Shown: positions 1 through 64,000 of the stretch, piece after piece
How positions within the stretch are numbered: position 1 is the first letter of the stretch
Layout of the letters: each line of letters begins with the position of its first letter
Source: an uncultured virus (IMG/VR IMGVR_UViG_3300012277_000001)
Lineage: Duplodnaviria; Heunggongvirae; Uroviricota; Caudoviricetes
Length of the DNA stretch: 64,000 nucleotides
Direction: 5' to 3' (one strand)
IMG/VR virus record: IMGVR_UViG_3300012277_000001
Span: 186,001 to 250,000 of that record
The notes under the pieces: model-generated
Seen by the model: only the letters and a program-made list of their open reading frames with translations
Told to the model about the DNA's origin: nothing
Databases searched by the model: none
Translations under genes and position numbers: made by a program

Positions 1-50
1 CGACGCCCACACCCCAGCTGCAAAGGCAGCCCAACGATTGAGGTTTACGA

Positions 51-638
51 ATGAATTTCCCTACCTACAAATGCCACAAAGAAGTCCAAGCGTTCAAAAT
101 CCATACGATCACCGCACAGGCCCTCGGCACCGCTGAAGGCAATGTCGTGCAACCTGAAATGGTTGCGGTAGGCACCAACGAAGATGGTTCGCCACGACTG
201 CTTCCATCTGCGCAGAAAACCGAATACGTTCTCACCGACGAAACCGGCGAATTCTCGGTCGTGGTCAGTGAAGATTTCGTGGTCAAACACAACGTCTACT
301 CCGAAGGCTATTTCGTGCGTTACTCGGATGGTTATCAGTCGTTCAGTCCGAAAGAAGCTTTCGAAGAAGGCTACACGGTTTCCGAAGAGAAATCGGTGAT
401 TGTGATTCGCGTGGGCAACTCCCGTTGGACCCCGCGTATGGAAGAACTCGAACAAGTTATGGAACTGTTCGTAAACGCGACCACCGATCCAAAAGGCGCG
501 GTTGTAGCTGTAAACCACGGCATTCGTCTCGAAGCGGATCAAGTGTTGCGCACCGAAACCGAAAACATGTTCGTGTGTTCCGTTGCTGAAAAACGCGATT
601 TGAAAACCCTCCTGAAAGAGGCCAAAGAAAACCAATGA
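51..638 (+). CDS. Two-part hypothetical protein: N-terminal small phage beta-domain (YFVRYSDGYQSFSPKEAFEEGY type) plus a C-terminal segment that may resemble part of a portal protein
   Basis: GAGG RBS upstream; phage-like codon usage; motifs YKCHKEVQA and GYFVRYSDGYQSFSPKEAFEEGY. Confidence 0.6.
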   Translation: MNFPTYKCHKEVQAFKIHTITAQALGTAEGNVVQPEMVAVGTNEDGSPRLLPSAQKTEYVLTDETGEFSVVVSEDFVVKHNVYSEGYFVRYSDGYQSFSPKEAFEEGYTVSEEKSVIVIRVGNSRWTPRMEELEQVMELFVNATTDPKGAVVAVNHGIRLEADQVLRTETENMFVCSVAEKRDLKTLLKEAKENQ

Positions 639-1330
639 AAGAACTCGCCATTGCATCGAACATGATCACGATGGCACGCAACGCAAAATCTTTGGAGCAA
701 AAGCGCAGCCTCATGCTGCGTATGATTTTGCCGCTGCTGTCCAAAAACACCGCTGACAAAATGGCGTCCGTTATCACCAACCACAACAGCCGTGAATTTT
801 CGCAGCTTTGGGAACAGGTGAAACCGGAAATCGCTAACAAGTTGGCGTCCGACCGGGCCAAGCAAAGCGCAGGTGATAAATCGCCCCAAGCTGTAGCTAC
901 TGCAAGCGCAGGGGAACCAACGTACGCCGACGTTACGACTTTTCAACGTGACGACGAAACCAGCGTTTGCATCACAACGTACGGACCCCGGAAAATTCGC
1001 ATTGCTTTGAATGGCGACACTGTTCTCGAAGCACAGCCAAACGAAGGTATTTCACCAGCGGTTGCAGCAGGTGAATTGGTGCCGACTCCTGCGTATTCTG
1101 GTGGCACCGGGGGCATTTCGTCGGAGCAATTGTGCAAACTGGTCAAAATGGTGTGCGAACGCCTGATCATGCAGGCCGACCCTTGCCCATTGCCTTTGAT
1201 GAAAATGCCCACCAATTGCGCTGCGCACGATTGGCCGGATTGCAAAGTTTGTTTGTCGGGTATGAAGGGGTTTGATTTCAACGCAAACATCCTTGAACTC
1301 TACGACAAGCTGTGTGCATCCAGCATTTAA
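635..1330 (+). CDS. Hypothetical protein carrying LAIAS and AVATASA motifs; possible head-internal protein
   Basis: ATGA overlap with the upstream gene; followed by a terminator; Cys-rich C-terminus. Confidence 0.6.
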   Translation: MKELAIASNMITMARNAKSLEQKRSLMLRMILPLLSKNTADKMASVITNHNSREFSQLWEQVKPEIANKLASDRAKQSAGDKSPQAVATASAGEPTYADVTTFQRDDETSVCITTYGPRKIRIALNGDTVLEAQPNEGISPAVAAGELVPTPAYSGGTGGISSEQLCKLVKMVCERLIMQADPCPLPLMKMPTNCAAHDWPDCKVCLSGMKGFDFNANILELYDKLCASSI

Positions 1331-1347
1331 CCAGCTATTACCAACCC

Positions 1348-1376
1348 AAAGGGGAGCCGAAAGGTTCCCCTTTTTT
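1348..1376 (+). terminator. Rho-independent terminator
   Basis: GGGGAGCC-GAAA-GGTTCCCC followed by TTTTTT. Confidence 0.9.
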
Positions 1377-1439
1377 ATTGGTTTTTTATTCAAATGATTT
1401 GAAACCCAACCTAATAGGGGTCCAATGAAAGGGGCTATA

Positions 1440-1940
1440 ACCCGGTCCGACGAACGGTAAATCGTACCCTCAAAAAACTGTAAACATCGGGTTGTACGCT
1501 ATTGGATAATGGAGTGACAGAACGATTCATCGTTTGGAAACGACGCGAGCGATAGCGAAGCCCACACAGGATTGCAGAGTGCACAGAACGTTTGAATCGA
1601 ACGTAACGTTCAGAGAAAAACATACAGTGACGCGTAAGCGGAACGATAGCGACTAACGCGTAGCGTTAGGAGCGGGAACCGAAGGTTCCCCGTAATAGAA
1701 AAGAATTAACCAATTCCCCTTTCCCCTGCGGAGTGGAAGACAGTAGGAAAGAGAAGCGAGAAGGCTGGTGCTTGTTAGAGCTTTTAAGGAGAGGTCTGTC
1801 CGCGTTGTTTGTGCTGCGCAAAAACAATGGACCTTCGGCAATTGCTCGTTACCTACGGTAACTGCGCTCGAAGAGCGCCCCCTCCCCAGTTCCGCCGCCC
1901 CCTCCCCCGCCGTCCCGGCCACCGGCCTGCCGCTCCGTTT
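1440..1940. other. Long non-coding region rich in short hairpins with a C-rich tract; candidate replication origin or structured RNA
   Basis: No credible ORF; perfect hairpins at 1653-1669, 1674-1690, 1848-1862 and 1864-1878; C-runs at 1878-1908. Confidence 0.5.
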
Positions 1941-1969
1941 ATTTGATTCGAACCGAAGAGGATAAACCG

Positions 1970-2920
1970 ATGCCTTTCATTTACCTGCCTGAATACACCC
2001 TTGCCGATTCGCAAAAAGGCAAATGCCTTGCTGCCCAATATTCTGGTTTGCAAACACAGCTGCTGCTCGGTTGCATCGAATTGTCTGTTATTTCCGGTGG
2101 TGAAGGTGATCCCATTTATGACCTTCCTAAGCAGCTGCTTGATAACTACACACACCCGCACCAAGCTGTCGGCCTAGTGAATCCAACGGCGCTTAAAATT
2201 GTCGAAATCTTCGACATTCGCAATTTTATGGATTGGTTGTCCATCCGCCCAATGATCGAACGGCTCTACGGTTCGTTTGCTGTTTGGGACGACACTGAGT
2301 ATGTCCGTTTCCAAGATCGCTGGTATATCCGTGAATGGGTAAAGCAACAGTATAAAAAACCAAAGGGCGAATTCGGCATCGTGCTCAATCTCGACGACGG
2401 TAGTTTTTGCAGTATGGCGGTCGCAGTCGATGGTACGGAATTCAAACAGTTGAAAAACGCAGCTGCCTTGTACAAAAACATGCGGCAAGCTATGCGCAGC
2501 AAAGACCCTTCACTGAGAGCGTACAGCGATCAAAAACGCTGGAAAAAAATGATGGAAATCTACAGCGGCTATGACCTGTACCGAAACCGTGAGCGCAGCG
2601 CTTTGGTGAATTTGTGTGCCATTGATGCCTTGGGTATGGCGCAAAATCTCATGTTCATGTCGCCTGCAAACCGTGAGCAACAACAGCACAACAACATTAA
2701 CGGCTATACCGCCATTATGGAGTTATTGGAAATGGCAGCGGTGCAGACACGGAACCGCGATCCTGAAAAACGGATTTACGTCGAACGCGCCAGCACGCAA
2801 GGTCTGAAAAACCAATGTAAGACCGCCAGCTACAGTGCAGAAATGGCAGCAAAGCTGATTGCATTCTACCGCCCGGATTTGGTGCGCACGACAAAGAAGA
2901 AAACTGTAAAATCTAAGTAG
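1970..2920 (+). CDS. Hypothetical protein next to the candidate origin
   Basis: GAGGA RBS before ATG at 1970; about 316-aa ORF. Confidence 0.7.
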   Translation: MPFIYLPEYTLADSQKGKCLAAQYSGLQTQLLLGCIELSVISGGEGDPIYDLPKQLLDNYTHPHQAVGLVNPTALKIVEIFDIRNFMDWLSIRPMIERLYGSFAVWDDTEYVRFQDRWYIREWVKQQYKKPKGEFGIVLNLDDGSFCSMAVAVDGTEFKQLKNAAALYKNMRQAMRSKDPSLRAYSDQKRWKKMMEIYSGYDLYRNRERSALVNLCAIDALGMAQNLMFMSPANREQQQHNNINGYTAIMELLEMAAVQTRNRDPEKRIYVERASTQGLKNQCKTASYSAEMAAKLIAFYRPDLVRTTKKKTVKSK

Positions 2921-2947
2921 AAGTACAAATCTCATTAGGACAACATC

Positions 2948-3571
2948 ATGCTAGAGGTCAGTATCTTTGATCGACCGTTTGTGAACGCGTGCCGGGCCAT
3001 CGCTGATGGACTGTGCCTGTACGATAATAGTCTCTACTATTTCGCAAATGGCTTGGCCATCGGTTTCAAGGAAAAACGCCCGTACACCATTCAAACTGAT
3101 CAAGGTTACTGGGTGCCCAGCGGCACGCGCTCGAAAGGTTCGGTGGAAGCCCGTACAGAACTTGAGAAAGTGAACAAAGAATATTCGCTACTCAACTATG
3201 TGCGTAACAATTTCGACCACTACGTCGAGTCGGTGATGCTGTCCGGCGATACTGGTGATATCTGGAAACGCGTTCGGGTTCTGGTGGCGAATGATCGCGT
3301 GTACGTCCAGTTCCCCGACATTCGCGGACGCATCTGCCTCAAAGACAAAACGGTCCGTTTGAAAACCCCAATGCCGTCGATGCCCATTACGGTTATGCCT
3401 GAACTGGTCGAGAAGCTTTTGGGTATTTGTGAGGCGGCAGAACTGCCCCTCGATTTTGATCCTGTCGAAGTGATTGCAAGTGCTTACCGTGGAACCTGCG
3501 GTGGCCAGCACGTTGCGGCCCACGGTTACGCGATGGTCCTTTTGCTCCAAAACAAAATTGAAGGTATGTGA
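2948..3571 (+). CDS. Hypothetical protein
   Basis: AGGA RBS; 207-aa ORF in the operon. Confidence 0.7.
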   Translation: MLEVSIFDRPFVNACRAIADGLCLYDNSLYYFANGLAIGFKEKRPYTIQTDQGYWVPSGTRSKGSVEARTELEKVNKEYSLLNYVRNNFDHYVESVMLSGDTGDIWKRVRVLVANDRVYVQFPDIRGRICLKDKTVRLKTPMPSMPITVMPELVEKLLGICEAAELPLDFDPVEVIASAYRGTCGGQHVAAHGYAMVLLLQNKIEGM

Positions 3572-4221
3572 TGAAATACACTGAAGATCAAGTAAACAAT
3601 TTTCTGGAAGACTTGCTGGCCCTGCGTGAAAGCGGCCCTGTGTTCAATGCCCGCGTTGAACATGGTGTGATGAAATACCAATCGTGCGTGCCCGGTCGCC
3701 ACGCCATCAAAGATGCTGACGGCAAGGTCTACAACGTCACGTTCGCCGATGATACGGCGGTCGTCGGCGTAATGGCTGGCGGCCCAACCAAAGTGTTTTA
3801 CGCACACAGCCTTTCGCAGTTTGAAATTCTCGAATTGGCCGCCAAGAAAACCGTACGCATCGACCACGTTTCGTACGAAGCCGTAGGTGAAGTGCCGGGC
3901 ATTGGCTCGCTCTGGACCCACCATAGCGGGCGCCCGTATCTGGTATTCGGCTACGCGAACCTCGATGCCAAGCCTGAAAAATATGATGAATATCCGCCGC
4001 TGATTCTGTACGTCGGCCAGAACGGCAAAGTGTGGGCGAAGACCGAACAGCGTTTCAAGGAAACGATGGCCCGTGGCGGTCGCTTCCAGTTCCAAGAAAA
4101 AGCCGGTTTCGAGTACATGGGTATTTTGGAAAACGACGAACTGGTCAACGGCTACATCACCCGCGAAGTTCGCCAGCTGGCCGAACAAACCCAAGGGCTG
4201 GTTGAATATGGCGAAGAATAA
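3568..4221 (+). CDS. Hypothetical protein with a C-terminal DUF1653-like SH3 domain
   Basis: GSLWTHHSGRPYLVFGYA...ILYVGQNGKVWAKTEQRF. Confidence 0.55.
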   Translation: MMKYTEDQVNNFLEDLLALRESGPVFNARVEHGVMKYQSCVPGRHAIKDADGKVYNVTFADDTAVVGVMAGGPTKVFYAHSLSQFEILELAAKKTVRIDHVSYEAVGEVPGIGSLWTHHSGRPYLVFGYANLDAKPEKYDEYPPLILYVGQNGKVWAKTEQRFKETMARGGRFQFQEKAGFEYMGILENDELVNGYITREVRQLAEQTQGLVEYGEE

Positions 4222-4522
4222 CGAACCGCATTATTTGTATCGTTACCGTGCATGGGACAAAAACGTCTACTACAGCAACCGCGACGTTTCCAAACTGACC
4301 ACCGAACAAGTGGAAGCTGGTTGGGGACCGTGGGAATGGATCGACCAACAGAAATACGAAGAAATTCTGCGCTACATTTCTTGGCAGAACCCGTGCCACT
4401 ATCAGGCACAGAAACTGCTGGTTGAAATCCACGAAGACACATCATTCGATCCTAAACGCTGGATTGCCGATTCGTACGCTGATCGTTTGGCATCCCAAGC
4501 ACAAAAAGGCCGCACAGCATAA
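4208..4522 (+). CDS. Hypothetical protein
   Basis: ATG at 4208 overlaps the upstream stop region. Confidence 0.55.
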   Translation: MAKNNEPHYLYRYRAWDKNVYYSNRDVSKLTTEQVEAGWGPWEWIDQQKYEEILRYISWQNPCHYQAQKLLVEIHEDTSFDPKRWIADSYADRLASQAQKGRTA

Positions 4523-4550
4523 TCCGTAATGAACGGACAGGTGATGCATA

Positions 4551-4826
4551 ATGCAAAATATCCATAGTTTCTTCCACGAATCCCCTGAAGATTCTGTCCT
4601 CCATCACAAAACCCAGCTGTTCATGCAGCTTATCACTCTCGTTCGGGATGAAAACGCTGTGGTTGATGTGAAATCTCCCGCCTTCGAAGGTTGGTGCGAT
4701 AAGAAGATTTTGGACTTCACCAAAGGTTACGTCCACCGCATTTCTGCGCAAGAAATGGTAGAAGCCATTTCGCGCATGGGCTACGACGTTTACGTGAGCC
4801 TTGGCAAGAAAGAAGTTAAGCCATGA
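4551..4826 (+). CDS. Hypothetical protein, possibly HTH-like
   Basis: 91-aa ORF with a GGTG RBS-like site. Confidence 0.5.
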   Translation: MQNIHSFFHESPEDSVLHHKTQLFMQLITLVRDENAVVDVKSPAFEGWCDKKILDFTKGYVHRISAQEMVEAISRMGYDVYVSLGKKEVKP

Positions 4827-5173
4827 GCACACCACAAGTAATGCGCAAGGTTAAAGTCTGGCGCGTGCAGGTAGGAACCGAGAATCACAACCCAGTTTTT
4901 AAAGGCGACTGGTTCTTGGGTGAAGACTGGAAAAAGGAATCGTGGCCACGTGATACCGTGGTTGAAGTTCGCGAAATCTTTTTCTCTTTCATCTGGCGTA
5001 CGTGCATCATCAGCAAGGGCCGGATCAAAGTGCACAGCCGCCAGCTTTGGACCATGAAGTCTCGGCGCGGGGCACAGGTACTGTATGCTAACAACGGCAC
5101 GCCGTACGATGGCCATCACGTTTATCACGAAGAGGCACACGACGATGAATCTCATGAGGCCAATCCGCTGTAG
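4823..5173 (+). CDS. Hypothetical protein with a WTMKSRRGA motif similar to the shared basic module of the 15-18 kb ORFs
   Basis: ATGA overlap; sequence motif. Confidence 0.55.
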   Translation: MSTPQVMRKVKVWRVQVGTENHNPVFKGDWFLGEDWKKESWPRDTVVEVREIFFSFIWRTCIISKGRIKVHSRQLWTMKSRRGAQVLYANNGTPYDGHHVYHEEAHDDESHEANPL

Positions 5174-5433
5174 TGGAAAGGCCCCACACGATTGTCTACT
5201 GTGCGGAAATTTCCGATGCGCTGGCTGAAGTTCCCATAGCGGATCTGCCGTCGCATGTAGACGATCCAGACCACCGGCTATACGGGCATCCGCTGTTCTT
5301 GGTGCCCAACCGCCAGTCACAACATATTGGCATCGGCATAAACAAAAATCCTGACTGGATAAAATCTCACACACTAATGCTGCGATACGGACTCGTTGAG
5401 CCGCGCAGTTATGGAGCGACCAATGAGCGATGA
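5173..5433 (+). CDS. Hypothetical protein
   Basis: 86-aa ORF in the operon. Confidence 0.45.
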   Translation: MERPHTIVYCAEISDALAEVPIADLPSHVDDPDHRLYGHPLFLVPNRQSQHIGIGINKNPDWIKSHTLMLRYGLVEPRSYGATNER

Positions 5434-6646
5434 TGTAAAAAAGAAGAAAAAGAAAAAGGGGTTGGTGAAATCCGACGCCCCCGATCTGAAACTGAAAAAG
5501 AAAAAGAAGAAGGGTTCTGAAGGCGAAGACACTGGCCTGAAGAAAAAGAAAAAGAAAGGCATGCAAGACCTCGGGCGTGATGTGAGCGGCACCCTCGAAG
5601 GTGACGACAAGCCCAAGAAAAAGAAAAAGGAATTGGCGGAAAAACCTGCCGAGCCTATGCGTGAGCAACTGCCGGTCGAACAAGACGATTACATTATCGT
5701 CAAGGTTGGCAAGAAAAACGAACTGGCATTCGCTCACAGCCCCAAGCGTAACACCGCGTACATCGAACGCACCATGAACACCGATGCTCCGGTTACGTTC
5801 GAATACGACGGCAATACGCTGATTGCCAACCTCGGCAAAGATCCGATCCCCGGCAAAGTCTTCGGCGTCGATATCCAGCCGCATTATGGCACCATTGATT
5901 CGCCAATGGGTCCGATGCACATGTTCCGCAAGCTGACCGAAGAAGAAAAAGAAGCGATTTGAATCGCACAGAAAAAAGTTGTGAAGAAACTGGAAGGTAT
6001 GGAACTGGGCAAGCTGTTCCCGTTTACCAGCCTCGAAGTGCACAATCCACGCGGGCGTTGGGCCGGTTCCTACCAAGTCAGTTTCAAATCCGGCGAAGCG
6101 GTGGACAAAGTAAAACTGATGCCGAAAATCCTCGACGATCAGATTTACAACCAGTATGTTTTCGCCCACGAATGCGGCCACGGCGTGTGGTATCGCTATG
6201 TGCCTGAGCGCATCCGTGCATTGTGGCTCGAACAGTACAACGCCATGACCGCCGTCACCAAAGCCAAGAAATCCGAACTGGCCGACCAATGCCAATCGCT
6301 GGTTTCTTCCGGCCTGTCGATTCGCGATTTCCAACGTGATTTGGAAGGCGATGAACTGGCTATGTTCAAAGAGGCGCTGGCATACCTGAAGAAAGTTCAC
6401 AAAATGACGCCGGAAGACGTGAACGTTCTGCTGAACCAGAACAGCACGGTGCTTGCTGAAATCTGGCCGACTAGCGCTTCGATTTCCAACGCCGATTCGC
6501 TGGCTGCGTTGCATGGCCCGTATGCCGCAACGTCCGTGCAGGAAATGTTCGCCGAGATTTTCGCCGCTCATTTGAAGGGTGATCACGTGGGCAAAACCCT
6601 GACTAAGCTGCTGGAAAAAACACTCAAAGTTGCACGTTCGGAGTAA
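5423..6646 (+). pseudogene. Zincin-like metallopeptidase (HExxH) with a poly-Lys N-terminus, interrupted by one in-frame TGA at 5960-5962 (nonsense mutation, readthrough or sequencing error)
   Basis: ORFs 5423-5962 and 5981-6646 share a frame; read-through gives EEKEAI*IAQKKVVKKLEG; motifs FAHECGHGVW and EMFAEIF. Confidence 0.6.
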
Positions 6647-6653
6647 ATAGAAA

Positions 6654-6914
6654 ATGAGCAAAGACGATATCCAATACCACGATGCACTTTTCCTCGGCGG
6701 TCCGCATGACGGCGAGTGGCACGAAGTAATTGTCGGCGCTCCGTCTGTTCTGATGCGGGGGCCTACCAATGTGCGCCCCCAGCACGATCATGAACAAAAC
6801 GCGTGGGCATATACGCGCTTCGATCTTATGTCGAACAGTGGCCACCGCTACCCGATTTATACCTATGGCCGCATTGACGTTGTGGGCCGCCTTCTGGATG
6901 GTTTTGTGCGATGA
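6654..6914 (+). CDS. Hypothetical protein (FLGGPHDG motif, common in small phage proteins)
   Basis: Motif LFLGGPHDGE. Confidence 0.55.
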   Translation: MSKDDIQYHDALFLGGPHDGEWHEVIVGAPSVLMRGPTNVRPQHDHEQNAWAYTRFDLMSNSGHRYPIYTYGRIDVVGRLLDGFVR

Positions 6915-7177
6915 AAAAGATACTGCTTGCTTTTGCATTTCTGGCCATTGGCGGCTGTGGCGACGGCAAAATCTACGTCGATTCCACGACCGGTCAACGC
7001 GTTGCGGCCCCTGAAGAACGTTCATTGGAATCTATGGAATATTTCCCGTCTGCCCCGCGCCTTGTAAGCCGGACCTGCATCGAAGGGGTTGTCTATTTGT
7101 CGTTGGGTCATGGTTTTACCGTGGCCTTCAAACCCGATGGTTCCGTCGCCAAATGCAAAGGGGCACAGCTTCTATGA
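6911..7177 (+). CDS. Predicted lipoprotein
   Basis: Signal peptide MKKILLAFAFLAIGG-C with a lipobox-like Cys. Confidence 0.65.
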   Translation: MKKILLAFAFLAIGGCGDGKIYVDSTTGQRVAAPEERSLESMEYFPSAPRLVSRTCIEGVVYLSLGHGFTVAFKPDGSVAKCKGAQLL

Positions 7178-7476
7178 ACCCAAAAGTCCAACTGATGATT
7201 GCTGTATGGTGTGTCGCAGTTGGTGCCCTTATTGCCTATGCAGTGTGGAAGGGTATCAGTGCCGCCAAGGCCACTAAGCGCAAGCGCGACCACGACGCTG
7301 CGATTGCTGCTGCCAAGGCCCAAGGGAAGAAACCCAAATCCAATTTCCAACGCAGTATGGATCGGGCTATCTACCACAAAGCAGTGCGCCGTGGCGCAAC
7401 ACCGGCTGAAGCAATCAAGGCCGTGAAGATTTACAACGATAAGCTGGCCCAGCGCGATACTGTAAATAATGGGTAA
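7174..7476 (+). CDS. Small membrane-anchored basic protein
   Basis: N-terminal hydrophobic helix LMIAVWCVAVGALIAYAVW. Confidence 0.6.
   Translation: MNPKVQLMIAVWCVAVGALIAYAVWKGISAAKATKRKRDHDAAIAAAKAQGKKPKSNFQRSMDRAIYHKAVRRGATPAEAIKAVKIYNDKLAQRDTVNNG
7460..7468 (+). promoter_or_regulatory. CTGTAAATA motif (putative phage middle/replication promoter element); one of 10 copies
   Basis: Recurs at 1478, 7460, 10670, 18054, 27576, 35492, 37971, 42220, 45625 and 54579. Confidence 0.65.
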
Positions 7477-7500
7477 GCCCTCAAACAAAGTGACTGTGAC

Positions 7501-8694
7501 ATGCCGAAAGAAAAAGAAGTAGTGAAGAAAAAGAAAAAGACATTCAAATCGGACACCGAAGAGAATGTGAAGTCCGCGAAGAAGAAAGCGAAATCCTCCG
7601 GGCCGCTGACGCTCGAAACTTCGCAGCTGGCAAACGTCCACCGTCCGAAAACCTTGGGTGATATGGTTGGGCAGGACACGACAGTTGCCGCCCTCGAAGG
7701 CATGTTCAAACGGGGCAAGATTCCGCAAGTTCTGCTGTTCTCCGGCCATTACGGTTGCGGCAAAACTTCGTTCGCCGGAATCGTTGCTCGCATGATCAAC
7801 TGTGAAACGCTCAACATGTGCGGCAAGTGCACCAGCTGCCGTATGAGCAAACACCCGGACCTGATCGAGCACGACGCGGCAGTCAAGGGCAACATTGACG
7901 CCATTCGTTCGCTGATCGCAGCAGCCGGCAACGCCCCTGCATTCCGCAAGCGTGTAATTCTGGTAGACGAAGTGCATGCACTCCGTGACGCATCCGAAAA
8001 AGCGATGCTGACCAGCGTAGAAAATCCACCGCCGAACACCATCTGGTTGCTGTGCACCACCAACCCGGAAAAGATGAACAAGGCGCTGGTTAGTCGAGCA
8101 ACGCATTTCCGTCTGAAACAAATCGAATTGCCGACCATGGTCGAGCGACTGACTTTCATTGCCGAGACTGAAGGGCAGAAGGTCAAAAAGGAAGTGAAAA
8201 AAGCGATCACCACCATCGCAGAATCCAGCAACGGATCGCTTCGTGAAGCAGTGTCCAAGCTGGATTTGTTGCTTTCGGTCCTCGCATCCGGTCGCGAATA
8301 CAACCCCGACGACTTGAGTTCGTTCGTGGATATCGAAGCGGACCTCGATGAATATTCTGCGCATTTCCTTGCGTCGATTTTCAAAAAGGATCTGGTCAAG
8401 ATGGTGCAATGTGCCAAGACCTGTGGCGGTGTTCGCGGCCTGATCAACAAAACCCGCTGGCTCGTTGAATACAAGATTGGCCAGCACACCGGCACTAACA
8501 AATACACGCCGTACAACGGCAAGCTTTTCGATGCGTTGGCTAAGCAGGAAGGCATCAAGAAAACCGGTATGAAACCGTTGATCATGATCCAGAATTTGCT
8601 GAGCGAAATCGAAGTCAAACTGAACAGCGCAACCCTCGACGAAACCGTTGTTTTCTATTCGTCGGTCGGTGCCTTTATCGTAGAGAACGAATGA
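7501..8694 (+). CDS. dnaX: DNA polymerase III gamma/tau-like clamp loader AAA+ ATPase
   Basis: HRPKTLGDMVGQ, Walker A GHYGCGKT, C4 zinc motif, Walker B ILVDEVH, SRC-like VSRA. Confidence 0.9.
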   Translation: MPKEKEVVKKKKKTFKSDTEENVKSAKKKAKSSGPLTLETSQLANVHRPKTLGDMVGQDTTVAALEGMFKRGKIPQVLLFSGHYGCGKTSFAGIVARMINCETLNMCGKCTSCRMSKHPDLIEHDAAVKGNIDAIRSLIAAAGNAPAFRKRVILVDEVHALRDASEKAMLTSVENPPPNTIWLLCTTNPEKMNKALVSRATHFRLKQIELPTMVERLTFIAETEGQKVKKEVKKAITTIAESSNGSLREAVSKLDLLLSVLASGREYNPDDLSSFVDIEADLDEYSAHFLASIFKKDLVKMVQCAKTCGGVRGLINKTRWLVEYKIGQHTGTNKYTPYNGKLFDALAKQEGIKKTGMKPLIMIQNLLSEIEVKLNSATLDETVVFYSSVGAFIVENE

Positions 8695-10868
8695 TGGATC
8701 TTTCCACTATCGAAGCGGGTCTGCTGTACACCATCAAAGGCGAGCCGGGTAAAACCCTTACCTATTACGGTGATCAACTGCGCATGTCGCATACCCACCT
8801 GACCCGTGCGCTGGAAAAGCTGGTGCGTGCTGGGTATGTCGAGCGCAACGACAACAAGCTGACGATTTCTGATTCGTTCCAGAAAAAGGAAGCGGAAGCC
8901 GAGGAAGTAGCAGAGGTAGTGGAAATCCCTGAACCTGTTGTTGAGGTAAAGGTAGAACCTGTTAAAAGCATCGGTGAAAAGATTTTTGAACAGGCGGCCG
9001 AATCGGCACCGAAACACCCGCCCGTAACTTCCATGGAATTGCAAAAACTGCTGGCCGACGGTGTGCCGCGCACTGCACTGCAAATCGCAATGCACTTCGG
9101 TTACAACCGTGGCACCGCCGTTGCGCAAGTGCTGCGCAATATGTGCAACGCGAACGTGATGGTAAAAGACGGCCCGCTCTACACGCTGAAGCATGAGCCG
9201 AATACTGTTGCCGTGAAAGACGTTGCCAAAGCTGAGGCTGTACCTGACGAAAAAGCAGAACATGAATTGACCGACCTCGAATTGAGCGAAGCAATTCTGC
9301 GTATGCGTGAACCGTTCACCGCCGACCATTGCTTCTCGGTTATGCAGCGGCGCCACAAGCTGGATCGTGCACGGTTCCTAGACATTTTCGAGGCGGTGGC
9401 TTTCTCTGGTAAATTCCTAGCATGGGATGGCCAAGAATTCGTCGATCCTACTGTGGATTATTCACCGGCCCACACGTTCGTCGTGGCCAACGTTGTAGAC
9501 GCCAAAGAATCCATCAGCCTCATGGATTCCTACTGCCAGAAACTCAAAGGCCCTTACAAGCTTTTCGAGGTTGTGAGCACCACGCGCCTGCCTCCGTCTG
9601 AAGTGTTGGCTTACTTCGCAGACATGAATTACTTCACCCGCGATATCAACAATATCCACCACGGAAACTTCGCGCCGCATTACCCGAACCGCAAGGAACG
9701 GCAGGCGTTGAAAAAAGGCCCGGTGGCCAAGCCCTACGCCCGCCTCGAAACGCTGGATCAAGAAAGCGTCAAGCGCTTCATGCTGGGCGGTGTGGCGGTT
9801 GATACGTTCATCAAACGTTTCAACCTCGACCCTTCCGAAAAAGCCCGCCTCATTGAACTTCTGGTGGCCACCAATTTGGCTCGCCACGAACAGGAAAATG
9901 ATTGGATTTTCCTGCGTGATGATGTGGAAATGGAACGTGTCAAACTGGGCGATTACGACGAACCTGAAATCGAGTTGCCCGCCGACCATTTGTTGAACGA
10001 CGAATTGTCGGAAGTGGTGGTCGCCTGCATCGAAGAGGAAGAGCGGCTAAAAGTCGGCCCACTGACTGCACCGACCGGCCAGTCACCTCGCGTGTGGAGC
10101 GAACAGGAAAAAACCTCGTTAGTTGCAGCGCTGAAGGAAGTTGTGACAGCCGAAGAAACTGCCCCGCTTCCTGACCTGATGATTATGTCGCGTGAGTTCG
10201 CGGAAGATATCGGCATTCCGGTTGACGAATTGCCACACCAGAATGCGGACGGCACTTTCGAATTCCGTGCAGAAGATATTGGCAATCTCACTGCGATTCC
10301 TGATGGTATATTCAACCAGCTGGTCGATTCCTTTGTCGGTAGCATCCCCAGTGCGCCGGGCAACCCAGCCGTTATGTCCCAAGGCTTGTGTATCATGAGT
10401 CGGGAAGAGTACGAAAAGGTAAAAGCTGCGGGGGCCAACGTTGTGATGCGCGATGCAGTTCCTAACACTGACAACGTTTATGTTTGGATTGGCCCCGGCC
10501 AGCAAACGGAAGACGTTTTCTCTAACGGGGATATCGGCAACGATCATTTCATGGACGACGACGCAGATACTACCGCCTGCGAAGGCTGCGATCACCACTG
10601 CTGTATCTGCACCGAAGAAACCAACGATACCTGCGGCGATTGCGGAGCCGGTGCCAACGATGAATGTATCTGTAAACAATCAGTAGGCCCCGCTATGAAA
10701 TCACCGGGAGTGCCCGCAACAGAAGGCATGGAACATTTCAAAGGTTTCAGCCCTGATCCACGTTGGATGGTAATGTTGCAAATGCTGGAAGAGCGCCTGC
10801 GCTTCGAGCACCAGCCAACGACAGCCAACCAACTCAAAGAAATTCGTGAGTATTTGGAAACCCAATGA
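8691..10868 (+). CDS. Large hypothetical protein with N-terminal winged-helix-like repeats and a Cys-rich C-terminal region
   Basis: HTH-like segments (HLTRALEKLVRAGYVER; VAQVLRNMCNANVMVKDG); CEGCDHHCCIC...CGDC. Confidence 0.6.
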   Translation: MMDLSTIEAGLLYTIKGEPGKTLTYYGDQLRMSHTHLTRALEKLVRAGYVERNDNKLTISDSFQKKEAEAEEVAEVVEIPEPVVEVKVEPVKSIGEKIFEQAAESAPKHPPVTSMELQKLLADGVPRTALQIAMHFGYNRGTAVAQVLRNMCNANVMVKDGPLYTLKHEPNTVAVKDVAKAEAVPDEKAEHELTDLELSEAILRMREPFTADHCFSVMQRRHKLDRARFLDIFEAVAFSGKFLAWDGQEFVDPTVDYSPAHTFVVANVVDAKESISLMDSYCQKLKGPYKLFEVVSTTRLPPSEVLAYFADMNYFTRDINNIHHGNFAPHYPNRKERQALKKGPVAKPYARLETLDQESVKRFMLGGVAVDTFIKRFNLDPSEKARLIELLVATNLARHEQENDWIFLRDDVEMERVKLGDYDEPEIELPADHLLNDELSEVVVACIEEEERLKVGPLTAPTGQSPRVWSEQEKTSLVAALKEVVTAEETAPLPDLMIMSREFAEDIGIPVDELPHQNADGTFEFRAEDIGNLTAIPDGIFNQLVDSFVGSIPSAPGNPAVMSQGLCIMSREEYEKVKAAGANVVMRDAVPNTDNVYVWIGPGQQTEDVFSNGDIGNDHFMDDDADTTACEGCDHHCCICTEETNDTCGDCGAGANDECICKQSVGPAMKSPGVPATEGMEHFKGFSPDPRWMVMLQMLEERLRFEHQPTTANQLKEIREYLETQ

Positions 10869-13174
10869 TCAACATCACCAGCAGCCGTTTTAGCGGTATC
10901 GTCTCGTACAAAATGGGTGAATTTGATTTCACCAATAACTGTGGTTTGACCACGGTTACAGGACACAACCGTGACTCCCTGATTTCCAAGAATCAGAACA
11001 ACGGCGCTGGTAAATCCCTGCTGTTTTCGATGCTGGCCAACACTGCCTTCGAGCAGACGCCTATGGCCGACACGCGGAAGAAAAACCGCATTCACTCGAA
11101 AGGATCGTTCATCGAACTGACTGTGGAAAACTTGGGCCACAAGTGGACGATCCGACAGCAAGCAGGGGGTTATCAAATCTTCCGCGATGGGGAAGACCTC
11201 AAGGTCCGTGGCCAAGCCTCCCAGCGCGAACAGATTGCGAAAATTCTGCCGCTTACGCAGGAAGAGTGGTATTCGTACGTCCACCTGCAATCGCAGAAGA
11301 AACTTGAGTTCCTGTATGGCACACCGCGTGCCCGAATGACCTACATCAGCGAAGTGTGGCGCCTCGATCAATTCGATGTGCTGCGCCGCTACTTCGAAAA
11401 GAAAGTCGATGAAGTCAAGGTCGCACAAAACAAATCGGATGCCTTCAGCCACCAGCTGATGAACATCAATGATTCGTTGAACAAGAATGGCTGGAACAAG
11501 CAACTGGAAAAGGAACTGAAAGAGGCGAAGGAAATCGTCAAAACCCAGTCCAAGAAAGTTACGAAGCTTCAGACCCAGCGCCAAGAACTGAAGAGCCTCG
11601 CAAAGCAGGTCCAGTTCTACACCGAAACCAAAGACAAGCTGCAAAAGAACAAAAAGAAAATCCGCTTCGATCTATCCGAACTGAAGGAGCAGTACAAGCT
11701 GCACCAGCAGGTTGAGAAATACGAAGAGGAACGCGAAGAGTACGACCGCCGCACTAAGAAACTGGTGCGCAAGCTGGAAGAACTGGGCGATACGTCCGGG
11801 GGTGGCAAGGCCAGCAAAAAGAAAATCAAGGAACTACGGGCTGAATTGGCCAAGCTGGAAGAGGCGGACAAACGCCTTGAGAAGGTTCGCGATAAGCACG
11901 ACGCAGCTGTGCGCGAACTGGAAAACTTGGATGATCACGTGGACCCCGATCTGCGTAAGTTCTTGTCCAAGTGCAACAAAGAAAAAGTCGATCCGATGGA
12001 AGCGCTCAAAGAAGAGTATGCCGAAGCGAAATCGACAATGAAGCTGGCTGATCTGTTGCACGATCACGACGGTGGCAATTGCCCGACCTGTGCACAGAAA
12101 ATCAACCTGAAGGATTTGGAAAAATCCATTGCCAGTGCCAAGAAACGCCGTGGCAAAGCGCACTCGATGATTCACGCGCTGGAAATCCGAATTGCCAAGG
12201 AAGAGAACACGGCAATCATCAAGGATTTGCGCTTCGATGAACGTTCGTTCTACTCGGGTCGCAAGCGCATCAAGACCATTCGCGCCGAGTTGGAAAAACT
12301 CGAAGAGCAGATGGAAAACGCTGTCCGCTATGACGAACTCATGGCGCAGATGCAGGAACTGAAAAAACCGAAGGCGCCGAAGCGTAGCCCTGCCCTGTCG
12401 ATGGAAAAGATCGAACAGCAAAAGGAATACCACGACGAAGTTAAGCGCCTGAAGTTGCGCCTTGCTGAATTTGATGAAGTGCCCGAAGACGACAACATCC
12501 TGAAGCGCTTGGCTGAAGTCGAAGCGAAGCTGGAAAAGGTCGAAAAGAAATACTCCAAAGCCCACAAGGTTACGGTACGCTATAGCTCGCTGCGAGCAGA
12601 GTACAAACTGCTGACCAAGCAGCGCGAAGAAACCAGCCTGAAGATCGAAGAATTTGCACCACTGATCAAAAAGCTGAAGCGCTTCAAGATTCTGGCCAAA
12701 GCCTATTCGAACAAAGGCCTGAAACTGAATGCCATGCACGAAATCGTGTACGGGCTGGAACAGAACTACAACAAATACGCATCGCTGATTTTCGCAGAGC
12801 CATTCAAGTTCCGCGTAGAAGCCAAGGAAGACGGGGTACACATCACGGTTGACCGTGGCCAAGGTAACGTGTCTGACGTTCGTGAATTGTCGGGTGCTGA
12901 ATCCGATAGTTTCCGACTGCTGCACTTCCTCGCCTGCGTGATCATGGCCAAGGATGATCGCCGAGTTAACCTTGCGATTCTCGACGAACCGGACGCGCAC
13001 ATGGACCCGGCGACCACGCAGCTGTTTGTCGAACGTTACGTGCCATTCCTGCGCAAGCTGGTGCCTCATGTGTTCATCATCACGCAGAAGGGCAAGCACC
13101 TGCACCCGGAATGCTCTTACGTCACGGTTGAAAAATTCAAGGGGGTTTCAAATGTTCGATATGACGCTGCCTGA
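10865..13174 (+). CDS. sbcC: SbcC/Rad50-like ATPase (recombination nuclease subunit)
   Basis: Walker A NGAGKS, coiled coil with CPTC zinc hook, signature LSGAE, Walker B ILDEPD. Confidence 0.92.
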   Translation: MINITSSRFSGIVSYKMGEFDFTNNCGLTTVTGHNRDSLISKNQNNGAGKSLLFSMLANTAFEQTPMADTRKKNRIHSKGSFIELTVENLGHKWTIRQQAGGYQIFRDGEDLKVRGQASQREQIAKILPLTQEEWYSYVHLQSQKKLEFLYGTPRARMTYISEVWRLDQFDVLRRYFEKKVDEVKVAQNKSDAFSHQLMNINDSLNKNGWNKQLEKELKEAKEIVKTQSKKVTKLQTQRQELKSLAKQVQFYTETKDKLQKNKKKIRFDLSELKEQYKLHQQVEKYEEEREEYDRRTKKLVRKLEELGDTSGGGKASKKKIKELRAELAKLEEADKRLEKVRDKHDAAVRELENLDDHVDPDLRKFLSKCNKEKVDPMEALKEEYAEAKSTMKLADLLHDHDGGNCPTCAQKINLKDLEKSIASAKKRRGKAHSMIHALEIRIAKEENTAIIKDLRFDERSFYSGRKRIKTIRAELEKLEEQMENAVRYDELMAQMQELKKPKAPKRSPALSMEKIEQQKEYHDEVKRLKLRLAEFDEVPEDDNILKRLAEVEAKLEKVEKKYSKAHKVTVRYSSLRAEYKLLTKQREETSLKIEEFAPLIKKLKRFKILAKAYSNKGLKLNAMHEIVYGLEQNYNKYASLIFAEPFKFRVEAKEDGVHITVDRGQGNVSDVRELSGAESDSFRLLHFLACVIMAKDDRRVNLAILDEPDAHMDPATTQLFVERYVPFLRKLVPHVFIITQKGKHLHPECSYVTVEKFKGVSNVRYDAA

Positions 13175-13451
13175 TAACATCCACGCAAAGATCGTCAAAA
13201 ACCACGATGACTACTACGGCTGGCTTCGCGACCTAAACGTCAAAGAGGGGAACGGTGAGTGGCATACGCCACATATCGACAATGCCGATCATACTCCTAT
13301 GATTTTCCCTTGCTATGTTGGGGTGCGTGTGTACCCCGGCATCGGCTCTGTTTCTATCGTCTATAGCTTTGACATTCGTGAAGTCACCAATCTGACTTAT
13401 CATCTGTGCAAGGCTGGCGCTAAATTGGGTGACGTAATTGGCACGGTCTAA
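13152..13451 (+). CDS. Hypothetical protein
   Basis: ATG at 13152 after a GGGGG RBS-like site. Confidence 0.5.
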   Translation: MFDMTLPDNIHAKIVKNHDDYYGWLRDLNVKEGNGEWHTPHIDNADHTPMIFPCYVGVRVYPGIGSVSIVYSFDIREVTNLTYHLCKAGAKLGDVIGTV

Positions 13452-13710
13452 ACCAAAAATTCAGTGGACGTGCGAGCCGGACCATGTACAAAGTATCCGG
13501 ACGTTCACTGCTGTTCTTCCGTGGTACGGAATCGAAATCAAATCGCAGGTGCATTTGCGCGAACTCGATCTGTGCAAAGATCCGGATCTTTCGTGGGCCA
13601 TCATCGAGCAAATGACTGGCGCCATCGAAGATGCGGTGGCACGTGCCACTAAAACCATCACAGACTCACTCGACTACGACGAACTAGAGAAGGGCAGGAT
13701 TAAGGCGTAG
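13438..13710 (+). CDS. Hypothetical protein; possible HK97-capsid spine-helix-like fragment
   Basis: IKSQVHLRELDLCKDPDLSWAIIEQMTGAIEDAVARA pattern. Confidence 0.4.
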   Translation: MARSKPKIQWTCEPDHVQSIRTFTAVLPWYGIEIKSQVHLRELDLCKDPDLSWAIIEQMTGAIEDAVARATKTITDSLDYDELEKGRIKA

Positions 13711-13786
13711 CCCGGTTCTAAAAGTATGTCGAGTAAAACAGCGACCGTTTCCAACAAATGATTGACATTGCCCGAGGTAAATCCGT

Positions 13787-14020
13787 ATGAAAGACAAGAT
13801 TTTGTGGGACGTAACGTGCGATGTTTCTGGCCACTGGCGTATCTCTGGCGCAATTATGCTGGCCGTTGACGGTGGCAAAGTATTTTCCGACGTGCAATTC
13901 AAACCGGGCGACTACGACCCCAATACCTTTCTGTCCGAAGGCCTGCCCATCGCCATGGAACAGGTCGCAGACGCCGTGATCAAAGGGTATATCAAACTGA
14001 ATAAAGGTGAACCCAAATGA
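13787..14020 (+). CDS. Hypothetical protein
   Basis: GAGG RBS. Confidence 0.55.
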   Translation: MKDKILWDVTCDVSGHWRISGAIMLAVDGGKVFSDVQFKPGDYDPNTFLSEGLPIAMEQVADAVIKGYIKLNKGEPK

Positions 14021-14151
14021 AAGACGATTTGAAATTGCTGAAGTTTTCCAACCTGTACACGTTCCATCGTGCGGCCCTGAAGTTCCATGCCGAAGCGCTC
14101 GACATGACCACCAGCCTCAAGAAAAAGCTGAAGGAAAAATCCAACAAATGA
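14017..14151 (+). CDS. Small 44-aa basic protein (MKDDLKLLKFSNLYTFHRAALKFHAEALDMTTSLKKKLKEKSNK), absent from the ORF track
   Basis: ATGA overlaps at both ends (14017-14020 and 14148-14151). Confidence 0.55.
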   Translation: MKDDLKLLKFSNLYTFHRAALKFHAEALDMTTSLKKKLKEKSNK

Positions 14152-14861
14152 TTGCCTATGGTTTCGCACACACGACGCCCGACAAAGTTCTGGTGCACCT
14201 TCGTCAACTCGGGGTGCCCCGCGCAGAAATCGCGATCCTCGGGCCAGACTTCGAAGCACGCAAACACCTGATCTTTGTGGATGCCGCGAGTTTCGAAACC
14301 TACCGGGACCAAGCAGACGTGGCGGATTGCGCGTGCTACGTTTGCGACGATCCTATTTCTTTGGCACCGTTTGATTTGATGCCCGTTGATTACAAAGAAG
14401 CCGACCGCTTTCACGTTGACGGGTTCACGCTCATTGAGTTCAAAACTATTCCGGCCCCCAAGGAAGTGACGGGGCGCCGCCGTAAATTTGATGTGGTAGA
14501 TTTCGCAAAGAAACATGCCGCCTCGCAGCAGACTTTCTTCACCAACTTTATGACGTGGTGCTACACCATGCCATCGGAAACGCACCAGCTTCCGGTACGT
14601 CAACTTGCGTGCAAGTGGTTGGCGTCTAAAGAGACTTACCGCCAGCTGAATAATCGAATCGAAAAGCTGCGCAAAACCGTCTACCTGACCGATAAGCAGG
14701 CGGAACGTCTGGTTGAATTGCTAAGCACCGAAACCGTTGACGTGTACCGCACCGCCCTGCAAATGGATGGCGACGAAGACGAAGTGGCACACAAGCTGAA
14801 AATCAGTGCCTACGAAATGCGCTACATCCGCGCAATCAACCGAGGGGCCGCCGAGCAATGA
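14148..14861 (+). CDS. Hypothetical protein with a C-terminal HTH-like segment
   Basis: Likely start MIAYGF at an ATGA overlap; EVAHKLKISAYEMRYI. Confidence 0.65.
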   Translation: MIAYGFAHTTPDKVLVHLRQLGVPRAEIAILGPDFEARKHLIFVDAASFETYRDQADVADCACYVCDDPISLAPFDLMPVDYKEADRFHVDGFTLIEFKTIPAPKEVTGRRRKFDVVDFAKKHAASQQTFFTNFMTWCYTMPSETHQLPVRQLACKWLASKETYRQLNNRIEKLRKTVYLTDKQAERLVELLSTETVDVYRTALQMDGDEDEVAHKLKISAYEMRYIRAINRGAAEQ

Positions 14862-15106
14862 GCAAACCTGCACGATCCCCGCGCAACGCCACGCATGCAC
14901 ACAACTTCAACAGCTACAACGCCGAGCAATTTTTCTGGCGCTGTGGTCGTCGCGTGTATGAATTTTCCTTGGGCCGTCACCAATGGTTTCTGACCAAACA
15001 CAAACCAGAAATTCTGTCGAAGTGTAAACCACTCAATGTGTTTGAAATGCACCCCGACACGGCCCGTGAATTGCTGACCCGTAGAGGAATGTATGAGCAA
15101 CGGTGA
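14858..15106 (+). CDS. Hypothetical protein
   Basis: ATGA overlap; PRNATH motif. Confidence 0.5.
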   Translation: MSKPARSPRNATHAHNFNSYNAEQFFWRCGRRVYEFSLGRHQWFLTKHKPEILSKCKPLNVFEMHPDTARELLTRRGMYEQR

Positions 15107-15374
15107 AGATCGCCCAAACTACGAAAAACTCAAAAGCTGGTTGTACATCGTACGCACGCAAGCCGGTTTCCGCCAAGCAGTGAAAGAATATTCCGGTCCC
15201 GATTTCGATATGGGTTATCTGCGTGGCTTTCCACAATCTTATCCGGCACTCGTTATGTTTTCGGACGGCTACGAAGGCTATCACTTCACAGAAGCCAGCT
15301 GTATTCCGATCAACGAATTGACGGCCAAAATCGCTGAGCACGAAGCGAAGTACGGGAACAAAAACGATGCGTGA
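15093..15374 (+). CDS. Hypothetical protein
   Basis: GAGGA RBS. Confidence 0.55.
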   Translation: MSNGEDRPNYEKLKSWLYIVRTQAGFRQAVKEYSGPDFDMGYLRGFPQSYPALVMFSDGYEGYHFTEASCIPINELTAKIAEHEAKYGNKNDA

Positions 15375-15939
15375 TTACGAAGTGGTCTGTAACGAAACCA
15401 ACAACAGCCCGGAAGATATCGACAACAACGTGTTGAACATGGATATTGTTGGGCACTTTCCGCTGGTTGGTTGGAAAGAAACCGATATTTCCACCGGCAA
15501 ACTCGATGCGGGTCCGTTGGTGTTGCCGTCCCACACAGGGCCGCGTGGCTGGTATGGTCCGATTGGTAGCAAGAAATTCAAAATGCTGATGGTCATGCCT
15601 TCTGACTATCCGTGGATCTTGCCCGCCCGCCCATACAAGGAAGTCCGGGGCGATCAAGCTTTTGAAGGCGGCCCGAAAAACCCCGAAATCCAACTGACGG
15701 GTATGCTCGGGACCATTACGGGTGTGCAGATTCATACCGACTGCCGCGTCGGTGCAAAAACGCCACGTTACACGTACGCTATGAAGTACAACAAACGCGG
15801 GGTCGAGGTCACAGTTTTCGACCACGAAGAACAAGGTCATTTCTATATCTACCAATATCGTTCTGCACGCGAGGCCCGCACCGAGTTCAAGGCCCACGGC
15901 GTACAGCCAATCTTCCGCTACAAAGGTAAACGCAAATGA
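15367..15939 (+). CDS. Mosaic protein: tail-sheath C-terminal hairpin motif, capsid-like segment and basic module
   Basis: DYEVVCNETNNSPEDIDNNVLNMDI matches sheath DWETICDERNNKPADIANNDIILDF in this window. Confidence 0.6.
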   Translation: MRDYEVVCNETNNSPEDIDNNVLNMDIVGHFPLVGWKETDISTGKLDAGPLVLPSHTGPRGWYGPIGSKKFKMLMVMPSDYPWILPARPYKEVRGDQAFEGGPKNPEIQLTGMLGTITGVQIHTDCRVGAKTPRYTYAMKYNKRGVEVTVFDHEEQGHFYIYQYRSAREARTEFKAHGVQPIFRYKGKRK

Positions 15940-16214
15940 CGAATAAATCTGTATGGGAAGATTTGTTTAGCCCGGAAGAAGCGCCCGCGCTGCGCCTGCG
16001 TTCGGTCATGTTGCATCGCATCACTGACAAGGTGCTTAGCTGGGGCCAGAATCCAGAACTGATTAGCCAGAAGTTGGAAATCTCGGTTGAGCGTCTGCGC
16101 ACTATGCTGGCCGGACACCTCGACCTCTTCAGCTACGATGATTTGGTGGCCATGTTGCCGCGTGCAGGCCTCGATTTGGAAACCGTTATGCGGGAAGGGG
16201 TGCGCCGGTGCTGA
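15936..16214 (+). CDS. XRE-family HTH protein (HTH_37/HigA2-like)
   Basis: LRLRSVMLHRI...ISQKLEISVERLRTMLAGHLDLFSYDDLVAML. Confidence 0.65.
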   Translation: MTNKSVWEDLFSPEEAPALRLRSVMLHRITDKVLSWGQNPELISQKLEISVERLRTMLAGHLDLFSYDDLVAMLPRAGLDLETVMREGVRRC

Positions 16215-16618
16215 AACTCGCTGAAGGTTTTTCCAATTACGGCAAGCAGAGCACGCCGCAATCGTGGACCGTCAATTTCGACAACTTCCCAAGCGGCATG
16301 AAATATCCGCCGCTCGAAATCAAAGTTGCTGCCCCGGAACTACGCCCAGTACAGCTGGATTTTGCTGTCACCGAAACTTCGTCGGATCTGTGCGAAAATC
16401 CCGATATGCAGCTAGTGAAATGGTTGCAGGATTGGGCAACGTTGGCCAAATCCCATAACGACGCCCCACGCTTCACCGTCGATTCCGGGCGCAAAGGTGT
16501 GACCGTTACGTTTGCCAATGCACCGATGTTGCAGCTGTGGTTTCGTTCCCGTCGTCTGGCCAAAGTCTACGCCAAAAAGCACGACGTTTCCTTTTCGCAC
16601 ATGAGTCCCGCCCAATGA
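16208..16618 (+). CDS. Hypothetical protein: possible tail-tube-like N-terminus plus basic WFRSRRLA module
   Basis: QSWTVNFDNFPSG...VTET...LVKWLQDW; GVTVTF...WFRSRRLA. Confidence 0.5.
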   Translation: MLKLAEGFSNYGKQSTPQSWTVNFDNFPSGMKYPPLEIKVAAPELRPVQLDFAVTETSSDLCENPDMQLVKWLQDWATLAKSHNDAPRFTVDSGRKGVTVTFANAPMLQLWFRSRRLAKVYAKKHDVSFSHMSPAQ

Positions 16619-17241
16619 AGAAAATGTACATCGCAGTTTTGGACGAAGCGCCGGATTACATGGTGCCTACGCTGGTTGCCCACTCGGTGATGAACGCCCA
16701 CGATTTTTTCAAATCGCCCGGTCGTTCGGATGCACAGCGTGCGTGGTACTCTGACTGGAACATAAATTCGTTCCGCAAAGTCGTGGTGAAAGTTCCGGGC
16801 ACTGTGTTCGATAAAATCCACGCGACTTTGGATTGCTGGGCCGGTCACGAAAATACCATCTGCAACGGCGCTACTACCTGCCTTGTGGTGAATCCAGTCG
16901 AATCCGACGACGTACCGAAGCCGCTGCAATATGCACAGCTGTGGAAACCTGCACAACCCGCCCATATCACGGACGACTGGATTGCAGAAAATCTGCCCGC
17001 TCATATCAGTATGATGCTCGATAGCGTGCCCATCGGTCTAGATGCATCTATGCGTAGCACGATTCACCGATATGCTGAATTGATTTCTGCAATTCGCATT
17101 GGTTATTACCGCGTGTGCGAAGGCGATACGCTTTCGCATATTGGCATGTACACCGGCGCCGATTGGCGCGAACTTGCACGCATCAACAATCTGAAAAATC
17201 CTGACCTGATTTATCCGGGCCAGCTGATTAAACTTCGTTAA
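16615..17241 (+). CDS. Peptidyl-tRNA hydrolase 2 (Pth2)-like domain fused to a C-terminal LysM domain
   Basis: KMYIAV...VAHSV...W...SFRKVVVKV...TTCLVVNP; YRVCEGDTLSHIG...LARINNLKNPDLIYPGQLIKL. Confidence 0.65.
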   Translation: MKKMYIAVLDEAPDYMVPTLVAHSVMNAHDFFKSPGRSDAQRAWYSDWNINSFRKVVVKVPGTVFDKIHATLDCWAGHENTICNGATTCLVVNPVESDDVPKPLQYAQLWKPAQPAHITDDWIAENLPAHISMMLDSVPIGLDASMRSTIHRYAELISAIRIGYYRVCEGDTLSHIGMYTGADWRELARINNLKNPDLIYPGQLIKLR

Positions 17242-17250
17242 GGAATCCAG

Positions 17251-17577
17251 ATGAATGCAGTGACAGATGATATCCAAGAATCGGCTGACGAAATCGAACA
17301 GTTAGCCGAGCAGCTGGACCCGCTGGATCGTGATATTTTCTTCACGCGTTGTGCAATGAACAGTGACCACAAACTGGTCTATACCGAAATGTGGTTCGAA
17401 CGTGCGAACGCCCGCGACTTCGCGATTTACGCAGTGACGCAAGGTGATACGTTGCAGGAAATTCACGCACGTTTCCAGCTTTCTATCAGCGTGAAGCGAC
17501 TTGCATTCATCAACAACATTTCGGACCCGAGCAATCCACCTCTTGGCCTGCTGATTACCCTCAAGGATGTAAAATGA
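17251..17577 (+). CDS. LysM-domain protein
   Basis: YAVTQGDTLQEIHARF...LAFINNISDP. Confidence 0.65.
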   Translation: MNAVTDDIQESADEIEQLAEQLDPLDRDIFFTRCAMNSDHKLVYTEMWFERANARDFAIYAVTQGDTLQEIHARFQLSISVKRLAFINNISDPSNPPLGLLITLKDVK

Positions 17578-18047
17578 CCGACACTGAAGATTTGCTCACT
17601 GTTCCTAGCACCGTAAATGCACTGGATCGCATCGTACTGCGCCAGTCCGTACAGCATCTGCAACAGCAAATCGCAACTAGCCTTAGTGAAGCAGTGAGCG
17701 AAAGTTTGTTCGATAAAACTCCGCAAGAAATGATAGCCCGGTGCGATGCCATGCTGGCGGATATGCATGAGAAAAAACTGATTGGTGCCGACCTGAAGGC
17801 CATCGACTCGAAAATCTGCACGAAGTACGAAATCCACGACGACAAAAATCGCTGCCTCGTTCGCCTCATGGACGAAAACGATAGCGATATCAAATTCATC
17901 TGGTTACGCGGTCGTCGCAAGGCACACAAGATTGGTCGCCAGCATATCGGTTCCGTCTACCTTGCGTTCTCTGCTGTACCTGTCCCATTGAAACGGGTTG
18001 TCTTTCAAGTGCAGGTTGAGACAAAGCCACGGGAGTTCCGTCACTGA
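17574..18047 (+). CDS. Tail-sheath C-terminal-domain-like protein with an inserted basic module
   Basis: NALDRIVLR and PVPLKRVVF align by eye with sheath SGFQNVNVRR and PSIPAKRASL. Confidence 0.55.
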   Translation: MTDTEDLLTVPSTVNALDRIVLRQSVQHLQQQIATSLSEAVSESLFDKTPQEMIARCDAMLADMHEKKLIGADLKAIDSKICTKYEIHDDKNRCLVRLMDENDSDIKFIWLRGRRKAHKIGRQHIGSVYLAFSAVPVPLKRVVFQVQVETKPREFRH

Positions 18048-18349
18048 TGGCAACTGTAAATACAATGAAGCGTGAGCTTTTCGTCTTGATCATCAATCAT
18101 CTGGAACGGGAAGCACGGCCCGCAACGCAGGGCTTGAAAGGTAGCGCGAAACAGCAGGCATTTCGCAAGTATGTGAACGACCGTTATCTGCACATCGGTC
18201 GCCCGCTGAATCTCGAATTCACTCCATTTTTCCAGTTGGATGACCCACTGGACGAACACGAAAAGATGCTCGAATCCGATCTGGATGTTCTGATTGGTAT
18301 CGCATCGAAACTCGGTTACGTTCTGGAAATCAACTGGTCCCGTCGTTAG
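18047..18349 (+). CDS. Hypothetical protein
   Basis: ORF directly upstream of sbcD. Confidence 0.5.
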   Translation: MATVNTMKRELFVLIINHLEREARPATQGLKGSAKQQAFRKYVNDRYLHIGRPLNLEFTPFFQLDDPLDEHEKMLESDLDVLIGIASKLGYVLEINWSRR

Positions 18350-18358
18350 GAAACCATT

Positions 18359-19405
18359 GTGGCAAAACAATTTGAAGCCGTTTTCACCTCGGACTGGCAT
18401 TTGACCGGTTTGAATAAACATTTCCAAGATGCAGATGATCGCATCCTGTCCGAAGGCCGGAAAATCTTTCAGTACGCGCTGAATAACGGCATCAAATACG
18501 TGATCATTCCGGGTGACATTTCCGATCATCCGTTCCTGCCTTACGACACGTACACCAGCCTGTTCAACCTGTTCTACGAATACGACAAACTGCTGACCAT
18601 TATCTACGTGGCAGGCAACCATGATTTCGAGAATATCGAAAACATGTCCATGAATTTCATGCGTCGTTTGTCCAAGACCAAAGCCTTCAAGAACCTGCGT
18701 ATTGTGCTCAAGCCTGAGCGTATCGAAATCGAAGGTGTGCCGGTCAACCTGCTGCCGTATCCATGCTTGAAAACTCTGTCGAAAAAGCAGGGTGCTCTGA
18801 ACGTTGCCCACGTTGAATATACCGGGGCCGTGGGCGACAATGGCCGTACGCTTAAAACCAAGCACGAACTGGAGTCGCACAAAAACGATTTCACCATTAG
18901 CGGGCACATTCACCAATATCAGTACATGGAAAAGAAACGTGCCATTTACTGCGGTAATCCGTTCCAAAAGAACTTCGGTGAAACCAGCGTTAAAGGGTTT
19001 GTGCATGCACGCGTAATTCTGAATGGCGACCGTGTGGATGTTGAGCACAAATTCGTCGAGAATAAACCCGCATTTAGCTTGCAGAACATTCACATTAAAG
19101 ACCTGAATGATTACAAAAAGCTGAAGCATGATTCGAATATCCGATACAAGCTGCATATTGATCCGGATATTCCGGTTCCTGCCGATATCATGCTGCAATA
19201 CCCGAATATCACGGGCGGTATTGTTTATACCGCTGGTAAAGGTAAAGACGTGGCAGAAATTGAAACGCTGAAGATTGAGCGTGCCGATATTGACCCTATG
19301 TTTGGGTTGGCGTCTTTCCTTGGGGCTGAAGGGTTGACCGAAAAAGAAATTCAAATGACGATTAAAGAGGCCAAAAAGGCCCAAAACGCCTGCGGTTTTT
19401 CCTGA
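18359..19405 (+). CDS. sbcD: SbcD/Mre11-like metallophosphoesterase nuclease
   Basis: TSDWH, PGDI, AGNHD and SGHIH motifs; AGGA RBS. Confidence 0.92.
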   Translation: MAKQFEAVFTSDWHLTGLNKHFQDADDRILSEGRKIFQYALNNGIKYVIIPGDISDHPFLPYDTYTSLFNLFYEYDKLLTIIYVAGNHDFENIENMSMNFMRRLSKTKAFKNLRIVLKPERIEIEGVPVNLLPYPCLKTLSKKQGALNVAHVEYTGAVGDNGRTLKTKHELESHKNDFTISGHIHQYQYMEKKRAIYCGNPFQKNFGETSVKGFVHARVILNGDRVDVEHKFVENKPAFSLQNIHIKDLNDYKKLKHDSNIRYKLHIDPDIPVPADIMLQYPNITGGIVYTAGKGKDVAEIETLKIERADIDPMFGLASFLGAEGLTEKEIQMTIKEAKKAQNACGFS

Positions 19406-19450
19406 ATTTTCCGGCACCCTGTCTGGAAAATTTAATTATTCCGACCATAC

Positions 19451-19458
19451 TAATTTAT
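19451..19458 (+). promoter_or_regulatory. TAATTTW motif (putative late promoter); one of at least 7 intergenic copies
   Basis: Copies at 19451, 20992, 25307, 47254, 61327, 61446 and 61854. Confidence 0.65.
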
Positions 19459-19530
19459 TATTAGTTGGTCGGGCATCGCGGCGCTGCGATTAAGGCCTTC
19501 TACTTAAACCTTCAATCGAGGATCACCCCG

Positions 19531-20916
19531 ATGGTCATGAAAGCCGTCCAAAAGGACAAAAGCGTCGAGGCTGTTAAAGCTCGCAAAAAGGCGAAGGTTA
19601 GCCGTCGCCAGAACAAGCACAAAATCAACAAGGCTGCCAAACAGCGTTACGCGAAAATGACTCCGAAAGAGAAACTGGAGTTCCATGCGCGTCAACAGTT
19701 CACCAAGGCCATGCGCCACGGTGCAACCGAAGCTGAAGCCAAGAAAATCGTTGCTGCATGGAAAAAGCGCCGTAAACAGCGTGAATCCGGTTCCCATGCT
19801 GCTGCCCAGCGCCGCGATGCCCACGCCGCCCAGCGTCAAATCCGTGCGCAGCTGAGCCGCAAATCGGATGCCCTGAGCACCCAACACAAAAAAGCACTTC
19901 AGGCCATCAAAGCCAAAGGCAAAACTCCTGCTGCTCGCGCTCAACTGCGTGCCAAGGAAAAAGCCCGTTACGCCGACGCCCGCAAAGCGCTGGCCGCCGA
20001 GCGCATGAAGGCTACCGGTGCTCACAAAAAGGCTCTGAGCAAGATCAAAGCGAAAGGCAAATTCTCGCTGAAATCCATGATCGGCAACTACAAAGAGAAG
20101 CCGATTTCCAGCCAAGGTAAGCGTCTGGTGGATACCGCCAAGAAAGCTGCCCAAGCTGACGTAGCAAAAATCGCCAACAAGCATTTCGGCGGCGCCAAGA
20201 AAAAGGCTCCACGTAAACCGAAAGCTGCTGCCGCTCCTGCCGCTGCCCCGGCCACTCCTGCCGCCCCAGCCCAAAAGCTGAACAAAGACGGTAGCGTTGC
20301 CAAAAAACGCGGTCGCAAACCGAAGTCTGAAACCGCTGCTGCCCCGGCTGCGAAAGCACCTGCCAAGGCGCCGACCAAAAAGGCCGCTGCCAAGAAAGCC
20401 GAAGCCGCTCCTGCGCCGAAGCTGAACAAAGACGGTAGCGTTGCCAAAAAACGTGGTCGTAAGCCGAAGTCGGAAACTGCCGCCGCTCCTGCCGCTCCTG
20501 CTAAAAAGGCTCCGGCCAAAAAAGCAGCCGCGAAAAAAGCTGATGCTGCCCCGGCACAAAAGCTGAACAAGGATGGTAGCGTACCGAAGAAACGCGGTCG
20601 TAAGCCGAAGTCCGAAACCGCTGCTACCCCAGCTGCAAAAGCGCCAGCTAAGGCTCCAAAAGCCAAAGCAGCCAAAGCAGCCAAAGCACCGGCCAAGGCC
20701 CCAAAAGCCAAAGCCAACGTCGAAGCGAAAGAAAAACCAGCAGCCAAAAAGCCCGCTGGTAAAACCGCTCCGAAAAACGCTCCGGCCAAAAAGCAACCGG
20801 CTACCAAGCCAGCCGCTAAAGCCGCTGCGAAAAAACCGGTGAAACAACCTGCTTCGGCTGCGAAAGCACCGGGCAAGAAAACCGGCGGCGCCGTACCGAA
20901 AGCCAAATTCGGTTAA
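19531..20916 (+). CDS. Histone H1-like Lys/Ala/Pro-rich DNA-binding protein with three AT-hook-like repeats
   Basis: GAGGA RBS before ATG at 19531; extreme K/A content; 3 x KLNKDGSV.KKRGRKPKSETAA. Confidence 0.8.
   Translation: MVMKAVQKDKSVEAVKARKKAKVSRRQNKHKINKAAKQRYAKMTPKEKLEFHARQQFTKAMRHGATEAEAKKIVAAWKKRRKQRESGSHAAAQRRDAHAAQRQIRAQLSRKSDALSTQHKKALQAIKAKGKTPAARAQLRAKEKARYADARKALAAERMKATGAHKKALSKIKAKGKFSLKSMIGNYKEKPISSQGKRLVDTAKKAAQADVAKIANKHFGGAKKKAPRKPKAAAAPAAAPATPAAPAQKLNKDGSVAKKRGRKPKSETAAAPAAKAPAKAPTKKAAAKKAEAAPAPKLNKDGSVAKKRGRKPKSETAAAPAAPAKKAPAKKAAAKKADAAPAQKLNKDGSVPKKRGRKPKSETAATPAAKAPAKAPKAKAAKAAKAPAKAPKAKANVEAKEKPAAKKPAGKTAPKNAPAKKQPATKPAAKAAAKKPVKQPASAAKAPGKKTGGAVPKAKFG
20275..20630 (+). 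repeat. Three imperfect direct repeats (about 65-bp conserved core, about 143-bp period) inside the H1-like gene
   Basis: aagctgaacaa(a/g)ga(c/t)ggtagcgt...cg(c/t)ggtcg(c/t)aa(a/g)ccgaagtc at about 20275, 20419 and 20560. Confidence 0.9.
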
Positions 20917-20944
20917 TACCCGAACTGCTTTCACGCAGTAAATG

Positions 20945-20979
20945 AAACCCGTCTCTCTTAATTGGGAGGCGGGTTTTTT
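20945..20979 (+). terminator. Rho-independent terminator
   Basis: AAACCCGTCTCTC-TTAATT-GGGAGGCGGGTTT followed by T-run. Confidence 0.85.
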
Positions 20980-21032
20980 GCGTTTGGACCATAATTTAAT
21001 CGTATATCCCTCATACTTCGGGTGTACGCGCT

Positions 21033-22034
21033 TTGCAAATACAATCCAAATACATCGACGACAATCCTAACATCGTTGATCTAAAAAACGCCCGAAACGC
21101 GAACGAAGTCGTAACGGTTTTAACCCGCATTAACACGGCTACCGGCGTTTTGGTTTCCAAATTCAATCAAAAGAAACTGCCTTATTTGAAAGTTTCTGAC
21201 GGCGTTCAGGCTATGACCTTCTGCGTCGATTCGCTGGTTGAACTGCGTTGTGCGCGTTCCGTTGCACAGGAATTCAGCGACTCCAAACGTGATCGCTGTT
21301 TCCAAATGATTGGTGCCCTGCAATCCAATCTGCGTACGTTCCAAAAGACTCTTATGGACCTGATTGACGGCGTTTGTTCTTCGCGTATGGACAAGCACCT
21401 CAATTACCTTTCGGATATTGTGTATCGTGTGCTGTCCAAAATCAGCCACACGACGCAGCTGCATATCAAACTTCCTGATTACCAGATGATTTGCTTCCGC
21501 ACTGATTCGGGTGTGCAGGATAAGAATGGTTATGTGAGCGGACCTATCACCGTCAAACTGACGCTGCTGGGCGGCGTGTACCGCATTTCCATCCCCGATT
21601 CACCATTTGTTCTTTCCGAAGAAACAGTGGTCGATTCTGCAAAGGATGTGCAGACGTATCTCACGGGCAACATTGCCGATTTCGATTACGTCGGTAAGCC
21701 CGAACCAAAAGACGACAAACTGCTGGCGTCTAAGCTGGTGCAGAATATCGAAGTCACCGATGATCGGCTTAATGTGGTTCTGAAGCCTTTCGTCAAACCG
21801 GAAGATATCAATAAGTTTTTGATGAAGGTTCTGCCCTACTTGAAGCGGGCGGTAAATCTGCCGAATACTGATATCATCCACCGCGTTTCGCAGTACGGGA
21901 ACAATTTCATGATTTCTTTCGTCGTAGGCAAGCGTAAAATCTACGACGTGCAATCACTGAATAAGCTGACTAAGCTGCTGAATGTCGGCAAGTCGGAAAA
22001 AGATAAACTCAACACAATCATGGAACAATCCTAA
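21033..22034 (+). CDS. Hypothetical, probable virion protein
   Basis: 333-aa ORF downstream of a TAATTTAA motif. Confidence 0.6.
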   Translation: MQIQSKYIDDNPNIVDLKNARNANEVVTVLTRINTATGVLVSKFNQKKLPYLKVSDGVQAMTFCVDSLVELRCARSVAQEFSDSKRDRCFQMIGALQSNLRTFQKTLMDLIDGVCSSRMDKHLNYLSDIVYRVLSKISHTTQLHIKLPDYQMICFRTDSGVQDKNGYVSGPITVKLTLLGGVYRISIPDSPFVLSEETVVDSAKDVQTYLTGNIADFDYVGKPEPKDDKLLASKLVQNIEVTDDRLNVVLKPFVKPEDINKFLMKVLPYLKRAVNLPNTDIIHRVSQYGNNFMISFVVGKRKIYDVQSLNKLTKLLNVGKSEKDKLNTIMEQS

Positions 22035-23165
22035 ATGGCTCAAGACCTAAGCTTCATCAAAAAGATGACGCCGGAACAGGCGGCGAAATACTACAAGAAC
22101 CAGAAGAGCAGCTATCGCCGGATCTTGTCGAAGTTCACCAGCCTGCTTCGCATTTTCTTTGGTAAAACTTTCCGTAACAACGTGGCCACCGCTTCCGAAG
22201 TTAAGGTGCGTGAAGTGCGCGGCGGCTCCGATGGTGGCGGTGGTGCTGGCGGCTACGGGCTGACCGTACAAAAGCTGAAGATCCCCGGCAAACGCCAGCT
22301 GCAAAAGAACCTCGATGCCCTCGAAATGCGTGGCGCAATCGACGAACTCGATGCCATTATCGAGAAGTGCAGCAGCACCGAAAACGCGGGCATGAAAGCC
22401 TTGGTCAAAGACATGATCAAGAACCGCAACGCACTGGTGGAAGTCTACACCGAAGCGCTGCACGCAATGTCGGAAATGTCCGACAGCTTCATCCCTGACG
22501 AAGTTGGCGACCTATTCAAGCGCATCCAGAAATACTTCGACGGCATGGAAAAAGAACACGTCGAAGCGCGTGGCGAAACCGATGGGGCCGAAGACGAACT
22601 GGCCTATTACATCAACATCGGTGCCAAAGACGGCGGCATGGATTTCGTGATGAACTGCGATATCACGCACTGGCGCGATATTGTGGAAGGCCATCACAAA
22701 GCCCTGTGCGTCGTGATCACGGCTCGCCTCGAACCTTCCGAATCGGTATTCGGTATCAAGGTGTTCGTGAACATTCTGGATCGTATCGCGCTGCCGTATC
22801 TGTACAACCTCGGCACCGAAATCAAAGGCGAAAACACTTCGGCAATCGCCAAGAACTTCGCCAAGAATATCGACCGCGAAATTGCCCGTCACAACGTGGT
22901 GCTGTTTGCCACCAAAGCCGAACTTGGCCTCGACGCTACCGAAGTGCAGACCTTGTTGTCGAAGATCGAGGGCGTTTCTGGCGTCGTTGTGGAACCGAGC
23001 GAAGTCATTGTCGAATTCCCTGACGACAACCGCGAAATCCAGACCGAGGTTATGCGTGTACTGGGCGGCCTGCGTGAAGTTAAAGCGCTGGTCAAGAAAG
23101 GTTACAGCCAGTCGCTGCGTAACATCGACCTCAACGTTCATTCCTACAGCCTCACGCTGAAGTAA
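22035..23165 (+). CDS. Hypothetical, probable head-internal protein (NVATASE motif)
   Basis: 376-aa ORF with A-x-A-S motif. Confidence 0.6.
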   Translation: MAQDLSFIKKMTPEQAAKYYKNQKSSYRRILSKFTSLLRIFFGKTFRNNVATASEVKVREVRGGSDGGGGAGGYGLTVQKLKIPGKRQLQKNLDALEMRGAIDELDAIIEKCSSTENAGMKALVKDMIKNRNALVEVYTEALHAMSEMSDSFIPDEVGDLFKRIQKYFDGMEKEHVEARGETDGAEDELAYYINIGAKDGGMDFVMNCDITHWRDIVEGHHKALCVVITARLEPSESVFGIKVFVNILDRIALPYLYNLGTEIKGENTSAIAKNFAKNIDREIARHNVVLFATKAELGLDATEVQTLLSKIEGVSGVVVEPSEVIVEFPDDNREIQTEVMRVLGGLREVKALVKKGYSQSLRNIDLNVHSYSLTLK

Positions 23166-24070
23166 TGCACTATCACATTGCCAAGCCGTTAGATTTCCGT
23201 CTCTCGGCTTGGCCACAAGGCGGCGATAACTACGTCACGACGTACAACACTGATCGTTACCTGATTGATCTGAAAATGGTCCTCGATTATATCGAAGAAT
23301 CCCTGAAGGGTACGCCGATGGCGTTCATTTTCAAAACTTCGTTCACGCTCTTAAACCTGTACTCAATGTATACGGATCGCAGCGTGGGATTGTGCGACAG
23401 CCCGCCGAAAAATGTGATGCGAACTGGCCTTGTGTTTACGTTCGCTCGCACGATTCGCCAATACACCCCGGATCAAAAGGCCGTTCATTCCACGTGGATG
23501 CGCGGCTATACTTGCATTTGGGGTACGGCTGACAACCAATCGGCGGATTACATCAGCATTTCGATTCCGTTAAACATTCTGACGCGTGCGCGCATGCAGC
23601 AGATGATGGACCGGGATCAGCGTCTGTTCTATGACATTGCTGGTGGGTACACGAAGGCTATCATTCGGCAGATGATTGATTTCAGTGGCGGCGTGGACAC
23701 GACTGCGACGAAACTTCTTTACCAGAATATTCCGCGAGCGATGTTTTATACGTCGATCAACGATTGGCAGTACGTTCTGGATTTCTGGAAGCGCATGCCT
23801 GATTTGTTGCACGTGGATTGGACGCCAAAGTTCATTGAGTATTACGTCCGGTACATTGCACCGAATCTGCCTATGCGTCGTCGTAGCAAATATTACGCGC
23901 AGTATGAGGAAGAGGCGCAAGATCATTTGCGTGAATTCCTGTTGCGTTATGTGCAAAACCAAATCAAGCCCGAGGAAGCTGGTTTAGCCGCCCTGCTGCC
24001 TTTGGAAGAAAACGCGCTGCATGATATCGAGACGCTGGTGAAGAACCTGTCTCAAGGGGTTATCGAATGA
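23165..24070 (+). CDS. Hypothetical protein
   Basis: 301-aa ORF; TAATG overlap. Confidence 0.65.
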   Translation: MHYHIAKPLDFRLSAWPQGGDNYVTTYNTDRYLIDLKMVLDYIEESLKGTPMAFIFKTSFTLLNLYSMYTDRSVGLCDSPPKNVMRTGLVFTFARTIRQYTPDQKAVHSTWMRGYTCIWGTADNQSADYISISIPLNILTRARMQQMMDRDQRLFYDIAGGYTKAIIRQMIDFSGGVDTTATKLLYQNIPRAMFYTSINDWQYVLDFWKRMPDLLHVDWTPKFIEYYVRYIAPNLPMRRRSKYYAQYEEEAQDHLREFLLRYVQNQIKPEEAGLAALLPLEENALHDIETLVKNLSQGVIE

Positions 24071-25284
24071 GTGTTTATGAAGGCACTACCTGTTCGATCA
24101 CCGAAGAGTTTTTCGATGAATTCGACGACCCGGTAATCCCCACGGAGAACACACCGGCCCCGTTCGTTCGATTGTTCGATACTGACAAATCGGTGATCGC
24201 TGAAGTTTACGCGAAACCTCACACGTCGAAGCCCGGCCATTGGTTGGCTGACCTGCCGATTCCGAATATGGATCTGCGCGATGCTGTGGAGTTGGTTGCA
24301 AAATGGACGTTTGAGTCGGACACGGGCCGTTATCAAGCCACAACGAAAATTCTGGTTGAGCCTGCAACGCTTGGCCGCGATTCCGACGTTGTGATCATTT
24401 GCGGACGGGACACGCGCATGCAACTCACGGTGCCGGTCACGTACAAACCGCCAGTCGAAGCCGTCAAGGCGAATTTGGCAAAAGGCATCGCGGCCAAACC
24501 TGCAAAAGAAGGCGATTTGCTTACGGTTTCTTTGTACTACAACAACAAAACGGTTTTTGCCGATTGGTCAGTTGAGGACAAAGCAATCAAAGTGGAACGC
24601 ATGAAAAAGCGTACCGTTATCGACATGCCTGCAATCGTAGGCAATCCACAAATGGCGCCCCTCACGCTGCTGGTGGACCACACACCGAAACGTCAGTTGG
24701 CTAAAACCACGCTGACTTACAAAGTGTGGGCGATTACGCCGCAAATTCTGGTGGCCAGTCGGCAACTGGAAGACTATATCAACCGTGCACGGGTTGCGAA
24801 CATCATTCCGGAATTGGAATACACGCAATCCGATATCATGGAATATTTGAGCCGTGGCCTTTCGTTCTTCAATGGGTTGCTGCCAAATATCACCAGCTTT
24901 ACGGGCACCAACATGCAAGGGCCTTTGCTTGATGCATGGCTGACCTGTTCCTGCATTTACGCCCTCGGATCGCAGAACTTGGCAGAAGGTAGCTTGGCAT
25001 TCGACTTTGGCGGGCAAACGGTTAGCTTGAACGTTGACCGAACACCAGCCCTTGAGTCGGCATTGGGGCGAATCGACGCACAAATCGAATCGCAAGTTAA
25101 ACCGCTGAAAAAACTGTTGGGTCGTGCCGGTGTGTTGGGCGGTGATGGTTCAGCAGGCGGCGGGTTCATTGATTCCAGCCGTGCGTTTGGGATCTTGGGC
25201 ATTTCCAACACCGCACTAACACGTATACCGGGTTACGGCGGACGCGGGCAAGTTGCGGGCGGTTCTTTCCGCAATTTCTTCTAA
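24067..25284 (+). CDS. Putative virion structural protein (possible neck/head-completion protein)
   Basis: Beta-rich N-terminus and helical C-terminus; late-gene context. Confidence 0.45.
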   Translation: MSVYEGTTCSITEEFFDEFDDPVIPTENTPAPFVRLFDTDKSVIAEVYAKPHTSKPGHWLADLPIPNMDLRDAVELVAKWTFESDTGRYQATTKILVEPATLGRDSDVVIICGRDTRMQLTVPVTYKPPVEAVKANLAKGIAAKPAKEGDLLTVSLYYNNKTVFADWSVEDKAIKVERMKKRTVIDMPAIVGNPQMAPLTLLVDHTPKRQLAKTTLTYKVWAITPQILVASRQLEDYINRARVANIIPELEYTQSDIMEYLSRGLSFFNGLLPNITSFTGTNMQGPLLDAWLTCSCIYALGSQNLAEGSLAFDFGGQTVSLNVDRTPALESALGRIDAQIESQVKPLKKLLGRAGVLGGDGSAGGGFIDSSRAFGILGISNTALTRIPGYGGRGQVAGGSFRNFF

Positions 25285-25343
25285 ACCAGCGAATTCGAAC
25301 AATTCGTAATTTAATCAATACAAACCTCTGGAGATTCTCCCCA

Positions 25344-26195
25344 ATGGCATTCGATACTCTCAAAGCCAAAAACGCTTTGGTTACTTCGGCCCAAACCGCT
25401 GCCACCAAAGTGCAAATCCGCGAAGCTTTCCCGATTGACGACCGTTTCATGCGGATCGTTGCCGTGGCTTCCGCTGGCGCTACCAAAGACCAAGTTTTCA
25501 ACGGCATCAAAGCCCAGTTCAAAGGCGTGACCCCGATTCACGGTTCCTTTGTTTCGCTGGCCGCTGAACCGACCCTGCACCACTTCGAAGGTATCGTAGG
25601 TGTCGTTTCTGAACGCGTTGTGGTCAATGACGCAAACCGCGAAAGCTTCAAAGCTGTCGCCGCCAACATGTACATGGACGATTCCGAAAATCTGTGGACC
25701 CTGCGCAAAACCGCAGCCGGTGAAGTGATGGTGAAATCGGTGTGTGCCGACGACACTCTGGTCATGCAACAACTGCTGGCCTGCGCTACCCACGACCACA
25801 ACGATTTCCTGAACAAAAACCTGCACATGGAATCCGCACAGGATCGCGCCATGGTGCAGGGCGGTGATTTGATCGCCTACGTTTCGCAGCAAAGCGCCGA
25901 CCTGCAAATGGGCATCGCCTGCGCTTCCATCGAAAACGAAGACGGTTCGCCGACTCCTGAAATCTACGTGACCCGCCCGAACGGCCAAAGCGAAACCGTC
26001 AACCGCGAAATGATCGTGGTTACTGCTGGCACCGTTGAACTGGAAGAACAAGAATCGAAAGATTCTGCCGAAATCGCAGTGGCCTCGGCTGCCGACGTTG
26101 ATCGTTTCTCTTCGTTCTACAGCCGTGTATTCGCACGTCGCCCGGCGTTCTTCGAAGAGTTCATGACCCGCGTTCGTTCGCACGTGTTCTTCTAA
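25344..26195 (+). CDS. Probable virion head protein with repeated AVAS motifs
   Basis: TAATTTAA upstream, GGAGA RBS, own terminator; VAVASA, IACASI, IAVASA. Confidence 0.6.
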   Translation: MAFDTLKAKNALVTSAQTAATKVQIREAFPIDDRFMRIVAVASAGATKDQVFNGIKAQFKGVTPIHGSFVSLAAEPTLHHFEGIVGVVSERVVVNDANRESFKAVAANMYMDDSENLWTLRKTAAGEVMVKSVCADDTLVMQQLLACATHDHNDFLNKNLHMESAQDRAMVQGGDLIAYVSQQSADLQMGIACASIENEDGSPTPEIYVTRPNGQSETVNREMIVVTAGTVELEEQESKDSAEIAVASAADVDRFSSFYSRVFARRPAFFEEFMTRVRSHVFF

Positions 26196-26216
26196 GAAAC
26201 ATAGCTGGAAATTCAG

Positions 26217-26239
26217 AAGGGGGCCATGCGCCCCCTTTT
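26217..26239 (+). terminator. Rho-independent terminator
   Basis: AAGGGGGC-CATGC-GCCCCCTT-TT. Confidence 0.85.
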
Positions 26240-26269
26240 GTCGGTTTGGTGTGACATTAGGGGCGATGT

Positions 26270-27064
26270 ATGGCGATTAAAAAAGGTTCCGGTGTGAAAG
26301 TGCGCACCGTGCGCGGTGGCAACGACGATGACGACGGGATCGTGATTGACACGAAAGGACGGCCCCGCAATTCCAATCTGGATGAAGGGCGCGGCCCCGG
26401 CATCAAGAAAAAGAAAAAGCTGAAACCGAAGGAAAAAGAAGCGGTCGTTATCGAAGACAAGAAATACAAGGCTGGCCAAGATCCAGTCAAAAAGAAGAAA
26501 AAGAAACCGCTTGAAGGTGAATTGCTGCCTGCCAAATCGTCTGGTAAAGAACTGGCCACGGTCAGTGCTGGCCCTGCTGCGCTGAAGAAAAAAGCGAAGG
26601 GTAAGCATGACGTGATGCAGGCTGTTGAGGAATACGTGCAATTGCCGCAACCCGTCGATGAATTCGACGCGGAAACCCGGCGTATTTTCGAACAGTTGGT
26701 CCGAACTGCTGGCCGACTGGAAGAGCAGATGGAAGAACGCATTTACAACAAAGACGTTTATGCGCTCAACACCATCTATTCGCAGATTCGTGAAGTGATC
26801 GCAGACCTTCGGGCAACCCGCGACATTTCTGCACAGATTTCCGAACTGGAAGCTGTGGTGCTGCGTCCATATCAGCAGATTGTGGCGCAGGGCTTTACCG
26901 ACATGTATTTCCACATGATGGGGGCCATTACCAAGTTCGTGAAAGACGATGACGTTCGCGCCGAACTGGAAAAGAAAATGAAAAACACTTTGGGTGAGGT
27001 TGCGGAAACCGTGACTGAAGAATATCCAAAGGCGTTGGATCGCATGAGGAAGGTTCTGCTATGA
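26270..27064 (+). CDS. Poly-Lys N-terminal, helical C-terminal protein (possible terminase small subunit or DNA-binding protein)
   Basis: KKKKK tracts; coiled-coil C-terminus; adjacent HNH gene. Confidence 0.45.
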   Translation: MAIKKGSGVKVRTVRGGNDDDDGIVIDTKGRPRNSNLDEGRGPGIKKKKKLKPKEKEAVVIEDKKYKAGQDPVKKKKKKPLEGELLPAKSSGKELATVSAGPAALKKKAKGKHDVMQAVEEYVQLPQPVDEFDAETRRIFEQLVRTAGRLEEQMEERIYNKDVYALNTIYSQIREVIADLRATRDISAQISELEAVVLRPYQQIVAQGFTDMYFHMMGAITKFVKDDDVRAELEKKMKNTLGEVAETVTEEYPKALDRMRKVLL

Positions 27065-27426
27065 GTTTGAGGCCGAAACGCGTTGCGCCCAAGAAAGTCA
27101 AAAGCGTTATTTCTGGTCCCGGCAAAGCGAAAGTTGTGGCTAAGGTACGCCGCGATTCCAGCAAGGTTTACGGCGACCGCTCGGCGTGGATGGCTGTACG
27201 TGAACGTGTACTGAAACGTGACGGCTACAAATGCACGAAATGCCCAAGCACCGAATACCTTCAGGTCGATCACATTCGCCCCGTTGCGCAAGGTGGCCAA
27301 ACGGTGATGCAGAACTTACGGACCCTGTGCGCAGATTGCCACGCGGGTCAACACAGTTCGCGCCATTCCAAACATTTGATTCTTTCGAAGAAGAAAAAAG
27401 ATGCCGAGCATGCCAGCCGACGTTGA
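27061..27426 (+). CDS. HNH endonuclease
   Basis: VLKRDGYKCTKC...VDHIRPVAQGG...NLRTLCADCH. Confidence 0.92.
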   Translation: MSLRPKRVAPKKVKSVISGPGKAKVVAKVRRDSSKVYGDRSAWMAVRERVLKRDGYKCTKCPSTEYLQVDHIRPVAQGGQTVMQNLRTLCADCHAGQHSSRHSKHLILSKKKKDAEHASRR

Positions 27427-28087
27427 TTCGGCCTACGCCGGATCGTGGGAAGCGTTTTTGGAATTGCCTGAAACGAAAAGCCTGAATCCAGTAGTTCGGG
27501 AAGAGGCTTTTCGCATCCTGTTGCGGCAGGCTGGCACAAAAATCAAAACGCTGAAAAAATTGCAGGATTTCTTTACTGTAAATAAACTGTATGCCGAGTT
27601 TAACAAGACGTTGAATTCGAAGTTCCTTTTGACCCATATGAAACCCGAACGACACAGTTTCGAAATCGTTTTTACCGACGCTGACGAACTGGTAAACGTC
27701 GTGCACGGTTTTAAGGTGGTGGGTCAAGTAAAAATGAAACCGCAACGCTTTGACCTCGATTACTTGATTGCCCGTATGGTTCAAGTAAAAGTGCTGAAGG
27801 AATTTCCGGATGCGCTGAAGGTCAGTTCACGCAAGGTGATGCGGGACGGCAAGCAGGTGACGATTAAAACAGACCGGTGCCCTGCCAAGATTTTGCAGTT
27901 GAAACCTTGGCAGGAAGTAACTGTGGTAATCAACAGCAAATTCCGTGTGACCATTGCGCGCCTGAAGGGTGGTGTTCTGGCCATGAAGTATGAGGTTTAT
28001 TTCCACACTGAAATTCCGTTCTACCAAGACCTAGAAAAACAACTCCTTGCCGTCTGGCGTAGGGCATCAATTGGAGACTTGCAATGA
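27401..28087 (+). CDS. Hypothetical protein
   Basis: 228-aa ORF. Confidence 0.6.
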   Translation: MPSMPADVDSAYAGSWEAFLELPETKSLNPVVREEAFRILLRQAGTKIKTLKKLQDFFTVNKLYAEFNKTLNSKFLLTHMKPERHSFEIVFTDADELVNVVHGFKVVGQVKMKPQRFDLDYLIARMVQVKVLKEFPDALKVSSRKVMRDGKQVTIKTDRCPAKILQLKPWQEVTVVINSKFRVTIARLKGGVLAMKYEVYFHTEIPFYQDLEKQLLAVWRRASIGDLQ

Positions 28088-28500
28088 GCATCGTAACTGC
28101 GCTGGATGGTATTGATTCCATTCTGGCCATCATCAAAAAGGGCGACGCTACGCCCGACAAAAAAATCGAAGCGATTCTCGGTTTGGCCGAAGTCGTGCGC
28201 AATGACATTCAGGATTTGGCCGACAATTCGTATTCGAATTATGTCGAAGAACTGCCGCCAATCACCTTCGATATGCAGCAGGCAGTAACCGATTTCCTGA
28301 CAGCATTTCGTAAGGAGGAATACAACAACCTGTATTACTACTACGAATTGCCAATCTTTGCCGACGAAAAAGATCCGCACGTACGCATGGCCATTGCGAG
28401 CGCGCTGGTCAAATTGGCAACCGAACTGAAGCGGAAACCGAATCCCGATTGGGCTTTCCTCATTCAAACTGAAGGCGTAATTCCCGAGGCCAACGAATGA
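28084..28500 (+). CDS. Hypothetical protein
   Basis: GGAG RBS; ATGA overlaps. Confidence 0.6.
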   Translation: MSIVTALDGIDSILAIIKKGDATPDKKIEAILGLAEVVRNDIQDLADNSYSNYVEELPPITFDMQQAVTDFLTAFRKEEYNNLYYYYELPIFADEKDPHVRMAIASALVKLATELKRKPNPDWAFLIQTEGVIPEANE

Positions 28501-31500
28501 AACGATTGAACTGGAACGAAACCCCGTTGGCGGGCGCCCTGCGCGAACGTCGCCAACAACACGAAGCAGCTGCTGCCCTCGACGCTTACGCTGCCCTCGC
28601 CCGTGACAATGGCGGTGACGACGAAGATGACGACGGCGATGATTCGTCGGAATTCGTTAAGTCGATCCGGACTATTTCGCTGGAGCCTGCACGTAACGCG
28701 GAATATGAAGCGTTTTTCTACCCGAAAAAAGAACGTAACTTCCTCGTTCCGATTCTGGAATCGCTGTCCGACGTAACGGCAAACATCAACATGTTTTTCC
28801 GTTTCATGCGTCTGGTCATGGCACGCGCCAACAGCCTGTCGGATTCGACCCCGGAACAAATCGAAGCCATCATTTCTTCGATCCACGTTCAAGTTTTCCA
28901 ATCGAAGCGTACCCAAGGTTCGATTGAACAGGACGTGGTGAATTTCATCCGTGCTTCGCGTCGTACTGCCCACACCTTCCACAACGTGTACCGCTCCAAG
29001 CGCTACAACGAAGGTCTGGACGTGGTGCTCATGGGTGCAGGTGCCGACCCTGAGAAAGACGGGCTGCCCGCCCCTTACTTCGGTGTGGAAGATTCGAACA
29101 TTGGTCGTTCGGAATATCTGCTGGAAGATAACCAGCATCCCCTTACACAGCACCGCCGTTCCGGTACGTGGCAATCGCCAATCGGTGAAAAGATTCTGGC
29201 GGCTGCGCGTGAAATCCACATGTTCCTTTTCGGTACTCTCGCAGTTTCCGAGCGGATGATTCACCGTGGCATTCCGCTGAAAACCAAGTTCTCCGATATC
29301 GAACGTATCTGGACCAAGAACACTGGCATCAAACTGCCGACCGCTGGTGAAATCGTCACCGACATGGTTGTGTCCAACCCGTTCGCCGAACAATTCCTGC
29401 AAATCGAAGTTATCAAACAGCCTTCGCGTCGTACCAAAACGGTAACGGAAAACGCACGTAAGGCGAACAAAGATAACACCACCATGCAGAACCGCTACGG
29501 TTATGCTAATGGTGAGGTTCTGTCGCCAACCGCGATGAACCAACGCATCGAAGAAATGCTGAACGGCGAAAACGCCAAAACCGCACCAGAAGCAGAACTG
29601 CTGAACGTTACTCTGCGTTCTTCGATTCGCTTTACGCTGGAATCGGATATCGCGCATTTCGTTTCGCAGACCCCGGACAACGAACGTCCGAACCTGACCC
29701 GCGCCAACAGCTGGTTCTCGCTGTACATCGCGCAGGTATTGCGTGCGAAAGTTTCGGGCACTGGTAAGGCCTACCGTGTGTCGAACACCGCAGCGATCAA
29801 GATGGAGCACATCCCACGTTACGCCACTTCGGCCACTACGCTGAAAAGAATTCCGGCGTTGCGTGAACAGTGTGGTTACGTGGTGGAGCGTACCAAAGGC
29901 AACGCGGAAAACATGTTCATCACGCCGCAAGGCACCATGTCCGTACGCCCTTCGGTTGACGTTCTGCAAAAAACTACCATCGCGGAAGATTTCGAACGCA
30001 CTTCGGAAGAATTGCTGGAACTGCTTAGCCGCCACTCGATTCCTCTCGCAAAATTCCAAATGGATTCGCAGCCGGAAACGTGGCCGTGGGTTGATTCTAC
30101 CGATTTGGAGCGGATGCAGCAGCTGGTTCTGGAACTGCAAGATTATGACGGCTGTTCCCTCGGTTTCGACTGGGACTTCGGCGTCAACATTCGTGCAACC
30201 AGCACTCCGGGCTTGACCCAAACTTCTACCACTGTCGGCGCCGTGCAACCGGACCCGCTGACCATCGCTGACTGGCTCGGTTTCGATCTGGCAAAAGACG
30301 GCGAAAAACCGATGAAGCGTACATTCGCCCAGTCGATGTACACGCTGAATCACCCGGAACATACTGCGTACGCCTACAAGCGTGCAGAAGAAGTTTTCGG
30401 TGCTGCTGCTGACCCGAAACAGTTCGCAAAATCGGGCGTGGTTTCGAACCTCGTAGACCTGTACATTCGTCTGGCCTACGTTGAAAATCTTTCGCCGAAA
30501 CTTCCCGAAGTTCTGAGTGGCGCAATGCGCGCTCTGAATTACGAAAAACTGCCAAGCGAGCCGGGCTTCGACTACGCTCAAGATTACACGAAATTCCTGA
30601 ATCAGGATGGCACCCTCATGCCTCGCGCTGTGGGTTCGATTCGTGGTGTGATCGTTGGCCTGCTGGAAACCGCGCTGGACATGGCGTCGGGTGCACAAGG
30701 TACGCACCTGTGGAATGAAGTTTTCGATTCGCTTCGCACTGGCACCAGCAGCCCGCGTGCATCCGAAGTGAGTATGGAACTCGAAAACCATCCTGACTAT
30801 TTCAACAGCACCATTTCGACCACTGCTGAATTCAACCGCGTCTACAAGTATTTCGGCGGTCAAGTATTCAAGCAAATCCTCGATGCGATCAACGCTGTTC
30901 CAATCGAACACCACGCGAACGCGAAAGCGGGCACGAAGATTGTTGAACTGGGTGAAATGCAGGATTATCCGGGCCGCCAGTACACCATTAGCCTCGACCT
31001 GCAACCGAACGCCACTCTGTATCGCGACGTACTGCCGTTCGCTGTAATGCTCGGTAAATACGCACCAAACCACGAAACCATTTTCGCCGAAGCGCAGGAA
31101 CAGGTTGAGTCCATCCAACCCGATCCGTCGTTTAGCGCGGAAGATATCAAGGTTCCGGGTCTGGTGGATGAAGATCGTGCGATTTTCCCACACCAAGAAT
31201 CGGTGCAAAGTTCGTTGCGGAAAAAGAATCCGCCCGACTTCGCAATTCTGGCACTGGCACCGGGTGGCGGTAAAACTGGCCAAGGCATCATCGACATTGC
31301 GTGCCTGATGAAAGACATGGCAGAAGCCGGGACCGTTGTTCGTCCGCTGGTTATTTGCCCTAACGGCCTGATCAACACGTGGTGCGAAGAACTGCGCTAT
31401 TTCCAAGGCGCAAACTGGAACGCATTTCCGATCAGTTCCGACGTTCTGCAACGTTGGATCAAATCGGTGGGCGAAAAAACCCTGAGCGACTTGGCGAAAG

Positions 31501-34500
31501 GCGCACCGGCCAACACCCTGTTCATCAGTTCGATGACCTTCATCCAAGGTCGTAACACCCGCGTCTGCATCGGCAGCGCGCAGGTAAACTTCTCGCAAAA
31601 CCTTGAGTTGATTCGTCGCCTCGGTTGCAACTACATCGCAATCGACGAATCGCACAACCTGAAGTCGTTCAAATCTGCACGTCACCGCGCCGTTAAGATT
31701 GCAACCTCTTCGACCACTGTTAAGTGGGTGCGTCTGCTGACCGGTACTATCATGCCGGACCGTGCGAAAGATATCGAAGCGCAAATCGCTTTGAAGAAAC
31801 CGCAAGTGTTCCGTGCTGGTGATATCGCCAACATCAAACCGGAAATGGAACCGGAATCGAACGTGGTGAAAATTGGTGATCGTGTGATCACTACCTACAC
31901 CCCGCTCAACGGCAAACGCGCTGTCGATAAACTGGCTCACTACATTTCGTTTATCGTCAAAGATAAAAAAGACTGGGCGTACATGCTACCGTCCGCCATC
32001 GAAAGTTTCCACCCGGTTCCAATGGTGGACTACGACGGCGCCGATGGTACGTCTCCTGCTGAAATCGAACAGCAGAAATTGCACGAACAGCTGTATCGTC
32101 TGGTTCTCGACCGTACGTTGGAAGAAATGGAGCCGCTGCTGCGCCAGAAAGCGATGGCCGAGGCAATGGCGGAAAAATCCAGCAATTCCGATGACGACTC
32201 CGACGACGACGATTCCGGTTCTGACCGTTTCGTTGATAACGATTCGGACTTCTCCGGTGAGGCTATTGCGCAGGCGCTGTGGGAGAAAAACATTGCACGT
32301 TTCGAGCGGCTGATTATCTGCCCGCAGGAAGACGAAGCGTACAAAGAAGTGTTCGGCGATATGGGCGAAGGTTTCATTTCGCGTAAAGCCAAATACATTG
32401 CGAATCTCGCGGCTCGCCACTTCAACCCGGCTAAATGGTCCCGTGGCACACGCTACATCGAACTCGACCTCGTTGATTTCGAAGGCCAGCTGTACGTCGC
32501 ACGCAAATACGACAAGGGCGAAACTCGCGTTTCACTGCCCGATACCGTGATGGGGAAAACCCCGCTTGAGGCCCCGGAATACTGGAAGCCAGAACCGAAA
32601 GGCAAGCTGATCATCATCACGCGTTACAACGCATCGGCCCGTGCCATTTACGACGCGCTGCCTCCGACCTATCGCGGCATGGCCGTGAAGTTCACAGGCG
32701 ACGAACCGGATCGCGTTAAAGCGTTTAACGAGTTCAAAACCAACGACCGTATCCAAATTCTGATCGCGAATGAACAGGGCATGTCCGAAGGCCACAACCT
32801 TCAATTGGCATCCCGCATGATTCGCGCTGAAGCCCCTTGGGGTCCGGGTGCGCTGGCGCAAACCGCTGCCCGTATCTGGCGACCAGATGCGAAAGGCGCA
32901 ATTGCTGCTGCGAAGGGCGAAGGTGGTCTGACTCGCGACGTGGTTTATCTCGATTGGGTACTGGCGGATAACACGATGGAAGTGCCAAAACTGGCACGTG
33001 TTATTTCGAAAACTTTCGGCGTTGCACGCATCACCGAAGCATCGAACCCGCTTTACAAAGAACTGTTGAGCAGTGTTGCAGTTCCGACCGAAAAAGAGGA
33101 CCGCCGTCTCGCATTGAGCGTAGACATGCTGGCTTCGACTGCCGGTCTGGACGACGAACCGTTCAACCAAATGGAAGACGCGTATCGCCGCCTTAACGCC
33201 GTGGAATCGAAAGAGTTCGCAGAAATGCGTGCGACTTTGAAGGCGGAAATGCTGCCAATTGAAGCAGCGCCAAACGTGCCGGGTTCTGCCCGCATGGAAA
33301 TGGTGCCGTTCGTGGCCAACCAGCCTATTCCTGACCCGAATAAGTGGGGCCTGACCAACGTCGAAGTGTTCTTGCGTGATCCGGAAGTCATGAAAAACTT
33401 CCGTGATGAACTGCGCACTAAACCGGTTGTTACCGAATGGGGCACCGGTCGAATCGTTGGCTTCAACACGCGTAATAACCAACTGTCGAGCCTGATCGTT
33501 AACTTGAAAAATCCTCCGGCTGGCATGCCTAGCCGCGTGACGGTTCAAGTGAACATGGCATACATCGCGACGAAAAATATTACCCCGGATCAGGAAGCGC
33601 GTTTCTTCGACGTGAACTTGGCGGGCACCGCAACCGATGAAAAGCGTGACGCTGCACGGCAGAAACGTTTGGAAGAGGAACAGCGTCGCCAGCAGGAACA
33701 GGAAGAGAAAGAAGAACGCATTCGGAAGAAACAAGAAACCGAACGTCTCCGGGTTATCAAGAAAGAAACCTCCGATGGGAAGAAACGGGAAGACAACGAG
33801 AAAAAAGGTCGCCCGCTCAACGAAGGGATTTACAACACTGGCGGTACGGTCAAGATTGGTGGTGGGAAGAAACTCAAGCCTACCGACAAACCGGGCGTCG
33901 GCGTGATGGTAGAACAGGAAGATTTCAAAGACGAAGACGAAGTGATCCAAGATCACGAAGTTTCTCTCTACCCTGCCTACTACCACGGTTTCGCAGTGCT
34001 TGACGCGCAGGGTTCGGATGGCATCGACCTGAAGAAATTTGGGTTCCAGTTCACCCCGGCGTATGCGTACATCCAAGTCAACAACAAGAAGAAATTCCAC
34101 GCGATTTACGATTGGTTCTACGACACCTTCGAGGTGGATCAGAAAATCAACGACATGTTCATGGCCATCAACAGCGCGTTTGATGAAGGCCAGAAGAACA
34201 CGCACAAATTGTGGTATCGCTTGGAATTGGCACCGGTTTCCGAACTGCCTGCGTTCTTCAGTGTCCAGAAGCGCGTAAGCAAGAACCGCCGTGCTGTTCG
34301 GGTATTCCCGATCTTCACCGAAGAAACCGTAATGCTCTGCGTGGATATCCGCACCAACCCCGGTATCATTCCACACATCGGCAAGCCTATTCCGGGTGCT
34401 GGTGCGAAGTGGCTGAAGTCGGATGGTGAGTGGATGTACTTCGGTAAAAATAAAACCGACCTGAAAAACAAGATTGCTGAAGTCGCTCGCAGTGTTACTG

Positions 34501-34565
34501 TCGAGAACAAAGACGAAGCACTCAAGGATCTGGCCGGTATCAACTTCAAATACAAAACCCGCTAA
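28497..34565 (+). CDS. Giant SNF2/SF2-family helicase-like protein (2022 aa)
   Basis: FPHQ Q-motif, LAPGGGKT, IDESH, LLTGT, SEGHNLQ, QTAARIWR. Confidence 0.85.
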   Translation: MKRLNWNETPLAGALRERRQQHEAAAALDAYAALARDNGGDDEDDDGDDSSEFVKSIRTISLEPARNAEYEAFFYPKKERNFLVPILESLSDVTANINMFFRFMRLVMARANSLSDSTPEQIEAIISSIHVQVFQSKRTQGSIEQDVVNFIRASRRTAHTFHNVYRSKRYNEGLDVVLMGAGADPEKDGLPAPYFGVEDSNIGRSEYLLEDNQHPLTQHRRSGTWQSPIGEKILAAAREIHMFLFGTLAVSERMIHRGIPLKTKFSDIERIWTKNTGIKLPTAGEIVTDMVVSNPFAEQFLQIEVIKQPSRRTKTVTENARKANKDNTTMQNRYGYANGEVLSPTAMNQRIEEMLNGENAKTAPEAELLNVTLRSSIRFTLESDIAHFVSQTPDNERPNLTRANSWFSLYIAQVLRAKVSGTGKAYRVSNTAAIKMEHIPRYATSATTLKRIPALREQCGYVVERTKGNAENMFITPQGTMSVRPSVDVLQKTTIAEDFERTSEELLELLSRHSIPLAKFQMDSQPETWPWVDSTDLERMQQLVLELQDYDGCSLGFDWDFGVNIRATSTPGLTQTSTTVGAVQPDPLTIADWLGFDLAKDGEKPMKRTFAQSMYTLNHPEHTAYAYKRAEEVFGAAADPKQFAKSGVVSNLVDLYIRLAYVENLSPKLPEVLSGAMRALNYEKLPSEPGFDYAQDYTKFLNQDGTLMPRAVGSIRGVIVGLLETALDMASGAQGTHLWNEVFDSLRTGTSSPRASEVSMELENHPDYFNSTISTTAEFNRVYKYFGGQVFKQILDAINAVPIEHHANAKAGTKIVELGEMQDYPGRQYTISLDLQPNATLYRDVLPFAVMLGKYAPNHETIFAEAQEQVESIQPDPSFSAEDIKVPGLVDEDRAIFPHQESVQSSLRKKNPPDFAILALAPGGGKTGQGIIDIACLMKDMAEAGTVVRPLVICPNGLINTWCEELRYFQGANWNAFPISSDVLQRWIKSVGEKTLSDLAKGAPANTLFISSMTFIQGRNTRVCIGSAQVNFSQNLELIRRLGCNYIAIDESHNLKSFKSARHRAVKIATSSTTVKWVRLLTGTIMPDRAKDIEAQIALKKPQVFRAGDIANIKPEMEPESNVVKIGDRVITTYTPLNGKRAVDKLAHYISFIVKDKKDWAYMLPSAIESFHPVPMVDYDGADGTSPAEIEQQKLHEQLYRLVLDRTLEEMEPLLRQKAMAEAMAEKSSNSDDDSDDDDSGSDRFVDNDSDFSGEAIAQALWEKNIARFERLIICPQEDEAYKEVFGDMGEGFISRKAKYIANLAARHFNPAKWSRGTRYIELDLVDFEGQLYVARKYDKGETRVSLPDTVMGKTPLEAPEYWKPEPKGKLIIITRYNASARAIYDALPPTYRGMAVKFTGDEPDRVKAFNEFKTNDRIQILIANEQGMSEGHNLQLASRMIRAEAPWGPGALAQTAARIWRPDAKGAIAAAKGEGGLTRDVVYLDWVLADNTMEVPKLARVISKTFGVARITEASNPLYKELLSSVAVPTEKEDRRLALSVDMLASTAGLDDEPFNQMEDAYRRLNAVESKEFAEMRATLKAEMLPIEAAPNVPGSARMEMVPFVANQPIPDPNKWGLTNVEVFLRDPEVMKNFRDELRTKPVVTEWGTGRIVGFNTRNNQLSSLIVNLKNPPAGMPSRVTVQVNMAYIATKNITPDQEARFFDVNLAGTATDEKRDAARQKRLEEEQRRQQEQEEKEERIRKKQETERLRVIKKETSDGKKREDNEKKGRPLNEGIYNTGGTVKIGGGKKLKPTDKPGVGVMVEQEDFKDEDEVIQDHEVSLYPAYYHGFAVLDAQGSDGIDLKKFGFQFTPAYAYIQVNNKKKFHAIYDWFYDTFEVDQKINDMFMAINSAFDEGQKNTHKLWYRLELAPVSELPAFFSVQKRVSKNRRAVRVFPIFTEETVMLCVDIRTNPGIIPHIGKPIPGAGAKWLKSDGEWMYFGKNKTDLKNKIAEVARSVTVENKDEALKDLAGINFKYKTR

Positions 34566-34608
34566 TGTGTAAGGGGCCAAGGAAGGCCCCAATTAGCTAG
34601 GAGGAAAA

Positions 34609-34974
34609 ATGCAAACCAACAAAATGGAACTCATGTCGCAACAGGTGGTGTTGGCGTTCCTCGGTTTTTACCGTGGGGCAATCGACGGCATCTGGTCTGA
34701 TGCAACCATGAAAGCGAAGCGGGAATTCGAGGCCCACGATTCGTACGTGCCGGGCATCCCCAGCTACGGCATGCCGTTCGCGTTGCTGGACAAGTTGCCG
34801 AAGGGCCTGAAGTGGGAAAAGAAACTCCTGACCCACAAAGACCTGACGCCGGAAAAAGCAGCGGAAATTCTGCGTACTCGCACCCGCGCCGCCACGCCTG
34901 CACCTGTCGTCGAAACTCCTGTGGAAGAGGAACTGGACGAAGAGGATTATTCCGATGACGATGCACAAGAGTGA
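34609..34974 (+). CDS. Peptidoglycan-binding (PG_binding_1-like) domain protein
   Basis: QVVLAFLGFYRGAIDGIWSDATMKAKREFE; GGAGG RBS. Confidence 0.7.
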   Translation: MQTNKMELMSQQVVLAFLGFYRGAIDGIWSDATMKAKREFEAHDSYVPGIPSYGMPFALLDKLPKGLKWEKKLLTHKDLTPEKAAEILRTRTRAATPAPVVETPVEEELDEEDYSDDDAQE

Positions 34975-35440
34975 CGTAGCACTTCACTACGCTTACATCA
35001 AAGGCAACGACACGCACTATCGGATTTTGACCACGAACTTTCCGCAACTGATCGCTGGTCATGAAACGTCCGATCTTTTTGGTTTCTTCGGCCTCGGCTC
35101 TGGTGAATACTGGGGTCCGCGAATCGAGGGACTGGAAGAAGGCGTGTCGGTCGTGGAATTACCCGACACCGAAGGCGCGCTGATGATGTGGCGTGAAAGT
35201 CCGCGCTTCATTGGTTTCATCGACGCGGCACCGCAGCACAAACCTGTGGTAATTCTGAAAGGCGGCGACAAGTCGATTTATGAATTGCCGATCAACTGGG
35301 AAGTCTACACGCAGCTTGGCGACAAGCTGTTGGCGACCGACACGTTGCGCACCATGAGTCGCCGCTGGGCATGCTACCCGACGCCTGCCGAATACGACTC
35401 CCGACTGTCCGATATTCTCCGGATGGTCAAATTGTTTTGA
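34955..35440 (+). CDS. Hypothetical protein
   Basis: 161-aa ORF. Confidence 0.55.
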   Translation: MTMHKSDVALHYAYIKGNDTHYRILTTNFPQLIAGHETSDLFGFFGLGSGEYWGPRIEGLEEGVSVVELPDTEGALMMWRESPRFIGFIDAAPQHKPVVILKGGDKSIYELPINWEVYTQLGDKLLATDTLRTMSRRWACYPTPAEYDSRLSDILRMVKLF

Positions 35441-35444
35441 ACTG

Positions 35445-35477
35445 GCCCCCATTTCCTTTTGGATTTGGGGGCTTTTT
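35445..35477 (+). terminator. Rho-independent terminator
   Basis: GCCCCC...GGGGGC-TTTTT. Confidence 0.7.
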
Positions 35478-35536
35478 CATTGCTGGGAAAACTGTAAATA
35501 ACGTGTAGGTTATCAACCTATGGCGGGCAACATTCT

Positions 35537-38497
35537 ATGAAGTATGAGTATGTAGAATTTCCCTCCACGTACAAATATGGTAAGGCGCTGAAGCAGTACG
35601 ACATTACTGGTTTCGATCAGGTCGAGTTGGCAAAGCACGTTACGAAAAAAGCACGTGGAAAAATTCTGTTTGTGTTCGATTACATGCCCGGTGAAGCGAT
35701 GCGGAAGAACCGCATTCTTGACGGCGCAACCGGCGACCTCCTGTCTAACCTCATGTGGGCCGCAGAAGAGTATTACAAAGCGCCGAACAAGCTGGACGAT
35801 TACAACTGGCTGTGTATGAGTTATCACAGCTTCAAAACTGTCGGTGGTGCCCCGGCGTTCATCGAATTGGCACAGCAAGAATTCAAAAAGCGTTTGGAAT
35901 ATGTGATCGCTACCTACAAGCCCGATACCGTGGTGACGTTCGGTCCCGATCCAACCAAAGCAATCAGCGGCGAATTCATTTCGCAGCACAGTTCAGAACG
36001 TGGTGTGATGTGGCAACACTTCTACGGCGTGCCGATCAAAGCGAAAGCCACGTACAAAGACGTAACGCATAAATTCAACCACGTTTCCACGCTTAGCCTG
36101 CGTTCGTTGCAGAAGTCCGACGACACGATGGCAGCAGCCGGGTATGTTGCGCGCAACCTCACCACTGCGCTCAATGACGGCAAGCTGATGTACAAAATCC
36201 CGAAGCTTGATTACAAGATCGAAATGGTCGATACAATCAAGAAATTCGACAAGATGCTGAAAGTGATTACCAACGCTGAAGTCGTGGCCATCGACACCGA
36301 GGCCCGATCCCTGAAGCGCCGGAAAAACTATACGGTAACTTGGCAGTTTGCGACTGACAAAGGCAAAGCTTACATCCTGCCGTTCCTGCACAAGGATACA
36401 CCGTTCCTACCGAAAGAAATTGCGTACATCAAAGAGAAGTTGCGTGACTACTTCGAGCACAAATCGAAGAACAAATACAACCTCTACGCAAACGCCGCGT
36501 TCGACCTGATCGCTGCGCGCCGTGACCTCGGTGTTCGCTACTTCAAGTGCAAGTTGTGGTGTATTATCTCGGCGGAATTCGCCAAGGATGAAAACCACAA
36601 GGCGATTCAGGGTATCAGCGGGCGAAACTATTACTCGCTGTTGAACATCACCATGCAGTATGGATGCCGCGCCTATTACGAATCCGATTTCGGTAAGGAA
36701 CAGCGGGCATTCATCGCAGACATGGACCTCGACGGCCCGGTACTCACGTACATGGCCCTTGACGTAATCGTGCTGATTCACATTCAGCGGCTTCAGTTGA
36801 AGCAGGCGAAAGCCATCGGTTACAAGAAATACGAATCGGTCGTCTCCGAACAGTTGAGTGACCAGATTCACACGCTGTCAAACCTTGAGTTCAACGGTTC
36901 GTACGTCGATATCGACTGGCTGTTCAAACTCAAGTCGAAAGACTCGCACATTGTGCGCGAGAAAAACCGCGTGTTGAAAGCGCTGTATGAATCCGAGGGG
37001 GTGCAGAAGGCTAACAAGCTTCTGGCCAAACGTTCGGGTGTTCCGACCATGGGTCTGTTCGGTCGGACGAAAACGAAACTCTTCAAGATCAACAAGGAAG
37101 AGCACAAGCAACTGCTGTTCTTTGAAGTGCTGAAACTCAAGCCACTTACCCTGAATAAAAAGGGGTTGGGCAAGATCGACAAAGAGTTCCAGAAGAAATA
37201 CGAAGACGTTCCGGAAATCAAGCTGTTCACGGAACTGACGAAGATCGAAAAACTCTACAACGCCTACGTGAAGAGCTTCATTAAGAAATGGGGCGAAGAC
37301 GAAGACTTCCGCTATGACCGTTGCATGCGACCGCGATTCGGCTACCTCGACGTGGTTACTGGGCGTACGTCGGCGCGTGATCCTACGTTGCAGACAATTC
37401 CGTCCCGTTCTGAAATGGGTAAACTGATCAAGCGACTGTTTATCAGTCCCGAAGGTCGAATCATCATCAAAGTGGACTACTCGGCACACGAAGTTCGTTG
37501 CTGGTCCTTGATTTCTGGCGACAAGGATGTGGCTGATGCATTCCGCGTTGGTCTGAAGTTGCGTGAGAAATTCAAACGTAAACCAACCCTTGAACTTGCA
37601 AAAGAAATCGACTTCAAGGGTGACGTTCACAAGATTAACGCCGCGTACTTCTTCCGGAAGCCAATCGAAGCCGTTGACAAGGTGATGCGTCAATCGGTTA
37701 AGCAGGTTATTTTCGGTCTGATCTACCAGCAGGGCGCCAAGGGTACTGCCAAGTCGATTAACGCCACGGTTGAAATGGTTGAAGAGTTGACCGAGCAGTT
37801 CTTTAAACGCTTCCCTGTGGGTGCCAAGTGGTTCGATAAGGCGAAGGCTCACGCACGCAAACACCTGTTCGTTGAATCGCCTGTGGGTCGCCGCCGCAAC
37901 CTGTGGGGCCTGATCACTCCAAACAGCCACGAAGACGCGGGCAACATTACGTCGCGCTCCGAGCGGCAATCTGTAAATAGTCCAGTACAGGGCATGGGTT
38001 CCGACTTCATGATGACCGGTGCACGTTGCATCGAACGTCGTCGGTTCGAACACTTCCAAAAGACCGGCCACTACCCCGATTTCATTCAGGCGAACTCGGT
38101 ACACGACTCCCTCGAATTTTCGTGTGCATACGAAGACTTCTGGTTGGCTATCGGCATGATCGAACAAGGCCTGACCCACGACGTGGAAAAAGAAATGATC
38201 GCACGTCATGGTTTCAACTTCGATATTCAGCTGGAAATCGACTTCGAATTCGGTTACTCACTGGACAAGTGCGAAGGCTGGAACTATGCGTTGCAGGGCG
38301 ATTTCAAAACCAAGGACAAAGAATCACTTGATGACCTCCTGAAGTCTACGCTGAAGGGTCAGAAAGAAGTTCTCGGCTATGACATTGATCCGAAGAAAGT
38401 CTACAAGACGATCATGGGTCGCATGAAAGAGGACGCCCCCGAATGGGTTCTGAAACAGAAGAAATTCTGGAAGAAACAGGAGAAGGAAGCGGCATAG
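35537..38497 (+). CDS. polA: Family A DNA polymerase with N-terminal uracil-DNA-glycosylase-like domain and 3'-5' exonuclease
   Basis: Exo motifs AIDTE, NAAFDL, YMALDV; VTGRTSARDPTLQTIP; motif A DYSAHEVR; motif B RQSVKQVIFGLIY; motif C VHDS. Confidence 0.93.
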   Translation: MKYEYVEFPSTYKYGKALKQYDITGFDQVELAKHVTKKARGKILFVFDYMPGEAMRKNRILDGATGDLLSNLMWAAEEYYKAPNKLDDYNWLCMSYHSFKTVGGAPAFIELAQQEFKKRLEYVIATYKPDTVVTFGPDPTKAISGEFISQHSSERGVMWQHFYGVPIKAKATYKDVTHKFNHVSTLSLRSLQKSDDTMAAAGYVARNLTTALNDGKLMYKIPKLDYKIEMVDTIKKFDKMLKVITNAEVVAIDTEARSLKRRKNYTVTWQFATDKGKAYILPFLHKDTPFLPKEIAYIKEKLRDYFEHKSKNKYNLYANAAFDLIAARRDLGVRYFKCKLWCIISAEFAKDENHKAIQGISGRNYYSLLNITMQYGCRAYYESDFGKEQRAFIADMDLDGPVLTYMALDVIVLIHIQRLQLKQAKAIGYKKYESVVSEQLSDQIHTLSNLEFNGSYVDIDWLFKLKSKDSHIVREKNRVLKALYESEGVQKANKLLAKRSGVPTMGLFGRTKTKLFKINKEEHKQLLFFEVLKLKPLTLNKKGLGKIDKEFQKKYEDVPEIKLFTELTKIEKLYNAYVKSFIKKWGEDEDFRYDRCMRPRFGYLDVVTGRTSARDPTLQTIPSRSEMGKLIKRLFISPEGRIIIKVDYSAHEVRCWSLISGDKDVADAFRVGLKLREKFKRKPTLELAKEIDFKGDVHKINAAYFFRKPIEAVDKVMRQSVKQVIFGLIYQQGAKGTAKSINATVEMVEELTEQFFKRFPVGAKWFDKAKAHARKHLFVESPVGRRRNLWGLITPNSHEDAGNITSRSERQSVNSPVQGMGSDFMMTGARCIERRRFEHFQKTGHYPDFIQANSVHDSLEFSCAYEDFWLAIGMIEQGLTHDVEKEMIARHGFNFDIQLEIDFEFGYSLDKCEGWNYALQGDFKTKDKESLDDLLKSTLKGQKEVLGYDIDPKKVYKTIMGRMKEDAPEWVLKQKKFWKKQEKEAA

Positions 38498-38832
38498 ATT
38501 ATACTGGATGGAGGGTGAATCAGTTCACCCTCACCGTACTGGCCGAGGAAGCAAGCGTGGAAGACCCACGCTTGTTCGACTTTTGCCAATTCTTGCAGCG
38601 TCTTATTCCCGAGCTAAACCAACCTGAATCGAAAATGGTTGTGTACCCAACGATGGAATCGACTCTCGCATTTCTGGAAACGTTGGAGCAGCAGGTGCTC
38701 GATAAATATAAACTCGTTTTCATGTGGGGTTGTGAGGTAGCTATTCTGGACCTAGAGCGGCAAACTGTCGCAATGGAAATCCAACTGTACCGGTACGACC
38801 ACGTGGGAATCTTTGAGTACAACCTACAATGA
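38443..38832 (+). CDS. Hypothetical protein (start uncertain)
   Basis: ORF filling the gap between polA and the clamp gene. Confidence 0.4.
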   Translation: MGSETEEILEETGEGSGIDYTGWRVNQFTLTVLAEEASVEDPRLFDFCQFLQRLIPELNQPESKMVVYPTMESTLAFLETLEQQVLDKYKLVFMWGCEVAILDLERQTVAMEIQLYRYDHVGIFEYNLQ

Positions 38833-39971
38833 AATTGATCGAAGGTAACGAACTGGAGTTCACCGCTGTCGGTAAAGACGTGGCGGCCACTCTGTCGAAA
38901 ATCATCAACGTCACGACCTACATCAAGGCCGACGATGCGAAATTCATCATCAGCTGTCAAAAGGGTAAAGGCATTTACCTGATCGGCAGTTCCACCGATG
39001 CGCTGGCCTGTGCAAAAATCAAAGGCGAGTGCACCAAATCCGGCACCATCAAAGTCGATGCAGCCACCATGATCGGCCTGCTAAAATCCCGTGGCGAATG
39101 CAAATTCAAGACGGGTCAAGGCAAGATCGCATTCAAGGAATCGAAAGGCAATTTCCAAGCACAATTGGACGTTACCGAATTCGATGCTGACGATATTCTG
39201 ATGCTGGAACATCAATTGGTTGGCACCAAGACCCAGCCAATGCCAGCGGAAATCGTGAGTGCCCTGCGCGAAGCGGTGAAGCGTGTGCGTCTGACCGACT
39301 TCTACGGCGGATCAGAATTGCCGATCATCTTCGAAATTGGGCAGAAGGTAATGCGTGTGTATTGCCACGACGAACACCACGTCGCTCTGTTCAAAATCAA
39401 GGTGAAAGATTCGGTGCCGCTGCGCACTTCGCTACCGGCGAAAGCATTCAGCGTAATCGAGAAATTCATCGAGTCCGACAAGATCAGTTTTGCGGTGGAA
39501 GGCGGGCGTTTCCGTGCGACTGGGGCAGACTTCACGGTATCCATTCCAGAAGGTCAGTTGCTGTACGGCGCAATCGGTCAAGTTGTCGAGTATTTCAAAG
39601 CACTGGACAACCTGAAACCAATGTCGGCCATGACCTTCGACACGAAAGCCGTGGCGGTTGTGGGCAACATGTCGGTGCTCACGGACGGCACAACGAAAAT
39701 GGCACTGCACCTTGAAAAAGGTTCGGCATCCATGAGCGTGCAGGGTAAAGGCGGTCGTGTATCGGACAAGTTCAAAGCGAACGTGACTGGTAAGCCTCTG
39801 GACATTCGCGTTGACCCCCGCATTTTCATGGACCTGTTCAACAAAATTTCCGGCGTTGAAATCGACATGAATTTCTACAAGGTGCCGGGTGCAATGAGCG
39901 CCTACCGCCTTGGGACCAAAATCGACGGCGGAACCCTGACATTGGTCGGCACCTATGATGAAGCGAAATAA
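38829..39971 (+). CDS. Putative sliding clamp (DNA pol III beta-like)
   Basis: 380 aa with a three-fold alpha/beta pattern typical of beta clamps; lies after polA; DnaX-like loader present. Confidence 0.6.
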   Translation: MKLIEGNELEFTAVGKDVAATLSKIINVTTYIKADDAKFIISCQKGKGIYLIGSSTDALACAKIKGECTKSGTIKVDAATMIGLLKSRGECKFKTGQGKIAFKESKGNFQAQLDVTEFDADDILMLEHQLVGTKTQPMPAEIVSALREAVKRVRLTDFYGGSELPIIFEIGQKVMRVYCHDEHHVALFKIKVKDSVPLRTSLPAKAFSVIEKFIESDKISFAVEGGRFRATGADFTVSIPEGQLLYGAIGQVVEYFKALDNLKPMSAMTFDTKAVAVVGNMSVLTDGTTKMALHLEKGSASMSVQGKGGRVSDKFKANVTGKPLDIRVDPRIFMDLFNKISGVEIDMNFYKVPGAMSAYRLGTKIDGGTLTLVGTYDEAK

Positions 39972-40401
39972 CATCAGCCCGATTTTCAGCCTTGCCGATA
40001 CCTTCACGCACACGGTGCAGGAGGTTGATACATTCGAGGACTTCGGCAAGGCTCACGATGGCCACCATATCGGGCTGTTTTTCCGTAAGCTGGTCGATAC
40101 GCCGATGCTGATCGACTTTGAAAACCCTGAAGTGTTGAATCGCTTCTGCAAAATGTACAACTTCGTCAATGCGCGGCGCTCAATCTACGGCCACCTGTTC
40201 GTTGTATCGGACGCATCCAAGGTGGAATTAGAGCCGCACAAAATGATTGTGACGTGCAACAAAAAGGAACTGCATGACTACGTGCAGCACCCGATCACGT
40301 CATACAAACAAAAACTGTTAATATTTAAGAGCAGCACGGGTTCTGTGCTGGCTATCAGCGGTAATGCCAAATCCCCTTACCTTGTGACGGAGGCCGTATG
40401 A
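39955..40401 (+). CDS. Hypothetical protein
   Basis: ORF in the operon. Confidence 0.55.
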   Translation: MMKRNNISPIFSLADTFTHTVQEVDTFEDFGKAHDGHHIGLFFRKLVDTPMLIDFENPEVLNRFCKMYNFVNARRSIYGHLFVVSDASKVELEPHKMIVTCNKKELHDYVQHPITSYKQKLLIFKSSTGSVLAISGNAKSPYLVTEAV

Positions 40402-40727
40402 TGAAGCTTACCGACGAAAAGATTGCCTTGATCCTGCGTCACAATGTGGCGGCTGCCCGTGCGGTCCTTGAGCATGACGACCCTAGTCCGTATCCACCAA
40501 TTGATTTGACGCATTTCCCTGAGTGTAAAAAGCGTCTTTATCTGTCGGCGGTTAAAGACCTGAAGCTTAATGTTGAAGGGAAATACATGCCCCACGAAAT
40601 GTGGTTCGAAACCCACTGGGCGCTGTTCCCGTTTACCAACCGCTGGTGTGAACTCACTACTGCATCGCAGCGCTTCGTGGAATACGTCCACTGCCTGTGT
40701 CAACAAATGACAATGGTCCGGAACTGA
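40398..40727 (+). CDS. Hypothetical protein
   Basis: GGAGG RBS. Confidence 0.55.
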   Translation: MMKLTDEKIALILRHNVAAARAVLEHDDPSPYPPIDLTHFPECKKRLYLSAVKDLKLNVEGKYMPHEMWFETHWALFPFTNRWCELTTASQRFVEYVHCLCQQMTMVRN

Positions 40728-40728
40728 A

Positions 40729-41124
40729 ATGAGCAAATATTTCGAAGAGCAAGAACTGGCGGAAGTGGTATGTGCCATGATCGCCACCTTCGCCCGCGTG
40801 TGTGGCATCAAGCATTATCCCAGCTGGGAACAGCAGGTGTTCGCGGATCGTCAACGCTACGTTGATTATCTCGACACCCTGACCGATCAGCTGGCCGATC
40901 ACTTCTCGATGTACGAAGGCGACGACGTTGAAGATGGCGAGACTCCCCCGCCGTTCGATGCTGGTATCTGGTATCGCGAAGCGTGGCGCATTTTCCCGTG
41001 GGCCGAACCAGACTACGGCAACCTGACGCATTTGCAGCAGGATTTCGTGGCACAGGTTGCGGAGTTTTCAGCAATGATGATCGGGCACTACAGCACCGAA
41101 CTCGAAGAGGGTAGCAATGAGTAG
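40729..41124 (+). CDS. Hypothetical protein
   Basis: ORF in the operon. Confidence 0.55.
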   Translation: MSKYFEEQELAEVVCAMIATFARVCGIKHYPSWEQQVFADRQRYVDYLDTLTDQLADHFSMYEGDDVEDGETPPPFDAGIWYREAWRIFPWAEPDYGNLTHLQQDFVAQVAEFSAMMIGHYSTELEEGSNE

Positions 41125-41662
41125 TCGTGAAGAACTGAAGGCGATTCGTAAGAAGATTCGACAGGATGAACGGTTTCAACAATTCCTGAAAAACTTCCGT
41201 GGCAACCCTGCGTATCAAATTCCGTTTGAAACGTACCACGAAGAACTGCAACGCCTTCACACCACGCGACTGACCCGTGAACTGAAGCGCAAGAAATCGC
41301 GTTCGTTCCCCGAGAAAGCATTGGACGCCATGTTGCAGGATCAGGCCACGCGTTCGCGCTGTGCTGAAATCCTCGGTGAGTGTTCCAAGATCAGCAGCGC
41401 CATGGAACGTACGCTTTCCAAGTTGCGCGATTACCTGCTGTCCGAATACGGCGGGTACATGAAAATCGTCGGCACCGTTGCCGAGCGTAAGGCGTTTGTC
41501 GAAGCAGTCATGCGCGACTTCTACGATTTCTTCGATGAAGTTAAAACCCTCGAAAAATCAGCCGGTATCGTTATTGAAGATATCGACAAGGCAAACTACA
41601 TGTACAAAAACCTTGTCGAACTTATCAAAGTCCTCTCAAGACCAGAACAGGTAATGTTATGA
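41117..41662 (+). CDS. Helical coiled-coil protein, possibly a UvsY-like recombination mediator
   Basis: All-helical, 181 aa, near the UvsW-like helicase. Confidence 0.4.
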   Translation: MSSREELKAIRKKIRQDERFQQFLKNFRGNPAYQIPFETYHEELQRLHTTRLTRELKRKKSRSFPEKALDAMLQDQATRSRCAEILGECSKISSAMERTLSKLRDYLLSEYGGYMKIVGTVAERKAFVEAVMRDFYDFFDEVKTLEKSAGIVIEDIDKANYMYKNLVELIKVLSRPEQVML

Positions 41663-41988
41663 AAACAGCATTCGTGTACGTTCCCGACAGCGTGTATCCA
41701 GACGATGTTCTGGAACACTTTGGGAATACCCGCCTGCCCAGCTGTGCCAAGGCCGTGTTCTTCACGCCAGAAGCCATGGGCGAGGCTACCGAACAGGATA
41801 CGATTCGGGATTTTCGCGAAGAAATCGCGGCGTACACGAATGAGCATGACGAACCTGTTATGGTCGGCGTTTACACCGATGACGTTCGGGTGTTGCGTCA
41901 CGTAATTTTTGACCTGATCGAGCACGGACAGCCCGTCGTCTTCGAACTCACAGAACAACAGCAGCAATTGATTGGTGCTTGCAAATGA
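41659..41988 (+). CDS. Hypothetical protein
   Basis: ATGA overlap. Confidence 0.55.
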   Translation: MKTAFVYVPDSVYPDDVLEHFGNTRLPSCAKAVFFTPEAMGEATEQDTIRDFREEIAAYTNEHDEPVMVGVYTDDVRVLRHVIFDLIEHGQPVVFELTEQQQQLIGACK

Positions 41989-42401
41989 ACGAAGCCGCAC
42001 GGGGCTTTTCGCCCTGCCTAATTGCCATTAAGAGCAATCGCAAGACGTGGGAATCCTACGACAGCACAGGGATGTTTGTATGGGGCGAGCATTTCCACTT
42101 GCTGGAGCCTGACGACCGTGTGTTCCAAACCCTGCGCGAGTCGGGGCAACGCCCGATTGCGGTATGCGAGTTCGAAACCATCGAGCAGCTGCATAGCCAA
42201 TTGGTATCGACCTACTATTCTGTAAATAACCCACTGGGCGGGGTGACTGTTTACCCGCGACGTTGGACCAGTGCCGATGTGAACGAATTCGTTGAAATGC
42301 AGACCGGGCCGCGCATGACAATTCGCGCCTCTTTGCAGTTGGGTAGCGAATTCTGCTTGACCGAAGAATCCCGCAATTTTATCCGAGGTAATCATGCATA
42401 A
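41985..42401 (+). CDS. Hypothetical protein
   Basis: ATGA overlap. Confidence 0.5.
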   Translation: MNEAARGFSPCLIAIKSNRKTWESYDSTGMFVWGEHFHLLEPDDRVFQTLRESGQRPIAVCEFETIEQLHSQLVSTYYSVNNPLGGVTVYPRRWTSADVNEFVEMQTGPRMTIRASLQLGSEFCLTEESRNFIRGNHA

Positions 42402-42422
42402 CTGGAAAGCCCTTAGCGTCTA

Positions 42423-44102
42423 ATGGGCAAGATCATCGTATCGGATAAGATGTACATTCCCCGGATCGACCTGAAGGAATCGCGAGTCAAGAAAGCGTAT
42501 TTTCACGACTTCTTTTCCGATCAGGGTTGCCGGTCCTGTGAACTACGGCCAGAACGCCCGGTACAAGCCTGCAAAGGCTGTGAGAACTTCAACGGCTCAT
42601 ACCGGCTGGCTGTGTCACGCGTAATTGGGAATCAAGAGTACATCGGCCTGCCGTTGGGCGACCGACAGAACATTGAAGAAAAGATGCGCATTGATTTCAA
42701 CGATTACAAGATCGTGGACAAGCGCACCAAAGTACCGTTCGACTACAAGGTTAAAATCGACCTCGGCGAAGATCGCGATTGGTTCAGCTACCAGCTGAAG
42801 ACAGTCAAGAAAATGAAAGAGGCCAAGTATGGCCTTTTTGTGCTTCCGCCGCGTTCGGGTAAATCGTTGACGGCACTGAAATTGGCAATCGAACTGGGCT
42901 ACAAAGTCCTACTGATGGCCGACCAATACGACTTCCTCAATCAGTTCATTGGGGATATCGAAGAGTCAACGAACCTGCCAGCCTTGCAGGAAAAAACAGG
43001 CAAGAAACTTTACGGATTCATCAAAACGAAAGAAGACCTCAAAGACATTCAGATTGGTATTATCACCTACCAATCGTTTTTGAGCGAGAACGGTCGCAAG
43101 CTGATGAAGGCCTGCAACAAGGTTTTCGGCACCGTAATTGTGGACGAAGTGCAATCCACGGGTGCGCCTGAATTCGCCCGCACCATGAACAGCCTGAAGA
43201 TGCGGTATCGCTTCGGCTGCACCGGTACGTGGACCCGCAAAGACGGCAAGCACATCATCACCGCACTGGTCATGGGGCCGCCCAAGTCCGAAATCAAACG
43301 TGCGCAGCTGGTGGCGAAGATGCTAGCTGTTGATACCGGAATGAAATCGAAAGGGGTGTTCAAGGGTAAACCGGGGTTCGTTAAACTCGGTAAATCACTT
43401 TCCACCAACAAGAAACGAAACGACTTCATTATTTCGTGGATCTTGAAAGACCTTGAGGCCGGGCATTCCATCGTCGTGCCATGCCATTTCAAGGACCACA
43501 TTTTCGAAATCGTCAAGCGTGTGAATGGGGCTGTCGGTTACGAAGTTGCGGCTGCCTTCGTGGGCGGCGGCGGTAAGAAAAACAAAGAGGATCGCGACCG
43601 TATTAAACGGTTGGCAGGCGAGCGTAAAATCCGCGTAGTGGTGGGCATCCGCAAACTGCTGCAACGGGGTATCAACGTTAAGCCGTGGTCGTGCCTGTAC
43701 TACATCATGCCGATGAACAACCCGGAAAACTGGAAACAGGAATCGTCGCGTATCCTCACGCCTGATCCTGCGAAGCGGACGCCTATTATCCGTTTCTTCG
43801 TTGATACCGGGGCGCAGGCTAGTTTGAAGTATTGCGCGAAGACTTGGCAGCAGGCGCTAGAGTTTAAGCACGTGCCCACGGAGTTAGCCGAAGAGCGTAT
43901 GCGCCAATGGCTGCGCAACGTGAAGCGTGATATCACCGAAGATTTCGATCCCGAACAGGAAGTCGAAGTATCGACGGTTGCACAGCAAAAAGACAACGGG
44001 ATGTTCGGTGGCATGTTTAGTCAAATCGGCGCCCGTATCAAGAAACGTGGGTCAGAACAACGAGCGGAGACGAAAGCGCGATGGAAGAACAAAAACCGGT
44101 AG
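42423..44102 (+). CDS. SF2 DNA helicase (UvsW-like) with an N-terminal Cys cluster
   Basis: LPPRSGKS, IVDEVQ, GCTGT, QRGINV; CRSC...CKGC. Confidence 0.85.
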   Translation: MGKIIVSDKMYIPRIDLKESRVKKAYFHDFFSDQGCRSCELRPERPVQACKGCENFNGSYRLAVSRVIGNQEYIGLPLGDRQNIEEKMRIDFNDYKIVDKRTKVPFDYKVKIDLGEDRDWFSYQLKTVKKMKEAKYGLFVLPPRSGKSLTALKLAIELGYKVLLMADQYDFLNQFIGDIEESTNLPALQEKTGKKLYGFIKTKEDLKDIQIGIITYQSFLSENGRKLMKACNKVFGTVIVDEVQSTGAPEFARTMNSLKMRYRFGCTGTWTRKDGKHIITALVMGPPKSEIKRAQLVAKMLAVDTGMKSKGVFKGKPGFVKLGKSLSTNKKRNDFIISWILKDLEAGHSIVVPCHFKDHIFEIVKRVNGAVGYEVAAAFVGGGGKKNKEDRDRIKRLAGERKIRVVVGIRKLLQRGINVKPWSCLYYIMPMNNPENWKQESSRILTPDPAKRTPIIRFFVDTGAQASLKYCAKTWQQALEFKHVPTELAEERMRQWLRNVKRDITEDFDPEQEVEVSTVAQQKDNGMFGGMFSQIGARIKKRGSEQRAETKARWKNKNR

Positions 44103-44299
44103 AACAAATCGACCCGGAAACTGCCAAGCTGCAACTGGCTGAAGCGCTGAAGGAAATGGCCAAACGTGATCCGAAGCAGTACAAAAAGATCATGGCGCAA
44201 ATGTTCCCGAATGCGGCTTTGCTGGATCAGCTGCATAAGCCAAAGGTTAAAGCTAACCGTAAGCAACGTCGGGCCATGAAAGCGCGGGGTCTGGTGTGA
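44081..44299 (+). CDS. Small basic protein (NRKQRR motif)
   Basis: 72-aa ORF. Confidence 0.55.
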   Translation: MEEQKPVEQIDPETAKLQLAEALKEMAKRDPKQYKKIMAQMFPNAALLDQLHKPKVKANRKQRRAMKARGLV

Positions 44300-44442
44300 A
44301 AGAAATCCTCAACTGGATCGGTTACGGGATTGCGGGGGCGGCCCTCGTTTGGGCTGCCGTTACGCTGTACCGGGGCCACAAAGAAACACAACGGCTAGTT
44401 TCAGAAATAGAATGCCACAACAAAAAGGAAAATGGACCATGA
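44296..44442 (+). CDS. Small membrane protein, absent from the ORF track
   Basis: GTGA and ATGA overlaps; hydrophobic ILNWIGYGIAGAALVWAAVTLY. Confidence 0.5.
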   Translation: MKEILNWIGYGIAGAALVWAAVTLYRGHKETQRLVSEIECHNKKENGP

Positions 44443-44762
44443 AATCTTGGCGACTGCGTTTTTATACGTGGTTGAAAAAGTGGGCAGCGGAAAATGAACG
44501 CGAAGCTGTACGGGCAGCCCTGCCCATGAGCGGTGATCTGAAGTGCCCGCACTGCAACACGTGGGGCTTCAATATGCCTAACCACAAATGGGCAGACGCA
44601 CAGAAAAACACGCCAACTGAAAACCATGACCGCTACAAATGTGGCCAGTGTGGGCAATGGACGACGTGGTTTGATACGGGCATGTTTTTGAAGCTGGATG
44701 ATCCGGCATTTCCAAATGAGCGGGTGCGTGACGTAAATGGGAAGCTTGCATATGATCAGTGA
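44439..44762 (+). CDS. Zinc-ribbon protein
   Basis: CPHC...CGQC. Confidence 0.55.
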   Translation: MKSWRLRFYTWLKKWAAENEREAVRAALPMSGDLKCPHCNTWGFNMPNHKWADAQKNTPTENHDRYKCGQCGQWTTWFDTGMFLKLDDPAFPNERVRDVNGKLAYDQ

Positions 44763-45039
44763 ATTTTTCCGCAAGCTTTTCGGTATTCGTACCTACGAGG
44801 AAGATTTTCAGGCTGGTGTGCAATACGCGGTAGAGCAGTTGAATCGCTATGCGGGCAGCCTTTACGAATACCATCGGCTGTGGGCCGAGTGTGATTCTGG
44901 CGGTGTAGAACCGAGCGGATTTGATGCTGGCGTGCGGCAAGTATTGCGGATGCGGAATATCCCACATCCGATGGACCCACCAAATTTGGGAAAACACAAT
45001 GGCATACTTCATGACTGTGTATGTGGACGGAAAACCTGA
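44752..45039 (+). CDS. Hypothetical protein
   Basis: ORF in the operon. Confidence 0.45.
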   Translation: MISEFFRKLFGIRTYEEDFQAGVQYAVEQLNRYAGSLYEYHRLWAECDSGGVEPSGFDAGVRQVLRMRNIPHPMDPPNLGKHNGILHDCVCGRKT

Positions 45040-45316
45040 ACAGCGTGAATTGGATCAGGTAGAAGTTCTGCCACGCGGCAGGCTTCCACGGCTGGTTCCT
45101 GTTCTGTACGAAGGCGAAGAAATGCGCCGTACCGTCGAAGGTAAAGTGATCGTGTTCAAAACGCAAATTGCGTCGCGTTTTGTTAGTTCGGTCATAGCCG
45201 ATTGGAATTGTGGTGAGCATGAAACTTTCACCGCCACGTATTCTGATGGTTCCACCGAAAGCTGGGACCGTTACCGCTACGAAGCGTGGAAGGAATTACA
45301 AGATGGCGCAGTTTAG
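44999..45316 (+). CDS. Hypothetical protein
   Basis: ORF in the operon. Confidence 0.45.
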   Translation: MAYFMTVYVDGKPEQRELDQVEVLPRGRLPRLVPVLYEGEEMRRTVEGKVIVFKTQIASRFVSSVIADWNCGEHETFTATYSDGSTESWDRYRYEAWKELQDGAV

Positions 45317-45647
45317 TCGCGGTATGAGCGTGCCACCGAACGGCTGGCCGCAAATGCAGTTGGAAGAACTGCAACTCGAACTGGCGCAAGATGCTATGAA
45401 GAACATCCGCCTAGATCCTGATATCAAAGCGCGGCTTGATGCCGGTGAATTCTCTGTTGAACAGCGCAAGCAACTTCAGGCCCGTATTTACCGCATGCTG
45501 TACGGCAACGCCAAGGATGTGACGGATCGCGGTGAAGATTCTATGTCGCAGGCTGAGCGTCACGAAGCGAAGATGGAGATTTACAAGGCTCTGTACTGCA
45601 CCGACTTCGACAAGCTGATAGAAACTGTAAACAATCAAGACTCTTAA
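45303..45647 (+). CDS. Hypothetical protein
   Basis: AAGGA RBS. Confidence 0.55.
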   Translation: MAQFSRGMSVPPNGWPQMQLEELQLELAQDAMKNIRLDPDIKARLDAGEFSVEQRKQLQARIYRMLYGNAKDVTDRGEDSMSQAERHEAKMEIYKALYCTDFDKLIETVNNQDS

Positions 45648-45666
45648 CTCACTAACGGACCCGACC

Positions 45667-46440
45667 ATGGCCAAAGAAGTGAAGACCGCAAAAGCGGTAA
45701 GCGAGCTACTAAAGCCACGGAAGCGGGCAATAGTGGAGAAAGTAGCCGGGATCAAAAAACCGAAAGGTGCGGTCAGTGCGCCGTCGCGTATGCCTGCACC
45801 TACCCTGCAATTTAAGTATGACACTGCCCGCGTGAAACTGCTTAAATCGCAGGGCGTAGACGGCACTGCGTTGCAGGTGATGCGTCAACCGTTCTTGCTT
45901 GATGATGCGCTAGTCTCCATTACCCCGATGGTGCCTAAATGGCTGCCAGAAGATTACCCGATTCCGAAAACCAGTGTGCGCCGACAGGTTGAAACCTGCT
46001 ATCGCCTGCTGTCAAACCCGTTGCATGGTTCACCTATTATCGGCATTGGTTCGATGGTGACTGACGAACGTGCAAAATTTATGGCGATGAATATCATGAA
46101 TGCTGCGATTGATCAGCAGCGTTCGGGATCGCACAAGGGCAAGATGCTGCCAGTGTATCATCGCGTCATGGGCGGTTTCCATGATGAATTGCTGGCCGAA
46201 AAGACCCGCCGCAATATCTCGATGCTGATCATTGCAAACGTCGGCATCGACAGTACCCAACTCAAGATCGAAAAGGTGCGTGACCTTCTCGAAAAGTATG
46301 ACAACATCCCGCGAATCGTTGTAGTGAACGGGTGTGACCCGGTTTCGTTCTTCGCGGAGAAAATGCGAATGCCAATGCAGTTTGCTTTGATGCTCAATAG
46401 CAAACGTAGCGATAAAGCCGATCTGATGGATATGCTATGA
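45667..46440 (+). CDS. Degenerate DnaC/IstB-like P-loop protein (putative helicase loader or initiator)
   Basis: IIGIGS (Walker A position, no GKT), MLIIANVG (Walker B-like), IPRIVVVNG (sensor-like). Confidence 0.5.
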   Translation: MAKEVKTAKAVSELLKPRKRAIVEKVAGIKKPKGAVSAPSRMPAPTLQFKYDTARVKLLKSQGVDGTALQVMRQPFLLDDALVSITPMVPKWLPEDYPIPKTSVRRQVETCYRLLSNPLHGSPIIGIGSMVTDERAKFMAMNIMNAAIDQQRSGSHKGKMLPVYHRVMGGFHDELLAEKTRRNISMLIIANVGIDSTQLKIEKVRDLLEKYDNIPRIVVVNGCDPVSFFAEKMRMPMQFALMLNSKRSDKADLMDML

Positions 46441-47192
46441 CAATCTCCCGCGCTAAACTCGAAGAAATCCGGCAGGACGAAGAAAACCTCAATCGCTTCA
46501 TTGAACTTCTGGAACAGGGTTACAGCTTTTTGAGTGCCAAATGCGAACATGCGTTGGGCGGTATTCAGGAAGAAGAACCAGAAGAAACCGAGGAAGAAAC
46601 CACCGAGCAAGAATTCGATATTGCAGAACCGTCGCTGACCAGCAAAGACCTCGTTCTGTATAAAGCCGAAGACCTGACGGCGTTTGATCGCTATGATCAG
46701 GATGATGAAGAATACTTCCAAATGCCTGATCCGGAAGGTGAAAACGAACCGGAGAAAAAGAAAGAGCACGAAGCAATTCAAATCAAAGAGCTTTACCGGA
46801 TGATCAAGCAGCTTTCGCATCCGGATAAGTTGATGAAATACAGCGCGGAACAAAAGCAGCAAATCATTGCCATTTTCCACGAATCAACCGAGTTCATGGA
46901 GGATGACAATCTGGAAGCTTTGGTATTCTCGTACGTTAAGCTGCGAATTGCCCGCAACGAACCGCATAAGATTCCCGAAAACATCGAGCATTTTGTGCGT
47001 GAACGCCATAAGCAAATCCTGCGTCACATGGCATTCCTCATGCAAAAACCATTTACGCCAGCCATCCTTGAATGGCGCGATGGTAACGTGGCATTTGCCG
47101 TCATTCTTTTCCGCCGTTACCTGATTGAAAAGAAAAAGGAAGAATTGCGCGCCAAGCGCGATAGCGAAGACGACGATGAATTCTTTAGCTGA
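46437..47192 (+). CDS. J-domain (DnaJ-like) co-chaperone
   Basis: IKELYRMIKQLSHPDKL with the HPD motif. Confidence 0.7.
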   Translation: MTISRAKLEEIRQDEENLNRFIELLEQGYSFLSAKCEHALGGIQEEEPEETEEETTEQEFDIAEPSLTSKDLVLYKAEDLTAFDRYDQDDEEYFQMPDPEGENEPEKKKEHEAIQIKELYRMIKQLSHPDKLMKYSAEQKQQIIAIFHESTEFMEDDNLEALVFSYVKLRIARNEPHKIPENIEHFVRERHKQILRHMAFLMQKPFTPAILEWRDGNVAFAVILFRRYLIEKKKEELRAKRDSEDDDEFFS

Positions 47193-47206
47193 ATTGAAAT
47201 ACCTTT

Positions 47207-47231
47207 AAAGGGGCCTAATGGCCCCTTTTTT
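47207..47231 (+). terminator. Rho-independent terminator
   Basis: AAAGGGGCC-TAAT-GGCCCCTTTTTT. Confidence 0.9.
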
Positions 47232-47331
47232 ATTGCCCGAAATCCCCTTTGCGTAATTTAAATACAGGAAATGCGCCTTAATTGGCGCTTCTTGGTTTCC
47301 CGTATTCCAACCATATAAGGGGTTTCATTCC

Positions 47332-48972
47332 ATGGCTTTTACCAACACCAGCGCTGGTGTTTATGATCAGGATCGCGACGTAAGTCAACGCGGTTCGACG
47401 GTCATTAGCTCCATTGCGGCAGCCGTAATCGAATCGCCACGCGGTTCGTCCACTGAATGGGTTTACGTGACGGACAAGCAGGATCTGCTTGAAAAATTCG
47501 GCACCAAAAACTATTCCAAATACGGGTACGGCATGCATTGCGCCGAACACGTTCTTACCCAAACCGCAATGTGGATCAAGCGCGTTGTTAACGCTGCTAC
47601 TTCCCGCACTGCTGGCGCCTACCTTTCGGTGGACGACACGACCGCGCTGGAGCCAGTTATCAAACTGGTTTGCTTCGATGACGGCACCAACAAACCGCAG
47701 GGGGTTTTGGGCGATCCGCTGAAGACCCTCGGTTTCCCCATTTCGGATGCGGGGGTTAAAAACGCCCTGCTGTACGTTTGCGCGAATTCCGCTGGTGAAT
47801 GGGCGCGTGCAATCAGCGTTCGTATTCGCCCGGCCAACCCCGAAGGCACCGAGGTTGGCGAGTTCAACGATCCGTACCATTTCTACCTCGACGTTTTCGT
47901 CAATTACACCGGTTCTTCCAGCGTGCCGGTTGAATCGTATCTTTGCAGCCGCAAATACGAAGTCGATGGCGAAGGGAACCAGATGTTTGTCGAGTCGCGT
48001 GTAAATGCATTCTCGAAATACATCAAGGTGAAAAACAACAGCCTTTGCCCGCAGGTTGAAATTCGCACCACCGCGTTCGAATACCTCGACGGCGGCGATG
48101 ACGGCGAGCGCGCTACCACCGCTGAAATCAACAACGCGTGGGAAGGCATCGACGACACCGACCAGTACGCGGTTCAATTGCTGGTTGCTTGCGGTTACGA
48201 ACACGAACAAACCGTACGCCGCATGAACGTTGTTGCCGCTAATCGTGGTGACGCGATTGCGATCAACGATTTGCCGTTCGAAATGCAGGAAGTTTCGCGT
48301 GCTGTTAACTGGCGCCGCAACATCCTCAACCTGAGTTCCAGCTACTCGGCACTGTACGGCCCGCGTGGTCAAATCACCGACGACGTTTCGGGCAAGAAAT
48401 TCTGGTGCCCGATTTCCGGTTTGGTTGCTGCACAGTATGCGTACACTGACCGCGTGCGTGCCTACTACTGGGCGCCTGCCGGTATCAACCGGGGTCAAGT
48501 GAAAGTCACCGATTTGTCGAAGAAATACAGCCTGCGTGAACGCAATGCGCTGGAACAATCGCAAATCAACTACGTGCGCCGGATTCCGGGGCGTGGTTAC
48601 GTGATCATGGAACAAATGACGCTGCAAAACTTCGCTTCTGGTTTCCAGAACGTGAACGTGCGCCGTCTGGTAAACGGCATCAAAGCCATGATTCGCCGTG
48701 CGTTCCTGCCATCGGTATTCAACCCTGCCGATGATTTCGAACGCAAACAGCTGAAAAACATCGTGGACGCTGAAGCCCGTTCGGTTAAGCAAGGTCGTGG
48801 TCTGTACGATTGGGAAACCATCTGCGACGAACGAAACAACAAACCGGCGGATATCGCGAACAACGATATCATTTTGGATTTCGTGATCGACCCGAGCATT
48901 CCGGCGAAGCGTGCATCCCTGACCGCCGATATCCGCAATTTCGGCTCTTCCATCGAATTCAAAGAGAACTAA
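47332..48972 (+). CDS. Contractile tail sheath protein
   Basis: SAGVYDQDRD, WAPAGINRG, NVNVRRL, CDERNN motifs of T4 gp18-like sheaths. Confidence 0.93.
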   Translation: MAFTNTSAGVYDQDRDVSQRGSTVISSIAAAVIESPRGSSTEWVYVTDKQDLLEKFGTKNYSKYGYGMHCAEHVLTQTAMWIKRVVNAATSRTAGAYLSVDDTTALEPVIKLVCFDDGTNKPQGVLGDPLKTLGFPISDAGVKNALLYVCANSAGEWARAISVRIRPANPEGTEVGEFNDPYHFYLDVFVNYTGSSSVPVESYLCSRKYEVDGEGNQMFVESRVNAFSKYIKVKNNSLCPQVEIRTTAFEYLDGGDDGERATTAEINNAWEGIDDTDQYAVQLLVACGYEHEQTVRRMNVVAANRGDAIAINDLPFEMQEVSRAVNWRRNILNLSSSYSALYGPRGQITDDVSGKKFWCPISGLVAAQYAYTDRVRAYYWAPAGINRGQVKVTDLSKKYSLRERNALEQSQINYVRRIPGRGYVIMEQMTLQNFASGFQNVNVRRLVNGIKAMIRRAFLPSVFNPADDFERKQLKNIVDAEARSVKQGRGLYDWETICDERNNKPADIANNDIILDFVIDPSIPAKRASLTADIRNFGSSIEFKEN

Positions 48973-48976
48973 TTAA

Positions 48977-49618
48977 ATGGAAAAACAACTTACCGAAATC
49001 CGCGACGCTTACCGCGTTCTGTCGGATATCCAAAACCTCGACGAAACCAACCCGATTCCGATTCGCGTGCAGAACTCGACTGTTCGCCGTGTGCACACCA
49101 CCGTGTGTGCCCTGCGTGAACCGTACAACGAAATTCTGCCGTTGAATGTCGTGTGGTTCGATTTCGAACCGCAATCGGTTTACTACAACCAAGCGCGCCG
49201 CCGTGTTTCGAAACAGCCTGATACCCGCAACGGCACTGTGCACACGTGGGAAGTAATCGACACGATGGCGCAGTACGACGCCGACCAGTATTACGACGCC
49301 GAAGACGCCGCAATTCTCGCACAGAATGACCCGATTCCTGCTGCGTCGAAAGACGTACTCGGCATCGCCAAACTGAGTGTACCTCCCGCTAACGGCGCTG
49401 ACCCGGTGGCCGTGGGCGAGGGTGACAAGCGTCTGACCGACGCCCGTAAGCCGCTGGAGCACACACACGAAGAGCGTCCCGCCACCATGCTCAAGACCAA
49501 AAATTCTTACGTCACGATCAGCAACAGCCCGACCCCAGTCGTTGGCGCTACGTTGATCGTGCAGGGCAACGGCAATGCCGTATGGCGCCAACTGACTTCG
49601 ACCGATATCCAGAAATAA
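48977..49618 (+). CDS. Tail/fibre-associated structural protein
   Basis: GIAKLS...VAVGEGDKRLTDARKPLEHTH motif, shared with the next gene. Confidence 0.65.
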   Translation: MEKQLTEIRDAYRVLSDIQNLDETNPIPIRVQNSTVRRVHTTVCALREPYNEILPLNVVWFDFEPQSVYYNQARRRVSKQPDTRNGTVHTWEVIDTMAQYDADQYYDAEDAAILAQNDPIPAASKDVLGIAKLSVPPANGADPVAVGEGDKRLTDARKPLEHTHEERPATMLKTKNSYVTISNSPTPVVGATLIVQGNGNAVWRQLTSTDIQK

Positions 49619-49628
49619 GGGAATTTCA

Positions 49629-51959
49629 ATGGCCACACTCTCCGAGTTTATTGACGAGAAAATCGCGGTAGCGTTGAACTACCGTGGTTTGGCTCGTAAT
49701 AACCCGGTCGAGATTATTGCCGAGGGCAACGGAAAGAAATTCGTTGTCCTCGTTTCTCTACTCGAACCGGATACCCTGACTGTTCCCTACAACGTGACTT
49801 GGATCAACGCCGATCCTGATCACGAAGACTACAAAGTCCTGATGCGCCGCGTCGATGCTGAAAAGTACGACGACAAAGATTATCGGGGTTCGTGGTCGGT
49901 TCTTTCCAGCGTGGAAGAAATCTTCACCGAGGAACAATATTTCAAGAAAGATGCGGACCCGATTCTCGGTGCCGTTCCTGATTTCCGTCCGCCGCTGGCT
50001 TCCGATCTGCGACTGGGCGGTTTCAAACTTTCTGAAGGTTCCGTAATCACCGACGAAGACGCACCGGTTGTTGTGGGCACCAACGATTCACGCATGAGCG
50101 ATCCGCGTGTGGCGTTGCCGCACAGCCACCCGGACGTTCCGCGCACCCGCATTTCGGCAGGTGATGGTTCCGACAAATACGTGTTGATTCCCAACACTGA
50201 TGCGCCAACCGGCCACATGCTTTTCATCACCGAAAAGCTGGAAGACGGTAACTTCGTTGCGGAATGGTTGCCGCCTACCACGGAATTTGCGTACGTTGGC
50301 CCACGCCCGGCAGACATTGCGGTTGTCGGTCCAGCTGAAAAAGTTCGTGGCGATACCAATCACGTTTTGCGTGCAGACGTGACCATGGACGACGGCACCA
50401 AATTCTACAGCGTGCAGGCCGTTTGGACGGTTGAGGCTAACGGTGAATTCGGCAAAATCAATGCAAACACTGGTGTTTTCCACGCCGGTCAAGTTGCACA
50501 AGATACGCCGGTTACTGTTCGCGCTTCGTGGAAACATGCTGAATCCGGACAGACCGTTTTCACTGATTTCATCATTGTGATCATCGGCGATCCGACGTTG
50601 GTCATGCTGACCTCGATTCGCATTGTTGGTCCGACGCAATTCCAGAAATCGCAGACCGGCACTTACACCGTCGAAGCCACGTTCAGCGACAAATCGAAGC
50701 TGACCGTCACGCCTAACGCGTTCATCAGCAGCAACACGAACGCAGGCACGTTCAGCAATGGCGTTCTGACCCCGCGTGCGAACCAAATTCGCGACGTGAG
50801 CACCAAACTGACCGCTACCTATGCGAGCGGCGGTGTGCAGCGCACAGCAACCCTCGACGTGGTTATCAAAGACCCGACCGTTTACCCGAACACGATTTCG
50901 ATTGTGGGGGCAAACAGCGTTGATCAGGATTCGTCCACCACCCTGAAAGCACACGTTGTTTTCTCGGATGCGACCGAAGCCGACGTAAACGCGCAATGGT
51001 CCTTGAGCGCCACCACGTACGCCACGATCAACCAGTCTGGCGTTTTGACCGCGAAACCCCTGACGGCACCGGGCAGCAAATCGGTTACGGTTAACGTTTC
51101 GTACACGCAGAACGGCGTCACTGTTACCGCGACGAAAAACGTTGCAATTGCCGACACCAAAAACTGGCCAGTTTCGGCAGAAATCACCGGCCCCGCAACG
51201 TTGACCCCGGCAGGTACGGGCAAATATGTTTACGTGGTCAAATATGCCGATGGCACCACTGCCACCAAGATTCCGGGTACGTGGAGCACTACGAATACTT
51301 CGGTTGCAACTATCAACGCTGAAGGTACGGCGACCGGCGTTGCAGAAGGTGACGTGAATATTCGCGCAACCTACACCGAATCTGGCGTAAACCTCAATGC
51401 TACCAAAGCCGTTAAGGTTGCGATTGGCACCGTGGTAATTCCGCCCCTGCGTTACGGCGTAGCGATGTTCTCCAACAAGCAATTCACTGGTGGCCCAATC
51501 GCCAGCGAAATCACGCAGGAAGAGAAAGATTACGGTGTGTCTGCCGAAACTTCGCCTTCCGGAAAACAGTACACGCATTGGTCTGGCCTGAATGACTTCG
51601 TGTCGAAGGTAATGACCAAAACGCTGTCGCTGCAACCGGGTGAAACTGCGAAGAACATCGAAACCACTATCACCGTAGACCAGTACGTTTACCTGATGTG
51701 GGATGCTCGCGCTGGTGACACGTTCATCATCGACCTGCAAAGTTCGTTCAACGTTACTTTCGACGGCATCAATTATCGCAATGATGTGTTGGGTAACGAA
51801 GAAGGGTTGCCGGGTTACGATGCGAACCTGCCGAAGCAGCTGACCGTCCAGTTTGATGACGGTACAGGTGTTCGTCCGTGGATTATTGTTCGTAGTGAGG
51901 CAACGACTCTTCCGGAGTTCAGCCCGCGCACCAACCAATACTCCATTAAATACGTGTAA
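49629..51959 (+). CDS. Tail/fibre protein with Ig-like (Big_2-type) repeats
   Basis: Repeats such as WSLSATTYATINQSGVLTA and WSTTNTSVATINAEGTATGV; DSRMSDPRVALPHSHP. Confidence 0.8.
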   Translation: MATLSEFIDEKIAVALNYRGLARNNPVEIIAEGNGKKFVVLVSLLEPDTLTVPYNVTWINADPDHEDYKVLMRRVDAEKYDDKDYRGSWSVLSSVEEIFTEEQYFKKDADPILGAVPDFRPPLASDLRLGGFKLSEGSVITDEDAPVVVGTNDSRMSDPRVALPHSHPDVPRTRISAGDGSDKYVLIPNTDAPTGHMLFITEKLEDGNFVAEWLPPTTEFAYVGPRPADIAVVGPAEKVRGDTNHVLRADVTMDDGTKFYSVQAVWTVEANGEFGKINANTGVFHAGQVAQDTPVTVRASWKHAESGQTVFTDFIIVIIGDPTLVMLTSIRIVGPTQFQKSQTGTYTVEATFSDKSKLTVTPNAFISSNTNAGTFSNGVLTPRANQIRDVSTKLTATYASGGVQRTATLDVVIKDPTVYPNTISIVGANSVDQDSSTTLKAHVVFSDATEADVNAQWSLSATTYATINQSGVLTAKPLTAPGSKSVTVNVSYTQNGVTVTATKNVAIADTKNWPVSAEITGPATLTPAGTGKYVYVVKYADGTTATKIPGTWSTTNTSVATINAEGTATGVAEGDVNIRATYTESGVNLNATKAVKVAIGTVVIPPLRYGVAMFSNKQFTGGPIASEITQEEKDYGVSAETSPSGKQYTHWSGLNDFVSKVMTKTLSLQPGETAKNIETTITVDQYVYLMWDARAGDTFIIDLQSSFNVTFDGINYRNDVLGNEEGLPGYDANLPKQLTVQFDDGTGVRPWIIVRSEATTLPEFSPRTNQYSIKYV

Positions 51960-51963
51960 GTGT

Positions 51964-51996
51964 AAAAGCGGGTTGTCGAAAGATCGCCCGCTTTTT
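51964..51996 (+). terminator. Rho-independent terminator
   Basis: AAAAGCGGG...CCCGCTTTTT. Confidence 0.85.
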
Positions 51997-52022
51997 CCGT
52001 TAATTATGGAGAATGTTTTCTC

Positions 52023-53690
52023 ATGGCCGATACTAGCTTTGAGGAACTGGTGCCTGTCCAACTCGACTTGATTGGCCCCAGTGCTCCTATTGCGGAGCGT
52101 TCGACTTTCCAAATGCGGGCCGTCGCCACTTTTGACGATGGATCGCAACACGAAGTCGAAGCAGAGTGGTCGTTAACTTCCCAACAGTACGGCACGATTA
52201 GTTTGCGCGGTTTGTTCACTGCTGGTTCTGTTCAAACCGGAACCCGACCAGTGCAAGCGCATTGCCGGTATTACCATGAAGCCTCGCAATCCACGTTAAC
52301 CGCTTTGATCGTTATCTATGTGCGCGACATTGACACGCCGCCTGCATTGGTTTCGATATCCATCGAGGGTAAAACCGAGGTGGAGAAAAACACTGTTGAA
52401 CAGTATGTGGTTAACGCCCACTACGACAACGGAACTTCAGCAGTAGTCACACCAGCAACGTTTGTTTCCAGCCGTCCGGGGGTCGCCACAATTGACCAAT
52501 CCGGTGTGGCGCATTTCCAAAAGATACGCAGCACGGCAACTGTGCGATTCACCGCTACCTACACGGAGCATGGTGCAACTCGCCAACAATCGTTGGATAT
52601 TCTGGTTGTTGATTCGTCGATTTATCCGGTCAAAGCATTCGTGATCGGTCCCAATATCATCATGGAAAAAGGCCGCACACAATTCGGGCTGGACGTTCTT
52701 TTTGATAACGGGAAAAACAATGAAGTGATCGCCACGTGGATCAGCACCAATCCGAAAGCGGGAAATATCGGCCCTACCGGTGCTTTCATCGCAGGTTCGG
52801 TTAACGGTGTTGAGACAACCACGATTATTGGCTCCTACGAATACGAGGGAATTGTCACCAGCGCTTCAATCGAATTGAGCGTTGTGGATCTGACAGTTCG
52901 CCCGGAATCGCTGGAAATCGAAGGCCCTGCAAAAGTGCGTGAAGGCCTGTTGGTGCAGTATTACACCACGTTGATTTTCAGTGACGGTACACGAAAAGCA
53001 GTAAACGCAAAAATCCATACGCTAACCAGCGTTGGTTCCATGGACGACGGCAACCAGTTTTACGCGGTGCCGAAAGTCGAAATGGAAACTCCGGTGAATC
53101 TGATGGCGTCTTACGAAAATCTGACGGCCTACAAAAACATCGAGGTTGTGCCCACTACATCGCTGCCTGTCAGTTGCTGGATTGAACTGCGTAGCCCGAT
53201 GTACGTTGGCGAATCCCAATCGCTCAAATTCCACGTTGTTTACGAAGACGGTACGGATATCGTGCTGCCTGCGAAGTGGGAGCTTTCCAATATTCACATC
53301 GCTGCAATTTCCAATAGTGGAGTTTTGCATGCGGTGCAGGTAATGGAGACTGCCGAACTCACGGTGTATGCATCGACTTCCATTAGCGGTGTTGACTTGC
53401 AAACGAGCCTGCCTGTGATCGTCATTGATAACCGCACCTATCCAACCGAAAGTTCCATTATCGGTCCGGAAACGCTGCGTGCCAACGTACCGACCCAGTT
53501 CGATGCGATGGTGAAATTCAGTGATGGTTCCGAACGCAAAGCGAGTGCTATTTGGTTCTGTTCCGACGACAGTGTTACGGTCCAACATGGGATCGTTGTC
53601 GCGAAAACGCCCGGCACTTATTTGCTGCAAGTTTCCTACACACTTCAACACGAAACTGTCACCGCGCAAAAAGAGATAATTGTGACATGA
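52023..53690 (+). CDS. Ig-like repeat virion protein (about 6 repeats)
   Basis: Repeated I.GP...F.DG....W.......G.F.A units. Confidence 0.8.
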   Translation: MADTSFEELVPVQLDLIGPSAPIAERSTFQMRAVATFDDGSQHEVEAEWSLTSQQYGTISLRGLFTAGSVQTGTRPVQAHCRYYHEASQSTLTALIVIYVRDIDTPPALVSISIEGKTEVEKNTVEQYVVNAHYDNGTSAVVTPATFVSSRPGVATIDQSGVAHFQKIRSTATVRFTATYTEHGATRQQSLDILVVDSSIYPVKAFVIGPNIIMEKGRTQFGLDVLFDNGKNNEVIATWISTNPKAGNIGPTGAFIAGSVNGVETTTIIGSYEYEGIVTSASIELSVVDLTVRPESLEIEGPAKVREGLLVQYYTTLIFSDGTRKAVNAKIHTLTSVGSMDDGNQFYAVPKVEMETPVNLMASYENLTAYKNIEVVPTTSLPVSCWIELRSPMYVGESQSLKFHVVYEDGTDIVLPAKWELSNIHIAAISNSGVLHAVQVMETAELTVYASTSISGVDLQTSLPVIVIDNRTYPTESSIIGPETLRANVPTQFDAMVKFSDGSERKASAIWFCSDDSVTVQHGIVVAKTPGTYLLQVSYTLQHETVTAQKEIIVT

Positions 53691-54979
53691 TCATTTCCAT
53701 TGCCGCATCACCTGCGGACTTCAAGCAGTTCGAATGGATGTACAACGCGGGTAAGGCTTTCAAGTTGCGGCTGGACGATACCCCTGTCACAGTCGAGCCT
53801 GATGATTTGGTTGGCTTCCGCAAAGCAACGCGGGGGCCGACCACGGGTGCTTATCAGGTTGTATTGGCCAAATACCCACAAAAGATTTACCGGTCGATTA
53901 AGCAGGAACAAATCGACAAGTTCATCGACCAGTTCAAGGACTATAAAGGCGTTCCGGACGCGCCGAAGAAAACCGGTGCTCGGCATTCCTACATGAGCAA
54001 AGGCCGTATGACCAATGATCGACTTGAATCGCAGTATTATTCGAGTCCGAACAAACCGAAAGAAACCGAAAGTTACGACCGCGACGATTACCAGTGGCGC
54101 AAGGTCATGCACGTTACACAAGTGACGACCAAACACTACGGCACCACGCGTTCACAGCTGAAGGTCGGTGATGTTGTGGGCGTGCGCTACCTGCGCAAAT
54201 CTCACGGCGGTTACATCATCATGCCGAACGGCGAACGGGTTCTGATTTCTCATGAACTCTATGAGCAGGTTACGAACAATACCGATATTTTGCCGCGTGC
54301 GCAGCAATTGACGGGTATCGTGAATTTCCATGAACTGGAACAGACGTTGCCTAAGCGTGCACCGGCCCGTCGAATCAAAATTCCAGTCAAGCCCCGCCAC
54401 AAGGACGAAGAGCGCAAAACCGGCGAATCGGAAACTGCGAAACACGCCAAACGCAACGCCCCGCTGGTTACGATGTTCGACTATCAGGATATCGAAGAGC
54501 AGGTCGATTTCGAGGAAGAGGAAGAAGACGAAATTCTGAATCCGCCTAATCCGGATGAAGATTTCATCGACGAAGATACTGTAAATAAAGGAGAAGAACC
54601 GTCGATCACTGATCTGGAAGACGAAGACTTTGACGAAGAGGAAGACCCCGAAATGGACTTCCACAAAGACGAAGAAGTTGACGAAGATGGCGAAGCAATC
54701 GAGGATGATTCAGCGGTGTTGGCCGAAGAGGGCCTGACCCTGATTTCTCGCGATAACTCGAAGTGGGTTATCGTCTCGATTGAAGAAAATGGCATGTCGG
54801 ATTCTCTCGCGCTTTACAACCCCGACACGAACGCCATGCGCCATTACAAAATCCATGCCGGTGAAGACCTCCGTAACGTCAAATCTGTGACTGTCGGCGA
54901 GAAGCTGGAAGGCCCTGCGTTGGACAAGATCATGGAGAAGGCGGCTGACCTCGAAATGACCCCCGGAAAACGTCTATGA
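53687..54979 (+). CDS. Probable head-internal protein with an acidic region; N-terminus MIISIAAS
   Basis: ATGA overlap at 53687; D/E-rich linker. Confidence 0.6.
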   Translation: MIISIAASPADFKQFEWMYNAGKAFKLRLDDTPVTVEPDDLVGFRKATRGPTTGAYQVVLAKYPQKIYRSIKQEQIDKFIDQFKDYKGVPDAPKKTGARHSYMSKGRMTNDRLESQYYSSPNKPKETESYDRDDYQWRKVMHVTQVTTKHYGTTRSQLKVGDVVGVRYLRKSHGGYIIMPNGERVLISHELYEQVTNNTDILPRAQQLTGIVNFHELEQTLPKRAPARRIKIPVKPRHKDEERKTGESETAKHAKRNAPLVTMFDYQDIEEQVDFEEEEEDEILNPPNPDEDFIDEDTVNKGEEPSITDLEDEDFDEEEDPEMDFHKDEEVDEDGEAIEDDSAVLAEEGLTLISRDNSKWVIVSIEENGMSDSLALYNPDTNAMRHYKIHAGEDLRNVKSVTVGEKLEGPALDKIMEKAADLEMTPGKRL

Positions 54980-56919
54980 AATTTACCCTTGAGCAAAAGC
55001 GGGCAATGCGGGCCAATCCACTCGGCTACGCAAAGTCGCTTACGCCCAAACAACTAGATGCCGTGCTCACTGAGTTGGACGACCGGTATCGAGACGGAAA
55101 AGAAGTTGTGACCGACGACCAGTTCGATATCATGGATGATTATCGCTGGTCACAAAAGAAAACCAAGAAATCCAGTAAGAGTGTCGGCGGCGTAAAAAAC
55201 GCCGACATTAAACTGGAGGTTCCGATGGCGTCGTTGGAGAAATTCAACACGCTTTCGGAAGCGAAGCGGTTGGCGTTTATGCGCCACACCAGCTTCACAA
55301 TCTCGGATAAGGAAGACGGCATTTCGCTGGCGCTGACGTATGACGGCGGGGTGCCTGTTTTGCTGACCACTCGCGGTAAAACGGGTGTGGTTGGCAAAGA
55401 CCTTTCGAAAGCAATTCCGTTGCTGAAGATTCCGAAAAAGATTCCGTACAAAGGCCGGTTTTCGGTACGTGCGGAATTCACGGCTGACCGTTCCGTGTTC
55501 CAGAAGTATTTCGCAGCAGATTACAAGACCAGCCGCAACATGGGGGCCGGTCTGCTGAACCGCAACGAAGCGCAAGATCACATGAAGCGTTTCCGGGTTA
55601 TCTGCTACGAAATCCTGATGGGCAAAGGCGCTGGTATCCCATTGAACGAACAGTTCGAAATTCTCGAACGTTACAAGTTCGACGTGGTGCCTTACATCGT
55701 GGTGAAAAAAGTCACCCAAGAATCCCTTGAGAAATTCCATGACCAGCGCAAAGGTGAGGCTGGTCGGGATATCGACGGCGTTGTGGTAACGCAGAACAAA
55801 CCCTACAAGGTGACTGCTGGTTATCCATCGCACAGCTACGCATTCAAAATCAACAGCCTCGCTTCGTCGGTTGTGGTTCCTGTGGTCGATGTGGTTTTCG
55901 AAGAATCCCGCCTCGGCAAATTGACGCAGGTTATCAAAATCGACCCGACCACAATCGGTGGCGTAACCGTGACCAGTTTTACTGCGCACAATTACGAATT
56001 CATCGAGAAAGGTTACAGCGAAGCACATGTTAAAAAGAACGGTGGCAAACCTCCGTATCCACCACGTCCGATTAACGTAGGCGCCACCATTCGCGCCGTG
56101 CGTTCGGGCGATGTGATTCCGTACATCATGGAAGTTGTGCAGGGTGCGAAGAAGCCAGCGAAGCCGGAACAGGCCTACAAACGGAAAGGCAAATTCCTGT
56201 ATGCGGTGCACGACGAAAAATCCGATCTGCGCACCATCAAAGAACTAACTCACTTCTTCACGGTGCTGGAAGTTGACGGCGTTAAGCAGGGTGTAGTTAC
56301 CAAGCTTGTCGATGCCGGTTACGACACTGTGAAGAAAATCCTTGATATTGATTTGGCGGCCATCAAACAGCTGCCCAACTATGCTGATCAGTCGGCTATC
56401 AAGTTGCAGAAAAATCTGAAATCCACCAAGTCGAAAATGACATTCCTCACGGTCGCAGAAGGCAGCGCCGCGTTTGGCGAAGGCATCGGCGGCAAGCGCC
56501 TACAACTGATTTATGATTCGATCCCTGACTTGCTGGAAAAGCAATGGGATGATCGTGAGCTAGAACGGCGTGTACGGAACGTTAAAGGCTTCGACAAGTT
56601 GGCTACGCAAATTGCTGGCAATCTGAAAACTTTCATCAAATTCTGCAAACGGAACGGTATCAAATTGGTGGCCGCGAAGAAAGTGGAAGTTTCAGGTTCC
56701 AAGATGGCGGGACAGTCCGTGTTGTTCACTTCCGTCCGCGACGCAGAAGCGGAAAAATGGATCATTGCGAACGGTGGTAAGATCGCCTCGACGGTTAAGC
56801 AGGCGACCCTGCTGATCGTTAAGGATGAATCGGCCTCAAATAAGAAAACCATCGAAGCAGATTCCTTGAAAATCCCAATCCAAACGATCAACACTTTTCG
56901 CAAAAAACACGGAATTTAA
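54976..56919 (+). CDS. ligA: NAD-dependent DNA ligase
   Basis: DDQFD, PMASLEK, KEDG (motif I), TRG, RAEF, DIDGVV, AFK, RSGDVIP, HhH repeats, C-terminal BRCT-like domain. Confidence 0.93.
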   Translation: MKFTLEQKRAMRANPLGYAKSLTPKQLDAVLTELDDRYRDGKEVVTDDQFDIMDDYRWSQKKTKKSSKSVGGVKNADIKLEVPMASLEKFNTLSEAKRLAFMRHTSFTISDKEDGISLALTYDGGVPVLLTTRGKTGVVGKDLSKAIPLLKIPKKIPYKGRFSVRAEFTADRSVFQKYFAADYKTSRNMGAGLLNRNEAQDHMKRFRVICYEILMGKGAGIPLNEQFEILERYKFDVVPYIVVKKVTQESLEKFHDQRKGEAGRDIDGVVVTQNKPYKVTAGYPSHSYAFKINSLASSVVVPVVDVVFEESRLGKLTQVIKIDPTTIGGVTVTSFTAHNYEFIEKGYSEAHVKKNGGKPPYPPRPINVGATIRAVRSGDVIPYIMEVVQGAKKPAKPEQAYKRKGKFLYAVHDEKSDLRTIKELTHFFTVLEVDGVKQGVVTKLVDAGYDTVKKILDIDLAAIKQLPNYADQSAIKLQKNLKSTKSKMTFLTVAEGSAAFGEGIGGKRLQLIYDSIPDLLEKQWDDRELERRVRNVKGFDKLATQIAGNLKTFIKFCKRNGIKLVAAKKVEVSGSKMAGQSVLFTSVRDAEAEKWIIANGGKIASTVKQATLLIVKDESASNKKTIEADSLKIPIQTINTFRKKHGI

Positions 56920-56922
56920 CAA

Positions 56923-57237
56923 ATGACAACTGTAACTCTTGTCCAGTCTATGCTGGCCCGTGACTATTCCTACGATGTGAAAGTCGTGGAGCATCACGAA
57001 AAAGTAGGTATGTTGCCGCGCCTGAGCCTGATGGTTTACGGCACGCAAAACGGACTTGCGGTTCTGACGCTGGAACGTTCTGAAGCATGGGGCATTTCGG
57101 ACGTTAAAACCAACAACTTCTACCGCAATGTGGCGTGGCCTCACGGTAGCAAACTGCCCCCAACGGATGAAGGGGCGGTCGCGTTGGTTAAAACCATCAT
57201 GGAATCCATTTCGAAACACGATAAAGAGCGGGTTTAG
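56923..57237 (+). CDS. Hypothetical protein
   Basis: 104-aa ORF. Confidence 0.55.
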   Translation: MTTVTLVQSMLARDYSYDVKVVEHHEKVGMLPRLSLMVYGTQNGLAVLTLERSEAWGISDVKTNNFYRNVAWPHGSKLPPTDEGAVALVKTIMESISKHDKERV

Positions 57238-57239
57238 TA

Positions 57240-58346
57240 ATGAAAATTGCCGTGTACGCAATTGCAAAAAGCGAAGAACGTAACGTAGAGAGTTGGTTGG
57301 AAAATGTGAAGGATGCGGATGGTATTTTTGTTCTCGACACCGGGAGCAAAGATCGGACCGTTAGCCTGCTGGAAGCGGGTGGTGCAGTAGTCAATCAAAT
57401 GCATACCGGTAAAACTTTCCGGTTCGACCATGCGCGCAATGAAGCCATGTCGTACATTCCTGAAGACTACGACGTTTGCATTTCCCTCGACTTTGATGAA
57501 CGTTTGTCCCCCGACTGGCGGGAAGTAATCGAAGCCGAATTCACTGAAGAAATGACGACCGCCAATTACACATTGGTTTATTCTCACGACGAAGAAGGCA
57601 ACGTGCTGGTTTCGTACCCGCGCCTAGCCATTCACCGCCGCAATTGTGCTGCATGGCAATACCCTGTACACGAACTGCTGGTTCCCCACGAACTCGGCAA
57701 AAAGCCCACGCTTTCCATCATGGTCGTTCATTACGGCGCTGAAAAAGCTGCTGGGCATTATCTCGATCTGTTGCAACTGGCGCTTGCGGAAAACCCGAAC
57801 GACGCTCGCAACATTCAATATCTGGCGCGTGAGTATTACGCACTGGGTAATTACGCGATGGCGACAACGCTGTATCAGCAGCACGTCGATATCGAAGAAT
57901 ACGCGCCTTTCCGCGCTGAAAGCTGCATGCGTATTGCACGCATGAGCCAAGAATTCTCGACCGCTGAATGGTGGTATCGCCACGCAATTCAGCACTGCAA
58001 CAACATCCGCGAACCGTACTGCCACCTTGCGCAATTCTATTTCGGCCACCAGCGCTACCAGCATGTCATTGCGACGTTGGAAAGCGCGCTGGATTTTCCA
58101 AAGCCCGAATACGACATGGTGTACGAAGAAAAGTATTACGGCGGCCCGTGGATTGATCACATGTTGATGGCTGCGTACCAACAAACCGGGCAATACCGCA
58201 AAGCCGGTGTGCATCGTGATAATTTGTTGAATATGTATGCAAATGGGAACATCCCGGTCGATGTTGCACAGGACATTGTGCAATTGAACCGCTCTATTCA
58301 GGAACTCTTCTATGATTATTGCACTAGCGTGGGCGTTCAAGGATGA
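57240..58346 (+). CDS. GT2-family glycosyltransferase with TPR repeats
   Basis: AIAKSEE, VLDTGSKDRT, FDHARN, LDFDE (DxD), VHE; C-terminal TPR-like helices. Confidence 0.88.
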   Translation: MKIAVYAIAKSEERNVESWLENVKDADGIFVLDTGSKDRTVSLLEAGGAVVNQMHTGKTFRFDHARNEAMSYIPEDYDVCISLDFDERLSPDWREVIEAEFTEEMTTANYTLVYSHDEEGNVLVSYPRLAIHRRNCAAWQYPVHELLVPHELGKKPTLSIMVVHYGAEKAAGHYLDLLQLALAENPNDARNIQYLAREYYALGNYAMATTLYQQHVDIEEYAPFRAESCMRIARMSQEFSTAEWWYRHAIQHCNNIREPYCHLAQFYFGHQRYQHVIATLESALDFPKPEYDMVYEEKYYGGPWIDHMLMAAYQQTGQYRKAGVHRDNLLNMYANGNIPVDVAQDIVQLNRSIQELFYDYCTSVGVQG

Positions 58347-59535
58347 CGATCATGTGCAGGAACGTGCAACTTGGCAAAAACGCCTGAGTAAATCCGATTT
58401 CCTCAAGCTTTCGAAAAGCCAACGCGAACGCTACATCAAACTTTACCCGCATTCCTCGCATCGCTTCCTCATGTCGAAAGGCGATCCGGATAACGTCGAA
58501 GGGGGCCAGAAAAACAAACTGCCTGCCCCCGTAGGCCGTGACCGTTTCATGACCGAAGAGCAATTGCAGGAAAAGGCACGTCAACGTGCTGACCGTATCG
58601 CAACCCGCCGCGAAATTTCTGATTTCAACAAATCGAATGTCGCGGTTATCAACCCGCAATCGCTACAAGCCCTTGATCAGGTCAAAGACAGCCACCTTCG
58701 CGAAGCTTCGGATAACATTCAGCAGAATAAAACCGAAATCGCCAAGACCGTTGCGGTCCAGCAGAAGAAGCTTCCAAAGCTCTACAGCAAAGGCCTGCAA
58801 ACCACGCGTGATCTGGTTTCCGGTGAAGCACACGCGGACGAATTGACCACGACGCAAAAGCATGCAATGCATCGCATTTTGGGCGGTGTTGCTACTATGG
58901 CCCTTTTGGGGGCTGGCGTGCTGGCGTGTGGTATGGCTGCGGCACCACTGGGCGTTCTGGTTGGTGCCACGTTGTTCAACATGTGGGCCGGTTCCAAACA
59001 CGGTAAAAACCTGCGTGATGATATCGACGAATTCCGCCAAGCGCGGGAGAAGAAACGTCGTGCAGAACGCAAAGAACGCATTTCGCAACAAACCGCTGTT
59101 GCTTCGTCGGATGATTTGTTCACCCCGCACGAAGACGAATCCATGACCGATGCCGATACCATTAACCTGATCATTGATCACGTTACGGATCTGCTGAAAT
59201 ACCATTCGATCAAGGATTTCCAAGAACAACGCGACGAAATGTTTGCCAGTGCCAGCGCAGCCCCTGATTTCCGCGAATTGCAATACATCCTGAGTTTCGC
59301 CAGCTGTGAGAATTTCCAGCCTGTCGGCCTCGGTGTTGCATTCGACTGTATGGGCGGCACCAAAGCAATCGAACAGCTTTTCCATCGTATGGGCTACACG
59401 GTTACTGCCAGTGAACAGGGCGGTCAAATCGCATACCATTTCGACAACGGAAAAGGCCGTGCAACAATCGGCAAAAGCGACAAAGGTTTCTACGTCCGTT
59501 ATGACGGTGATTTCGATTACCGCACCGTTCTTTAA
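58312..59535 (+). CDS. Probable virion-internal (ejection-type) protein with a hydrophobic hairpin
   Basis: N-terminal MIIALA; TM-like GGVATMALLGAGVLACGMAAAPLGVLVGATLF; TAVASS and ASASA motifs. Confidence 0.55.
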   Translation: MIIALAWAFKDDDHVQERATWQKRLSKSDFLKLSKSQRERYIKLYPHSSHRFLMSKGDPDNVEGGQKNKLPAPVGRDRFMTEEQLQEKARQRADRIATRREISDFNKSNVAVINPQSLQALDQVKDSHLREASDNIQQNKTEIAKTVAVQQKKLPKLYSKGLQTTRDLVSGEAHADELTTTQKHAMHRILGGVATMALLGAGVLACGMAAAPLGVLVGATLFNMWAGSKHGKNLRDDIDEFRQAREKKRRAERKERISQQTAVASSDDLFTPHEDESMTDADTINLIIDHVTDLLKYHSIKDFQEQRDEMFASASAAPDFRELQYILSFASCENFQPVGLGVAFDCMGGTKAIEQLFHRMGYTVTASEQGGQIAYHFDNGKGRATIGKSDKGFYVRYDGDFDYRTVL

Positions 59536-59546
59536 AGGAGGCAATA

Positions 59547-59879
59547 ATGCTCACTTTCCTGAGTGATCCTGAAGAACGGCATTTGCCGATGCACGAACGC
59601 ACAACGGTTTGGGTATGTGATGGCGATAAACGCATTGCTACCCTTGCCGCCGTTCCAGACGAAAGCAAAAACCGTTCGCACCAAACTGCAATGTGGACCG
59701 CAAAACTGCACCACAAACAATTCGATCCATTCGACCACGACCATGAATTCGACGAAGAAAATCCGAACGTTCATGTCGCGCAGTCAGAAGAGGGTTTGCT
59801 GTCGCTGAATAATCCTAACAAAATGGCAATTGCTGACGCCCGCCAGTGGGTCCGCGATCACTACACTGGAGGCAAGTAA
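59547..59879 (+). CDS. Hypothetical protein
   Basis: AGGAGG RBS. Confidence 0.65.
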   Translation: MLTFLSDPEERHLPMHERTTVWVCDGDKRIATLAAVPDESKNRSHQTAMWTAKLHHKQFDPFDHDHEFDEENPNVHVAQSEEGLLSLNNPNKMAIADARQWVRDHYTGGK

Positions 59880-59880
59880 T

Positions 59881-60768
59881 ATGCTTGTTGATATCAGCGG
59901 TAATCCGCTCAAAAAACAACTGAAACCAACCCGCCAAGAAATCGCTACTGCCGCCAATCTTCCCCAGCAGGTGCACAACGATGAAATGGCGTTGGGTTTC
60001 AGCATGGGAACCCCGCTGGCCACCACTGAATTAGTGGGTGCACGGCTGAACGCAGCCGGGGAATTGCCTATCAGCGCCGAGGTTTCTGGTACTGGTTTTG
60101 CTGAAACGCTCGAAGCCAACGTTTGGCTGGGTCGTGCTGCTGAATACCACGGCCTTTCGCAGAACATTAGCGACTATATTCTGGTTGCTGTTCCTGCGAT
60201 GGTTACGCGTTTGCCGAATACCAATGGCGATTCGGTGGATTTGAAACAATTCACCGCGTGGAATGAACCCTGTGCGCGACTCGCCTACAAAACGTGGGAA
60301 GGTCGCCCGATGTATGTCGAACACCAGCATTCGCCTGAATGGGTTCGCGGTTTGATTCTCGGTACGTTCATGCGTCCGACACGTTTCAAAAACATTCACA
60401 AAATCGTGATGTTGGGTGCATTGGATCGCACGCGTGATCCGCAACGCTGCGCACGTGTTTTGAAACGTGAATTGAACACGTATTCCATGGGCATGATGTA
60501 CAGTGCTTATGCGTGTTCGATCTGTGGTCACATTGCCGGTCGTGGTGTTGGTAGCCCTTGCAGCCACACCAAACCTCGCAAACCCACGTATCAATTGGCG
60601 GATGGTCGTTTGGCATATCGCCGCTGCATGAATATCACCGGGTTTGAATTGTCGTTGCTGGAAAACGTAGGCGGTCGCCACGGCCAAGACGGTTACAAAC
60701 AGGGTTATGGTGATCCCTCCTACGTTAGTGCAATCGGGGATATTCTCCTTGATCCAAAATCCATCTAG
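59881..60768 (+). CDS. Putative prohead (capsid maturation) serine protease
   Basis: GGAGG RBS; NTNGD, PMYVEH, YSMG followed by CSIC and FELS motifs; upstream of the scaffold/capsid block. Confidence 0.65.
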   Translation: MLVDISGNPLKKQLKPTRQEIATAANLPQQVHNDEMALGFSMGTPLATTELVGARLNAAGELPISAEVSGTGFAETLEANVWLGRAAEYHGLSQNISDYILVAVPAMVTRLPNTNGDSVDLKQFTAWNEPCARLAYKTWEGRPMYVEHQHSPEWVRGLILGTFMRPTRFKNIHKIVMLGALDRTRDPQRCARVLKRELNTYSMGMMYSAYACSICGHIAGRGVGSPCSHTKPRKPTYQLADGRLAYRRCMNITGFELSLLENVGGRHGQDGYKQGYGDPSYVSAIGDILLDPKSI

Positions 60769-60781
60769 CAGGGAACATAAA

Positions 60782-60919
60782 ATGGCCGAAGTTTTGATTA
60801 ACTACCGCAAGGCAAAAGCGGCTCGCGAACGTGCTGAAAAGCTGGGTATCAAACCCGGTATCGGTGCAATCGTAATGCCAAAAGAACCCGTGCTTAAACG
60901 CGAAGAGGATTGGCTATGA
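60782..60919 (+). CDS. Small hypothetical protein
   Basis: GGGA RBS; 45 aa. Confidence 0.4.
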   Translation: MAEVLINYRKAKAARERAEKLGIKPGIGAIVMPKEPVLKREEDWL

Positions 60920-61043
60920 AAACCAAAGAATGGTCTGACGTACGCCCCGATATCTAAGGTGCCACATGAATGATGAACGCCCTGACATTTAAACAGCAAA
61001 TGCTTTACATACGCTAGCCCGTTCCATTCCGGGGCGGGCGCGC

Positions 61044-61322
61044 ATGCAGAGCATTGAAATGTCCTACGATAAAGAAGCCAAGCAGCAACGTATTGCTGAT
61101 CGTGAACGTGTTATTAAAAAGCACGTAAAAGATTGGAATAATTACCCGCATGGGACGGACCGCATTAAGCCTTCTAATAAGTGGGCTAAACGCAATGCGT
61201 TTAATTGCGGTCGGTCTGGCTGCTTTATGTGTTGTAACCCACGCCGTACCTTTGGTCGTTTGACCATTGCAGAAGTTTCAGCAAATGAGGCATTCGGTTT
61301 GGAAATGCAGCATATCGAATAG
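61044..61322 (+). CDS. Small Cys-rich phage protein
   Basis: CGRSGCFMCCNPRR. Confidence 0.55.
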   Translation: MQSIEMSYDKEAKQQRIADRERVIKKHVKDWNNYPHGTDRIKPSNKWAKRNAFNCGRSGCFMCCNPRRTFGRLTIAEVSANEAFGLEMQHIE

Positions 61323-61384
61323 TCGCTAATTTATTCTTAGTCTACGAGGGTAGGCTTGTTGTACCTCTTTATGTCACAGCATTT

Positions 61385-61424
61385 AAGCCCACACAGGTTC
61401 CCCCGCCTGCGTGGGCTTTTTTTT
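61385..61424 (+). terminator. Rho-independent terminator
   Basis: AAGCCCACACAGG...CCTGCGTGGGCTTTTTTTT. Confidence 0.85.
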
Positions 61425-61477
61425 GCCCGAAATTCTTGTTTGCTGTAATTTAAACCTGTAGCACGAAGGAGACTGCT

Positions 61478-61840
61478 ATGGAAATGATGATTGCTCTAGC
61501 AGCCTCGCCATTAACTGATATGCATCAGCCGAAAACCTTCGATGTTCGAAGCTTGAAACACCAATTGTTCAATATCCAAGAAATTCGAAAGGGTTTGATC
61601 AAAGCGGATATCAAGTTTGACCATCAAGGCGACGGTAAACCGCATCACAGTGCTCGCGTCGATTTAGTTTCTGATATGGGTTCGGGTTACATTGAATTCG
61701 CCCTCGAAGAAACGAATTGGTGGTACAAGGGCGAAACGAACATTAATGGCGAACTCACGGATTATGAAGGCTATACGGCGCACCATTCGGTGCAAGCTGT
61801 TTGCCGGAAGGTTCGGGGGCTGTTGCTGAAACTGCTATAA
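61478..61840 (+). CDS. Hypothetical late protein; N-terminus MEMMIALAAS
   Basis: TAATTTAA upstream; AGGAG RBS. Confidence 0.6.
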   Translation: MEMMIALAASPLTDMHQPKTFDVRSLKHQLFNIQEIRKGLIKADIKFDHQGDGKPHHSARVDLVSDMGSGYIEFALEETNWWYKGETNINGELTDYEGYTAHHSVQAVCRKVRGLLLKLL

Positions 61841-61902
61841 GTTTTGATCTTTGTAATTTTTAAATGTGAGGTGAAAGCCCACAACTCTTAATGGAGTGAA
61901 CC

Positions 61903-63870
61903 ATGTCGAAACGAAATTCGCGCCTGCGCGGCATCGTCGTTATGGCTGACAACCAAGAGCAAGCAGTGGAACATTTCAGTGCTGTCGCTTCCGGCGAATA
62001 TCGCGTATTGGAAAGTAAAGATGGCACTTACGCCATCGCTACCGCCAACACCGATATGTCCCTATTGAATCCTCTCGATGGGGAAGAAATGGTGGCAGTT
62101 GCGGAAGACGAAAAACACGAAATGGTAGCGACCGCATCCGCCGATGGCGATATGGACGCTTTCTATCAGGCTTGTTCCAGTGGTTGCGGCGCACACGTTA
62201 TCTCGGACGTTGAAGAACTGCTGAGTAAATGCCCGGCTTGCGCTTCCGACCTCCCACAAATGGAAGACGCCGACTTGAAAAACAAACCACAACCGAAAGA
62301 AATGTTGGTTGCTGTTGCTGCCACTCGCGCCGAGGCTATCGAAGCTTTCCGTGCGTTGGCCAGCGGTAACTGCGAGACTTTCGCGGCCCAATGTGTTGAT
62401 AACATGGTGCTGTCCAACCAGCCCGTGAATTTCGACATTTTCAAAGCCACCGCCGCCGAACAGGTTGCAGACTACGTGCCTCAACTGGCCGTTGCGTCCG
62501 CCCTTGAAGACGGCAAAATGAAAGTGCACTATCTGGTAACTGCCAGCGATGACGGTCCAGAAATGCACATCATTTCGAACAGCGACAAAGCGATTTTCTG
62601 CCCGGTAACTTCGATGGGTCTGATCGACCCTGAAGACGAATTCACCGAAGAACAGAAAGCCGTTGCGTCTGCTGACTTCGCCGCTACCGCTTCGGATGAT
62701 GAAGAGGAAGAGGAAGAAGAGGAAGAAGACGACGACTTCGAGGACGACGAAGAGGAAGAAGAGGAAGAGGAAGAAGAGGAAGAAGACGATTCGGACGACG
62801 AAGACGAAGACGACGATGATCTGTCGTTGGGCCTCGCTGCTGCTGAAAAACCAGCGAAAAAAGGCGGCGTAAAACGCAAGGTGAAACCGACCATGGCTAC
62901 CGCAAGTACCCAGCCGGAAACCGGCGCTGCCGCTGTTCAAGCAGGCACCGAAGAAAACGTTCAAACCGAACAAACCAACGTTGCGCAAACTGGCGAACAA
63001 GCCACTGCCAACACCGAAACCCAAACCGAGCAAACCGCTGCGGCTGTTCAAGCGCAAACCGAACAAACTCCGGTTGAAGTTTCTGCTTCGTTCGTTTCCA
63101 TCGCGTCCAACGACATGAAGGAAAAATCTGTTGACGTTAATTATGTAGGTAACGTCAAAGGCGAAGCGACTTGGGTTGCTTTCCACGACGGTATTCCGTT
63201 CGCCAAAGCTGTTGCTTCGGCTGCTGAAAACCCAGCGCAATTCGCTGACCCTTCTTTTGGCCGCGCTTTCAAAGCAGTTGCAGCCGAACAGGGTGTTGCT
63301 CAAGCAATCGAGCAATTCCGTTTCGAAGAAATCAAACCTGTGATGCAAGTTGAACAGGTTGTGGCTGAACAAATCCAGTCGCAGGTTGCCGAGCAAACTG
63401 CTGTGCTGGCCCAAGCTTCCGCCAAAGATCAATCGGAACTCGCGGATCGTTTCATGACCGCCATGGCGACCGCTGCTCACGGCATTACCACTGGTTATTT
63501 CCGTGACACTTCGAACCCGATCATGTCGGCTCTGGCTTCCACTCTGGAATCCGTAGGCCTGCAAGGTGCCGAAGACCTGTTGCAACGTGCGTTCCTCGAT
63601 CACTCGCCGGAATACCACAAAGCAATTCTGGCAAAAGCCAGCGAAATCCTGAAATACGATGCCGTCGTGCAAAATCAGATGGCAACTGCTGTAACCCAAA
63701 TCGAACCGAAAAATGTGGTTGCGACCGCTTCTTCGATTTCGGTGGGCCGCCCGGTTCAAGCTCCGGTGCAAGTGCAAAACAAGGAAAGCGAACTCGCTAC
63801 CGCTTCGGCGCAGCAGTCGCAGCCTTCCAACTTCCAATCCAAGCTGCAAGGCTTGAAACTGTTCCGCTAA
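61903..63870 (+). CDS. Putative prohead core/scaffold protein with a poly-acidic tract and more than 10 A-x-A-S-type motifs
   Basis: GGAG RBS; TAATTTT upstream; long D/E tract; lies between the protease and the downstream head gene. Confidence 0.6.
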   Translation: MSKRNSRLRGIVVMADNQEQAVEHFSAVASGEYRVLESKDGTYAIATANTDMSLLNPLDGEEMVAVAEDEKHEMVATASADGDMDAFYQACSSGCGAHVISDVEELLSKCPACASDLPQMEDADLKNKPQPKEMLVAVAATRAEAIEAFRALASGNCETFAAQCVDNMVLSNQPVNFDIFKATAAEQVADYVPQLAVASALEDGKMKVHYLVTASDDGPEMHIISNSDKAIFCPVTSMGLIDPEDEFTEEQKAVASADFAATASDDEEEEEEEEEDDDFEDDEEEEEEEEEEEEDDSDDEDEDDDDLSLGLAAAEKPAKKGGVKRKVKPTMATASTQPETGAAAVQAGTEENVQTEQTNVAQTGEQATANTETQTEQTAAAVQAQTEQTPVEVSASFVSIASNDMKEKSVDVNYVGNVKGEATWVAFHDGIPFAKAVASAAENPAQFADPSFGRAFKAVAAEQGVAQAIEQFRFEEIKPVMQVEQVVAEQIQSQVAEQTAVLAQASAKDQSELADRFMTAMATAAHGITTGYFRDTSNPIMSALASTLESVGLQGAEDLLQRAFLDHSPEYHKAILAKASEILKYDAVVQNQMATAVTQIEPKNVVATASSISVGRPVQAPVQVQNKESELATASAQQSQPSNFQSKLQGLKLFR

Positions 63871-63885
63871 TCGGAGAATCATCAA

Positions 63886-64000
63886 ATGATCGTTGATAAA
63901 TACACTCGCACTTTCAACACCGAATTCCGCGATGTTGAGCCGGGTCTGGACCTGCAAGAAGACGGCCAAGCGCTGGTTTTCACCAAAGTCCAAGGCCGCA
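63886..64000 (+). CDS. Partial ORF running off the window end (MIVDKYTRTFNTEFRDVEPG...), probable head structural protein
   Basis: GGAG RBS; open to the end of the window. Confidence 0.55.
   Translation, partial: MIVDKYTRTFNTEFRDVEPGLDLQEDGQALVFTKVQGR

Follow-up and report, generated by a model that had tools for sequence, protein, structure and literature searches.

The window, a stretch of 64,000 nt, is part of a 308-kb Lu11-like jumbo phage, a giant Pseudomonas phage. An sbcC-like ATPase gene (10865..13174, + strand; phrog_77, E 1.8e-65; 91% identical to the SbcC-like protein of HRDY3) and an sbcD-like nuclease gene (18359..19405, + strand; phrog_100, E 1.8e-35; Metallophos, E 1.1e-9) are separated by about 5.2 kb, filled by 13 tightly packed small ORFs, all on the + strand, whose ends overlap or abut. 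A first-pass annotation had described sbcC and sbcD as split by about 5 kb of small ORFs, which agrees with the borders set by phrog_77 and phrog_100, but its description of the two genes as normally adjacent fails in this phage group, the gap holding six genes in Lu11 and three in PaBG.

Gene content of the sbcC-sbcD gap

The left part of the island starts with a 99-aa ORF (13152..13451) that has homologs in every relative examined and no family match, a 90-aa ORF (ORF 13438; 13438..13710) with a homolog in HRDY3 only, and a 77-aa orphan (13787..14020) with no homolog among the relatives and a DUF4025 score (19.8 bits) below the cut-off of 25. They are followed by a conserved core protein of 237 aa (14148..14861; phrog_18876, E 2.9e-77) sharing 60-87% identity with all relatives; its frame is open from 14007, but the alignment of the relatives begins at residue 48. 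An 82-aa basic ORF (14858..15106) has homologs in HRDY3, L003 and L005, and its SprT C-terminal match is weak (E 0.003) and far below the cut-off, while the 93-aa ORF next to it (15093..15374) has a homolog in L009 only.

The 190-aa ORF 15367 (15367..15939) adjoins a 92-aa HTH_37 (Xre/HigA-like) DNA-binding protein (15936..16214; Pfam HTH_37, 29.3 bits against a cut-off of 27; phrog_2339, E 4.3e-8), and the 136-aa ORF 16208 (16208..16618) comes next. Both ORFs previously reported to carry LysM, a generic peptidoglycan-binding domain, were recovered with this domain. The first is a 208-aa protein (16615..17241) with an N-terminal phrog_5822 domain (E 6.5e-46) and a C-terminal LysM (E 7.7e-9; 35.8 bits against a cut-off of 20.9); its homologs bear an 'endolysin' annotation in relatives, and its PDB sequence matches at E<0.01 are confined to the LysM part. 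The second, an acidic protein of 108 aa (17251..17577), is borderline (21.0 bits against 20.9) and matches the LysM of the first in hhsearch at E 0.0017. The island ends with the 157-aa ORF 17574 (17574..18047) and a 100-aa ORF (18047..18349) without family matches, kept in five of six relatives and missing from Lu11. A possible middle/late promoter motif (18054..18069, + strand), with three mismatches to the motif annotated in Lu11, has a syntenic counterpart in the annotation of Lu11, directly behind the homolog of 17574; it is a single match, and since at least one match was also found in 20 of 100 shuffles it is not significant alone.

Sheath-like and capsid-like pieces in ORFs 17574 and 15367

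The phage encodes two sheath paralogs. Tail sheath protein A (47332..48972, + strand; phrog_23, E 2e-67; T4 gp18, E 5.5e-26) is the source-like partner of pieces of both ORF 17574 and ORF 15367, and paralog B lies beyond the window (G000, 254567-256159). By profile comparison, ORF 17574 is a stand-alone homolog of the C-terminal domain of the tail sheath, which spans about aa 428-546 of sheath A. This likeness had been proposed before and is now upheld by hhalign against the phage's own sheath, with E 1.2e-5 and then, with 25 family members, E 4.4e-7 (Prob 92.7%; 104 columns, aa 14-152 aligned to sheath A 435-538). None of 45 shuffles came up to the observed score. The best match of the family profile among PDB sequences was T4 gp18 (E 4.7e-5), and the top eight of the 11 rows at E<=1 were all sheath proteins. 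Besides, Pfam Phage_sheath_1C (PF17482) was matched at E<=1 by 10 of the 25 family members, and a six-frame search of the whole genome with the family profile at E<=0.1 recovered only ORF 17574 itself, sheath A and one module each of ORFs 16208 and 15367. BLASTP of 17574 against the sheath gave no match (E 0.91).

The family comprises 24 clusters of 94-257 aa among 1.84 billion representatives, with homologs in all seven related genomes and in PaBG. INVRRL, a sheath-specific motif in the N-terminal helix, and LxFxxxPxxxKR, in the C-terminal strands, are kept throughout. In place of the canonical NNxP hairpin loop stands a conserved basic insertion (LRGRRKAHKIGR), and arginines are the best-conserved residues, R114 and R115 being nearly invariant to invariant. 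Foldseek against the PDB found no match at E<=0.001, and all VIA Z values were below 6. VIA matches covering most of the 17574 model (AF2, pLDDT 66) were the phiKZ sheath C-terminus (Z 5.1), the C-terminal part (residues 387-495; Z 5.0) of Mu chain 9khy_a, which we take to be the sheath, the phiCD508 sheath (Z 4.3) and the 121-aa T6SS baseplate chain 6gj1_D (Z 4.3), presumably TssE.

The last of these likenesses, together with the presence of homologs in all relatives, would fit a role of 17574 as a virion or assembly part, i.e., a second sheath initiator, a terminator or an adaptor, with a gene remote from the tail genes like that of sheath A, which sits among replication genes. The two-component sheath that such a part would serve is known in this phage group, with both proteins in the virion (PMC7412058). 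On the other hand, a canonical gp25 initiator is encoded elsewhere in the genome (PF04965, 28.7 bits against a cut-off of 27.2) and is not matched by the 17574 family (hhalign P 0.28), paralog number varies between phages, and the hairpin described below is fused to a transcription-factor domain in some of them. The SDS-PAGE proteome table for PaBG, whose homolog of 17574 is gp050, has 14 bands under its own gene numbering and could miss small proteins (PMC7412058). We regard such a structural role as quite unlikely.

ORF 15367 is a mosaic of a sheath hairpin, a capsid-like segment and a basic module. Its start had been claimed to match the sheath hairpin, and aa 1-28 are indeed identical to sheath A aa 491-518 at 13 of 28 positions (pairwise E 2e-6). 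The sheath-type beta-hairpin itself, YEVVCNETNNSPEDIDNNVLNMDIVG (aa 3-28; 15373..15450), corresponds to sheath A aa 493-518, which a 33-column hairpin profile recovered at E 7e-9 as the only match besides itself in the six-frame translated genome. At the level of whole ORFs, 15367 to sheath A (E 0.001) is the sole match at E<=0.01 between the island and a structural protein among the 2044 genome ORFs, the PHROG tail sheath is matched at E 0.0039, and a database-wide hhsearch with the hairpin gave E 0.012. The hairpin also occurs in PaBG gp195, a non-sheath protein (aa 160-185; E 5.2e-7). As read from the alignments, the phage's own sheath is no closer to it than T4 gp18, and so the copying cannot be recent.

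The peptide is kept across seven phages despite many synonymous changes (Lu11 and L005, for example, use different codons at 13 of the 19 residues that they share), which points to strong purifying selection at the peptide level. It stands at the N-terminus of the adjoining HTH_37 regulator in three of seven related genomes (Lu11, L006 and L009) and on the ORF just upstream in the other four, and is thus fused or linked to the HTH gene in all seven distinct genomes; in the window phage, it is separate from the HTH protein. In its distribution, the hairpin thus acts like a portable tag.

The middle of ORF 15367 had been compared with capsid proteins, a comparison that gained support: aa 105-129 (15679..15753) align with aa 274-299 of the major capsid protein (hhalign, Prob 75%, E 2.5e-5; capsid profile of 20 sequences), a score reached by none of 40 shuffles, whereas the remaining 12 island families gave P 0.13-0.62 against this profile. 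The matched stretch, copied over 26 residues, is the part of the major capsid protein that is conserved best. As a lead only, the nearest named clusters in the ESM Atlas are Phage_capsid_2 (score 0.95, with 147 features in common). The capsid likeness also suggested for ORF 13438 found no support (hhalign against the capsid protein, P 0.58-0.74).

The AF2 model of 15367 is poor (pLDDT 46), and the middle of the protein differs between the window, HRDY3 and L005. This lack of conservation, and the variable cargo of the gap, a hotspot that holds for example an HNH endonuclease in PaBG, are what would be expected if the copied pieces were functionless relics of illegitimate recombination with structural genes in fast-evolving ORFs. 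Such an origin is very improbable given that divergent relatives retain the hairpin peptide while synonymous changes abound, that this peptide is no closer to the own sheath than to T4 gp18, and given the 24 clusters with invariant residues of the 17574 family.

Profile similarity was thus found to both sheath and capsid, and the motifs that were copied are those conserved best in these two proteins, in small proteins unable to be full assembly units. The fragments could act as decoys or poisons, titrating host sensors of structural proteins or capping the contractile machines of competitors (competing phages, host R-type pyocins, T6SS). A variable accessory gap in which close relatives have different numbers of modules and different architectures would suit this function, and the mimicry of two virion proteins at once by 15367 is unexplained by a pure sheath-assembly role. 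However, we know of no defence sensor of sheath, literature searches found no description of structural-protein-mimic anti-defence, and PADLOC gave no hits. A capsid epitope that is expressed early could also set off a sensor of abortive infection instead of blunting it, and neither the conserved basic module nor the link to the HTH gene is predicted. We consider this function unlikely.

A basic module shared by three ORFs

The basic module 'RSxRxA/RGRRKA' is common to ORFs 15367, 16208 and 17574, as had been stated before. The pattern [FYWL][RK][SG].R.A[RKHQ], derived from these same three ORFs, occurs in only them among 2044 genome ORFs. The 17574 and 16208 families match each other at E 7.3e-5 and 2.8e-4, 15367 matches the 16208 family at E 0.0015, and its match to the 17574 family is weak (E 0.012). 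In 15367 the module is a beta-beta-alpha unit at aa 135-177 (15769..15897; 17574-family profile, E 0.038), modelled as three strands and a helix with pLDDT of about 64-79, and in 16208 it is C-terminal (16469-16582) and homologous to the 17574 family (E 0.0074 in the whole genome). The window holds three such modules, L006 and L009 four, and Lu11 fewer. The resemblance of 16208 to a tail-tube N-terminus, also suggested earlier, was not upheld: shallow profiles gave P 0.003-0.009, but the likeness fades to P 0.083 when the profile has 13 sequences, and no PDB match was found at E<=10. The proposal of an island of virion-protein fragments thus stands for 15367, 16208 and 17574, each of which has stretches homologous to the C-terminal domain of the sheath, and falls for the other 10 of the 13 ORFs, which are without virion-protein likeness.

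With a median pI of 9.2 the 17574 family is basic, and the conservation of arginines in RGRRKAxKxGR and RSxRxA may indicate a sheath-derived fold re-used as a small DNA- or RNA-binding domain that has lost its tail contact and would work alongside the flanking recombination/repair genes or the HTH regulator. The neighbouring genes are in line with this, being SbcC/SbcD and an HTH gene in the Lu11-likes and, in PaBG, a DprA-like gene, and the modelled three-strand sheet and helix weakly resemble AP2-type DNA-binding domains (Z 3.9-4.1), a likeness no better than that to many unrelated folds. Yet the retention of INVRRL and LxFxxxPxxxKR suggests that the contacts of the ancestral domain have kept their importance, strong purifying selection acts on the canonical hairpin tag, and no nucleic-acid-binding family was found for 15367, 16208 or 17574 in Pfam, NCBIfam or PHROGs. 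We regard re-use for nucleic-acid binding as rather unlikely.

Possible docking onto the sheath and comparison with known systems

The sbcC-sbcD gap thus encodes, in tandem, small accessory proteins that consist in part of pieces of virion proteins. We propose as the most likely mechanism, with a probability of roughly one in three, that the proteins derived from the C-terminal domain dock on sheath subunits as a sheath initiator does. Free in the infected cell, they would bind sheath subunits that are not yet assembled, at their terminal strands, and, once docked, hold back, nucleate or report the polymerisation of the two-component sheath. Through the hairpin tag, the state of the sheath would be linked to the HTH regulator, a coupling that would need separate proteins in the window phage, where the two are apart, and the basic module may give all of them a second binding partner, the acidic tube (tube protein 1, pI 5.1) or nucleic acid.

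Several observations speak against docking. ORF 17574 has lost the canonical NNxP loop, its conserved arginines would suit a contact with nucleic acid no less than one with the tube, the structural matches are weak (Z <6, a poor model for 15367), and the capsid-like segment of 15367 is left unexplained. Close relatives also differ in copy number and architecture, as core assembly factors do not usually do.

In the XM1 study (PMC10457771), the sheath C-terminal domain is a platform for the N- and C-terminal strands of two next-ring subunits, which dock by beta-sheet augmentation, and the baseplate sheath initiator is a look-alike of this domain that does the same docking. The island is a variant within this known domain family. 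In PaBG the three genes of the gap, the HNH endonuclease among them, are unrelated to those of the window. The 17574-type genes stand among DNA-metabolism genes and outside a tail module, which also counts against docking: in the Lu11-likes their neighbours are SbcCD, and in PaBG gp050 lies two genes from the DprA-like gene.

The sbcC-sbcD gap in Lu11-like phages

The window, bases 186001-250000 of a 307,943 bp genome, belongs to a phage whose nearest named relatives are the Pseudomonas phages Lu11 and HRDY3, the latter 79% identical in nucleotide sequence across 42% of the island. Six further relatives were taken from IMG/VR (loci L003-L009); L007 is Lu11, the proteins of L004 and L008 match those of L003, and seven distinct genomes were counted (the present one, HRDY3, Lu11, the L003 type, L005, L006 and L009). 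The island is bordered by sbcC (10865-13174) on the left and sbcD (18359-19405) on the right, and the 13 ORFs in the gap all lie on the + strand with abutting or overlapping ends. These two genes had been described in the first-pass annotation as normally adjacent, which fails in this phage group because genes occupy the gap in every relative, with variable cargo (six genes in Lu11). The gap of the more distant phage PaBG holds a 212-aa hypothetical protein, a DHH phosphoesterase and an HNH endonuclease. Base composition showed no step across the island, and scans for sigma-70-like promoters and for terminators gave no excess over shuffles. A stretch at 18054-18069 (+), directly after ORF 17574 and thus positioned as in Lu11, where the motif follows the 17574 homolog, has three mismatches to the middle/late promoter motif annotated in Lu11; this match is not significant alone, since at least one was also present in 20/100 shuffles.

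Few of the island ORFs have a family assignment. The product of 14148-14861 is conserved (phrog_18876) and of unknown function. A GTG at 14007 opens its longest frame (14007-14861, +), which overlaps the preceding ORF; the ATG at 14148 is the probable true start because the proteins of all relatives align from residue 48. ORF 15936-16214 encodes an HTH_37 protein (Pfam PF13744, 29.3 bits against a gathering cut-off of 27; phrog_2339, E 4.3e-8). The proposal that two ORFs carry LysM held above the Pfam gathering cut-off (PF01476, 20.9 bits): ORF 16615 combines an unknown N-terminal domain (phrog_5822) with a C-terminal LysM of 35.8 bits, and ORF 17251 is borderline at 21.0 bits, with an hhsearch match to the LysM of 16615 at E 0.0017. 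Only LysM and phrog_5822 were detected in 16615, and no catalytic domain could be recognised behind the 'endolysin' label of its HRDY3 and Lu11 homologs. The phrog_5822 domain (about 115 N-terminal residues; 16615-16960, +) is conserved, gave no Pfam or PDB sequence match, and may be PTH2-like. The remaining island ORFs had no family match in Pfam, PHROG, NCBIfam or PADLOC, and the NCBIfam and PADLOC scans returned nothing relevant.

Two other genes of the window deserve mention. Just after sbcD, 19465-20916 (+) encodes a very basic, Ala/Lys/Pro-rich protein of 483 aa with three near-identical repeats containing 'LNKDGSVAKKRGRKPKSETAA' and an AT-hook- or histone-H1-like look; its homologs also follow sbcD in HRDY3 and Lu11. 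The 655-aa ATPase at 61903-63870 (phrog_20988) corresponds to two annotated ATPase genes in HRDY3 (226749-228724), either because the gene is split there or because the annotations differ.

ORF 17574 and the sheath C-terminal domain

The profile comparisons place ORF 17574 in the sheath C-terminal domain (CTD) superfamily, as a stand-alone member. BLASTP of 17574 against sheath A, the tail sheath paralog at 47332-48972, gave nothing, and the relation is visible to profiles only. Alignment of the 17574 family (seven sequences) with the sheath (six sequences) by hhalign gave a probability of 81% and an E-value of 1.2e-5 over 105 columns; none of 45 column shuffles reached its score of 44.4 (maximum 21.2), and the reversed alignment scored 14.2. 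A search of 1.84 billion representatives with the family profile recovered, at E<=0.001, 24 proteins between 94 and 257 aa long and no long sheath protein, and the resulting 25-sequence family matched the sheaths at a probability of 92.7% and E 4.4e-7 (hhalign). All eight top rows of a PDB sequence search were sheath proteins, namely four of T4-type gp18 (4.7e-5 to 5.2e-4) followed by Afp2, Pvc2, a PVC sheath and Pvc3 (0.15-0.4). Ten of the 25 family members match PF17482, Phage_sheath_1C (best 4.6e-5), while the window's own 17574 had no PF17482 match at E<=1. Whole-genome searches with the family profile reached the sheath of PaBG at 4.5e-6; in the present genome, sheath A was found at 0.010. 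The resemblance of 17574 to the sheath CTD, first noticed by eye, is thus borne out by profiles, although BLASTP is blind to it.

The 157 aa of 17574 align to residues 435-538 of sheath A only, and the N-terminal and middle sheath domains are missing. Retained elements are the 'INVRRL' helix, the helix after it and the terminal strands 'LxFxxxPxxxKR'; where the sheath has its NNxP hairpin loop, 17574 has two strands and a helix bearing LRGRRKAHKIGR. R115 never varies within the family, and R114 hardly ever does. The AF2 model reached a pLDDT of 66 overall and 82-90 in the core. In a VIA search with this model, the phiKZ sheath (Z 5.1, rmsd 9.2, 96 aa), the C-terminal part of Mu chain 9khy_a (Z 5.0, rmsd 5.8, 90 aa), the phiCD508 sheath (Z 4.3) and small baseplate chains (6gj1_D at Z 4.3, two others at Z 4.0) were listed among many unrelated rows of similar Z. 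We take 9khy_a to be sheath, and 6gj1_D of the T6SS baseplate to be TssE. A second VIA search of the PDB listed one phiKZ chain (Z 4.5) among unrelated folds, Foldseek against the PDB gave no match at E<=0.001 (best an AXH domain, 0.012), and a BFVD structure search returned family members only, including a PaBG protein. The structural support thus agrees with the homology but is weak, given the unrelated rows of similar Z and the Foldseek result. An AP2 fold for the basic module described below was dropped, as its matches (Z 3.9-4.1) were no better than those of other small folds. Single-protein searches of viral contigs and metagenomes for the genomic context of distant family members came back empty.

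A functional sheath subunit was rejected for 17574, which at 157 aa and one domain lacks the full architecture. Membership of the gp25/TssE family was likewise rejected: there was no Pfam match to PF04965, hhalign against gp25 of three phages gave P 0.28, and a canonical gp25 is present elsewhere in the genome (108665-109051). Nothing came of hhalign comparisons between the island families and four other proteins: gp25, a virion structural protein of 245 aa, a protein of 260 aa and the 213-aa tail protein. A genuine virion or assembly role for the island proteins appears improbable to us.

Work on PaBG describes two tail-sheath proteins for this phage group, both in the virion (PMC7412058), which fits the two sheath paralogs of this genome. 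Sheath A (47332-48972) and sheath B (254567-256159 of the genome, outside the window) are about 32% identical. Sheath B is followed by two tube genes; sheath A lies among replication genes and adjoins two tail proteins (213 aa and 776 aa) with a common N-terminal domain.

Hairpin tag, capsid-like segment and basic module

The second link to the sheath is a beta-hairpin at the start of ORF 15367. Residues 1-28 of 15367 are identical to sheath A residues 491-518 at 13/28 positions (pairwise E 2e-6), and this is the sole island-to-structural BLASTP match at E<=0.01 among 2044 genome ORFs (E 0.001). The tail sheath family phrog_10581 covers the same 26 residues of 15367 (E 0.0039), a further search related the tag to the sheath hairpin at E 0.012, and the sheath as query against two related genomes recovered the island motif (E 1.2e-5 and 1e-4). 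A hairpin profile of 33 columns from five phages, run against the whole genome in six frames, had two matches, itself and residues 493-518 of sheath A (E 7e-9), so that the earlier observation of a match between the start of 15367 and the phage's own sheath was confirmed. The profile likewise found two places in another genome searched, G001 (sheath 7.7e-10), and in Lu11 both sheath A (1.1e-7) and sheath B (2.2e-4). The motif is the counterpart of 'YEYRVVCDTTNNTPSVIDRNEFVATFYI' in T4 gp18. The hairpins of Lu11 and L005 share 19 of 26 residues and use different codons for 13 of those 19; the hairpin is conserved at the peptide level, not the DNA level. That the island proteins are relics seems highly improbable to us.

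The hairpin serves as a portable tag. It forms the N-terminus of the HTH_37 protein in Lu11, L006 and L009; the window encodes that protein by a separate gene (15936-16214). Directly upstream of the HTH gene, three different bodies begin with the hairpin, one each in the window, HRDY3 and L005. In the L003 type the hairpin is carried by a 61-aa ORF that lies some 320 bases upstream, and the 15367-body homolog of L006 and L009 is without the tag. The unrelated 224-aa PaBG protein gp195 holds the hairpin at residues 160-185 (E 5.2e-7), a match that beats the match to PaBG's own sheaths. The gp195 gene (NC_022096.1, 241632-242306) lies in a region with small regulators, outside the sbcC-sbcD gap.

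Behind the tag, a short segment of the 15367 family matches the major capsid protein, whose gene (250660-251766 of the genome) lies just outside the window. The match covers 22-26 columns, 'EIQLTGMLGTITGVQIHTDCR' against 'DLALNGQLGTLVGLQLLTDGFR', with P 0.0013 for a 3-sequence capsid profile and P 0.0009 for a single sequence; a 20-sequence capsid profile gave E 2.5e-5 and a probability of 75% over 26 columns. None of 40 shuffles reached its score of 40.7 (maximum 21.7), and as a further control the other 12 island families gave P 0.13-0.62 against the capsid. The matched stretch belongs to the best-conserved parts of the capsid family and includes invariant columns. ESM Atlas placed Phage_capsid_2 clusters near 15367 (score 0.95, 147 shared features only), which serves as a lead only. 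No Pfam capsid family matched the middle of 15367 at E<=10. The fold model of 15367 is poor (pLDDT 46), and a wide VIA search with it gave a best Z of 4.5 (PH-like) and listed neither capsid nor sheath. The capsid resemblance suggested for the middle of 15367 holds for the 26-column segment.

Two related suggestions did not survive. A capsid resemblance of ORF 13438 found no support (hhalign P 0.7, 0.74 and 0.58; no Pfam or PHROG match). For ORF 16208, said to resemble a tail-tube N-terminus, shallow profiles gave P 0.0089 and 0.0029; the second value came from a single tube sequence aligned along 76 colinear columns. In an hhsearch with the tube profile, 16208 took third place among about 436 entries. 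A 13-sequence 16208 profile weakened the match to P 0.083; there was no PDB match at E<=10, and ESM Atlas gave nothing. A 77-aa ORF elsewhere in the genome (126763-126996, -) shares a short helix motif (about 'L.DW') with the tube profile and the 16208 family, and it outranks or ties 16208 in hhsearch, which suggests that the motif is promiscuous.

The first-pass annotation had proposed that the island proteins could act as decoys of structural proteins or as poisons of assembly. Such a role is the only one to account for capsid and sheath motifs on one small protein, and we regard it as doubtful. PADLOC gave no matches, and in the literature excerpts retrieved on Phage_sheath_1C, tail-sheath defence triggers and structural-protein decoys no comparable system was found.

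ORFs 15367, 16208 and 17574 also share a basic module, as had been noted for three of the ORFs. Profiles relate the 17574 family to the 16208 family (E 7.3e-5; E 2.8e-4 with the 13-sequence 16208 profile, over the module only), 15367 to 16208 (E 0.0015) and 15367 to the 17574 family (E 0.012). The pattern [FYWL][RK][SG].R.A[RKHQ], derived from these same three ORFs, occurs in 3/2044 genome ORFs. Searched against the genome in six frames, the 17574-family profile matched exactly four places at E<=0.1: 17574 itself (8e-50), the 16208 module (0.0074), sheath A (0.010) and the 15367 module (0.038). PaBG gp050, a member of the 17574 family, carries 'HARSARHAARLVRK', which bridges two motif variants; its gene (27524-27985) lies two genes from a DprA-like gene, outside the sbcC-sbcD gap. 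L006 (8809-9273) and L009 (8965-9369) have an extra ORF ending in an FRSLRLARV module upstream of the 15367-body homolog, which brings their tandem set to four module-bearing genes. The invariant arginines, the basic pI of the 17574 family (median 9.2) and the SbcCD or DprA-like neighbours suggest that a sheath-derived fold may have been exapted to nucleic-acid binding, an alternative that we consider doubtful but credible.

Possible roles and known counterparts

An account of phage XM1 describes the sheath CTD as the platform on which two subunits of the following ring place their N- and C-terminal 'handshake' strands by beta-sheet augmentation, and the sheath initiator (XM1 gp15) as aligning with the sheath CTD and taking the handshake strands of the first ring (PMC10457771). 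From the homologies, which are shown by sequence and profile comparison, we infer function as follows, with about one chance in three of being correct. Free CTD-derived island proteins would dock on sheath subunits that are not yet assembled, by way of the terminal strands of these subunits, and the hairpin tag would connect this docking to the HTH regulator. If so, they would represent a previously undescribed layer of control of contractile-tail assembly.

A broader reading, which we hold to be rather unlikely, is that the island is a kit of modular virion-surface mimics used off the virion, together with a hairpin-HTH transcription switch in the relatives. Each protein would join a copy of a conserved virion surface (sheath hairpin, sheath C-terminal platform or capsid core segment) to one common basic module. 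The targets would be host immune sensors, host contractile weapons or the assembly lines of co-infecting relatives, and the hairpin-HTH switch of the relatives would be read out by free sheath subunits. If mimicry is true, these would be the first sequence-level structural-protein decoys. Sheath and capsid folds are normally met as building blocks only, and three features are distinctive here: a sheath domain as a free, conserved family of small proteins (24 clusters), a hairpin as a portable tag joined in some phages to a transcription-factor domain, and a capsid motif and sheath hairpin on one small protein. Under either docking or mimicry, a previously unannotated family gains a name, and cheap, concrete experiments are possible in the cultivable Lu11, HRDY3 and PaBG.

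Compared with known systems, the closest counterpart is the sheath CTD itself (PF17482; about residues 543-645 of T4 gp18), with which 17574 aligns over some 105 columns and the 15367 tag at the CD..NN.P..I..N hairpin. Unlike in sheath proteins, the domain stands alone, a basic insertion of about 30 residues replaces the hairpin loop, and the gene sits between sbcC and sbcD. The gp25/TssE/XM1 gp15 proteins (PF04965) are small (about 130 aa) and have a fold that aligns with the sheath CTD, and the 17574 model matches 6gj1_D of the T6SS baseplate (Z 4.3, rmsd 3.7, 85 residues); in contrast to gp25, 17574 is without sequence or profile similarity to that family, lies outside the baseplate module, and has paralogs and the basic module.

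Some HigA-type Xre antitoxins use a short N-terminal extension for partner binding. ORF 15936 and its relatives share HTH_37 with such regulators, and in Lu11, L006 and L009 also a short N-terminal extension; here, however, the extension is a sheath hairpin, there is no recognisable toxin partner, and in the window the hairpin is on a separate protein. DSAD1, acting against DSR2, is a small accessory phage protein that interferes with the recognition of a virion protein by a defence system, and the island proteins resemble such blockers in being small accessory proteins for which a role of this kind has been proposed. To our knowledge, none of the known blockers of structural-protein-sensing defences is a sequence copy of the sensed protein. 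Finally, T4 also has small ORFs (46.1 and 46.2) between genes 46 and 47, and its gap and that of PaBG share with the present one variable small genes between two nuclease subunits; the PaBG cargo differs, and only in the Lu11-like phages does this gap contain the sheath-derived set.

Follow-up and report, generated by a model that had tools for sequence, protein, structure and literature searches.

The window analysed in this study is a stretch of 64,000 nucleotides, bases 186001-250000 of a virus record of 307,943 bases (~308 kb; genome label G000), and its source is a giant soil-type jumbo phage of the Lu11/HRDY3-like kind. The closest named relatives are the Pseudomonas jumbo phages HRDY3 (SbcD 90% identical, capsid 95%) and Lu11 (SbcD 74%, capsid 85%). 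Between an sbcC-like and an sbcD-like gene lies a run of small genes (Table 1), one of which, encoding 190 aa, had been singled out in a preliminary description as a three-part mosaic of a sheath hairpin, a capsid-like segment and a shared basic module. The open reading frame is a real gene with the coordinates originally assigned to it: its ends overlap both neighbouring genes, and its codon usage fits its own frame only (score 0.39, against -0.27 to -0.96 in the other five frames). No dedicated promoter or terminator signal was found, there being 4 promoter-like sites where 5.8 are expected. Directly after sbcD, at 19465-20916, stands a Lys/Ala-rich, histone-H1-like repetitive protein (a label given by composition only), which relatives also possess.

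Table 1 Genes and protein modules at the sbcC-sbcD locus, with the sheath counterpart of module S (window coordinates)
Feature	Position	Strand	Details
sbcC-like gene, left array border	10865..13174	+	Label inferred from position, which equals that of the annotated SbcC-like genes of Lu11 and HRDY3
190-aa mosaic gene	15367..15939	+	Order: sheath hairpin (S), linker, capsid motif (M), shared domain (B)
S: tail-sheath C-domain beta-hairpin with conserved loop (residues 3-28)	15373..15450	+	Sheath profile matches, including E 7.6e-5
Linker (residues 29-106)	15451..15684	+	Family-conserved proline-rich box at ~77-88; low AlphaFold confidence
M: major-capsid motif (residues 107-125 = capsid 276-294)	15685..15741	+	Profile matches
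B: three-strand-plus-helix domain (residues 133-177)	15763..15897	+	AlphaFold pLDDT 84-91; arginines conserved at helix start
HTH gene (PF13744)	15936..16214	+	Homologue fused to S in Lu11 and L009
Array member, tail-tube-like segment (weak) + B	16208..16618	+	Tube hhalign E 6.5e-4 and 1.8e-3; tube HMM E 0.035; B E 1.5e-15 (training row)
Array member, sheath C-terminal domain carrying B as an insert where the sheath's hairpin loop would be	17574..18047	+	hhalign to sheath 93%, E 3.6e-7
sbcD-like gene, right array border	18359..19405	+	90% identity to HRDY3 SbcD-like protein
Counterpart of S in donor: hairpin residues 492-518 of tail sheath gene 47332-48972	48805..48885	+	

The presence of a sheath hairpin at the N-terminus, which had been placed at residues ~3-27, is borne out by three kinds of comparison. 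Residues 2-28 match residues 492-518 of the sheath encoded at 47332-48972 (E 0.0009, with 2046 genome ORFs searched), residues 2-27/28 match two PHROG sheath families (E 0.004 and 0.01), and a sheath-only motif profile, when searched against the genome, matches the 190-aa protein (E 2.3e-7) and nothing else besides the two sheaths. The phage has two tail sheath genes, that in the window and one at G000 254567-256159, as reported for PaBG. While the window sheath matches both PF17482 and PF04984, the 190-aa protein matches neither, and of the tail sheath (PF17482 Phage_sheath_1C; phrog_23, phrog_10581) it copies only the hairpin of the C-terminal domain, amounting to 26 residues, without the subtilisin-like and N-terminal sheath domains; the array member at 17574-18047, on the other hand, copies most of the C-terminal domain, with B taking the place of the loop. 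S shares 12/26 residues with the phage's own sheath, 13/26 with the sheath of JA29 and 63% over 27 residues with a cyanophage sheath, and is no nearer to the first than to the other two. Among six copies of S, pN is lower than pS in 14 of 15 pairs. Small stand-alone sheath-hairpin genes also occur away from sbcD, at L003:2833-3186 in Erwinia phage pEa_SNUABM_25 and L004:2863-3120 in Dickeya phage JA29 (PHROG sheath E 0.002 and 0.0008, respectively).

The capsid likeness originally proposed for residues 38-130 holds only for residues ~107-125, which correspond to residues 276-294 of the phage's own capsid protein. A comparison of residues 30-104 with 17 capsid proteins gave 0.5 bits, and with portal, tube and sheath no more than 1.6 bits, so that the capsid part spans ~20 residues and not 90, and the ~75 residues between the modules match none of the virion proteins compared (capsid, portal, tube, sheath). 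The single 190-aa sequence has no significant match to the phage's capsid protein (E 1.1). A search of 1.84 billion representatives returned 8 proteins at E <=0.001, the query included, and a profile search returned 12, giving a merged family of 14 members from which the protein of HRDY3 was left out. With the 14-member profile the phage's own capsid protein is the best non-self match (E 7.8e-5), and hhalign of the family profile against a capsid profile gives 95.5% (E 1.3e-8). The best match of the family profile is likewise a capsid-sized frame in 8/8 other genomes, 6 of which were confirmed as the capsid gene by position, with those of G003 and PaBG presumed to be so. In this phage the capsid gene lies just past the end of the window (G000 250660-251766; phrog_2522, E 1e-116), as the preliminary description had anticipated, and its product is related to gp27 of phage G (PDB 6WKK, E 1e-7).

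The residues retained in M are those that are invariant in the capsid: G112, G115, G119 and D125 occupy four invariant capsid columns. M and the phage's capsid are identical at 9/19 positions. From the alignment to phage G gp27 and the anatomy of the HK97 fold, we take M to lie in the A-domain. Compared with the HK97-fold capsid of Lu11/PaBG/Y3-type jumbo phages (phrog_2522; phage G gp27, 6WKK), M comprises ~20 of 368 residues, without the P-domain, spine helix or E-loop, and the segment appears unstructured in the AlphaFold model (pLDDT ~51-57, 14-row alignment). A second capsid-like patch at the N-terminus of the family (capsid 339-348) reached E 0.075, and we make no claim for it. Two further genes have capsid-motif-like segments. 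The first, at G000 111962-112657 (L008:1463-2155; 231 aa), has two such repeats (family profile E 0.013-0.035), is missed by the donor-only motif profile and has no PHROG or Pfam match; the second, Lu11_0129A (L072:2766-2963; 65 aa), has a capsid-motif-like start (E 0.015) and is located behind an annotated middle/late promoter.

The C-terminal module B is shared with neighbouring genes, as had been suggested, at the level of profiles, while the words by which it was originally recognised (GVEVTV...YRSAREA) occur once only in the window. It is basic only in part: residues 135-176, the folded core, contain 7 K/R and 6 D/E, and the tail accounts for the net charge. AlphaFold predicts a confident fold for the 190-aa protein at residues 135-176 only, as three strands and a helix, and the same element also folds within the predicted model of the 17574-18047 protein. 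B is shared with the 16208-16618 protein (hhalign E 1e-4) and more weakly with that of 17574-18047, and it joins the array families by profile at E 5e-5 to 2e-3, with values of 0.03 or worse to the sheath-domain family. A leave-family-out B profile containing no rows from the window recovers residues 133-177 at E 0.006, rank 4 of 2046 ORFs, below two neighbours and one probably chance match. There are three clear copies of B in the genome, all within the sbcC-sbcD interval. The invariant columns of the B alignment are circular, because its rows were chosen by pattern.

Judged by its sequence, B matches no named family. The possibility that it is itself a fragment of one of the virion proteins (capsid, tube, sheath or portal) was rejected (E 0.21 or worse; 0.48 against capsid), and the hhalign capsid match continues into its second strand. 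Sequence searches of the PDB with family and B profiles gave no match (for B, none under E 0.19), and a fold search with the query model gave no clear match (best Z 4.7, best Foldseek E 0.018). The model of B has a strand-strand-strand-helix order identical to that of the DUF1508/YegP-like and AP2/GCC-box beta3-alpha folds, yet the scores do not rise above background (Foldseek E 0.018; Z 3-4.5, with AP2-type DNA-binding folds weak at Z ~4) and there is no sequence match; overall, Z does not exceed 5.4 and is equalled by unrelated folds. For the 17574-18047 model, the tail and injection-system structures 9khy, 7b5h and 9gb1 align over most of the chain at Z 4.0-4.2, again tied with unrelated folds. 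Residues 100-190 retrieved small capsid-labelled clusters from the ESM Atlas (0.94-0.95), which we dropped as evidence since B alone gave the same clusters; the short ones could be contig-edge fragments.

The three-part mosaic originally proposed is real, and no single known domain covers the chain, as a Pfam search of the protein found no family and PHROG matches are confined to residues 2-27. Single-sequence searches found no full-length relative. That this mosaic reflects chance motif matches or a chimera of the genome assembly is extremely improbable. Such an origin would fit the non-significant single-sequence scores of M and the finding that no other genome was seen to have exactly the order S-M-B with the hairpin intact, but the best of 100 column-shuffled profiles scores 10.4 bits where the real profile scores 24.1, HRDY3 shares 81% DNA identity over residues 5-38, P0002 is 50% identical over residues 34-188, and S, M and B occur in one chain in both HRDY3 and L013. 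Chance matching as the source of S and M is refuted.

The gene is, moreover, no one-off fusion: its capsid-motif-plus-B core belongs to a conserved family of 14 proteins, and the gene itself is one member of a shuffled array. We compared 10 sbcC-sbcD intervals (this genome, HRDY3, Lu11, L005, L006, L009, L013 and G001-G003), which together hold 183 plus-strand ORFs of at least 45 aa. A donor-only capsid motif profile matched exactly one ORF in each interval (10/10), and the corresponding profiles for sheath hairpin, portal and tube matched 6, 4 and 1 (E 0.14) of the 183 ORFs, while reversed ORFs gave 0/183 with all four, the motif windows and family groupings having been fixed after the first matches were seen. 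Full-length donor profiles agree, with 1-3 matches each in the reversed controls and none better than E 0.09. In a profile-profile matrix the intended pairs along the diagonal have E 1e-8 to 2e-3, and the other displayed pairs E 0.024 or worse. The portal fragment matches PHROG at E 0.03-0.05 (38,880 families) and hhalign at E 6e-6, and P0027, a homologue of the 17574-18047 protein, matches PF17482 at E 1e-5. Tube-like members have no PHROG tube match and reach only E 0.14 with the tube motif profile, and so are kept as weak.

Writing P for the portal fragment, the order is S-M-B here, S-P-B-M in HRDY3 and L013, S-M'-HTH in Lu11 and S-HTH in L009; G001 has S alone together with P-M', G002 has M'-B and G003 a tube-like (by eye)-B-M, while L005, L006 and L009 contain M-B, P-B, tube-B and sheath-domain[B]. 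S is mobile: the positional orthologues of HRDY3 and L013 begin with it, Lu11 and L009 have it joined to an HTH, and in G001 it stands alone as a 61-aa gene with its loop intact. PaBG has a sheath-domain[B] gene with a B-like neighbour at another locus, and Y3, NCTB and JA29 have no match to the sheath-domain-plus-B gene (2/5 records matched). In the same PaBG cluster (L071), PaBG_00048, 00050 and 00051 are, in turn, sheath-domain[B], B-like with a tube-like start (by eye) and weakly sheath-like (E 0.19). In three further B-bearing genes (L005:4250-4564, L006:4238-4552 and L060:9037-9447) the N-terminal partner has no capsid, portal, sheath or tube match, and may copy another virion protein. 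Outside the array, the window also encodes a further portal fragment without B at 51-638 (plus strand, 195 aa), residues 114-160 of which match phrog_16240, a portal family, at E 3.4e-7 and the portal profile of the clade at E 2e-7. Within the array, at 16537-17241, a PTH2-like segment (E 0.02) is fused to LysM and followed by a second LysM gene at 17251-17577; L005 and L006 have a separate gene for each of the PTH2-like and LysM parts. No recombination repeat was found at the module joints in the window, and the sole relevant repeats in L009 and L005 are the coding sequence of B itself.

These comparisons show that the array genes consist of conserved patches of virion proteins from this phage group (capsid, sheath, portal and, probably, tube), joined in varying orders to B and sometimes to an HTH. 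They are also shown to be kept by purifying selection, with dN/dS of 0.13-0.34 in 8/10 gene pairs and the other two saturated; pairs involving the query were saturated and excluded. An explanation that requires no mimicry is that old duplications of virion genes were co-opted and kept only as folding or spacing elements for B proteins. We regard this as rather improbable. Frequent fusion and fission do separate the array genomes, M is degenerate in five of them (E 0.011-0.061 with the donor-only capsid motif profile), whole-gene dN/dS does not tell which surface is selected, and growth by duplication is common in jumbo-phage genomes (PMC13282480). However, the stand-alone S gene of G001 retains its loop, M persists beside four kinds of neighbour with a conservation about equal to that of B (0.63 and 0.66 mean majority), and four virion donors beside one domain are hard to reach by drift.

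We infer that the array proteins are not parts of the virion, since neither a shell nor a sheath could be built from such small fragments, and to that extent the original remark that this is unlikely to be a normal structural gene was sound. Head and tail sequence in one chain might nonetheless be expected of a minor virion protein that bridges or decorates head and tail. This is highly improbable, given that the gene has replication and recombination genes around it and is separated by ~31 kb from the closest sheath gene and by 49 kb from that of the capsid, that the architecture is not kept in close relatives, and that the PaBG homologue, gp50, is absent from the 14 virion proteins identified by a low-sensitivity gel in Table 1 of PMC7412058.

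Our preferred reading, to which we attach a probability of roughly 40%, is that the array proteins may stay outside the virion and serve as baits for host sensors that recognise conserved virion folds. The array would then be a modular set of virion-surface mimics made in the infected cell, of which the 190-aa protein is one member. Each fragment would bind the host factor that recognises the corresponding conserved virion patch, most plausibly an anti-phage sensor, and B would act as a common handle that stabilises the bait or keeps the bound sensor from activating. Shuffling would place several baits on each small protein, with the 190-aa protein carrying a sheath bait and a capsid bait. Capsid, portal and tail tube have all been documented as triggers, and binding to the A-domain of the capsid is known for three Avs families, Avs7, Avs8 and Avs10 (10.64898/2026.01.04.697583). 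A precedent for jamming a sensor with a mimic of its trigger is DSAD1, a phage protein that mimics the tail tube on DSR2 and inhibits it (PMC10973363). DSAD1 is one protein directed at one sensor, whereas the array takes pieces from the sequences of several virion proteins and shuffles them around one common domain; no likeness to DSAD1 surfaced in our searches.

Several observations weigh against baits. In the same study, recognition by Avs sensors depends on shape complementarity over a large area (3,700 square angstroms in the case of Avs7), and the sheath is listed only as a possible target (10.64898/2026.01.04.697583). A 20-residue motif is unlikely to supply such an extended surface, M appears unstructured in the predicted model, and a bait could itself trigger the sensor instead. 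Additionally, the choice of conserved patches may partly be an ascertainment effect, as profile searches detect such patches best.

A role linked to nucleic acid would fit the joining of S to an HTH, and the faint resemblance of B to AP2-type folds, equally well, and it is possible, if doubtful, that the array encodes assembly-coupled regulators or blockers. The fragments would in that case copy the surfaces by which subunits touch and so attach to chaperones or assembly intermediates, whether these belong to the phage or to others infecting the same cell, and B or the HTH would bind nucleic acid or a common partner, thereby tuning subunit supply or poisoning a competitor's assembly. In favour of this, the HTH joined to S in Lu11 and L009 is of the Cro/XRE type, B has conserved arginines in a beta3-alpha fold loosely like the AP2 and DUF1508 domains, and capsomer contacts are formed by the A-domain (10.64898/2026.01.04.697583). 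Satellites, moreover, block phage assembly through small proteins that bind conserved assembly machinery, as PLE Gpi does on terminase; Gpi is satellite-encoded and is not described as a virion-gene fragment in that report (10.1101/2024.04.22.590561), whereas the array holds own-virion fragments in a lytic-type jumbo phage. Against such a role, the fragments resemble the corresponding proteins of the phage only distantly (12/26 residues identical for S, 9/19 for M), with S as close to the sheaths of JA29 and a cyanophage as to that of the phage, the module content varies sharply among close relatives, unlike that of a core regulator, and the fold likeness of B is at background level.

A more specific form of the bait reading, in which the sbcC-sbcD array would be a combinatorial decoy library against bacterial pattern-recognition immunity with capsid, portal, sheath and tube baits recombined onto one shared effector domain, is tentative, and we consider it less probable than the general form. 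In the largely open-access main texts covered, we found no description of such genes and no mention of HRDY3, and no library family describes them either. That relatives combine the same pieces in other orders points to an undescribed system of virion-fragment mimics.

The virion proteins that bacterial sensors recognise are conserved and hard for a phage to alter, and the route by which phages escape such sensing is largely an open question. If the array proteins are indeed baits, those kept would record the virion patches sensed by hosts, including a sheath sensor not yet described, and the retained sheath hairpin predicts a sheath-binding partner. The array offers named, small and clonable candidates, and both the decoy and the assembly-control ideas are directly testable, because these selected and shuffled genes have homologues in the cultured phages HRDY3, Lu11 and PaBG. 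Short genes of jumbo phages that are annotated as 'capsid' or 'sheath' may be mimics of this kind, and even without a decoy role the array is a clear case of new genes arising from pieces of virion genes.

Follow-up and report, generated by a model that had tools for sequence, protein, structure and literature searches.

A free-standing tail-sheath C-terminal domain with an inserted basic domain in Lu11-like jumbo phages

Introduction

Why should a contractile-tail phage encode, about 30 kb from its nearest sheath gene and outside its structural clusters, a protein of only 157 amino acids that resembles the last domain of the tail sheath, and what might such a protein do? The question is raised by a window of 64,000 nt, the whole stretch of DNA analyzed here, which covers bases 186,001-250,000 of the 307,943-base virus record IMGVR_UViG_3300012277_000001 (full record, G000). 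A preliminary description of this window had noted a stand-alone sheath C-terminal domain in which a basic insert replaces the hairpin, and had suggested that it caps or blocks sheath polymerization or acts as a decoy. The reading frame exists, and all of the segments quoted from it are present:

17574..18047, + strand: 157-aa protein, a sheath C-terminal domain that stands alone and carries an inserted basic domain (ORF, 24-member family, purifying selection)

We conclude that the gene encodes a real, selected variant of a known fold, apparently undescribed, with a putative function. No description of the family was found in the main texts searched (including PMC7824862, PMC13096335, PMC13250141 and PMC9230969), most of them open-access. 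The protein is of interest as a contractile-tail building block put to use again in free-standing form, under selection and with a grafted domain matching no family.

Results

Genomic setting and expression

The sheath encoded in the window shares 92% identity with its counterpart in Pseudomonas phage HRDY3, 71% with the one in Lu11 and 46% with the one in PaBG, and because of these values the source virus is, judged by its sheath, a Lu11/HRDY3-like jumbo myophage. The genome contains two full sheath genes, and two sheath proteins are a trait described for PaBG in the available text of PMC7412058.

47332..48972, + strand: full-length tail sheath 1, the source family (PF04984 and PF17482, both over cut-off)
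254567-256159 of the full record, outside the window: second tail sheath paralogue (profile search of genome ORFs)
10865..13174, + strand: sbcC-like gene bounding the accessory interval on the left (phrog_77, E 1.8e-65)
18359..19405, + strand: sbcD-like gene bounding the accessory interval on the right (phrog_100, E 1.8e-35)

From sbcC to sbcD, small genes follow one another head to tail, never more than 127 nt apart. Two LysM-domain genes (16612-17241 and 17251-17577) are located immediately 5' of the 157-aa gene; the first, annotated as an endolysin in HRDY3 and Lu11, has an N-terminal part with a weak likeness to PTH2.

18052..18060, + strand: promoter-like 9-mer directly after the 157-aa gene (genome-wide enrichment; Lu11 annotation)

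This 9-mer is present in 40 copies in the genome, compared with a mean of 2 in 20 base shuffles (about 20-fold), with window copies at 1476, 2902, 18052, 35490 and 45623. It follows the 157-aa gene in 8/8 loci, and a putative middle/late promoter is annotated at this place in Lu11; another copy precedes the DNA polymerase gene. Going upstream, the closest 7-mer cores, at 7460 and 10670, stand in front of the clamp loader gene and sbcC, and from there on the genes run head to tail; a sigma-70 scan yielded four sites, with 6.0 expected. The arrangement suggests that the gene is probably co-expressed with replication and recombination genes during infection.

Architecture of the protein

Three segments can be distinguished in the protein:

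17616..17819, + strand: residues 15-82, the first hairpin strand preceded by two helices of sheath type (aligned profile to profile with the sheath C-terminal domain; AF2)
17820..17945, + strand: residues 83-124, inserted beta-beta-beta-alpha domain with a basic helix at its end, the most conserved part (AF2, conservation)
17946..18026, + strand: residues 125-151, second hairpin strand and a strand corresponding to the C-terminal arm of the sheath (alignment with the last part of the sheath domain; AF2)

In the AF2 model, the first segment contains helices at residues 16-44 and 50-66 and a strand at 73-81 (pLDDT about 55-64), and the third contains strands at 128-137 and 140-148. The insert is predicted to form strands at 84-90, 93-99 and 105-111, followed by a helix at 114-124, and with pLDDT values of 87-90 over residues 81-120 it is the only confidently modeled part of the protein. 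A Cys-Asp-x-x-Asn-Asn hairpin loop is conserved in the sheaths, and it is here that the 42-residue insert is placed. The idea of a replaced hairpin must accordingly be narrowed to the short loop, since both hairpin strands (73-81 and 128-137) are predicted. Likewise, the basic stretch singled out in the preliminary description is there, with six K/R and no D/E in residues 111-124, but forms only the end of a folded domain spanning residues 83-124. The model suggests that the arm-binding platform is intact in its fold and in each of its secondary elements. The top fold match is a gp25-type chain, in line with the sheath/gp25-like fold that had been anticipated; a Foldseek search of the PDB with the first model gave no match at E<=0.001.

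No known family matched the insert, and its values in the ESM Atlas, when searched alone, were below 0.8. Based on its beta-beta-beta-alpha fold, it was considered against AP2 and three-stranded-sheet nucleic-acid-binding domains. Two other sets of candidates were rejected: ESM Atlas clusters of sensor domains (Cache/PAS-type, 0.89-0.92), which are likely chance matches with 130-145 of 256 features shared, and helical, unrelated chains from a PDB sequence search with a 7-member profile (best E 0.04).

Family and distribution

The family comprises 24 proteins of 94-257 aa, seven of which were identified by word searches and 17 as new members among the 20 clusters from a profile search. It spans at least 20 clusters at 50% identity, and the only column that is invariant in all members is R115, an arginine in the insert. 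A family gene was found in 8/8 Lu11-like loci and in PaBG. In 7/7 loci analyzed it is located immediately upstream of sbcD, as it is in HRDY3; these seven are the window and six of the eight loci, L052 and L054 having been omitted because they give the same match as L053. The Lu11 member is Lu11_0112. The PaBG member is gp50 (E 1.8e-14), which is found at another genomic place.

A loose first-pass search identified no member in five distant two-sheath phages (NCTB, fHe-Yen9-02, Yoloswag, JA29 and SNUABM_7), the two weak matches falling in long ORFs. None of 25 pattern matches in bacterial and archaeal genomes was confirmed, and no loci of distant members were found in IMG/VR, nor in GenBank phages besides HRDY3 and Lu11. 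The best rows in BFVD were entries of 143 aa and 153 aa, whose lengths suggest the Lu11 and PaBG members, together with the 120-aa PaBG protein S5VM52. Two further PaBG proteins were noted along with gp50 in L030 (PaBG 26858-28358): gp51 carries an insert-like module, and gp48 is suggestive of a second, diverged paralogue, at that level only because the matching alignment already contained gp48.

Relationship to the tail sheath

At the sequence level, the likeness to the sheath is weak for the single protein and clear for the family. A BLASTP comparison of the 157-aa protein with its own sheath gave nothing significant (best E 0.91), and Pfam and PHROG searches with the protein alone returned zero matches at E<=0.1. 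The ungapped, low-identity sheath register put forward earlier can be reproduced, with 8/62 identities and a BLOSUM62 score of 14, but is weak on a single sequence: the score was reached in 2 of 10,000 shuffles that kept the register and, when any sheath position was allowed, in 5 of 300.

The HMM check proposed in the preliminary description gave a positive answer for the family, in which eight of the 24 members matched Phage_sheath_1C at E<=1 (best 4.6e-5); the next-best Pfam family was matched by two. The tail sheath family phrog_23 was matched by nine (best 1.4e-5). Furthermore, a family profile from which the insert had been cut out and which included no sheath sequence was run against 2,592 ORFs, and the two sheaths of the genome were its top non-self matches (E 2.2e-5 and 1.3e-3; next 0.34), a score that was reached by 0/1,000 shuffled sheaths. 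In profile-profile comparisons, for which one of the eight template rows was a wrong-frame sequence, the probability of a match to the sheath C-terminal domain was 97.8% over 92 columns, and that of the insert alone was 1.9%. The family HMM matches, the insert-free profile and the profile-profile alignment together argue for the proposed derivation from the sheath C-terminal domain.

The core of the gene is thus homologous to this domain (PF17482 Phage_sheath_1C; phrog_23; T4 gp18 residues about 542-633). In comparison with the sheath, the protein lacks the other approximately 420 residues, including the N-terminal arm and the PF04984 domain, carries a 42-residue domain instead of the hairpin loop, and is encoded outside the tail clusters. 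PF04984 is absent from the families listed for the 24 members, and P0004 scores 19.4 bits against PF17482, under the 26.9 cut-off. For comparison, the shortest modeled sheath in the available text of PMC9230969 is 321 aa. No longer or fused forms were seen among 8,000 candidates, which is weak evidence. By these sequence features the protein is not a full sheath: it has the PF17482 homology but not the full core or the hairpin loop.

Selection on the insert and the core

The reading frame is intact in every locus read, and dN is well under dS (dN/dS well below 1) in 6/6 pairs tested. The insert is under far stronger constraint than the sheath-derived part. Among the three closest genomes, dN is 0.06 for the insert versus 0.25-0.59 for the core (three comparisons, with dS near saturation), and among eight orthologues 14/42 positions are invariant in the insert and 0/95 in the core. 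In the five genomes where both parts were readable, the core keeps 18-41 of 86-94 residues and the insert 22-37 of 42; the true sheath domain of the same genomes keeps 106-110 of 120 residues (88-92%). Since selection keeps the graft far more than the sheath part, the protein has probably acquired a new role rather than one in tail building. The uneven constraint leads us to read the sheath part as a scaffold or a fast-changing mimic, and the insert as the likely working end.

Comparison with gp25

The genome encodes its own gp25 (PF04965 over cut-off at 108725-108976 of the full record, gene 108665-109051) next to a baseplate wedge gene, and the 157-aa protein is therefore not the conserved, essential sheath initiator, an identity that the preliminary description had named as one that would refute its assignment. 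The fold is shared with gp25 and TssE (PF04965), but the gene is located away from the baseplate genes, between sbcC and sbcD. PF04965 was matched at E<=1 by 0/24 family members, and the EPRI motif, which characterizes Gp25 and IraD according to the available text of PMC6546054, was looked for in the 24-member alignment and not seen. A comparison of the core profile with the single gp25 sequence of the genome, which is a weak test, gave a probability of 0.3%. With the fold but neither the family match, the motif nor the locus, the protein falls outside the gp25/TssE initiators.

Related modules and virion-protein fragments in neighboring genes

15367..15939, + strand: mosaic neighbor gene, its N-terminal 27 residues copying the sheath hairpin and loop and residues about 136-171 insert-like (HMMs)
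16208..16618, + strand: neighbor gene ending in an insert-like basic module, without a sheath part (insert HMM E 0.0044, 0/1,000 shuffles)
L049 16877-17398, L050 16947-17810, L055 16883-17326 and L057 16768-17382: fragments of the major capsid protein, each as an ORF of its own behind the head-tail connector gene

The mosaic gene matched sheath residues 492-518 (E 0.0043 in the genome), phrog_23, phrog_10581 and the insert HMM (E 0.0028, 0/1,000 shuffles), and contains a short capsid-like stretch that is not significant (E 0.42). One unrelated ORF on the opposite strand scored similarly to these two neighbor genes with the insert HMM. A profile built from nine hand-picked neighbor modules aligned with the insert profile at 94.6% and placed 9/24 family members above the 99th percentile of 960 shuffles and 4/24 above their maximum, with the window protein in neither group. 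These comparisons lend moderate support to the reuse of an insert-like module in neighboring genes. A split of one sheath gene into the 157-aa gene and the hairpin gene at 15367 was considered and rejected, because both genes carry both hairpin strands and their order is reversed.

The sheath-hairpin tag is joined to different C-termini in 7/7 loci, two of them at only E about 0.04-0.05. In Lu11 and L019/L055/L056 it is joined to an HTH domain, in L053 it is found with little else in an ORF of 61 aa, and it was weakly matched (E 0.2-0.3) in hypothetical proteins of Erwinia and Dickeya phages. Capsid fragments (residues about 247-303) are found downstream in 4/7 loci at E<=1e-12, and one Lu11 protein contains two copies; in the window the match is not significant and no fragment follows the head-tail connector gene. 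A 195-aa ORF at 51-638 in the window contains 40 residues of the phage's own portal (18/40 identical, E 2e-9).

Discussion

The homology, the architecture and the selection pattern establish the gene as a sheath-domain duplicate with an insert, and any functional account has to start from there. The account that we favor, tentatively and at somewhat less than even confidence, is that of a non-virion scaffold with the sheath fold that presents a basic binding module. An old duplicate of the last domain of a sheath gene took in a small basic domain at the hairpin loop. The sheath fold would now serve as a scaffold, possibly self-associating by strand exchange via the retained C-terminal strand, and the insert would provide the working surface, with the arginine-rich helix most likely binding a conserved polyanionic partner, putatively a nucleic acid or an acidic protein surface. 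Such a protein may be an accessory factor in host takeover or conflict, probably expressed with the replication and recombination genes.

We favor the scaffold because selection sits on the insert and R115 alone is invariant in the 24 members, because the insert alone is confidently modeled and a similar module occurs without a sheath domain in neighboring genes, and because a separate gp25 exists, with the gene distant from the sheath and placed elsewhere in PaBG. That the loose search found no member in any of the five distant two-sheath phages and the precedent of IraD point the same way. IraD has a Gp25-like fold and binds RssB (available text of PMC6546054), as an anti-adaptor (PDB 6od1), and shows how such a fold can be reused. 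It is 7% identical to the 157-aa protein and differs in being bacterial, derived from gp25, with EPRI kept and no inserted domain, whereas the phage protein is derived from the sheath. If the scaffold reading is correct, the protein is a phage counterpart of IraD and marks out a small basic module that is reused across neighboring genes.

Another explanation is that the protein is an immune decoy and belongs to a set of virion-protein fragments retained in that role. Its sheath-like surface would capture a host sensor that recognizes tail proteins and leave it inactive, while the insert helps to block the sensor. The fragments of sheath hairpin, capsid and portal in small genes agree with this, and an arms race is compatible with fast change of a mimic surface. 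Furthermore, bacteria have STAND sensors that recognize capsid, portal and tail proteins, and the available part of that survey leaves sheath sensing as an open possibility (bioRxiv 10.64898/2026.01.04.697583). The closest precedent is DSAD1 of SPbeta-like phages, likewise a small phage protein that mimics a tail protein against a defense sensor, in this case blocking DSR2 through mimicry of the tail-tube protein (PMC10973363, as far as its available text goes). However, DSAD1 mimics the tube rather than the sheath, has no shown homology to its model and acts on a target that is known. For the sheath, no sensor was found in the partly accessible literature searched, and we consider a decoy on balance unlikely. 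If true, the fragment genes would be ready-made probes for host sensors of the tail sheath.

The decoy idea can be extended to a whole toolkit of "bait plus warhead" proteins, in which Lu11-like phages would copy the sheath domain, sheath hairpin, capsid and portal as baits and join several of them to one conserved basic module, directed against host sensors that recognize virion proteins or against competitors' contractile machines, with the 157-aa gene as the sheath-directed member. This is rather unlikely, but would point to a sheath-sensing immune system that is so far undescribed.

A modulator or poison of assembly, decidedly unlikely in our judgment, would accept the arms of sheath subunits like gp25 does, and thereby cap, time or block the sheaths of the phage itself, of other myophages, of tailocins or of T6SS. 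For the phage's own sheath, the capping proposed in the preliminary description is disfavored, since a protein that docks on a near-constant lattice should keep its docking face, and here no sheath-derived position is invariant and conservation is concentrated in a part that sheaths do not have. The loose search of the five related two-sheath phages, which found no member, also speaks against it. Strand pairing is mediated by the backbone and tolerates sequence change, and could therefore hide such docking, so that the capping idea is lowered rather than removed. It is in keeping with the predicted retention of the arm-binding platform and with the handshake platform formed by the sheath C-terminal domain and gp25 (bioRxiv 10.1101/2021.12.18.469577, available text).

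It is also conceivable, although very unlikely, that the protein is a minor part of the virion, such as a second initiator or a terminal ring of a two-component sheath, and that its basic domain contacts DNA or the neck. The two sheath proteins of these phages, the recurrence of the gene in all Lu11-like loci and PaBG, and the gp25-type fold match would suit such a part, but the canonical gp25 is encoded elsewhere, the gene lies outside the structural clusters and moves between loci, and true tail proteins change far more slowly than the core. PaBG gp50 is absent from the 14 proteins listed for the PaBG virion in the available text of PMC7412058, a weak argument as the smallest listed is 18.9 kDa. 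That the gene is a decaying, functionless leftover of recombination is scarcely credible: the interval is indeed a mosaic of swapped small genes, but the low dN/dS, the intact frames and the diversity of the family contradict decay. Lu11 and PaBG are cultured, and the decoy and scaffold readings are therefore both testable.

Some further observations concern genes elsewhere in the genome. A peptidase (phrog_17197) is present as two same-frame ORFs (5396-5962 and 5981-6646, profile positions 3-99 and 109-326), at a place where a single endopeptidase gene is annotated in PaBG. A 483-aa protein encoded at 19465-20916 is rich in lysine and alanine, with repeats and a histone-like composition, and is found in relatives. 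Finally, a 201-aa ORF (G000 C1 281697-282302, L059) is a free-standing copy, 49% identical, of residues 331-527 of a 1,185-aa protein, the gene for which (259030-262587) follows those for the second sheath and the probable tube.
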